Assembly: GCA_030141605.1 (NCBI GenBank)
Contig: JAQGDQ010000168.1
Location: forward strand, 124,001 to 188,000
DNA from: Tubiluchus corallicola
Taxonomy: Eukaryota > Animalia > Priapulida
DNA length: 64,000 nucleotides
Direction: 5' to 3'
Position numbers and translations under genes: made by a program. A model generated the notes under the pieces. That model did no database searches, was not told the DNA's origin, and saw only the letters and a list, made by a program, of their open reading frames with translations. Positions 1 through 64,000 of the stretch are shown piece after piece. The first letter of the stretch is position 1. Every line of letters starts with the position of its first letter.

Positions 1-764
1 CTTGCTACTTAACATGCCACGCACCTGCACCCCTGTACCGGGTCATAGATACCAAAATTATACTCCAGAAGCTCTGGAAGCTGCCATACATGCCGTCAAG
101 AATACCAACAGGACAATCAGCGCAGCGGCGAGGCAATTCGGAGTTCCAAGAAAGACCCTTTCTGACAAACTCTCAGGAAGTCATCCGCGGAAGACCGGAG
201 GTCAGCCAGTGTTCTCCGCCGCCGAGAAGCACGAAATCGCCAACACTCCAAGTGGCCGCTGAGTGGGGGTTCCCAATGACTGCCATCGATCTCCGACTAC
301 TGATTAAGAGTGTTCTTGACGCGAAGGGAATCCAGGAACGACGACACAAGGCAAACACCCCTGGAATAGACTTTGTCAAATCATTCGCCCGAAGGAACAA
401 TCTGGTTTTCAGAGTGGCTGGCAACATCAAGGGCGCCCGCGATAAGATCAGTGCACAAGACGTTCAAGCCTTCCTTGCCAACGTAGAAGTTTCTATTTGA
501 AAACTAAAACTAGACATTTTTCATAATTTTTTCATAGGGTGGCGAACTCACCCTCAACCAGCCAATCACAACCAGTTAACTTCAGCTGCCTAGAATGGCA
601 TTAAACAGTGTTAAATTGTTAGTGGCGAATTCACCCCACGATAGTGTTTCATTCGAAAGGCAATATAAAGCTTGAACTAAGAAAATCGGTTGGGTAATTC
701 TCTTGCTATGGCAGGAAACGTAAAAAATACCCCTAAAAAGTGGCGAACTCACCCCGTCTTACGG
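1..764 (+). mobile_element. Non-autonomous pogo/Tigger-like DNA transposon, copy 1 (5' end outside window)
   Basis: Encodes an HTH_psq-like peptide (YTPEALEAAIHAVK...SAAARQFGVPRKTLSDK) and, frameshifted, a CENP-B-type HTH (AEWGFPMT...GIDFVKSFARRN). Ends in GTGGCGAACTCACCCCGTCTTACGG followed by TA. Near-identical to 29111-30078. No DDE domain. Confidence 0.9.
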
Positions 765-907
765 TATATTATGCTTACAGCCGTGAGACTTTAAATCTTT
801 TCACATAATTCATGCATGTTGTGTCATCATTCCAAGTCTCTCTTTTCCACATCTTTCTGCACATTGATTTTCATTAGCTATCTATCAATTTCATCAGATT
901 TTTCTCT

Positions 908-2324
908 TTGTTTCATCTCTTTTCTCTTACCCTTTCTCTAATAAATGGTAAACCTCGTCAAGATCCAATTTTAGAAGTCATATATGTTCGGTCCCAATTC
1001 AGATATTCTCTCCGAAGCATGCAACAGAAACGAACGAGCGACCGAATAGCCTACAGATATATGCACTGTAATTCATATCAATTCTGGGCATCCATTAAAA
1101 AGGAGTCGAATTCTAAGCTACCCCTCCCGTCCCGCATTGGGCAAACCTCTGGCGAAAAGCACGTATGTGATATTTGGAAGAACCACTACCAGGCACTTCT
1201 TAACTCTGTTGACAATTGCAATCTACCAGTTAGGCTAAAGGAATTTCTGACTACCAGCCTAAACAATGCTCCTGCAATCACTGTAAGAGAGGTTCAGGAT
1301 GCCATGTCTAGCCTGTCTCGCTATAAAAGTTCAGGCACTGATCGGCCCCAAGCCGAACATTATACATCTGACTTTCTACTGACTTTCTACCCATATTGCT
1401 AGCTTTAATTTATACAACTTGCATTGCTCATAGTTTTCTTCCAAATGCACCCATGCTTTCAGTGTTTGTGTCTCTTGTTAGAAACAAAAACAATGATATC
1501 ACGGATGTAAACAATTGTAGTCCCATAGCTCTATCACCCACCAGTAGTAAAATTCTTGAATATGTGTTACTCTATCGATATAAATATTGTATTCATACTA
1601 CACCAAAACAGTTTGGCTTCGTAGACGAATTGAGACCGAATTATATATCAACAGTCTCAAAGAAATCATTGATTACTACATTTCCAGGCAAAGCACCGTG
1701 CACATTATTTTTATTGATGCGTCTCAAGCGTCTGACCGTGTTAATTATTTCAAATTATTTTTAAACTGTTAGCCACTGATGTGCCCAACGTTATTATTCA
1801 TCTTTTAGTTTTTTATTATACAAAACAAGGTCTGTTAATTAGGTGGGGGCGGCACCAATCTAGTATATTTAACGTTCGTAACAGTGTTCGTCAGGGAGGT
1901 ATTATATCTCCTATGTTATTTAACTTGTATATCATTGACCTAAGTCAGAGGCTTAGCTCTTCACAGTATGGTTATCATATTGCTCATTTATATACGAATC
2001 ATCGGATGTATGCAGATGATGTGTGCTTATTAGCCACAACCACAACTGCACCACAAAAACTTGTTTATGTACGTTGATTATGCTAAACAGCAAGATATTA
2101 TTATTAATGTCGAGATGACTAAATTGGTCTCGATAAAGTCATGTGTTCTTAAAAATGTGGCAAATGGCTCCGATAGCATCGAAGGAACTTTGGCAAAGCC
2201 CTCCAAACAGGAGAAATACTTAGGGCATATGATTTCTGATAATAATGCAGGTGATCTTGACATTATTAGACAAAGAACAATTTATTATTCTAGGGCCAAC
2301 CAACTGACGTCTAACGTAATGTAA
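908..2324 (+). mobile_element. Degraded non-LTR retrotransposon (LINE) reverse transcriptase fragment
   Basis: Broken ORFs with RT motifs: NNCSPIALS (NYRPI-like), QFGF, FIDASQASDRV (D.SKAFD-like), SVRQGGIISPMLFNLY, MYADDVCLL, EKYLGH. Multiple frameshifts and stops. Confidence 0.85.
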
Positions 2325-2329
2325 ATCAT

Positions 2330-3290
2330 TTTCGTTGACTGCCCAATCAGCGTGCCAAGTGAATTCACACCCATGCAGAGCTTAATTAGCGCAGGAACGT
2401 TCGGGACATTTAGCTACAGCTCCGTCTGACACTGTTATGAAAAATATTAAGCTTTTTATTAGTTAGTTGGAGAAATATTGCAAATGGATTGGTGGAAATA
2501 TATAGTCTAAAAATGCACAACGCTTACGTCTATGAGTTGCTGATTAAAACTTTTTGCAGTCAAGAAAATACGCAGTTTAGTTTATGGCTTTGCAAGTTAG
2601 GTAAAAACAACTACTTAATTAACTTTAAATAAGGACAAAACAAAATGTTTTCTTTTCTGGACAGTTTTTATAAACCTCAATGATATATTCACAGCCAAAA
2701 TTAATTCAAATGTGGTCAAAGCCTATATTATACATCAATGTAGTATTAGCTATTTTACGCTATTTTCTGGTTATAATCATGGTTAAAAGACGCCATTGGG
2801 ACTTATGTAACTCGGGCATTCAATATAAGGGTCGTCAATAGAATGGAACAATCAAATTTATTCCATTTCCGTAGCATAACAAACGGAAAAATACAAAAAC
2901 TTGCAGACGAGTTTGCAGACGAGCACATGATATTAATATAGAAAAATACATCGCAGTCATGGTATGTTCGTATGTTTAAAGGCAAGAGAGACTTAATATT
3001 TTTGTTGCTCATTTATTGTAAAGCAAGGGTAACTGACTTAGTTTCTTTTTTATCATACTTATGTCTCTGTATTTTGTAGTGCTTTGAAACTTCGTCTCTA
3101 CATTCTGTTTAAATTGAAAAGTCATTTTTTGGCTACTTGAAGTGTTAATTTCGTGTAATAATAGCTGCTCTGCAAATTTGTGTTTATGAAAAAGTGCAAT
3201 CAATTTATCTGTTGATCAGTCATTAGTTATGACTGTCATGTTATTTAGTTTAGTTTAGACAGTTGTTGTCCAGCGTGAGCTGTTGTCCCG
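2330..3290 (-). repeat. Old interspersed repeat, copy A (inverted homologue of 28430-30210)
   Basis: Reverse complement matches blocks near 28430-29100 and 30110-30205, e.g. TCTTTTAACCATGATTATAACCAGAAAA and CACGCTGAT..CAGTCA. Boundaries approximate. Confidence 0.7.
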
Positions 3291-5190
3291 AATGCCGCTG
3301 AGCATGCTGACGTTACAGCGGAGGCGGAGCGATAGACCAATGTGTTTGACGTCACTTAATTAGACGTTTTGGCAATTGCTCACTTGCTGTCAAGAAGTAT
3401 CTCTTTAATTCCTACTGCAGAAGTTTTTATTGTATAGCCACATGGCGCCATTAAAATTTATACAATCTGAGCAAATTAAAAGTTGCCTATAATATCTCTA
3501 TTAGAAAGTTTTTTAAATATCCTTATGACGCTAGTTCTAGAAACATTACAAGAAATCTCAATATTAGATACTTCGGTGTTATCAATAGAAAGTGTGTACT
3601 TAGTCTTTGTAGTAGAGTTGCTATTAGTGAGAATGATATTTGTAATCACTTAAGTGAATGTGATGCATTTTTTACTATTTCCATTAGAAAGAAATGGATA
3701 GAACTTCTTTATTGTTTTGGTAATGCCTTGCCGATGTAATTTTTTTACTAGTTTATTCATTCAATTACTTTGTGTGTCACTAGCTAAGTCATAATTGTAA
3801 ATGTTTATAACTGTTGTATTTAGTCTTTTGTCCTGAATGTATAGCAGGTTTTGTATACGTGCAGATTTTCGTCCCGAAGGAAATTGCTCTCGCCTATTGG
3901 AGCTGCACACCATCATCTTTGAAGCAAGCTCTTCTAGAGTTTGGCGTGTCTGCGTGGACAGAACTCTGGCCGTATGGACTATGATCGTCCAGTATCAAAA
4001 ATTTTACCTGTCTCATTGAAGAACAAGGATCAGGACCACATTTTGGGCGTGGAAGAGTGGTCCAGCCAGCGTTTGAATAAATAAGTTCACGTATATTGTT
4101 GGCTTCAATCCAGTTTGAGCTAGTGGATTTTACACTCACTTGTGCACATTGTCTTGAAGCGATTACGGGACATCCACGCTCATTTTTACCGTTATTTTCG
4201 TGCAGATTTTATAAATACATGGGTTATAATGCTATAACAGATATTGTGCTCATTGGTGAAATGATATGTCACAAAGTGTAAAATAAAAATTAGCGATTTT
4301 TAACCTAATCTGACATGTTCAAATTTATGGCAAGATTTGCAATAATTTTTATAATTCCTCTGCTTTGCACATCTATTTGCTAATAGTTAAATGCAATTGT
4401 CCTGTTTTTTACGAATTTGAATAATGTCGTGCCTGTAGGAAATAATTGGCATAATAAACTTTATGTATGCATTGCATTATACAGAGCTTTGAGACTAATT
4501 TGCTAACTCACAATTATGAACACATCATATGCTGAGGCGTTACCCTGCTGATACTAACCGAACCGTAAGCTAATTCAAATTTACTCATGTGTAAGAATAA
4601 AAAGTAAGAAGAGTTGAAGCAAGACCGCTTTCAAGGCAAACAACATAATTTACATTAATTGGTATCACAAGTATTACTCCTGATGTAAGTTTGTAACTAC
4701 ACGCGAACTCCTTTCTGTGCTTGTAGCAGCAGAAAGGGTGGTCTGGTGTCACTATTTGTACTTGAGTGGTTAAGAAGACTGAGAAAGGTGCGTGAAAAAG
4801 ATCTCAGAAACATTAGCAGTGGCAAATGCAGAGAGCAACTGTCTGAGATTTTTTGCATTTCTTACTGAAATGATGTTTTTCCTGCATCATGAACATACAA
4901 ACTTATTGGGGCTTCTAATTTACACTATAAATCAGATAGATTAGTACGACCTCAATAAATAGTGGAACTCGAATCACTGTTTTTATTTTAACAAATAAGA
5001 TGTGAACAGTTTCAGGTTTATGCAGATTGTGCGTAAATGTTGGCTTAATCAACACAAGTACCTTTTAGATTAAAAATTTAAAAAAATATTTAAACTTAAT
5101 AATAAAAAATGCTGTGATTACATGATCCTACACTATAGAATATCGATTTTTTTGCAGACTTTCTGTTAATTTTGGACACACCAGGCTGGT

Positions 5191-21109
<15,919 letters not shown>

Positions 21110-22899
21110 GGCCGAAAACTTGTATGAAACATATGAAACTTGCACAACACGAAGTGGCAGCCCTCGAGGCTTTTGCGTAATATATATCACACATTAAATT
21201 TATGTTTTAACTACAGCAACTTGATTACACCAGCTAAGCTGTTTCAACAGGAGACAATTGCACATTTTAGCCATGGCGGCTTGAATTACTGTTATACCAA
21301 CAGATTTAATCAGTGATACCTAACTCAACTTCCTGAAATTAATACAAATTAACCAGTTGCTTACAAGAAACGGGCAATAGAAGTCTTGTGTCAGTCTTAT
21401 ACTGCAAAATGATAGCTTGCATTTTAACCAGTCAGAAGTGCACCATGTTTTCTAATATGGAACAGTATTCATTACTTCCTACATCATGTACACAGCAAAA
21501 TTTGCTTACGCAAACAGTGTATAAAACTTCTATCACTAAGATTTGCTGCTTCTATGACGCCTATAATTTTTCATAAATTAGACAAGGTATGGCTATATGG
21601 ATCCCTGCAGTGGGGAAGCTGACACGACTTGATGATGACAATGGCCATGATAGCTGTAAAGGTAACAATGAATAAAAGCCGTTTGGTAGCAACTGATATG
21701 CTGGGGTGTTAGCTGACGTCCAAGAAATTTCAACTACGATCTTTCGCTGCCTTTTCTAAATTATTTATTTCATAATTTTGTTGCAGAATACATAGATGGT
21801 TTGATTTGGGATCGTGCATTTGAAACACCTGAAGTGGAATTTGTCCGTGACGTAAAGCGAAGAATAAGTGGTGATGATGATAGCATAACAAGATTTTAGA
21901 CACTTTTTTGCTTATAACTGGACCATTTACAAATGGTTCAGAAAAGATTTTCCAAAATGAAAGAAGTAAATGGCGCCACATCTCAAAAGTTAGGGGAAGC
22001 ATCATTCAACAAGAGTTGTCCCAGAATATCGGAATGGGCTGAATCTAATTTCCTCGAAAAAATGTAATTGTACGTTGCAAAATGCCCAGGAAGGATTACT
22101 TATAAGTGCACTCTGTTAGCGAAAATTTTGGTTAAAATGAGAAAAATAAGAGAAGAAACAGGATAAAGCATTTATAAACTTGAATGCACGTAACATTTCG
22201 AAGCAATAATTAACTTGTGGATGTATGATGGATGAATTTGTAGGTGGACCAAAACATGACTTTGTACTACTTATATTTATACATATATATAGCGCAATGC
22301 TATTTGAGTGTTGTTAGATTAACTTATGCAAAAATTCATTGTAGGAACAAAATTATGGTGTTGAGGCTTTGAGTAGACTAATACTAACCCTCGCAAGAAT
22401 CAGAAATGAAGAGACACATGACCGTTGAAATTGTCTGTTTTCACTGTAGTTGATAAAGTTGTAGTATTATTTGTTTTGAGTTGTATATTATTTGTTTGTA
22501 TTTAGGATTGATGCTGTAAGTTAGCAAGAAAACAATTTATTGTCTTTATCTTATAGTATACCTAAGGAAATTGATGTGGTTTTACCTACAACAATAAAAG
22601 AAAATTAACACGTAAATAAATTCAATCAATTGTCGCTACATAAGTGCTAATAAAATATATACAGCGATGTAGTGCATATTGCAAATTTACTGAAATTTAA
22701 TTTTGGTAGCTCGAACTGCAGCAGGATAGAAAGAATTTGAAGTGCTTGTGGTTTTCGCGTTAATTGAACGCTGTCTACATCCAGAGAGGAACATTTCAAA
22801 AAAATTATTACTTGGATGACATTATTTCATTAATGATATCTTTCGCTCTCTTTGCGACGTTAGTTTCACACAAATGTGCCATAAGTCGCTGTTCAATTC

Positions 22900-23750
22900 C
22901 TATCATTTGTGAAGCGAGTTTAACAACTTAAACAAGAGCGTAGTGATCTCCCTGTGTGGTAGCGCCATACAAAACAATGAGGGATATTCTTAAGACACTC
23001 TCAGTTACTATCCGATAAAAACTCTCCATCACGGCAGGAGCAATGCTAAATGATTTAAGTTGTCTTAAAAAGTATAAACGCCGGTGAGCCTTTTTCGCAC
23101 ACAGAGCTTATTAGCTTCCCATTAAAGGTCATCCCAAAAATTGAAATGTGTAACAATTTCTACAGCTGTATTGTCTATAAGTAAACGCACTTTTCTAGCT
23201 TATTTCTAACATCTATGATAATGTCTTTTGTTTTCGAAACAAGCAGTTCTAAATTATTCAATTCGCACCATCAAATTAAATTTTGAACTTCCGAAAAATA
23301 ATTAATTTCGTTGTTATTGCGTGGTATTACCTGCAAATTTTACCATTATAGTATTTGGGGATATTCACAGTCATATTACACTAAAAACAAAGTGCATAGC
23401 ATTAGTGACAGGACGCAGCCTAGAGGAGCTCCTGCATTAAGAACTATTGAAGTAGAGAAAATGGTATCATTGTCTTTACTTAAGTCTGAAACTCGTTAAG
23501 TTATCTAGTTTGGTAGTGTAACTTTTAACTCACAGCGAATTGCAAGTTGTTACCTAATGTAATTACACGCAATTTTGTCAAGTGTCGACGTACATTGGAT
23601 ATTATACCAAGACTTTTTGATATTTCTGTTCCAATGTATTTTATGTGTGCTGCCCAATGTAGATTTCCATTTACTATAAAACCTGAGAATTTTATATTCA
23701 TACTTTTGATAGGCCTATTTCATGGCAGTTTATCAGATGTGAACTAAATT
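22900..23750 (-). mobile_element. Degraded LINE RT fragment
   Basis: Minus strand AGAPLGCVLSLML (GAPQGCVLSPLL-like), KTKDIIIDVR and a KAHRRLYFLRQL-like post-RT motif. Confidence 0.65.
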
Positions 23751-24550
23751 GATATTTTCTCGATTACTTTATTGATTATATGACCGTTAGCTCTTACATT
23801 AACGTTTTTCTGCTAAACTGCTTCTAATATCCGTATTAGTAGAACCCATGTATAGCGAGATTAGATTAAGTTTGATGTGTTTATTAGATAGCGATTGGTA
23901 CTTTTTTGCTTTCTGTCACAAATAATTATTTAACGCAATTAATTAATTAACAATTAATCATGTGCATTGGATTGGTGAGTTCTTGGTGATTTCTTAATCG
24001 ATACCTTGAAAGAGTCAAATCTTTGAAATGTTTTTGTGTCTTAAATTAACCAGAACGCGCAACTTCAATACACGAGTCACTTAAACTAATGCAAATTTCA
24101 GCATAGTAACGTTCACTCAGATATATCGCTAATTAACCAGTCTATGGTCCAATTTTTAGTGACTGATTGTAAACTTTATAAACATGTCTGTTTCATCGTG
24201 AAGCTGGATTCGTTGTCATTCATGTAATAAGTTGGTAGCCACTTTTTACATTGTGATATCACGGTAGAGTAATTTAGTATTCCATATCTCAGCGGTAAAA
24301 CGGATTTTATAGCAACACTAAATGGCGTTCTATACGACCTATCTAGGCAGTTGGGCGGAATAACTAACCAATACAATGCTTTGTTTTCCGGACTAGTTTT
24401 GTAAAACTTTTTTTATACCTCGTTTTTCAAATTCTACTTCATTTATTGCAAATGTCACGCACATTCTTTTTCTCGGGAATACTGTAACTTTTAAACCTAA
24501 GATGCGTGGTATTTTTCGTTTATTTCAATGCCTTTCAGTACATCAGTCCC

Positions 24551-26900
24551 TTAGAAATGACGGTCGTACATGTCTGATCCATCAAAAGTATACTGAGAAG
24601 AATCTCTGAAAGTCGGTACATTTGTCATCATAACTTCAACCGAATCCCAAGTTAGCTTTTCCACAGATTTTGGATACTTTGGCAAGCCACCCAGCTTTCG
24701 TATTTCGTCGACGTAAGAAAAGCAGGTGTAGGGCTCCGTTATGAAGTAATGGTTTTCTCGACCACGATACCATTTGCAAGTTCTTCTGTCAGCCAGTTCA
24801 GCTTCTGTATCAGCATTCATTTCTTCTGTAGTGGGCAGCTTTAGGGTGCCATCCAGGATTTTCAGTGCAAGAGGAACTTGCCAGCATGCTATGGTTGCTG
24901 TTTGAAAACTGTTCATCATCGCCATGAACATGATATTGGGATATTTGGTGTTAATCATGTGTTTATAAAGAGGAGAAACGAAAGTGTCTGTTACAGTTAT
25001 GCCACAATCTGTATGAAGAAACGGAAAGTTGTAGCTGTAACCGGTACAAAAGATTATATCATCAGCAGGCAATACTTGACCACTCTCCAGAGTGACACAG
25101 TCCTTGTCCATATTGATCACTTTGTCCATCAGTACTTTCAGATTAGCGGGAAAGATGCCATTGTCATATTGTTTTTTCAGGCAGAATCTATCAAAAGTTG
25201 TAACAAACAGTGTAACAGAAAAGGCGCACGTGGAAACTTCAAGTGCGATGTCAAATCCAGATGGACCACCACCAAAAAATACTACTTTCTTGCCGGTGAA
25301 TTTGTCAGGCACGCGATATTGACAACTATGCATGACAGTTCCTCGAAATTTGTCCATTCCTATTATATAGGGGATGTACGGGTCATGGTAGCCACTAGTA
25401 CAAATAAAAACAGCGTCAAAGATCGATTTCTTTGTTGTTTTATCCAAGACATTTTCCGTTTCGATCAACAACTGAGGAAAGTTTGTCTTCACTTTCTGCT
25501 CCTTGGGGATCAAAGGCCTAATTAACTTTACTGAAGTGTTAAATTTGATATTCGGAAGCAGATGGCGTTGCTCTGCATAGCTTTGCAAGTACTGCAAATA
25601 TCTTTTGTGGGGCACAAACTCACATGGCCCTATATCAGAAGGCATAGGAAAACCAACTATCGTGAAAAAGGCCATGGGCGAGTTGCTTACCAGGTTCTTA
25701 TACAAAGAAGAATGAATGCGATGACCTTCACTGTCCAATTCTGTCTTGTCCGTGTAGCGCCACATTCCTCCTGTAAAAGAAACGTCGAGGTCACTGAATC
25801 ACAATAAAAAATCAAAGAATGTCAATTTGTCATAAATGGGTCGTCATACATTTACAGTGTTCTTAACTTTCACCGGGATTATTTTTGAAAAATGCCTAAT
25901 CCAATTTGGGGAGCCTTAAGTTAAAAAGGCCTTTTCAACTGAAATATCTGGAAAAGCATTGTAAGTTCCGCTAGCAAGCTATTACATATTTCCTGTCAGC
26001 GCTAGTATTATGGCTTTTAATTGTGATCTTCCTGTATACAAAACTCCCAATTATTACTATTATTACTGACCTTTCTTCTTCAGTTCGCTTACTGTTACTT
26101 AACTTTTATATTTTAACTGCATACCAAGACATGAAACTTACAAACCTGGTCCCTCAAAATTAAAAGTCTCTCATTTTAGTCACCCATGATTAAAGCAGAG
26201 CGATTTGCTCGCCCAATGCAAAATAGCGGGTCCAAATGAAAAATCTGAAAATTAATCCGGCCCTGACTTTTAGTATAGCAAGTAAGGAATGCTGCTAGAC
26301 TACACCACAAATATGCCCATGCCTATTTCCAGTATCTTGTGAAAGTGTTTAAAGTGTCGCAATTTTTTTTACTGACTCCATTTATTAGCATTATTTGATT
26401 CGCTAGTGACACCGACTTCTTTAAATAAAAAATCACGAGAAAGTGCAGATAAGATCATTCAACAACCGTGGGTGTGATATCTTACTTATTTGAACAAAGT
26501 GATGCGACCGCCTGCAATTAGAAGTTTGACCAACTCCAGTGGAAATTCTGCCAGCAGTTAAAGGGAATCGCACACCTGACCTCTGTAATTGTCAAATTAT
26601 ACTGTTTCTATAAAATTGTTTTAGTTTTTAATTTTGACTGTGTTCTATGACCTTCAAAGGCATTATCATGAAAGGCAGTAAAAATTTACTTAATTTTAAC
26701 CTCCGAGTATATGTCTGAAGTTGCCACAATTACAGTTAAATTTACGAGACTAAATTTTATAATTGTTAGTACCTACCGACGCCCGATTGCCTTTCAAACA
26801 CCTCATGTTCAAAGTCAGGACGGCTGGTGAGTATCTCAGAAGCAATAAGACCCGACGGTCCTGCTCCAATGACAGCAATTTTCATCTTTGCTTGACTCAT
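24551..26900 (-). CDS. FMO: Flavin-containing monooxygenase (FMO, class B), ~447 aa
   Basis: Exon 1 26900-26777 (KIAVIGAGPSGL FAD motif, ERQSGVG) splices GT-AG to exon 2 25770-24551 (GMWRY). FMO motif FRGTVMHSCQY, NADPH motif GGGPSGFD, FCTGY. Confidence 0.93.
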
Positions 26901-28429
26901 TATTAGAAGTGGACGATTCTGTGACAGTCGACAGATTGACGCGTATCGTAAACAAACATTATAGTCGCTTGATCGATAAAAGCAGCCTAAACAATCTTTA
27001 TGAAGTTTGGTCCATCTACCTGGATGATAATGTTTACTAGCCAACGGTAGCCAGACAAAATCAAAAGGCTAATGTAAACTCATTTCTTACATGTAGTTGT
27101 TTATTATAGGCCAAGGACCTTCCGCAAAATATGCTGGTTAATGTGTGTCAGTTCACTATACATATTACTGTTTACTAGCTTAAGGTAACCAGGTAGAATC
27201 AAAATGCTAATACAGTCTGCAGTTAGAAAGTGAAATAAATCAGTGCTGTTGAAAATTGTGACAGACTTCAATTCTTTTACTCACCCTACTGGAGTTAACT
27301 GGCTAATAGCAACCAGTTATCACAATGTTATGTAATAGTAACCATTTGCTAGCAGATAGCAGCAACAAGTAGCTGCAACGGCAGGCAGAAGAAATTTTTA
27401 GTATTGTTCATTGTCCAGCTGATATCCTAGAATAGTGTACTTTTTTTAAATCTAGTAGCTCCTTAAACTTGGAACTGCCTGTAACTTGGTGAAAGGCATG
27501 ATTCAACGAAACTTCTGTCTATTATTGATAATACACCAATATCTACTGAAAGACTTATAAACAGATCCCCTATTCGCAGCCCTACTCGCCTACATTTTCG
27601 GAGTTTTGATATGCTGTCTAATTTTTACACTTGTTAGAAAGCTTCTGAAAACACAGACAGCATACAATTGCTTTGTAATGCAAAAATTTATTAACGAGTA
27701 TGGGTCGAGCCAGTGAAGATTGTGACACAAACCCAATTCATTAACAGTTTGACTGTTTTATCCTTGCTGACAGCCAACCTTATTGAATAACAGTGGGACC
27801 TGTAAATAAACTATCCTCTTCCTTGCCTGGTAAGTAAAATCATAAAGATATTATATTTGTAATTATGAAACCAAATAACTAAAGAAGAGTACAGGGATGA
27901 CATTCCCGCTTTTGACAAATTCGCATTATGACAAATTGCGTGTTTAGGCTTAGCATATAAACTGACTTGCTAGTCAACAACAAAAGACACTTTATTCCAC
28001 TTAAAATAACACGCACGTTTATTATTACGCAGATTTGTGAGCATCCCGCAAAACTCAAGGCTAACATAATGGCTACAGATGTAACATTAGTACACAAAAA
28101 AGTAAAGCCTAATTGTTGAGCTTTTAACAAAGATTATGTGTAAACGGTTGTTCAGATTGAGTGATGCGGTTAGGTAAAGAAACTCTTCGATGTTATAACC
28201 TTGACGGTATTGTTCTTCGTGTAAAGTTCCACAATTTAAATTAATTAGTCTTATCTGGACGGTCTTAGATGCAGAATAGTTGCTTGTTATTCCAGTTTTC
28301 CCTTAAGCTTCTTATCTGCGCAAATCTTTCCTAGAAAATTGTTTCTCTAAAGTACAACTCGGTTCGTTGCAACAAGAATTTCAACAACAACAACAAAAAC
28401 TTCCTATGACGAATTATTTGATTTCTATT

Positions 28430-30210
28430 TTTCTAGACAAGGTTAGGTTGGACAACAAGTCTCTTTCGTAAACAATACGACAATTAATGTCTAATCAGAA
28501 GATAAACTGATGGCGCTTTTTTTATACACAAAAATTCGTAGAGTAGCAGTTATTTTTACATGAAATTAAAATTAAGTAGCCAAAAACGGCTCCATGTTTA
28601 AGTAGAATGTAGCGACAAAGTTTAAGTATAAAGTTTCAAAGAAATACAAAATGCATAGACATGCTCGAGTGCCATATCGGGGTCGTTATTGTAAAGGAAT
28701 TAAGCCAGGAAGCCAACTTTAAGACAAATGGGCAAGAAAAATATTCGCTAAAGCCTCACTTGCCTTTGAACATACGAGCATATACCTGCGACGTATCTTT
28801 TCTACATTCAGCTGATCACGTAGTTGTCTGCAAGCTTTTATCCACTTTTTGCATCTTTCCAACTGTTTGTTAAGCCACCGAAGTGGAATAAATTTGACAT
28901 TGTCCGAGTTACATAAGCCTTACTATCATCTTTTAACCATGATTATAACCAGAAAAATTGCGTAAATTTAACTATTTCAGGATTCTAATATTACAATGAC
29001 ATAATATAAATTTTGACCACACTAGAAATAAGAAGACACTACGGAGATCTTCTTGAGGTTTATAAAATCTTGACTAGGAAAGGAAATATTTTGTGTTCGC
29101 TTAACACATACCGTAAAACGGGGTGAGTTCGCCACCCGAGGGTGAGTTCGCCACCCCTTACGTAATGGCCATTGTAGGTTTGCTGTAACTATTGTTCAGT
29201 GTTTAATGAACAGATATCATGATCACCGTCATTATAAACAGTTTGCGACAGTTATCTTCTTTTAATTCGCACTAGAAGTATTCCATTCTGCACTACATAT
29301 TATTTGTCTACTATTTCTTACTACTTAACATGCCACGCATCTGCACCCCTGTACCGGGTCATAGATACCAAAATTATACCCCTGAAACTCTGGAAGCTGC
29401 CCTACATGCCGTCAAGAATACCAACAGGACAATCAGCGCAGCGGCGAGGCAATTCGGAGTTCCAAGAAAGACCCTTTCTGACAAACTCTCAGGAAGTCAT
29501 CCGCAGAAGACTGGAGGTCAGCCAGTGTTCTCCGCCGCCGAGGAGCACGAAATCGCCAACACTCCAAGTGGCCGCTGAGGGGGGTTCCCAATGACTGCCA
29601 TCGATCTCCGACTACTGATTAAGAGTGTTATTGACGCGAAGGGAATCCAGGAAAGACGATTCAAGGCAAACACCCCTAGAATAGACTTTGTCAAATCATT
29701 CGCCCGAAGGAACAATCTGGTTTTCAGAGTGGCTGGCAACATCAAGGGCGCCCGCGATAAGATCAGTGCACAAGACGTTCAAGCCTTCCTTACCAACGTA
29801 GAAGTTTCTATTTGAAAACTAAAACTAGACATTTTTCATAATTTTTCATAGGGTGGCGAACTCACCCCCAACCAGTCAATCTCAACCAGTTAACTTCAGC
29901 TGCCTAGAATGGCATTAAACAGTGTTAAATTGTTAGTGGCGAATTCACCCCACGATAGTGTTTCATTCGAAAGGCAATATAAAGCTTGAACTAAGAAAAT
30001 CGGTTGGGTAATTCTCTTGCTATGGCAGGAAACGTAAAAAATACCCCTAAAAAGTGGCGAACTCACCCCGTTTTACGGTATATTACGGACAGCATATTAC
30101 GCCCGGCAATACACAGCTGCAGCTTATTTCCCGAAAAAATGTGACTCGTTGATTCTGGCCGCAGTTGTGTGGAAAATTACACACGCTGATGGACAGTCAG
30201 CAAAGATGGA
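28430..30210 (+). repeat. Old interspersed repeat, copy B, interrupted by the pogo-like element
   Basis: Homology to the reverse complement of 2330-3290 on both sides of the 29111-30078 insertion. Confidence 0.65.
29111..30078 (+). mobile_element. Complete non-autonomous pogo/Tigger-like DNA transposon, copy 2 (968 bp)
   Basis: Perfect TIRs CCGTAAAACGGGGTGAGTTCGCCAC ... GTGGCGAACTCACCCCGTTTTACGG, flanked by TA at both ends. Contains HTH_psq plus CENP-B-like HTH transposase N-terminus with a frameshift and lacks the DDE domain. Confidence 0.95.
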
Positions 30211-31116
30211 GAGAGCACGATCGACGTTCTGCTTGAAATTAATTATTACTGAGCTAGACTCAAGTAAAAAAACAACAGAAAGCAGAAGAAACCTTCAAGC
30301 CCAATTTGGATTTTTTTCAGAGATGCGTAAATAGGGTTGTTTCAAATATAGGCTAAGTTCTGTTTCTTATATCTACTGAAAGAATAACTAATACAGTTTT
30401 CCAGACTGAGGTATATGTAATAGTGCAAGACACATCCAGCCTCCATGCATCGAAATAGCGGAAAACATTTTGTGAAATGTATAAAATGAAAAAGTTTTTA
30501 AATTGAGAACATACATTTGCATATATGAGGGTGCGAGGTTAGTTTCGACAGACAAAATTTGTATAATGATTATTATGTTTTGCTGAAATCAATAACTAAT
30601 ATTTTTGCAATTTTCCGGAGATGTGAAAGAGTATGAGAACTGTCCTCGAAACTTTGGCCTCTCTGCCGAGGTGAATAGAAATCAAAACTATTCCCTTATG
30701 TAATGAAAAACAATTGAAATACAACTAATTTGTCACTTTATGTACTGGCGAGAACAAGAATAAATTTTGCACAGTGTTTTCGGCACAATGTCGAGAAAAA
30801 GACTAAAATCTGCTATCATGTCGAAAAGTTGAATTTAGTTTTTGGCTCGTTTGTTTGCTTTCTACTCAGATAAGAAGGGAGAGGCGTTATATCAAACCAA
30901 ATGTACATAAATGTAGTCCTCGAAAAGGTTTATTATTAATATCTGTTGTCCAATTTGGTGATTCCTGCATATAGTGAATGAAACGAATATACAATAAATT
31001 AAAACATCATGATCCTACAGTTGTTTACATGAGGCAGATACTCTCTTTGCTACTCGAAAACGTATTTCCGACATGTACCTTGTTTTGAAATTGTGCCTTG
31101 AAATACTGCTTTCGTG

Positions 31117-34100
31117 CTACATCCTTGTCATAATAAGATTACTCCTTGATGAAGCAAACTTGTGCTTTGCGATCGGCATGTTGCTTGTAGTGCTCGTAGA
31201 GCCAGTTGCATCAGAACTGCCTCTAATCAGTCTCATCCTGCAAAATCCTGAACAGCAGACCTCCGTTATACCGCGCCGAAAATCGCGGCTAGCCATACTG
31301 TACGCGTAAAAATTCGCGGCATAATTTGTAAGTTCGATAAGATTTGCCGTGTGCACGAAAGCATACAGAGAGAAATTAGTCGCATACTCTTCAAAGTAAA
31401 CCCTGATTAGTACGGTGATAATTGCTGCGGGCACGTTACAGACGATAAACACGATTGAGATTGACATTAGCAAGAGCAACAACTTAAAACTTTCTTCGTT
31501 TTCTTCACTTGTTTTCCCACTCCCACAGTTGTGGAAGTTAACTAGTTTCCGCCTTCTTACCAAAGCCTTTCTGTGCTTACGAAGTATCAAAACATTGAGC
31601 GTTAAAATGACGATAATAGGTAGGAATCTTGATACAATTTCTTTGCTTATTGGCCATATCGTTTTGTAGAATGGCAAATCGTGAATACGGGCCTTCCACT
31701 TCCAACCGTATAGAAACCTGAAAGATATAATTCTTTATGATTTTATGTACTTTCGTGAAATTTCAATATGGTTTATAATTGTGATTTGTGATAATTCAAC
31801 TGTATAATGTAAAATCTAGAGCATTATTCGCGTCTTTTTTTGCACATTTCGTATCCGTGTGTTATTTGCGCAGTATGTAAGATCAAATTTAAATGACATG
31901 TTGAGGTCTCTGCAATACACGTTAGAATAACTTCCCCACTGGACCCATACCACGTGCCTCCTATGTGACTATGCTCTGCTGACTATGACAATGGTCTTTT
32001 ATGACTGTGATGCATCATCCATTGATTTCTTCAGTTTTCATAACTATTAATCATCATCACCATCCTCCTCTTCATCGTCATTCATCTTCGTCTGCATCAT
32101 CATCATCATAATCGTTGTAATAGGCATCGTCATCGTCATGCTCAAAACTAATCTTTATTCAATGACAATCCAATGTAACGATGACATTGCTACCATTGTC
32201 ATTAGCTAGCACCATTACTAACATCAACCTTATTGTCGTACGCCTATTATAGTCATTATAATTATGAACTAGCTAGAGCATTATACAAAGTACCAACAGC
32301 AGGAGAAGTATTTAATAAATATAGGCCTATAAAATTCAGCACCACAGGGCTTCAGCAAAATTAGTTTAGCAATCATGCTTCCCAGCAGCTTCCTGATTAC
32401 TATTTAGGGAGCAACAATTATTATGTGTCTATTATAACTGATATAGTGTTTGCTAATTTACTGAAGGGAAATAAAGTGTCAGCTGCACGGCTGTAAATTG
32501 ATGATAAATTGTCATTTTGGCCAATTCTGGGCTTACCTGAACGGTAGAAAAGAAATAGCTTATCAAAACAAAATTAATGTGACACACGCAATATATCTAA
32601 TAATATCTGTCTCTAGCGATGCGAGCAATCTAATATGCATTATAGTGTAAAATGCCATATATGCATTATAGTATAGTAGATAACGAGGCTGAATAATAAA
32701 TATGCAAGTTACAGATCGGCCAGCGGCACTAAGCCACGCCTCCCTGTTTATCCTCACAAACCCTTGTTGGCTGACGACTGCTGTCACATAGGCCTACTAT
32801 AGGTAAACCATAATGGAAACGAGAGGACGTTTTCTAACGATTTGTCACTTAATCCAGAAATTTACCCCTGTTATACTTAACTGGTTACAAGAAATAAGAG
32901 TTATCCCAGGAAGTTTACCACTGTTATACTTACCTGGTTACAAGAAATAAGTGTATTTACTAATTTCGTTCAAGAACATGTGCGTGATTTCAAGGTTTTA
33001 TATGAAAGATGAAAGGTTGTTACCTGAGGACCAGAATGCTAGTCCTCACTAAAAAGTTTGCTGCCGCACGAACTTGTTGTAAAAATAAAATTATAGATAT
33101 TTTTACTTACATTTGAAACAAAATTGTTTTCCAGTGTTGTTGGTATCAAAGTGCAGTATGAAAATTAAAACTTTATTATGCAAATTGGATCCTTCAAGGA
33201 AATTTTGCTTCATGGTAAAACAAATCTGAACATTAGCTACTGAGAAGGTTGTTTTAGATTTATTTATATTTATATTTATTTATAGGTACAAAATACATGT
33301 AAAACGGCTTAGGCATGACCAATTTAAAAGACTTCTGTAAGCAGTAACATTCGATTTTATACAACCTAAGCTGCACATGCAATTAAACATTGTGAATATA
33401 ATTTTTAAAAACGCCTACTAACTATCAACTTACTTTAATACTATTTTGTTCTGTACAGCAGTATCTGACAACCTCATGCTGTGCATGTATAGCGCTGAAG
33501 TTAGTATGCTATTATATTCCTATGTTATATTACAACGTGAAGTTTCAAATTTGAAAAAAATCGAATTCTATTACTACTACTACCTTGGAAAGACAGCATG
33601 GTTTTATTAATTTTGGAGGATTTAGTTTTTGTTGAGGTCTTCCGCTTGTTTGATCCATAGGCAATATTTGTTCGTCCTTTTTATCTACGTAAAACTAATC
33701 TAATGATTCGTAGTATGTTTGATATTTTAAGCATATTCTGCACACGCATTTACCAGTGCTGTTTGTGAGTAAACTTTTGGAGTAGCTAGCCAGTTAAAGC
33801 GCCTGATTGTGAGGCGAAAACCGCTGTTGATCGACGGTTCGCGACTTTCTGTTCTGCTGACCAGAGACAAATTATTGCGAATCTCGATACTCAATAGATT
33901 CGTTCCAAAATTGTCTTCTCAGTGATGTGTAACTGTGTTATTGATGGTTTTTGGAAATGCGTATTAAAAGTGTCTTCAATTTTCAAATTATTCTTTTGCA
34001 CACTATTAAAGTAGATCAAGCATGCTACCTACTTTTTATGGGTATAGCGTCTCACAAACAGCAACAGCGAATAAGCAAAAAATTAGCAACAAATCTCAGG

Positions 34101-34759
34101 AGCACTCACAAATTCCAATAATTGTAGAAGCAGGTAAAATTATTTAATGCAACGTAAAAATAACTACTGTGCTACTAAATGGCTTGTACTCACTTGTTTG
34201 GCCCAATTTGGCTATGAATTCGAACTCGCGTTTCGTACGTGTGAGGTATATTCAAGAAGAAGGAAGAAAGAGTGGCACAGACGGCGGCTATTCTCATAAA
34301 TTTTTTCGTATGAACAAAACCAAATTTTAGCGAATGGCAAACGGCTAAGTACCGATCTATAGTCAGCAAGGTGACGACGATATTACTAGCACATGACATA
34401 GATTTTGTTAAGAAAAAGCTCAAATGCGTGTAATACCACATTGACGAATAGGTGCGAGTCAGAAACCGCCCACGAATCAGAATGTAACCTACGTAAAACG
34501 CTATTACGAAGAAATCTAGACACGCCAACCACCTGATGTACTCGTAAGATGGCTTTCGCAGCCGCTTTGTCGCAAAAAGCACACGAATGTTGAAAGAGTT
34601 TCCAACGAACCCAAGCAGCAGTACGATGGGAAAGCCTATTTTATACACTGCCAGAGTAATTAGGGCTTTCTGCTCTTTTGTGAATATGTGTGGCGTAGAT
34701 TCGTCGGAAGAAATGTTATAAGAATAATCACAATCCGCTGTAATAGAACAGTTTGCCAT
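31117..34759 (-). CDS. Rhodopsin-class 7TM GPCR (FMRFamide/peptide-receptor-like), ~388 aa
   Basis: Exon 1 34759-34194 and exon 2 31717-31117 join in frame (PNK|FLYGW). Motifs GFVGN (TM1), LACLD (TM2), TIDRYLAVCH, CNVP (TM6), NYAANFYAY (TM7), SRDFR (helix 8). N-terminal N-glycosylation sequons. Confidence 0.92.
32040..32140. repeat. Imperfect (CAT)n/(CTT)n low-complexity tract
   Basis: Directly visible in the GPCR intron. Confidence 0.8.
32853..32952. repeat. Two-copy ~52 bp tandem duplication
   Basis: TTTACC.CTGTTATACTTA.CTGGTTACAAGAAATAAG occurs twice in succession. Confidence 0.85.
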
Positions 34760-36179
34760 ACTGCTGGTTTAGTTTGGCTGCATGAAATGCTAAGTGCTCA
34801 TGGTATTTTCCTTTCAAGTATGTGTCCAAGTGTCATGGCATTAACAGAGCACATTGTAGTATAAAGCTACTTTGATTATGTTCTGCTCTAAAGAGAATTT
34901 CAAAAGGTATGTAAAATCCTCAGTTTCGAATGTTCCCATGTATTATTTAATGATTGCAACTTTGAAAATCTTATTAAGGCAAACTGGAAAACATAATTAA
35001 GTTCTAAACAACTAGAACAACTGGTGAGCAAAAGCCCGTTGTAGTAATGCGTGTAATAATAAAAATGTAGTACTTTTGTCTCTGCGTGTCTATAATGTTA
35101 CGATTTTTATGTTTTTGCCACGCCGCGGTTAAACTTTTGGACACTTTGCAAAAGTTTTTGCATGAAAGTTAAAAATCAAGCATCTGAAAAATAATTAAGT
35201 CTTTCCTAAAAGGACGTTTTAACAGTTTAGTTGCAAGTGATATTAAAACGCATTTAGAAATTTTCAAAGATTTTATAAAATAACGCTAGAAATCGCTTTA
35301 AAAACATCAAAAGTGATTTCCACAAGTCATAACGAATTTCACAATAGAGAAATCTCAAACCGTTTTTAAATGGCTTTTATGACTTATTAAAGTATTAGTA
35401 TCAATTTTTAACGCGATTCTTTTTGCAAACAATTGAACTTTGCTAGATTCTCGTATTGCACATATCCACTACTCTGTAGGCAAGACGTTCTTACTCTTTG
35501 TGCCTTTTAACGCACCTATCTCTAGCAATTTACGCAGGTGACACCTGATATTAGTTTATTCACTTAGCCAAACATATAGGCATTCCTATAATGAATCCTG
35601 CCTAATTTCTATTGATTAATGTACAACATTTTACGCATATGTAATGCGCAGTATGTACACTTGCAAGAGTTGTTCAATAACGCTTTTTTGTGGCTGGCAT
35701 TATTAGTATATCGCAACCTGTTTGTATAGTTATGACGAGTGTCAATAGACTGTATTATTTGTCTTGCATGAATCGCAATTATGTTGTTTTCGACTGCAAC
35801 TGTTTACCGATACTAGTAGCTATGGAAGTGAATACCATTACTCACTGATAATAATAAATGCTTGTTCACAAAGACTTAAAACAGCGATGAAAAACAAGGT
35901 CTAAATAACAATTTTGAAAAAAAATGAGTTATGGATTTTATGGGCATCTACCATGTCTATACTGTTGGAAAAGTAGCAAGTTTTGTTTTTGGAAAAGCAA
36001 AAAAGGCACCACTTACACTTAAAAATCTATAATAATGTTTAACACACAAACAAGGTGGTGCATTGACTGTTCAAGTTAAGCTTTCTTAAAACAGCACTTA
36101 CATAGAATGCTGTTATTCTCAGTTTACGAAGCATTTTCACGATTGTGCATATCTTATCCATGCTGCAAGTTGTTGGAAC

Positions 36180-36410
36180 TGATAATGTAATAAACGCCCG
36201 ACTTTATAATACCAAAAAAATCAACGCATAATGCAATAAGGAACTGACAATGTAATAAAATTAACTGATAATGTAATAAAAAAATTAACGCATAATGTAA
36301 GACCCGCAAAATGCATAATGTAATAGCCTGAAGTTTAGCGCATATTGTAATATCAGAGAAACGCACAATGCAATAACAAAAATTCTTACTCCTAATGTAA
36401 TAGCTAAAAT
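36180..36410. repeat. Degenerate minisatellite with (GC)ATAATGTAATA core
   Basis: Repeated ATAATGTAATA / ATAATGCAATA / ACAATGTAATA motifs at irregular ~20-30 bp spacing. Confidence 0.7.
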
Positions 36411-36419
36411 AACACCAAC

Positions 36420-37280
36420 TAGAATATATAAACTATGTACTTTTAACTTGCTTACTTTGTATAAGGCATTTGTTAGACCCATTATAGAATATGGTGTTGT
36501 AATTTGGTCAAATTGCTCGACGGCAAACTTCATTAGAATTGAAAGAGTGCAATATCGAACTATGTTGCTAATGTCTGGGGCGATGAAGGGTCAAGCTAAC
36601 ATAATCTTAACTCAGTGCTCGGTTTGCCACCATTCAAAATGAGGAGTGAACTTCAAATCGTTCGAATAATCCAAAAAATATATTATAATCAAGCCCCTCA
36701 ATACTAGATTGAAATAGTAAATGAGTTTCGTCCCCACAACCACTATGCTCTCTACGTGACCCATTTTAAGGCCTACGTGCCAGTTGTATAATAGTTTTTT
36801 CCAGAAAGGTGTCCGCCTATGGAATACTAACCAATTAAAAACAGACAGGCTTTCCTTTCTCCACGTGCCTTTAAAAGTAGATTGTTGAATCTATGGGGAG
36901 TTCGTACTAAATCAGTATGCCCCTATTATAATGGTGATCGAAGTAATGAGATCTCAATAAATAGATTCATTGCCAATTTTTCGCAATTGAAATGAGATTT
37001 GTTTTCCAGGAATATTGTCAATGACCTTTCATGTAGCTGCAACAATTCGACTGAAAGCCCCCGCCATTATTTTTTCGAGTGCGCACACTATGACATAAAC
37101 AGAACATCATTATTCGATCAGCTCTGTTACCATCGGCACATAACTCAAGAATTACAAGCCAACCCTAGACCTGCTATTATATACAACGACATTTTTCCTA
37201 AACTCAGATTAGGTCATCCTTCCAGTGGCATTCTCTTCAAATTGTTGCAGAACTACCTAAAGGCCACTAAACTTTTGTTA
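36420..37280 (+). mobile_element. CR1/L2-like LINE 3' part (degraded)
   Basis: LLTLYKAFVRPIIEYGVVIWSN..IERVQYR and C-terminal CSC..ESPRHYFFECAHY. Stops and frameshifts. Confidence 0.8.
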
Positions 37281-37628
37281 ACTGATTGTACGTATAATTG
37301 TATTTTAAGTTATTATGTAGACTTGCTTTCAATCAAGTACTCATTAATAAACAACTTATGCTAGAATCAACTATATGTTCTGCTGTAATAACCGTAATAC
37401 TACACTAACTGTATTAATTTCACATGTGTTGGATTTCTGAATTAAGTCTCAACATTGTACATTACAATGTACAACTTATAATTTGTATGGGCTTATAGGC
37501 TTATGTACATCGAGAATCATTTCTGTTATCGTATCTATTTATGGGTTTTGTAAATTTTAATTAAGTATTAACTAATGAACTAGTCGTATTTTTGGATCAA
37601 CTATTTTGAGTTATTACATACTCGAACT

Positions 37629-37819
37629 AACTAATTGTATATTTCATCTGTACATAGTGGAAATAGTATGATCAGCAATAGTTACTGTGTTGTAAATTCA
37701 CTCAAAATAAATAGTTTATGATGACAGTAGTTTATTTATTTTGAGTGGATTTACAACACAGTAACTATTACTAATCATACTATTTCCTCTATGTGCAGTG
37801 ATGAAATATACAATTAGTT
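37629..37819. repeat. Long inverted repeat (hairpin), ~84 bp arms with ~21 nt loop
   Basis: AACTAATTGTATATTTCATC...GTTACTGTGTTGTAAATTCACTCAAAATAAAT and its near-perfect reverse complement. Confidence 0.92.
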
Positions 37820-38340
37820 GTATATATATATAAAACATGTACATATGTATATATAATGTAATAGCTAGCAAAATTAATGTTACTTTGTACAATAGTCTTA
37901 TATAAGAAAATAATTTTGATTTTGTTTTGAAATATGAAAGTATTGCGAATTAGCTACTGGACTCACTGGCATCACAACCATCAAGCAGTAAAATGAATGG
38001 CACAAGAAAAAAATGGCACAAATGGAAAAGAAGCAAAAATGGCACATGTGTAAAACTAAAATTCACTCAGTAGGAAGCAGATCTCCGCCGAAGCCGAATA
38101 ATCATAGACAGATTTTTTTGATCGGAAAAACAAACAAAGATCATCCAAGCAATTCAAGACAATTTTTGCATTTGCGACTTTTGCGCATTCGAGTGAGATC
38201 AGGGTGCAACTTGAAATGTAGCGTTTCGTTGGGAATGTTCAAAATTTTATTTAATGTAGTGTTGGGCGCTTTCACAAATCTCTTTAGTGCAAGCAGCTGA
38301 TATTTATTGTTAAAACACCACAACTTTTTAAAAACTTCTA

Positions 38341-38408
38341 ATTTACAAAGTTAAAAATCATGTCAAATGTTTCGACAGACCTACTGCTGTCATCGTCAGT
38401 TGTAAATT
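38341..38408 (-). ncRNA. Hammerhead ribozyme-like motif (type I, PLE-associated; probably degenerate)
   Basis: Minus strand ATTTACAA-CTGACGA-T-GACAG(CAGTAGGT)CTGTC-GAAAC-ATTTGACATG..TTGTAAAT: CUGANGA/GAAA core with paired stem II. The cleavage triplet is imperfect. Confidence 0.6.
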
Positions 38409-39540
38409 CTTACAAACATGCAACCAGTTTATATATGCAGAGCCTACAATTTTTTTAGTGCATAAAACATTACGCACTAATTGTGTTTAGCAGAAGCCAA
38501 ATAGGTAATGAATAAGCAGACCAGTAGAAAAGAAATTGATATAGTAAATTATACACTATGTACATACAAAAAGCCAAATAGGTAATAGGCTTACCACTAG
38601 AACACGTTTGCTGGTCTGATGCTGATTTTGAATCTTTCACTTGCAAACAGTTCAAAATTAATGTAATCTTATTCAAACTCTACTAAACAGAGAATTTTGT
38701 ATTTCATCAACCTATCACAAATTTCATGAAGAAGTCAATACTATAAAAAAAATTTAATTTCTAACGTGAATAATTGATTTACCATCAAAAATATCTTGAT
38801 AAAGTCTTTTCCAAAAAAAATCGTCATACAGTCGGTTTCCAAAAAATAGTGTATCTACGCGTACAGTTTATTGGGTCTCAGTCTTTGCAAATTCAACTAC
38901 GCATTGTGTTCAAATCTGGCAATAATTTAGGCTCTTTCTTTCCATTTAAAGACAAAATACCCACATTACTATAGTTTGATATTATTTATAGATTTCAGTG
39001 CAGCAGCTGCAATGCTGTTTACCATGGCAAAACATCCGGACACTTTAAAATAAGAATATGTGAACTTTCGGGCATTTCGTCTAGAACTGGCAAGAAATTA
39101 AAAAAAATTCTCCTCATTTCAGCATTAATGACCATGTTTGTGCCTCTGGCCACAAAGCCGATTTTAATGATTTCAGCATTGTGACCAGAGCTACAAATAA
39201 CTGGGGCTTATTAATAAAAGGAAGTTATCTATCTATCCATCCCAATAAGCCTTCTCCTAATGCGCAAAGTAGTTCAATTCCGTTAACTTTATTTTCACAC
39301 ACTTAGCTATCAGTTTCTGTATCCACTGCTTTTCCACATGTCTGCGTATGCATTACTTATTTGACTTCCTTCTTACATGTAATTAGTACGTAATTTTCTC
39401 TACCGTAGGCTCTGCCTATATATAAACTGATTGTTTGTTTGCATGTTGTACCACTAATGGTGACAGCAGACTGCTGTCGGAACGTCTGGACATGTTTGTA
39501 AACAGCATTAAAATAAAGTTTTTTTTAAATGAAAGCTGTT
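38341..39540 (+). mobile_element. Penelope-like element remnant: GIY-YIG endonuclease 3' part with inverted terminal repeats carrying hammerhead motifs
   Basis: FPFKDKIP..IIYRFQCSSCNAVYHGKTSGHFKIRICE, INDHV, DFSIV, SIPLTLF. 38359-38447 is the inverted homologue of about 39405-39494. Confidence 0.8.
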
Positions 39541-40201
39541 TTAATAAATGCTTTGAAGTGCCTGTATAAATTGACTTAATTTTTTATTAATTTTATTATT
39601 ATACATTATGTGAAACGTGTCATAAATATTTACATTTGTTTTTTAATAATATATGAAATGTATGCCACCGTAATCCAATTACCTTCAATTCAAGATTTAT
39701 TGTTATTATTTCAAGCACTCTTTGGAATCAGATAGTAACTGAGGGAATGTGATTTATTGAACATAATGTGTTTGTGAAAACAGATTCTTGTCACGATGCT
39801 CAAAGTGAGAATATAAAACGGCTTGTTCGACATTTTAATGAGAACCTTAATGAGCGGTCACTTCTATAAAAGTTTGTTGCTTATGAGCTCAGCTGCAGAA
39901 TAAGTAAATTCAGTAGAGCAAAGTAGTTGTTTCCAACGATCGTAACACTAGCTTCTTTCCATAATTTTCGTCCTCACTTTATTCTTTTTTACCCATTTCA
40001 GTTTTCACGCTTATTTCAGTTTTCTGCATGTTTAATTTTTGTTTAATTTTATTTTTATCTGCTAGTAATTTGCATTAGGGCGAGTTTCTTTACCGTTTTT
40101 GTATAGTGTTCTTAGCTTTAGCCACGGGATCTAAGCGGATTCTGTGCGTTGGTGATGCGCCGAGGCGGATAGAACTCGGCTTGCAAGTAGTAGTAGATAA
40201 T

Positions 40202-43200
40202 ATGGAAACTGCCGCAGAACATGTGATTGTGGGTGTGGATGTGGGTGGCACTAATACGGACGCCGTAATTTTGTTAGATGACCGTGTTTTAGGATCTGCT
40301 AAAAGAGTAACTACGCAGGATGTAACGGGCGGAGTTTTAGCCTCAATCTCTGCTGCCTTGCGAAAAGTCGCAGAAAAAGGTTAGTTCTGAAAACCAGTTC
40401 AATATCACTATTGTGATAATGTGAAAAATTGCAGTTTTGTGCCAAACTATGCAAAGTTTTGCCTGATTTGCAGATTTTTCTGTCTTGGCGATGTTTTTGT
40501 GTTTCTGTGTTATGGCATGACATGCGAATGAATTCGTGACTTCTAGGAATGACTTTTATAGGGCACAAAGTGAATGTCTTGCAAGTCCACATCGGTACGA
40601 CACATTTTATTAATGCAGTTCTACAGCGAAAACGTCTTGCAAAGGTGTCAGTAATACGACTGTGTGGACAGGCTTCGACCGCATTACCTCCCTTTTGTGA
40701 TATACCTTCCGACCTTAGAAAGGTAAAAAGCATTAGCGATAACATAAAATGAATAGGTGAATTAAAAAGTACCCCTCTTGAGATTAGCTAGTAGAATTTT
40801 TTTATGTGTATACATGTCCAACTTTTCAAATCTGTTTTCCTTTTGCTTGTTTCACGGTTAAAACTAAATTGTATGAGATATTGCATTTAGGTGGAACCGC
40901 AAGTTATTTAGCAGCTAAATACTTGTAAAAGAATCTTGTACTTTTCCTACTACCTCAAAGAAATGTTTTAGTTATTGCTAGTAAATATTATAATGACGAT
41001 TTCATTATTAAAATAAATACTAAAATCAAGGTATGTTTGAGCCTTGAAAGTTCAGATGTTGTTCTCGCGTGCTGAGAAAAAAGGGATTACGTACATCTCT
41101 TTTTGCCACCTAAATCATTCTTTCTTGAATTACACAGTTAAATTCAAATTTATAGCAAAGCTCGGTAGTTTATTATGTCTGCATACCTTCCTGACAGATG
41201 TCAAAATGTTTGTTCTTTGCTCTTTGATACAATGTGCAGACATAATACAATTTTGCATTGCCTTTTCTCTTTAGTCACAAGTACTTAGAAAAACTACATT
41301 TTTGTACTACATCATACAAATCTAAAAGGCACTCACAGTATACACCTACCCAGTAAAATAGCTGAAAACATAAAAATACTGATTTCTTTAATTCATTGTC
41401 TGGTAGGACAACTAAAGAGATCTATCATTTTTTGAATTTCAGCATGTATTTGGATCATACCACTTTCTACACGGTGGTTGCCAATTTGATGGCAACGAAA
41501 TGGAGCCACTGGATATGGAAGAAGTTAGAAAAGTCTTGAAAGAAATTCATGAGAAAAACGTCAGAAATGTAGTAGTTACAGGAATTTTTTCATCGGTGAA
41601 TGCTGGTCAGGAGATTCAGGTGATTTATTTGATACATTCTCTTCCTGATCCATCTCTCTGTTAATATTTATTGTCTGACAAAAATTGTAAAGGTATTGTA
41701 GTCATCTAGCTTTTGTCGTCACAGTTCTGAATGGTTTGCTCTGAAATTACAATGTAAATTGGGGAAATAATTAATGACTTTCAGTCTTGATGAAAATCAG
41801 GTTACGTGTCTTTTCATGATTAAGTCAACAACAGTGCTGTCATACTATAAGGTTGTTGGAATCTTTGATGCTGTTGATTTTTGTAACCAGTATGCCAATT
41901 CCGCATTATTTGTACAACTTCGATCTGTAAATATGGGGTGCTGTTGCTGATGCTCAAACAATTTGTCATTTATGTACAGGGTGTAACATAACTCCTTGCC
42001 GATGAGGTACAAGAACAGAATAATTTTTTAAGTCAATGTATTGCTCAGTCATTTACGAGTCTACCATATTCTCAAATCCTCAGTATTGAGTGTGGAAGCC
42101 TTGTGCATCTCACAGAGCCTGCAATCTTGAAGCTTGTGACTGGAGCAGAACGAACTGGATGGTTTTGAAATTCACTGGACCTCAAACCTGCTGAACATAC
42201 GGGTGTTAAAGCACACTCAAATATTAGATTAACATAAAAGACATGCTTATTCTGTTATGGTGCAAGTTAAAAGTGCCTGGCTTGCTATATGGTCAGTCCA
42301 AGCACATCGTAGTCAAATTTAATCAATTAACAATGGGAGTTATCCTGGTAAATGCTGTGAAATCTAAGATGATCCAAGAACATATGAATGATCAATATTT
42401 ACAAGCTAAGCTCAGGTGGCTTTCTGCAACATGTGTTGGATGGTTTTTAGTTTGATTCTGATCTCTTCGAGCCGCCGATCATATTCCTCATAATTGCAGG
42501 CTGCAAGGTTCCCACACTAAATATTGAGGGCATGATAGATTCTCATTGATTGAGCAGTACTTCAGTGCAATAAAATGTTCTGTACTATTAGTCATAGCTT
42601 TGTGTGCCCCCTACCCATCTAAAAAAGGTTATGCTGTATTCTGCAGTATGTTTTTCTTATGTTATACCCAGTAGTACATTCTTCAATTATAATTTAACAA
42701 CTATGAGTTTCCTTGCTTACCTTTTCTGCTTTTAATCCTGATGTAATGTACCTATATACTACCAAAGTGCAAACTGCAACTTGTAATCTTTCCAATTACA
42801 GTCATTTTGATTTATATTGATTTATTTGTTTTATGCATGTGTAATTTTAGGTGAGTGAAATATTAAAAAAAGAATATCCAGGTACAAGCATAACATTATC
42901 GCATCACATTGGACAGCTAGGACTTCTGGAGCGAGAAAATGCTGCAATACTGAATGAGTGTTTAAGGCCATTGTGTAAGAAGACACTAACAGCATTTCAC
43001 CAAGCATTGAGAAAACTACACCTGCACTGTCCAATTTACCTGACTCAAAATGATGGAACACTTATCAGGTCCAGTGCAATTTTCAATTTGCTTTTAATCA
43101 GATAAAATATTCAAATTAATTGCTAAGAAATTATATCTTGGCACTTCAACACTGATTAGCCATTTGTAAGAAGGGTAAATATGAACCAATCAGTTTAAAC

Positions 43201-46200
43201 GTGCAGATAATGCCCCATGTTCATGTGTTTATACGTCTCCGTTTGAAACTCAAATCATACAATACGCATATTGTTGCCTGCCATCTAGAGTCAGGAAATG
43301 ACATAAAAATGCTCGTATTTGAAAAGCTCGTATTGCCATTTCTATGGAAATATTTCAATAGCAAAAAACGCCGTCCACCTCTGGAATTCACAGCCAGTCG
43401 AAGTCAAACGTATTAAATCATTAACTGAATTCAAAACCAAAACAAAAACATTAATGATGTCAAAATTTGAATTCGTAACTTACTAATATGACAACTTACA
43501 CAGTAATGCAGAATTCATTTGCCCCAGGCCATATTTAAACGGCTTAATTTTACGGATAGCTAGTTTGAAAACATGGTAAATATGTAAAGTTTAAATTTAA
43601 AGTTTTATTTTTTTGCTCCTCTAGTTGAGATTTTTAACTTTCTGATTGAGTATCTTAATATTTCGTTATGATTCCCAATATAATTGTGGCAAATAAAGGT
43701 GTTACTATACTATGCTACTAGATTCGTAATTATTTGTCTATTTATTGTGGCAGAGCTGAGAAACCGCAAGTCAGTAATTATGATAATTTATTGCTTGTAG
43801 ATAATAAAGATGTTACTATACTTTTTATACTATATATTTACATCTTTTTTGAAGTAGTTACAGAGAAATTGGTTCAATGAAAAAGTGTTTATAGATTATT
43901 TATTACCATTTTGTTAATTCATTAACAGCGAAAGCTTTGACATGCAATTTTTTCTTGTTGATACAGTTTATTTCTTATTTATAGCTGTCAGTGTAAATTT
44001 GCTATATTTTTCATCTATCTAATCAAATATTATTTTGTTAATTAAGATGGTGATGATGCTAACTACAACTAATGTACATTGCTTATGAGCTGTATTTTGA
44101 CATCAGAATTCATATAATGTAGAAATATTTAGAAAGTGGATATATTATGGCATCACAATACACGAGGAATTGCATAAAAATAACAGTTTAAGTGGAAAAG
44201 TGGAATACATTACTTTATCTCATTTTATCTCATACATTTTTTTCTCATTTTATGTAGCTCAGAGAAAGCCTTACAGTTTCCTGTGCACACATTCGCTTCT
44301 GGTGCAACAAACAGTATGAGGGGAGCAGCATTCCTTTCGGGATTAAAGGAAGCCATTGTCTGCGACATTGGTGGCACCAGTACTGATGTCGGTGCTCTTG
44401 TTTGTGGCTTCCCTCGTGAAGCTTCAGCACATATTGAGGCAATTTGTTTGATATATATTTACTTTGACAAGTATTTTTGAAGGTGCATGAAAAATTTGTA
44501 GTTTAGGGTTTGAGTTGAGGGTTTATGATTACACTTACCAATTAATTACAAAATAGCAGGTTATTGTGGTGTATTGCAGTTGATAGTTTCAAAATATTAT
44601 TTCAGGTTGGAGAAGTTCGTACTAATTTCCGGATGCCAGACGTGACAAGTATTGGCCTTGGAGGTGGTTCCATTGTATCAGAGTCAAATGTAAGTTTCTT
44701 TAATGAACAGTGATAGGTCTAAAGAACAACAAATGCAGTAACCATGCTTTGATTACAGCACTGGTATTAGCGAAATGAATTAGCTCTTCCTAATGACTAA
44801 ATAATATCAGTAGCATCACACTGTAAGTTTGTCCTAATCAGTGACAGTGTGCCACTGCCACAATTAATTTGACCTAACTTCATCTATAGTAAGTCTTTTC
44901 TAGACATTGCCTAATTGCATTGCCAATTAGTTTATGAACCTCTATTTTTATTAAAATAAAGGGATATTTAAAATGCTTTAGCCTACACAAATGCACCAGC
45001 AATCCACCAAAAAGGTCACATTGTGCTCAAAGTGGGAAATTCGCGTCTTTTTAAGAAGTACAAATTGACATCTTTTCTCATTAATAACAGGGTCAGCTCT
45101 GTAAACTAGTACAAAGAACAGAGAAAGTAACATATCCTTGTCATCTTATCTATTCAAGCCATTCTTTGCATTAACATCTACAAACTTCATTTTATAGAAG
45201 AAGATTCATGTTGGACCCCTGAGTGTTGGATACAAACTTTCCACGGAGGGACAAGTTTTTGGTGGAAAGACACTTACTGCAACTGATATTGCTGTTGCGG
45301 CTGGAACGTGTGTGATTGGTGACGAAAGTAATGTAATAGCAACAAAAGACATTATCACATCGGCTGTAGATACCATTCATGAAAAGTTAGAGCATGTCAT
45401 AGATCTAATGAAGGTATTTTAATTAAAATGCAGTTTTTATGGCTAAGTATCCCATGTGATATATGATGTGTGAGTTAATTATTGGTTATTAATTAAAAAG
45501 CAAATAAGAAATTTTGAACTTGACGAACCTACGATAGAAGGAAATAATTTACATGGTGCTAAAAATTCCGTGTTTCATAAGCAAAGATTTGTTATCGAGA
45601 GTCCTGAACTCACTGCTGTGGCCAATCAATTTTTCCCCACTATTCAATTCAAAATTGAGTTATCACACATCACAGTCCAACAAAATTTATTTGCTTTATC
45701 CTTTATTTGATGTGTAATGTTGCTCCATCAACATATTAGTTTTTCCAATCAGTTTTAATGCTTGATGGATGTTTAGTAGTAGAGTAATTTGTTTCAAACC
45801 GTGTTCTAAATTGCAACTATGCTTATTTTTTATTCAAACAGGTTAGTGCTGAAGAGGTGCCTGTTGTCCTTGTTGGAGGCGGTAGCATTCTTGTAGATCG
45901 AGGCAGAAGAATTAAAGGTGTTTCTAGATTTGTCCAGCCTAATCATTTTCATGTGAGTTGTAGCTAATATCGTGTTTGTAACTGTGTATGACATTAGTCT
46001 AAAACTAGAAGTCGGCACCAGTTATACTTAAAGAAATTTCATTTTGATGTATCATGGTAGCTTTCTATCTGACAGTGGTACAAATCCTAAGCAATAAAAG
46101 CATAAAAATGTCATACAATTAAATGAGACATTATTATTGTTAGCTGCTAGAAATCAAAATTAAAAGTCTGAGGTTTTTGTCTGAACAGAGCTTCTTCAAC

Positions 46201-49200
46201 GATATTTTTCTGAAGCAATAGGCAATGTGGAATGATTGCAGGTTGTATGCATTTTGTTACTTTCATTATGATGATGGTCTCAACTTCAATATTTTTCATT
46301 ATTTGTGATTTTTAAAATTATGAGATCTTTAAATGCTGTTGACCTGGTAAGCTGTTTATTTTACATCAAGCTAACGTATCTTGACTGTTTAAATGCTCAT
46401 GGTTGTTTCAAAGTAGATTTTGTTGACAAGCATTCTTGCTATTGCTCACTTTCAGGTCGCTAATGCAGTCGGTGCAGCATTAAGTCAAGTGAGTGGTTCA
46501 GTTGACACTGTAGCCAATTTGACAATAGTGACGAGGGATGAAGCTATTAAACAGGGCAAACAACAGGCCATAGAAGCTGCTGTCAAGGCTGGGGCTAAAA
46601 GAGACACTATAGAGGTGATCAATCAAACGTTATCTAAGTATTAATTTCTTGCAGACCTTGACTATACATGATGATTTTTTATATAGATTATTTTAAACAA
46701 TTTCTAACTCTAGTTAGAAAAGAAAATGTGAAATCTGGTCCAGAAAATTCTTATAGCTAATTTACTAGCAATAAGAAATATCTGTTTAAAGCAAGTGAAT
46801 GTTGTTGCTAACATGGCAATAATTTGCTGATAAAGAATTACACAGATAAAGAGGCCCGAAAAAATAGCAGCTGTTCTGGTGATATGGGTTTTCTTGCTAA
46901 TGAAACATGCATTTAATACATTGCAGATTGTTGAGATCACTGATATACCTCTTACGTATCTTCCTGGAAATGCTACAAGAATTAAAGCAAAAGCTGTGGG
47001 TCAATTAGATCACTTTCGACTGCATCACGAAGGTTTGCTTGCCTTTCTTTAATTAATTGTGCATTGAAATAACTTTAAGTTTTATTTCACGTGTATTTCC
47101 GTGGACAATGATTTTGTAATTTTGTAATCTTTCTCACAGCATGTTCATTGTTAGCCCATTTTGCAGGTCTGCTGAGATTAAAAACAGTTTTCAAATTAAA
47201 TTTCAGTAGTGTCTCCTGGTCTGATGGAAGATGGTGATGCCACTGGAGATGTAGAAGAAGATGAGAAATTCAGCACCACTTTATCTTCAGTTGCTAAACA
47301 CACAGTGAGCGGTTTAGCATTTGAAAGTGTTAGTGCAGGTATAAATGTTCTAATATTACTTTCTTGAAACCAACTGGTACTAGCTAGACTGTACACTTTG
47401 AAAATTGTTAGAAGAAATTACCAGTTTCTTCGGGCCTGTTAACTAACAGCTCTTGATTTTATTATTTAAACTAGCTTCATCCTTTGTCAGTGCTTTGAAA
47501 AAATATCATCTTTTTACGATATTTTGCAACTTGTTACAATTCACACAGAACACAGTATAACAATTAAATGATTTACCACGACGATGACAGTTTCAATAGC
47601 CAAAGTTAGTTAGTCAATATTGCTATTTTTCACTTACATTCAATGAGCACCATGAACTTTGTAATGCAATTGCTAGTACTGTATTACAAGCTGCAGTCTT
47701 CTGAATATATAATTAAACATTAACCATAAGTTGGACTCAAAAATTAAGATCTGTATTCTGAGGATACACAAGTGTGAACTAAAGTTTAAACAGCTGTGGA
47801 ACACTTAATTTGGTTAAAACCTTTAAACAAATTCCGTGTGCGTACAACGAAACTGTGAAAAGGCTTACTAGTGTATTTAAGAATATGTTTAATTTCTGCT
47901 TTTAGAAGCTTCTGATGCTGCTGCTGTTTGTGCTGATGTAAAACCCAATGTGGCAGATGGCGTGTGGTACCTTACCGAACAGGATATAGAATGCCTGGCA
48001 GTCGGTGCAGGTATATTAGGTGTCGGTGGTGGTGGACATCCGTATGTGGGAAAGATGCGAGCTCTGCAACAACTTCGGAAGGGAAACCATGTGCGCATTA
48101 TCAAGCCAGAAAGGTTTGTCCAATTGTTATTTGTTTATATGTACAAGGTTGGTAATTTTGAAGTGCAAATAAGTGAATTTTGTGTTTTCATTAACTTTAC
48201 TGTTCCATTCAGGAGAATCTTGGCTATCCAATTATGCTATTTGTTAAGCATTTATAAGCGATTTAATTGGATAAAATTAAGAAAAATTAAGAAAAACTAA
48301 GCAACAATACTCTAACTTAGCCTATTGAGTAGCTTAATCTGGTGTACACTTGTGCGTTCGTACACTCTATTCTGTTTTATTGATAGCCTGCTTGCTACAG
48401 CTCAAGCTGTGCAGAGTTCTGTTGCTATACCAGGAAAAACCAACCGATCAGCCAAGCAGAAATTAAGGTTGTTTCATCATTTAAGAGAAATTTCTCCTTA
48501 AAAATAGAGTGGACTTGAAGCCAAAATGTATCAGAGTGTTGTGTCTGGATCATTGAAGTTTTCTACATTAGCCGATTGTATGCAAGTGATACTGTACAAT
48601 GTTACAGTGCAAACACTGCAGTTATTGAAATTATTTTCAATATTTTTGTCAATAATCAATTTTTAATTTGTCTGTTGTAAGCAAATGCATTTCACATATA
48701 ATTTTGCATGAAAATCCATTGTGCAAGGAGTAGAACCTACAAAATTTTTTAAATATAACGTAATTGCTGCTTAGTGAGAGAATCTATGCTGAATGCAGCA
48801 AATGCTTACAGCCTGAAGGAGTACTGTGTGTGCCCTGAAACTTGTAACCACTTGCTAATGCTTATTGGTAATACTTGTCATATTAAGTTGTTATTCTGTA
48901 TGCTTAGACACAGAAGTTAAACAACATCAAGGCCTGGTCAGTGAGTGGATGAGTGACTGCTTGTCTTATTACTTGTTTTTTGTGGTTTCACCCAAAGTAT
49001 TTACCTTTTGCGGGAATATATGTACATATTTGAATGTAGCTAAGATACCCTCTCTATATATTATTGCAAATGCACCATTCTTCAGGAAACTGCAGCCTAA
49101 TGCATCACTTAGGTACATTGAAAGGTATGAAAAATGCGTTGCAAATATACCGTGACATAAAAGATGCAGTATATGTATAATTTTATATATATATATAATA

Positions 49201-49209
49201 TATATATAT

Positions 49210-49244
<35 letters not shown>

Positions 49245-52200
49245 CAGTGTAATAATCGCATTAAAACAATATGCGAAAAAAAATTTATTTAAAAAATTTG
49301 TAAAATATATAACTGTAGATAGTTTTTATAGGTATTGTCACTTATGCTCAGAATTTTGCTGAATTTTGTTATTCTTTGTCACTGAAAAGATTGAAAGGGT
49401 GCAGAATATCACATCATAAGAATGAAAGAATGCAGAATGAAGGGATTACGCTGGGAGCAAAAACAAACAGAAAAATCCTGTATTACCTAGGACAGAGTCG
49501 TTCATTTCAGATCCTTTGAAGTATGATCTTCGACACAAAATGAAAGGGTCGCTAATTTTCTTTCGTAGTTGTTGCCATAGCCATTTCACCTTTGGTTTGT
49601 AGTGCATGAATGTCATTTTTTATTTCACAGTGTCTCCCTTTCTGAGTTAGTGGCTGGTGTAATGATGATGGGGGCACCACTAGTGTTCATTGAAAAGCTG
49701 TTTAACAATTTTGAAACCAGTTCTGCATTCGATGCCGTCCGTCAATGCATGTGCTTAGGTGACATTGCCACAGTGGCCAGTCGCATCGAAAGTAAGTTTG
49801 CATAACTGTTATTTTTCTTTAGAATTGCCACTGATGGGTTGATTGCTTGCGTAGCGATGATGGGGGCACCACTTGTACTGGTAGAGAAGCTGATAAGTAA
49901 TAGAGAATCGGGAGCAGCATTTGAATCAGTCAGGCAACTGCTTTGTAGTGGCATGTACAGGGATGGAGACATTGACAAAAGTAAGTGGCTTGCTGTTACT
50001 TTTGTGCTCCAACCAAGTCATCAGACATTTGCAGAAAGAAGTAGCTTCTGTGCTTAATGAGAATGGACCATTATATTTTTCAGCCAATACCAAAATTCCA
50101 GGATTGAAGTGCCTAGAAGCATTTTAGGTATGAGGCAGCTTCCCACAAAGATTAGATTCTGCTTTTACTACTGATTTTTTTTATAAAGCTTTAGAATTTT
50201 GATAACATTTAGAAGGGAAAACTGGTTTGATTTCCAGTTTCTTATTTAGCAGCATTTCAATGATCACTTGCAGCATGTTCTGTGGCATCTATATAAAAAA
50301 CTAACTGCATGCTTGCTTTAAATTTTATGCTGTCAGATGGTAATGCATTTTGCATATTGCTTTGCAAGGCTTTCTGTTATTTGTGCTACATTCCTGTGCT
50401 CATTACTTTCTGGCCAACTGCAAAGAAAAAGTTTTTGATAAAAATGCTTGCTTGCAAATTTAACATTATTACAAACATAAATAGCAAATACAGTATAATT
50501 GAGTGCATGAAATATCTGAATTACATCACTAACTAGCCAACAGTAAACAGATGCACAACAAGTGTCAGATGTCTCATAAGTAATAAAGTGTTGTCAACAT
50601 GTCACAGCAGTGTGAAAGACCTTAACTTTGCTTGAATGATGATAGGAGCTAGTGCTCATTGAAAAGCTGCTAAACAATTTTGAAACCAGTTCTGCATTTG
50701 AAACTGTCCGGCAGTACATGTGCTTAGGTGGCATTTCAGCAGTTTTTGATCATCTGCACAGTAAGTGTACCGTCCCAGCTCCTTGGCATGCTGCAACAAG
50801 CGTAAATAGTTTGTTTGTTTGTTTGTTTATCAACAAGTGTAAAGTATGTAGAAGCTTCTCAATCTTGTTAAATCTTTGAAAGTAAGTGATGTGCTATCTA
50901 AACTCACTTGTAAAAGAGAAAAAACATTCACATTACTTCAAACACATTTTTAAAATGACTTTGATGATATTTTTCATTTTTTGAAAACCTGAAATTTTTA
51001 GTTGCTTGCATGTTATTTTTTTCTTTAATTATGCTGCTTGCTGGGTTGTGTTGTATTTAAGAGCAGCACAAACTTCGAATCAAACTATATTTTGTTATTT
51101 TGTTATATTTCTTAAATAATTTGTTATAATTGTGCTTGTTCACTCTAGTAATCAATTTTCTCTAGAGTCTGGACTGAATGTAGAGGAGGGACCTGGAACA
51201 AAATTCATCAACAATTTCCCTGCTGATTTCTACAAAGGTAAACAAAAGAGTCCAGAACCATTTGCTGCCATCATGTCGTGTGAAATTGGAGGTGTGAATT
51301 CGATGGAACCTCTCGCAATTGGTGGTGAACTTGATCTTCCTGTCCTAGATGGAGACGGGCTTGGACGGGCATGGCCAGAACTTCAGGTACATGAGTTTAT
51401 GTGGCTTTTATATGAAAACCGCACAGAAAACCCCACTAAACTATAAACTTATAACAAAAGCGGCGTTTACCCTTGACCAGCTGGCTCTTCCGGCAGCTAA
51501 GATCACTGCTGAGCTGTTGCATTATGTATCAAGGGTGACCATCAGTTACTATAGACAGTAACGCAGAATATTTTTGCAGTACTAATGTTTTCAGCATTAC
51601 ATTTGGCATTGGAAAACTTAGTCATTTCTAACGAATGATTTGTTTGAGTCCAGTTAAAAATATCTGGTCTTTAGGCACCACATCTGCATTTGAAAACTAT
51701 GGTCTCTTATTATTATGTGTATTAACGTTCACTGCTACCAGTTTTTTGCTCATATTCAAAAAAAATTTTTACTTGCGTTTTCCTACTGCAGACTAAACAA
51801 AACGCACAAGTAAAAGCATCCATGGTGCTTTAATGTGTTTTGGCACATTTGCAGCACTTTAAGCAACACCGAGCAAAATTGTTAGCACGAACCTACCCTA
51901 ATGTATATTCCAGTTGTTTAAGCTAACCAGTTTGACACCTGCCTGACCAGTTTAACACAGGGCAAGTCTATACTGTAGTCACTTGCCATGGTCACTGATA
52001 ACCTTTTTCATGTAAAAGCCATATTACAATAATACCTTTTTTAGAGATTGTCCTTGCTTGAGGATAGTCTTCTTTACTGATGTAGCAAACATCTATCACT
52101 TTGAGGTAAAACTTTATCTTTATTCTGTGTGAGATTACCTATGTAACAGTACATTAGAGAGAGTATGAAGCATAGGTGCACATAATGCGAGGGCTGATGC

Positions 52201-55200
52201 TTTGCTTAATAAGTTACTTTTCTGAGTCTTCAAAATTCAGAATTCGTAAAGTTTTCACATTTTTTAAAACGCTTCCAAAAAGGCTAGACATTTTTTGCAC
52301 AATTCTTCTTTTTGTTCCCTTGTTCCCTTGATATTTTAGTCATGCCAGTTTCTGTCATTTGTGTCAGATGTGGATGCCAAACATCTACACAGATATTTAT
52401 GCTACTGGACCATCATGCACTGCAGACGAAACCACAAAGAGAATGTTGCTGCTGCATGCAGACACTGCTTTGGACTTGGAGAAACATTTCAGGGAGATAT
52501 GTGTTAAAAAACAAGGGTATGTTTTAATGTGCATTTTAGTACTGTCTAGTTATTTAAATCCGTTGGTTAGCTGTCAGCTGCTCATTTTATTTCCGCATTA
52601 GTTGTTGTAATTTAGTGGGAAGTGAGCTATCGGAGCACCTAGATGGATTTTTAAGGAGGGTGCTGCTAGGATAGTGATAGACTCTGTGAGCATGTCTGTA
52701 TGCTTCAGACGGATGCATCTTTTTGGAGATGCTGTACCGCACTTGCATCGTCTTTGAGTATCGATGGCCTTATCAATAGATAGACACAACAGCCAGGTGG
52801 TCAGCAGTAAAATGCAGAGATTTTCGAAAGGTCAGGGCTTCAATTAAAGAAAGGGCACTCCCTTAAAACTGCAGTGTCCTGTAAGTTATATTTACTATCC
52901 ACATGCAGAAAATTAAAGTAATGTAGTAATTGTTCTTAAATCCTGTAGTGTTGGTGCCTTGTGTTGCAGTTGTTGGGCAGAAGACCTGGTTTTAAATTTC
53001 AAACTCTACAATTTCCACATTATTTAATATATAGACTTGTGAATTTTGCAAGGTTTTTGTCATGTATTATACTTTCAGTCTACAAGATATTATGTTTGCT
53101 AACTACACTCATATCTCGGTTTGCTGGACAAAAGCGTGGAGACGTCAGTTCAAATTTCCTGATTGTCTGTATTTACCGATACTAAGTTAATACAGTAGTG
53201 GCTATGTATTAGACTCGCGCTAATGTAGAATCAATTGCCTAATTGTCTCAAAAACTTCCAGTATGGGTCGCTCCTGACATACAAGCTGCACATGTGTCAT
53301 TACACACTGTTTGATGGCACTGATGTAATGATGTAAACAAAGTGACAGCCCTCCAACTAGCAGTCAGCTTGTGAAACAAAGGACAGTGTCTGTAATCTGC
53401 TGGACTTTTAACGATCTAGATTTTGTCCAGTTTTTCCAATATCCATATATGATTGTACATTTCAATGTAAGGTTAAAATTGGTTATACTTGGGAGCTGGT
53501 TGTATTACCTGGGGACCATTTGCCTACAAACACAAAGTTGCTTTTTACAGACCAAAAGATTTAATTCGGGCACAAACAGCTTACCAACTATGGCAAAATA
53601 CTTTCAGTTACAAAAACTTTAATATATTTTAGAACGAACAAAATTGATCTATCATTAAGAGATGTCATACCATTTTTAATTATTGCATTTTATGAATTTT
53701 GTCTTTCAAAAGAACCAAAGGGCTATGCTTTTATATTGGCTTTGCTTTTATAGTTCGGGTTAGAAATGCTCCCTGTACTCACCTATGTATAAAAAAGATT
53801 GCTGGTATGTTAGATCTTAAGTAATAGAAAGAAGGCACAATTAAATTTCTTTGGAGGCTTTTGCCTTTTATGTGCCTTTGCATAAAATTCTTATCTGCTT
53901 TTATTTGCTTATGAGCTTTCAGAGTGTAGCATTCTCTCTTAGTATTTTTGTGAAAGTCCCGAAGAGGCTTTGCCCCTAGGAAGCCTTATACCCCATCCTA
54001 CCATAAAACTGTTTTCTGCACCAGTACAGAGTTAAATAAAACCTTTGTATTAAAGCAGTAGCTCTGGACATCATAATAAATAAATATATATATATATATA
54101 TATTCTATGTGAAAAAGGTACTGTACAATATTAGTAAGGAAATAATAGTAAGCCTGAGTTACCATACAATAACAATCTTCAGAAGCGATTGTGTACTTAT
54201 ACTTAAGATGGCAGTTTTAACTAATGTACATATTGCAGCAACGGTGAAAATACCACAGTGAATGATACTGTAAGCAAGGCACAAGAAATTGGATTGGGAA
54301 AAGGATATCAAATGGAAAAATAGGAAAAACGAATGGCTCCTATATCTTTTTATCACTGTGATATATTTACCTGTATTATTTTTACTTACATTTGTAATAA
54401 GCAAAAATAAGCCAGTGGGTTCTTATCATTTGAACTTCTTTGAATAGCGATTCAATATTAATAGAATAAATTGTCGAAACAAATTTGCTCAAGCCATCGC
54501 CCCTGCGCATGCATATGCCTGGTGATAAGGTTGTAAATATGTTCTTGAGTATTGCAAATTATTAGTAGCTTCATCATAATAAAATTATGTAGTATATCTG
54601 AATTGTCATTAAGGATTAATTTGAGAAAAAGTTATATAGTCTTTACTGTGTTTAAGGTGATTTGAAGCTGTTGATCTATATGATTAGTATATATCAATTT
54701 TACTTTGTTTTGAAATGGTAGTTTGTGAGATGTGGTTGTATTTTACAACTGTATAAATCAGTTTGCAATGAGGAACTGAGTTTTCTTTGCAACATATTAC
54801 TCTGGTTTGTCCAGGTAAATGTTCTAAGAGTACTTTGAATTGCTAGGAACAAAATCTGGGCTGTGCAGGAATAAGAGAGCATTCCAAAACCAAAAGTGTA
54901 GTTATTCTTTTGCCTAAAGCAGTAAAGTGGAATGAATAATCAAGAATGATACGTACGACCATATACATTCAAGTTTATTTAACTGTGTGAGAAAAATGCA
55001 TAGTGCCATGTATATATGTATGCCATGTTAGGGAGTACAACTTTTGAGCTCTTATTATGTTTTGCCCTGTTGACTTGTGTTTGCACAACTAAACACATAA
55101 ACAAATAAATTAATTTAATTTAAATTCATCTGTTTGTCTTACAGTTGCATGTCAGGTGTGATGATGCCCCCTATTACTGGCGAACAAGCAAACAAGTATT

Positions 55201-57582
55201 GCATAAAATATTCAATGAGTCGGATCTGGAGGCTGGGTAGAGCTGTTTTTCAAGCGAGAGCCGAAAAAAGAGACCCTGTGGAAGCCATCATGAAACTGGA
55301 AAATGCTATTGTCCTAATAATCGGAAAGGTTCATGTTTAGCCTCTTCATACCAAGTGGATATACTTTGCCACATTATTACTTTATTTGCATTTATTTTTT
55401 ATTACAGTTACTGTATACCATATTTACTCGTTTTACCGCCCTTGCTTAATTACGAATCCACCCAAATAAGCGCCCCAGAAAACAGGATAAAAAATAATAA
55501 ATGCATGTGTTTAAATAGCCGCCTGGTGCAGACTGGTGTATTAAAAATTTGCATCAATATCAGCTCGGTACAGAATTTTGCTGTAACTTCTGCAATTGGC
55601 ATGTTATGCACGTTTGTTTATTAAGCGCCCTAATATGCCTGTCTGTTTTTGTAAAGAGAAAACACATGTTTAACAAACATCATAATGCACACTATCTAAG
55701 CGATGAGTAGTCATTAACAGGTGAAACATACAAACTGCTGAAAGATCTCTAGCAGCTAGCTTCAGCTTGATGCAAAGCACTGTGGATAAGTGACAGACAC
55801 AGCAACAGATTACATTTTGCATGTATGGGAATATGCTGTGCTGCTACATAACTGGGGTATGTAAGGAGTAAAGGGGTTAACAAGTAATAAGCACCGACGC
55901 TTGAATATGTCGTTGTTTGAATAACAGCCCAGTAATTTGTTTGGTCTAAAAAATAATTTCTCGAGCTCTAAAATGTGTAAATATGACAGAATGTTTAATT
56001 TTCACTCATGTTCAGAATATTTTTCAAACTCGTTTTAAGCTCATTTTAGTGCATTTTAGCTAATTTAGTGTCTTTTCCTTTATCACCTGTTTCAGTTTTT
56101 GTTTTAGATTGTCAGTTTTAGTGGAAAATTTGTAGTACACCAATATTGCAATAATATTGTGGTATTCACATTTTGCAAGAAGCATGTTTCACACCTTTAG
56201 CAAGAATTTCATTCCATCTTTGCTTTTAAGCAAAAAGACTTATTCTTTTGTGGAATTACTTGAAAAAGAATATATGATATTAGACGAGATGGCACTGCAT
56301 GGTTGAATATATGCAGTTGATTTTAAGTAGCACGTAATCTATCAAGCAATATTTTAATTATTAAAGGACCTTATTAGGCAAACTGTGAACTTATGATTAC
56401 TAGGTATTGATTTTAATTGATATCATCATATTCATCGTCACTGAATGCCTGATATGGCTGTTTTACTAGGAATTAATAATGTAAAAAGGAATCTATCTTT
56501 CAGACAGGCAATTATGAATTATGAATTACAAGTTTATTATAAACCTCATACACCTCTTTCTGGGCATCATAATTACTGATAGTACATATACAACAGCGGT
56601 GGCGAGCAGCATTACAAACATGCAGAGTTAATATTCTCTATTTAAAATAGCACTTGTAGCAAGCAAGCACTTGTATTAACACAGTAAAGTACTTAGGATT
56701 ACTAAGCCACCAGTTTGGCAGCACCACTTCAGTTATAGAGGTACAAAGCTGTTAATTGTTGTGGTAACAGCACTTTGTCTTGTTTTTCCAGATCACTGAT
56801 GTAAAGAGAATGATAACTGGTGGTTTCAGCCGAGGATATGTTGTCTTGGAGGGATTGATGGAGCACAGCGGAAAATGCCTGCAGATTGACTTTCAGAATG
56901 AGTTTCTCATTGCCAAGATGAAGCAGCGTGATGGAAGCTTGAAGGTGTGGATGGTGGATTTTATTGAATTCAGAGATCATTTTATTTGTTTTCTTTAATA
57001 TGGTTAATACAGAGTCTGAGAATAATGAATTGTTGACTGTAACAATGAGATGATGACGAGGATGACGAAGACGGTGACGAAGACGATGATGATGATAGTA
57101 ATTTTGCTTTTCTTGCTGTTTCATTCATAAGGATAAGATTGATAATTGGTTTTCTTGCCTGTAATTAGTAATAGCAATTCTTATAGTGATGATAATATAA
57201 GAAGCAAAATGCATGTGGAACAAAGATTGTCTCATTTCTATGAATTAGCTAATGCAAAAATATCACTTTCGTGTTGCAATAGATTGATTGAATCCATGTT
57301 TAAAGTCAGTGAAATTTTTTGTTGTGCTTGTAGCCTGTGGTTTGTTGTCCGGACCTAATAATGATGCTTGATACCGACAGTGGTGAACCGGTCACGACGG
57401 ATGACCTTCGATATGGACTACGGGTCACTGTGCTTGCCTCTTCCTCCCATCCACTCACCAGAACACCCGAAGCTTTTGCTGTCGTGGGAGTTAATGGTTT
57501 TGGTTATGAGAATGTAGAGTATGTTCCAGTTCCTCGAGATTACGCTGAATATGATTCTGTCATTGATGAGTTTGGACACTGA
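40202..57582 (+). CDS. Hydantoinase/oxoprolinase (Hydantoinase_A) - DUF917 fusion protein, ~1019-1020 aa
   Basis: Exons 40202-40379, 40547-40722, 41443-41619, 42851-43068, 44258-44438, 44606-44689, 45198-45413, 45842-45952, 46456-46614, 46927-47032, 47207-47338, 47906-48113, [49631-49791 or 49823-49980], 51166-51386, 52368-52516, 55145-55328, 56792-56944, 57334-57582 sum to 3060 or 3063 nt in frame. Motifs GVDVGGTNTDAV, HIGTTHFINA, ERENAAILN, DIGGTSTDVG, GLGGGS, VANAVGAA. DUF917 motifs GAGILGVGGGG, MGAP..EKL, EIGGVN, DGDGLGRAWPELQ, FQNE, PDLI, LRYG. Confidence 0.92.
41975..42620. mobile_element. MITE-like element with long imperfect inverted arms
   Basis: About 42038-42106 (GTATTGCTCAGTCA..CCTCAGTATTGAGTGTGGAAGCCTTG) is the inverse of about 42504-42560 (CAAGGTTCCCACACTAAATATTGAGG..TGATTGAGCAGTAC). 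Starts TA-CAGGGTG. Confidence 0.6.
43200..43470 (+). mobile_element. LINE extreme 3' fragment
   Basis: LWNSQPVEVKRIKSLTEFK, matching the LWNSLP..FK C-terminus of CR1/L2-like ORF2. Confidence 0.5.
48912..48960 (+). pseudogene. 5S rRNA-derived fragment (SINE-like)
   Basis: GAAGTTAAACAACATCAAGGCCTGGTCAGTGAGTGGATGAGTGACTGC resembles the 5S internal A-box to C-box region GAAGTTAAGCA...GCCTGGTTAGTACTTGGATGGGTGACCGC. Confidence 0.45.
49183..49243. repeat. (TA)n(TAGA)n microsatellite
   Basis: Directly visible. Confidence 0.95.
49631..49791 (+). CDS. Alternative exon 13A of the hydantoinase-DUF917 gene
   Basis: ttcacag acceptor, gtaagt donor, open frame SVSLSELVAGVMMMGAPLVFIEKLFNNFETSSAFDAVRQCMCLG, phase 2 in and phase 1 out, 161 nt. 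Confidence 0.75.
49823..49980 (+). CDS. Alternative exon 13B of the hydantoinase-DUF917 gene
   Basis: tttctttag acceptor, gtaagt donor, open frame RIATDGLIACVAMMGAPLVLVEKLISNRESGAAFESVRQLLCSG, phase 2 in and phase 1 out, 158 nt. Confidence 0.85.
50611..50760 (+). pseudogene. Decayed third copy (13C) of the alternative exon
   Basis: High similarity to 13A (CATTGAAAAGCTG..AACAATTTTGAAACCAGTTCTGCATT..ATGTGCTTAGGTG). Retains the gtaagt donor but has an in-frame TGA and a deletion removing the AP codons. Confidence 0.8.
55415..55990. mobile_element. Degenerate Tc1/pogo-type MITE remnant
   Basis: TACCATATTTACTCG head, repeated TAAGCGCCC motifs, and a weakly inverted tail GTGTAAATATGACA. Confidence 0.35.
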
Positions 57583-57814
57583 ATCAGGTGGTGCAGTTTT
57601 ATGACAGTGATTGTGGATTTAACTTGACAGTACTTGGTCCACTCTGCGATCTTATTGTATGTATTATGAGAATGTAGAGTATGTTTCGGTTCCTAGAGAT
57701 TACACTGAATATGATTCTGTCATTGATGAGTTTGGACACTGAATCAGGTGGTGCAGTTTTATGACAGTGATTGTGGATTTAACTTGACAGTACTTGGTCC
57801 ACTCTGGGATCTTA
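57504..57814 (+). repeat. Tandem duplication (period 160 bp) spanning the last 25 codons, stop and proximal 3' UTR of the hydantoinase-DUF917 gene
   Basis: 57504-57654 is repeated at 57664-57814 with only a few substitutions. Confidence 0.95.
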
Positions 57815-59484
57815 GGGTATCTAATCTATCTTATCTATGATAGTTGATCAATAAAAGAATTAATGGTGTTGTGTTTTATGGTTGTTCATTGTGGACAAAG
57901 CAAAAGAATTGATGTTAAAGCACTTGTTTATAGTATAGTTATGTGTTTTTGGTTTATTTTTATAATTGTTATGGATATATAGAATTAATTGTGGAATAAA
58001 CTAATTTTCTTTGTAGCTGATCTAATTATGAAATTGATTTCTGTGGTATAATTACAAGAAAACTTTACTTCATGAAGTGCATCCTGTAGTATAGTAGTAT
58101 CATCAATCACTCTGTGGTCTCAGTATCTTGATATTTGCTGAACTGTCTAAAGACTTATTGTCATGTGATGCGTAGATATGTGTCTTACGTCATATATACT
58201 TATCTTTATAGTGAACCACTATAAGAAGTGTAATTATGTATGTAGAAGCAAAGGAAAGTTTCTTTCAGGAATGAATGTAAGAAGCATAATTATACACATG
58301 TATAGAAGCAAAGCAAAGTTTCAACTCAGGCATAATTGTTATGTAGATCTGCTTAATTTTTTGTACAAGTAAAGTACCTCCAAAACACGTCTATCTACAA
58401 AATTTCGATAGTCTTTCTTATTTTGTGATTTCATATTATTTTGGGATTTGTGTTAATTTTTACTGCTCTCGTATCTGTAATTGTTAAATTTTATTCTTAA
58501 TAAATATACTATAAATTGAGCGTATTATGAAATTAGTGAGAATTTTCATGTATTTAACAAGTGCCATCACTTTAGCCTTTTATGTGTCAATTCATAATAC
58601 ATTACTATAAGTAATATTAGTTCCTGGACTTCAAATGCTTCTTTAATAATTTGTCTAACTGATCGGAGTTACTTAAGATTTTTCTCACTTGAGATTAAAG
58701 TGTCTTCTGGAATGGCTGTCGTCAGAAAATGGCATTCGTGAGCCCACTTATCTAGCTGATTTTATTTTCATGCTGTTTTTTTGTAATCATGTTTAATTAC
58801 ATCAAGTTGATGCTCTTTCCCCCATTTTGTATTGTTTAGTTTTTACTACTTTTACATCTGTAAATTGCTTGTTATTTTTGATAAATAAATTCTATAAATT
58901 GTTAGTTACGCATTGAATCTAGTCAGAATTTTCTTATGTTTAAAATAGTAACGTTATTTTAATTCTAAAATAAAATATATACTGCTTACATAAATGTAAC
59001 TTGCAACATAGATGAAACGTAGTTCACTTAACGACGATACTGTCATTATCAATAACATCATTTTCATCGTAACTGCTATTATCATCATTTTCTTTACCAT
59101 TAAAATTACCATCATTCGCTATTATTGTCACCATCCGCATCACTTCAGCTGTTCAGCGCTGCTGCCGATCAGCTCTCTATAACATTCCAAGAAGAAATCA
59201 CTTCGTCTCACAATTCTACACACTTAGAGAAGAATAGTCGGGAAACGAACAAACAATCAGTATTCAAAGATGAAAAATACTTTGCATCGTAAATATCTTC
59301 TAAATTTATTAGTTGATCGATGAAATGGACGGTACCTTTATAAACCCTGCTTTTTAGAGTTATTAACAAATCGGGCTTGCTTTTCATTTTCATTTCAATT
59401 TTAAAATGTTTCACAGAACAATGCTGAACTAGCTGGTCAGTTATAAGAGACGCACTTTTTTGAACTCGCGATAGCTTGGGAATA

Positions 59485-59550
59485 TGGTATTTTAGTGGTA
59501 GTGGTGTCTGCCTTGCTCAGCAGTAGGTCCCTTGCTCAAACCCAAGCTGT
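59485..59550 (+). pseudogene. tRNA-derived (SINE-head-like) degenerate sequence
   Basis: TAGTGGTAGTGGTGTCTGCCTTGCTCAGCAGTAGGTCCCTTGCTCAAACCC has A-box-like and B-box-like motifs at tRNA spacing. No intact acceptor stem. Confidence 0.35.
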
Positions 59551-60336
59551 GTTCCAACTTTTCTGGGTTTCCCGTTTTTCAGAGTTTGATTTCAACGTTT
59601 AATTAATTGTGGAGTTCTCACCCACTATTAGCAATAATTTTGATGCTAGACTTTAATATAATTAGTGCCGTAGTACACTGATGCGTTATTATTTTGACTT
59701 CGCTTCAAAGTTGTGATTTGACGTACACCAGTAAACTTGAAGCTTGCCCCTTTTCTCCAAATAAACAATATCGTATTTAGGCATTTGCATTTTTTTTAGT
59801 TAATAGTAATGGTCAGTTAATTACTATCGAACATGACTGGGAGTTTTTTCAATCTTTGACTGGAAGACTTTGAGACGAATCATCTTAAGGGAAGACCGAT
59901 ATTATAAATCACTCTTAGATAAATTACTAAAAACTAATGTGTAATTTCCTCTAGTAAATTATCCCAAGGTGACAAGGGATGTAGAAGAGGTGTGGATTTC
60001 TCTTTTGAACCTTTATTTTGTGGTGTGTACGCTGTTAGTTTTTATGTCGCAGGTATTGATTTCATCACTCGGGTAACATTAGACTGGTTATTTTCTTGTT
60101 GCTTGGTATCCACTGGAGAATCAATACTAAATTGAGTGTCTCCACCTTGTCCCGTACCTCATAAATACTAGTTTACATAATAGGAAGCTGACTACATGTA
60201 TTGCATTTTGCAGTACATCGTGAACTGGTTCTTGAACTGTAGCTTCTTATAAGTTATGCATTGTGTGAAAAAAATGACAATAAAGTTTGCAATGCTCTGG
60301 TCTGCGAAAAGTCTTTGAGTTGCAGTTTGCTCAACA

Positions 60337-60787
60337 ATGAACCAGACAAAATACAAAAAGGACGCGTCTAAATTTGACGAAAGACCTCTGGCACAAGGCC
60401 GATACAATCAAGTAAAACCAAAAATTAAACCGCAGAAACCAGCGTCGAGTAAACGCGAGAACAGATGGGTGCGTTCTAAGAAGTATGCCACCGTCCAGCA
60501 GAAGAATGCCAAGACAGGCAAAAAAGGTCTCGGAGGAACTATTAAACCCGCAATTGAGCAGCCGGACTTTACGAATTCCAAGACCCAGCATGATCTGATG
60601 TTGATCGGCAGTGACGGGAAGAAATTGTACGCCCACAAAGCTGTGCTGTCGCTGTGGTCGGAGCATTTCCGGGATTTGTTTGCCATTGACGACATGAAGC
60701 AGCTGAAACTAGAGGATGCCAAGGGAGCTCATCTGATTGAGATGTTGAATGTGATCTATCCACCTGATTTGGAATCAGACGTAAATG
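60337..60787 (+). CDS. BTB/POZ-domain protein, first coding exon (downstream exons not found in window)
   Basis: HDLMLIGSDGKKLYAHKAVLSLWSEHFRDLF...LIEMLNVIYPP is a typical BTB fold, preceded by a basic N-terminal extension. Probable donor G|gtgcgt after 60787. Confidence 0.85.
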
Positions 60788-62000
60788 GTGCGTTTTTTAC
60801 CAGCTGTTGTATGCTTTAATTCGTCACTAAGGTCACGCCGCGTTCATTTAGGTAGCATTTGTCATCCCAAACCCGCAATAATATTGGACGACTCTTAGGA
60901 GTTGTTTCTAGACCGCAACAGTTATTCTGAGTGGATTAGCATTTTTGCTTTGAGTAGATTTTTGTTGCTTTTTTGTTTGATATTATTTTTTGCTATATGA
61001 ATTTCATTAATTTTTTGCTTGATGTATGCCTTGTTATGCTTTGAATTGCATTTCTGCTTTTGAGTTGATTTTTGTTGTTTTTGCCTTTTATATATACACA
61101 AACACCTAAAAATGTCATGAGCCTGTGAGTAAACTTGTATTTTTAATAAGGGGCAGCTGACCAAGTGACCAATAGGTCTTTCGCTGCTCCTTCTGAGCTG
61201 CAATGAAATGTAAAAATAATTATGACGAATTTTAACTGCTACTGAGAAAATAAAATTGAATTGAAGTGATTGAATTGAACAGTGAGTGTCCCAGGTCAAT
61301 TTAACGGAAGTCAGTCGAGGAGGATTTTATCAGCACTGTTCTATTTTTTCTACTTCTTATTTGTCTATCCATCTAGCTTTGATAATGATAGTGCTTTTTG
61401 ATGTCCTATTTGCATGATACTTTGTGACTGTTTAAAGGTCAGTTGCTAAACATGCTACGATAACATTGGAATTGGCTGATGTTAATATTACCGAACCTAT
61501 CGGTCACACTAGACGTCTGCTTTAGATGATATAAGAGTTGGTAGAAACAAATGTCAATAAAAAGGAAAGGTCAAAATTATTTACTTTTGCACTGACAAGC
61601 GCCAATAGAAAGTCAGTCGTAAAGGTCAAGCTCATTTTGCTTTCAAGAGGGTAAAGACAAGCATCAAAGCCTCTATTGATGACTGTCGATTTAACATATC
61701 TAGAGTTGCAAAGATGATATTAGCCAGAATAATATAACCTAGACTATCTAGTGCTGCAAAGATCGCCCATCTTTCAACACTGACCTGCACTAGAAATTAT
61801 GTACTTGTAAGTTTTGCGCTAAGCTGAAGGGACATATAATAAGCTTTCCAATAACCCAATAATGATAGGCTACTAATGCATCTGAAATAAAATAATACAC
61901 TTAGAAGAGCAAAGCACCAACTCAGTGACAGAACTAATTGCACAGCTACTGTCAACAATTGCATATTTGGGCCTGTTCTTCACTGACTGGTGAAGCTTCA

Positions 62001-62041
62001 GTGTAACGTTTCAGGTTTTAACTCCACCTATCTTCAGACTA
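62001..62041 (-). ncRNA. Minimal hammerhead ribozyme-like motif
   Basis: Minus strand AGT-CTGAAGA-T-AGGT(GGAGTTAAA)ACCT-GAAAC-GTTAC-ACT. Confidence 0.45.
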
Positions 62042-62382
62042 TAAATCAAATTAATTTATAAGTAACTTGAAATGATAATAGAATTAAGCTTATTAGTGAT
62101 AAAACAACGAAATGTTGAGCTGATGGGTAGATATCTGTGTGTAGTATAGCAGAAGCTATCTTTGATTGTATTAAATATTGATAAGAACCACATTTTATAA
62201 GAATGTAAGTAAAATATCTACTTAATAAATTTCATTCGGATGCAACAACATCGTGTACATTTTTCTTCAAAGAATATTATACATATTTCAATAAACAATT
62301 AGTAATTAGACGTAAAAAGAATAAATAATTTCTCAGATTCAGCTGTAAGTTTCAAATGCTGACTTGAATTTCAAACCTTGAC

Positions 62383-63190
62383 AGGGTAGACGTGTCTTCC
62401 AGAAGAAAAAAGTTTTTATGAGAAAAAGAAATTTTACAGAAATTATTTTTGCCAGAAAAATTTATCTATTCCTAGAAAAGTTTTCGCCGGAAAAAAATTG
62501 CACAGATAACTTTTTGTGCCAGAAAAATCTTCCGAAAAAGAGATTTTTGAGGATGCCACTTCCTAAAATTGTTCCCCAAAACCATTATTTCATAGAACGT
62601 AGAAATTAAGTTCAGAGAAAATGTAATCCTTTTTAAAGCTCAGTTAGACATCACGCAAAAGGAACACATGATGAAAATGTTGTAGATTATTCTAATTACG
62701 TGTATTGATAGATATGGACCATATGATAAAAAATTTGGTCAGCGCTTGTTAAGGCAAAAAGTAGATTTGTAACGTCAGAACGATTAGGTAGCTAACTAAG
62801 GTAGAAAAAGTTGAAATAACTTCTTCAATGTTTTGTTTCACTCTGGATGAATCTTAGCAGTGTATGCCACTGAAGAAAATGAATAGAGTAATAAACCTAA
62901 AAATGCAGATTTCGCTGATGAAACTTAGCGCACTTGTTCATTTTGGGACGAGCAGAGTACCTAAGCGGTTATGGTGTGTGCTTGGCTAAAAAGGTAATCA
63001 ATGCCGGACCTGGCAACTGATTGGTTGGGTGACAACTCATAAGCACTTTCTTTCTTTGCGGTGCCGAAATATTTCGTTCATTTAGTGAAGATGTACAGAG
63101 AGGAAAATGGAGGGCAGAGAGAGAGAGAGGGAAGAGAGAGAGAAAAAGGTGGAGAGGGAGAAAAAGAGGACGAAAGAGGAATAGAGTGTG

Positions 63191-63249
<59 letters not shown>

Positions 63250-63504
63250 GGAGAAAAAGATAGAGGAGAGAAAGGGAGTGGTTGAAGAAATGGCGACGAA
63301 AGGAGAGAGAGCAGTAGGAAGGGAGTGGAATAGAGAAAAAGGCAAAGAGTTATGGAGAAATTGAAGGCTTTATCCTGCTAAAATAGCAAATCTTACAACT
63401 AAAAACCTGATAGTTGCCTTTTAAGGCAACTATCATTTTTCTTCCTTTCTAGAAAATGGTTTTCCACATAAAATATTTTCTGGAAAACACGTTTTCTGAG
63501 AACC
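62383..63504. mobile_element. Degenerate DNA-transposon/MITE-like element with CAGAAA-rich imperfect inverted ends
   Basis: Head GGGT.GACGTGTCTTCCAGAAG..TTTTATGAGAAAA versus reverse-complemented tail GGGTTCTCAGAAAACGTGTTTTCCAGAAAATATTTTATGTGGAAAA. Confidence 0.45.
63115..63275. repeat. GA-rich purine tract with (GA)n microsatellite
   Basis: Directly visible. Confidence 0.95.
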
Positions 63505-64000
63505 CTTTACTTTTGAGGTCGGTGCTTTTGACTCTGTAAAAACTCGTGCTGACCTCTATATTTTTAATCGTTTGCTGTGTCCCTGTGATCTATTGCAAAC
63601 AACTATTGCAGTCTTTAACCTTGTGCAATTATTAAACCAATTTTCGTCATGTAAGTTAATATATTGCTCTAGAAATACTTATGTAAGGACATTATTTGTA
63701 ACTAATTATATTTGTTTAGTCTATAACTAATTCGACGGAAAAGCTCATAATAAATAAGAATAACACGAGATATCATCTAATTTGCGTACACCCGGGTGGT
63801 ACGCAAAAAACTAAGAGCCCAACCAGTACATCTTCCACCAGTTTAAATTGAATATAAACAAATAATAAAAAAAGATCGGCAAGCTTTATTTTTTGCTAGC
63901 TGCTTAAAATTTCTGTCTCTTTTGTGACCTGTTTTGAACTGTAGGGGAAAGTTAGGCGGGTCGATACAATAATCCCTCTAACAAAAGCATAGTTTCTGTT

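What the first reader, a model, noticed from the sequence alone, without database searches (positions are those of the whole stretch)
49631..50766. Mutually exclusive exon cluster that swaps a conserved segment of the DUF917 domain
Seen: three tandem paralogous exons. 13A (49631-49791, 161 nt) and 13B (49823-49980, 158 nt) both have open frames, canonical AG/GTAAGT sites and identical phases (2 in, 1 out) that fit the flanking exons. Only 31 nt separate them (49792-49822). Including both or skipping both shifts the frame. Both encode MMGAPLV..EKL but diverge around it (FNNFETSSAFDAVRQCMCLG versus ISNRESGAAFESVRQLLCSG). Established: sub-minimal spacing plus frame incompatibility is a classic way to enforce mutually exclusive splicing. 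Inference: one gene yields two enzyme isoforms that differ next to a conserved, probably active-site-proximal motif, which may tune substrate range. I do not know of MXEs described for this gene family, but novelty cannot be confirmed without a search.
Basis: partly seen in the sequence, partly recalled or inferred. Interest (0 to 1): 0.85.

Follow-up and report, generated by a model that had tools for sequence, protein, structure and literature searches.

The report
Swappable exon in an uncharacterised enzyme
An invertebrate gene for an enzyme of untested function carries two intact, old copies of one exon only 31 bases apart, plus a broken third copy, and likely splices in one copy at a time to give two protein versions that differ around a conserved motif, a familiar splicing arrangement not yet seen in RNA for this gene.

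Summary
The gene has 18 exons (40202-57582, + strand) and encodes a hydantoinase-A ATPase fused to DUF917 (Pfam S-Me-THD). Exon 13A (161 nt) or 13B (158 nt) alone gives a full protein of 1015 or 1014 aa; both, neither, or retention of the 31-nt spacer gives an early stop. 13B is the ancestral-like copy (closer in 9 of 10 animal-type homologues). 13A is derived but shows purifying selection (dN/dS 0.29 against B, 0.28 against the third copy) and keeps all near-invariant residues. 13C is a later copy of A with a 5-nt deletion in the GAP motif. Mutual exclusion by steric clash plus frameshift is likely (0.7), but no RNA run covers the gene, so use of 13A is unproven. New: an inverted relic of the exon in the intron after 13B (50208-50312) is complementary to A and C; its pairing with A is not stronger than controls. 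The scan noted the fusion protein in four other genomes, never this exon cluster. Verdict: new member of a known kind.

The parts
40202..57582 (+). 18-exon gene: hydantoinase-A/oxoprolinase ATPase (PF05378, PF01968) fused to DUF917 (PF06032, PF20906)
   Evidence: Uninterrupted spliced frame, 16 GT-AG introns and 1 GC-AG; Pfam on exons 1, 5, 12, 13, 14, 17, 18; 47% identity over 1020 aa to an Acanthaster protein
47906..48113 (+). Exon 12, upstream constitutive exon (GGGG motif), phase 2 out
49603..49630 (+). Acceptor region of 13A, starting with TGCATG; similar to the acceptor region of 13B (19-nt repeat family D4, 79%)
49631..49791 (+). Exon 13A, derived copy, intact
49792..49822 (+). 31-nt spacer: donor of A, branch-point-like CATAAC (49801-49806), in-frame TAA (49803-49805), pyrimidine tract and AG of B
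49823..49980 (+). Exon 13B, ancestral-like copy, intact
50208..50312 (-). Element X: inverted, decayed relic of an acceptor plus exon-13 core inside the intron after 13B; 50242-50271 complementary to 13C (87%) and 13A (81%)
   Evidence: role untested
50635..50766 (+). 13C, pseudoexon copy of 13A (5-nt deletion in the GAP motif, donor GTAAGT 50761-50766)
51166..51386 (+). Exon 14, downstream constitutive exon (EIGGxN and DGDGxGRA motifs), phase 1 in

Best explanation
Exon 13 of this hydantoinase-DUF917 fusion gene is present as two intact tandem copies and one broken copy, and the two intact copies are likely spliced one at a time, which would give a 1014-residue ancestral-type and a 1015-residue derived enzyme. 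Shown in the sequence: either copy alone keeps the frame; both, neither or the retained spacer stop early; the branch-point-like site of 13B lies about 13 nt from the donor of 13A. Inferred: U1 on the A donor and U2 on the B branch point cannot sit together, so A is not joined to B, and stray both/neither/retained products carry early stops and would be removed by nonsense-mediated decay. Inferred history: an old duplication gave B and an A-type copy that evolved fast and was then held by selection; a later duplication gave A and C; C died. Inferred effect: the swap exchanges one strand, a short helix, a long helix and a linker of the DUF917 domain, keeps G-A-P and E-K-L and changes their neighbours (Ala to Met three residues before GAP, loss of the animal Y-x-D-G stretch), so it would modulate rather than remove function. 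13B is the likely major form. What selects the exon is open; RBFOX-type TGCATG words and the inverted element X are candidates.
For: Frame logic. Spacer 31 nt, whereas the shortest of 24 other introns read in this window (17 in this gene, 7 in the ammonium transporter gene) is 167 nt. Branch-like CATAAC at 49801-49806; <50 nt donor-to-branch distance is the published steric criterion (PMC5740500, passage). Splice-site scores of A and B (acceptors 4.6 and 6.5, donors 5.6) fall inside the range of the 16 constitutive sites. A vs B over 43 codons: pS 0.64, pN 0.32, dS 1.42, dN/dS 0.29, Fisher p 0.0025; A vs C over 32 codons: dN/dS 0.28, p 0.025, so the A line was constrained after its split from C. 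In neutral simulations a copy keeps frame, splice dinucleotides, GAP and E in 0 of 4000 runs at 0.7 changes per site and in 1.7-4.5% at 0.2. G 41, A 39, P 41 and E 41 of 42 homologues are kept in both exons. A, B and C group together against 14 homologues (90/87, not starred), A with C 99/99. Segment boundaries fall in loops of an AlphaFold model of the Acanthaster homologue (pLDDT 85.5). DNA contigs of run X1 reproduce 49553-49776 and 49783-49976 with 0 and 1 differences.
Against: No junction read for either exon (no RNA holder). Selection signals are historical and rest on 27-43 codons; A could have fallen silent lately, as C did. A fits the family worse than B (24.9 against 39.7 bits on a 10-sequence animal-type profile; fewer identities in 9 of 10 of them) and its stem in the tree is long (1.36 changes per column), which also fits relaxed constraint. 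A vs C over all 37 alignable codons gives a weaker dN/dS of 0.42. No A-like protein was found in a search limited to 29-93 residues and none of the named homologues examined shows a second form of this segment. The organism's true minimum intron length is not known; 24 introns are a small sample.
Confidence: 0.7

Rival explanations
1. 13B is constitutive today. 13A was once used but is now a silent or barely used duplicate that has not yet decayed, one step behind 13C.
For: B fits the family better; C shows that copies here do die; a TGCATG word 28 nt before the A acceptor and a predicted A:X helix could keep A repressed; no RNA support for A.
Against: A keeps frame, both splice sites and all near-invariant residues; neutral decay of even 0.2 changes per site would spare all of these in under 5% of simulations; its sites score like constitutive ones.
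Confidence: 0.2
2. 13A acts mainly as a regulatory, unproductive unit: use of the A acceptor with the B donor (spacer retained) or A+B joining makes a stop-containing message and turns the gene down through nonsense-mediated decay.
For: A, spacer and B together form a 350-nt unit with valid outer splice sites and one in-frame TAA; the spacer can fold back on the A donor.
Against: This role needs no protein-level constraint on A, yet dN/dS is about 0.3. The spacer hairpin is not more stable than shuffles (z -1.1, 24 of 200 as good).
Confidence: 0.07
3. The cluster is an assembly artefact, such as two haplotypes or paralogous genes merged in tandem.
For: No contig of run X1 bridges A and B with 31 or more letters on both sides, and 49977-50442 is uncovered. 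X1 may be the source of the assembly, so it is not independent.
Against: A and B differ at 64% of synonymous sites, far beyond alleles; flanking exons occur once in the window; one X1 contig runs from the last 9 nt of A through the spacer and most of B.
Confidence: 0.03

Closest known systems
[quoted passage not shown]
   Same: Homologous exons of near-equal length and equal phase, very short spacer, joint inclusion shifts the frame, segment embedded in a folded domain.
   Different: No junction evidence here; the host gene is an uncharacterised metabolic enzyme in an invertebrate; a third, dead copy lies downstream.
Docking-site/selector and bidirectional RNA pairing in Dscam, 14-3-3zeta, Mhc, MRP1 and srp (PMC6071210, parts 1 and 3 of 5 read)
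   Same: One intronic element (X) is complementary to two duplicated sequences (13A upstream, 13C downstream), as expected when one arm of a stem is duplicated with an exon.
   Different: Here the partners lie inside exon sequence, X looks like an inverted copy of the exon itself, it does not match exon 13B (p 0.89), and conservation or covariation could not be tested. In human U2AF1 similar inverted repeats had no effect when mutated (PMC5224494, passages).
Hydantoinase-A/oxoprolinase ATPase fused to DUF917 (Pfam PF05378, PF01968, PF06032, PF20906); homologues named from Acanthaster, Haliotis, Saccoglossus, Branchiostoma, Holothuria, Mytilus, Mercenaria, Owenia, Ancoracysta, Gefionella; structures 9h03, 6yra for the ATPase part and 2o3i for DUF917
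   Same: Same domain order and motifs, 38-47% identity over the full length to the six best full-length hits.
   Different: The homologues examined carry one copy of the exon-13 segment; Haliotis has two neighbouring whole-gene paralogues instead.

Membership tests
Tandem-duplicated mutually exclusive exons | Homologous exons of similar length, same phases, encoding the same part of the protein | tested here: met
   161 and 158 nt, phase 2/1, same Pfam positions, 22 of 43 residues identical
Tandem-duplicated mutually exclusive exons | Each exon alone gives a full open frame with valid splice sites | tested here: met
   1015 and 1014 aa; site scores inside the constitutive range. Not met for 13C.
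Tandem-duplicated mutually exclusive exons | Junction reads from each exon to the flanks, bridging the other, and no productive joining of the two | not testable with these tools
   No RNA holder; the two runs laid show no splice joints
Steric-interference subclass | Donor of the first exon under 50 nt from the branch point of the second | tested here: met
   Whole spacer is 31 nt; branch-like A at 49805, 13 nt from 49792. The branch point is predicted, not mapped.
Tandem-duplicated mutually exclusive exons | Both exons under purifying selection or conserved in relatives | tested here: inconclusive
   Within-genome dN/dS 0.2-0.4 supports past selection; no related genome holding the cluster was found
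Docking-site/selector RNA pairing | One site complementary to a selector at each live exon | tested here: not met
   The core of X matches 13A and dead 13C but not exon 13B (p 0.007, 0.003, 0.89); the match of its second half to the B acceptor is not significant (p 0.12)
Docking-site/selector RNA pairing | Pairing conserved with compensatory changes across species | not testable with these tools
   No orthologous intron available
Hydantoinase-A/DUF917 fusion proteins | Hydant_A_N, Hydantoinase_A, S-Me-THD_N and S-Me-THD_C in one chain | tested here: met
   All four families hit exons of the one spliced frame

The most novel reading that the evidence does not exclude
The exon switch is steered by relics of the exon itself: the inverted intronic copy X pairs with the core of 13A and silences it, while the dead exon 13C is kept as an RNA decoy that captures X (it pairs better, -33 against -24 kcal/mol) and frees 13A, so a pseudoexon and an antisense relic together set the ratio of two forms of an uncharacterised ATP-driven enzyme.
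Probability: 0.1. Interest if true: 0.65.

Novelty: new member of a known kind. Interest (0 to 1): 0.36.

Why it matters
If both exons are used, this is a natural two-way swap inside DUF917, a domain for which a full-text search found six papers, the four listed all on bacteria, and whose eukaryotic fusion form has no tested function in anything found here. The two isoforms share the ATPase and all near-invariant residues and differ in about 30 residues of one segment, so assaying them side by side would point to the residues that set substrate or partner choice. The locus also holds four stages of one exon's history (ancestral, derived, dead, inverted relic), a compact case for how mutually exclusive exons and competing RNA structures arise. 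The splicing mechanism itself is textbook.

Tried and rejected
No whole genome is held for this window, so paralogues elsewhere were not checked. No RNA holder listed. Run X1 behaves as low-depth DNA contigs and X2 gave only short partial matches, one at about 87% in exon 1; neither shows a GT-AG joint. X1 leaves element X uncovered. Protein searches with exon 14 (longer proteins) and exon 13A (29-93 residues) found nothing. Three live exons: rejected; the only frame-keeping acceptors for 13C are 50537 (very weak score, stops inside) and 50690 (71 nt, lacks GAP and EK). Readthrough A-spacer-B as one long exon: rejected, TAA in frame. X as a strong silencer: weakened; the best exon-intron duplexes of the 17 constitutive exons span -21.9 to -31.6 kcal/mol, against -23.8 for A:X and -33.2 for C:X; mismatches are not biased to G-U (1 of 5 with A, 0 of 4 with C, read by hand). 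Spacer hairpin: not significant. The fold search of the domain found only 2o3i (Z 41.6; next 5.2), so no liganded relative locates the active site. A recalled link of DUF917 to a desulfurase step of ergothioneine breakdown was not confirmed in five paper searches or in passages of PMC13405746. Searches for this cluster in print: DUF917 + hydantoinase (5 papers, 3 listed, bacterial), oxoprolinase + mutually exclusive exons (1 unrelated review), DUF917; listings only; subscription papers and supplements were not seen. The Atlas look-up added only S-Me-THD clusters.

Full report
Observation. I built the whole gene by hand from the window: 18 exons from ATG 40202 to TGA 57582, 16 GT-AG introns and one GC-AG intron. 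With 13A the frame runs 1015 codons, with 13B 1014; with both it stops at codon 704, with neither at 664, with the 31-nt spacer retained at 702. Pfam places 13A and 13B at the same positions of PF06032 (DUF917, now S-Me-THD_N), between exons 12 and 14; other exons hit Hydant_A_N, Hydantoinase_A and S-Me-THD_C. The best full-length relatives are uncharacterised proteins of sea star, abalone, acorn worm, sea cucumber and two protists at 38-47% identity, so the organism is an animal without a close named relative in these databases; a second gene of the window gave the same picture. Notes of this scan call the genome a likely priapulid; I did not test that.

The third copy. 13C (about 50635-50760) is 82% identical to 13A over 114 nt. 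It has lost 5 nt inside the GAP codons, has stops in frame just before, and its donor scores 0.9 on a matrix from the gene's own 16 constitutive donors, below all of them. No acceptor restores the motif in frame. An X1 contig matches 50621-50799 without a difference. It is a pseudoexon.

Which copy is old, and is 13A alive? Of 42 homologous segments aligned, I took the 10 that carry the animal-type insertion (9 named animals, 1 unnamed). 13B has more identities than 13A in 9 of these 10 and scores 39.7 against 24.9 bits on their profile; only 13B keeps the Y-x-D-G stretch seen in 6 of the 10. In a tree of 17 segments the three copies group together (90/87, short of the starred level), A with C at 99/99, B on a zero-length branch and A/C on a stem of 1.36. 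So B is ancestral-like and the duplications are probably confined to this lineage. A is nevertheless constrained: against B, 64% of synonymous and 32% of non-synonymous sites differ (dS 1.42, dN/dS 0.29, p 0.0025); against C, dN/dS is 0.28 over 32 codons (p 0.025) and 0.42 over 37 (p 0.039). If A had been dead since its birth, A versus C would sit near 1. Simulated neutral decay keeps frame, splice dinucleotides, GAP and E in 0 of 4000 runs at 0.7 changes per site and in 1.7-4.5% at 0.2. These are small samples and speak of the past; they do not prove present use.

How exclusion would work. The spacer is 31 nt; the shortest of 24 other introns that I read in the window is 167 nt. It holds the A donor, a branch-like CATAAC with its A 13 nt from the donor and 17 nt from the end, and the B pyrimidine tract. 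A donor-to-branch distance under 50 nt is the published steric criterion, and frameshift on joint inclusion is the common second safeguard (PMC5740500, passages). Both apply. From recall, some animals have introns near 30-40 nt, so the steric step is an inference for this organism. TGCATG (recalled as the RBFOX motif) occurs 5 times in 2592 intronic nt of the cluster against 6 in 11442 nt of the 15 other introns (p 0.037, one-sided, noticed after the fact): one 28 nt before 13A, three after 13B, a layout that would favour B where such a factor is present.

What is swapped. In an AlphaFold model of the Acanthaster homologue (pLDDT 85.5) the segment is a strand ending in GAP, a short helix with the invariant E, a long helix and a linker, with both ends in loops. 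G, A, P and E are present in 41, 39, 41 and 41 of 42 homologues and in both exons; 13A has Met where 25 of 42 have Ala and none Met, three residues before GAP. The only solved relative of the domain is 2o3i, a structural-genomics entry, so nearness to an active site is inferred from conservation alone. The N-terminal half folds like ATP-dependent N-methylhydantoinase and caprolactamase; an ATP-driven attack on a small cyclic amide is the most likely chemistry, untested.

The two best non-microsatellite inverted repeats of the cluster share one arm, 50242-50271 in the intron after 13B, which is complementary to 13C (87%, 30 nt) and to 13A (81%, 27 nt). Read on the minus strand, 50208-50312 looks like an acceptor followed by a shortened exon core, an inverted relic of the exon. 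The match beats 1000 shuffles (p 0.007 for A, 0.003 for C, 0.89 for B) and all 34 flank controls of the 17 constitutive exons (best 28 against 36 and 44). Folding of 49560-50800 puts about 18 pairs in the A:X helix, with or without 13C. Against a role: the A:X duplex is no stronger than chance exon-intron duplexes elsewhere in the gene, mismatches are not biased to G-U, and X does not match 13B. One stem arm duplicated with an exon is a published route to competing structures (PMC6071210, parts 1 and 3 of 5), but similar repeats in U2AF1 proved inert (PMC5224494, passages). I give function 0.1.

RNA and relatives. No RNA run holds the stretch; X1 is DNA-like and supports the sequence of A, the spacer, B and C in separate contigs; X2 adds nothing here. 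No related locus with the cluster was found.

Comparison and verdict. It works like a steric-plus-frameshift pair of tandem mutually exclusive exons and meets the sequence-level features of that class; the defining junction test could not be run. It does not meet the docking-site pattern. Three paper searches (listings only) and the scan's own notes show no report of such exons in this family; the notes do list the fusion protein in four other genomes and several other duplicated-exon clusters in this genome, which I treat as leads only. New member of a known kind; confidence 0.7 that both exons are used; interest 0.36.

Noticed in passing
window 44439-44444: Intron 5 of the gene starts with a GC donor (GCAATT); the frame and homology require it.
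   Followed up: partly
window 57505-57810: The end of the last exon, with its stop codon and part of the 3' UTR, is duplicated in tandem (about 160 nt unit; second copy at about 57665-57810).
   Followed up: partly
window 49891: One X1 contig (depth 4) reads A for T inside the EKL codons of 13B; may be an error or an allele.
   Followed up: no
window 50607-50620: An X1 contig that matches 13C has 14 further letters that do not lie on the window here, a possible allele difference upstream of 13C.
   Followed up: no
window 9200-21100 (+): Ammonium transporter gene, at least 8 exons, introns 176-4413 nt; its first exons were not located.
   Followed up: partly
window 24554-26900 (-): Flavin-containing monooxygenase with one intron and a 409-codon second exon; one unnamed relative at 86%, named hits at 29-38%.
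   Followed up: partly
window 31120-34768 (-): Two-part rhodopsin-family GPCR (7tm_1, Srw hits).
   Followed up: no
window 28722-29812; 1745-2074: THAP and HTH_psq transposase remnants; a reverse transcriptase fragment.
   Followed up: no
window 60319-60816 (+): First coding exon of a BTB/POZ protein.
   Followed up: no
window 48230-48700; 53100-53370; 39050-39440: High-copy repeats inside introns 12 and 15 and upstream of the gene (X1 depth in the hundreds to thousands).
   Followed up: no
window 51003-51021: A third member of the 19-nt family found at the A and B acceptors lies in the intron before exon 14, with a TGCATG at 51007 and no exon after it.
   Followed up: no
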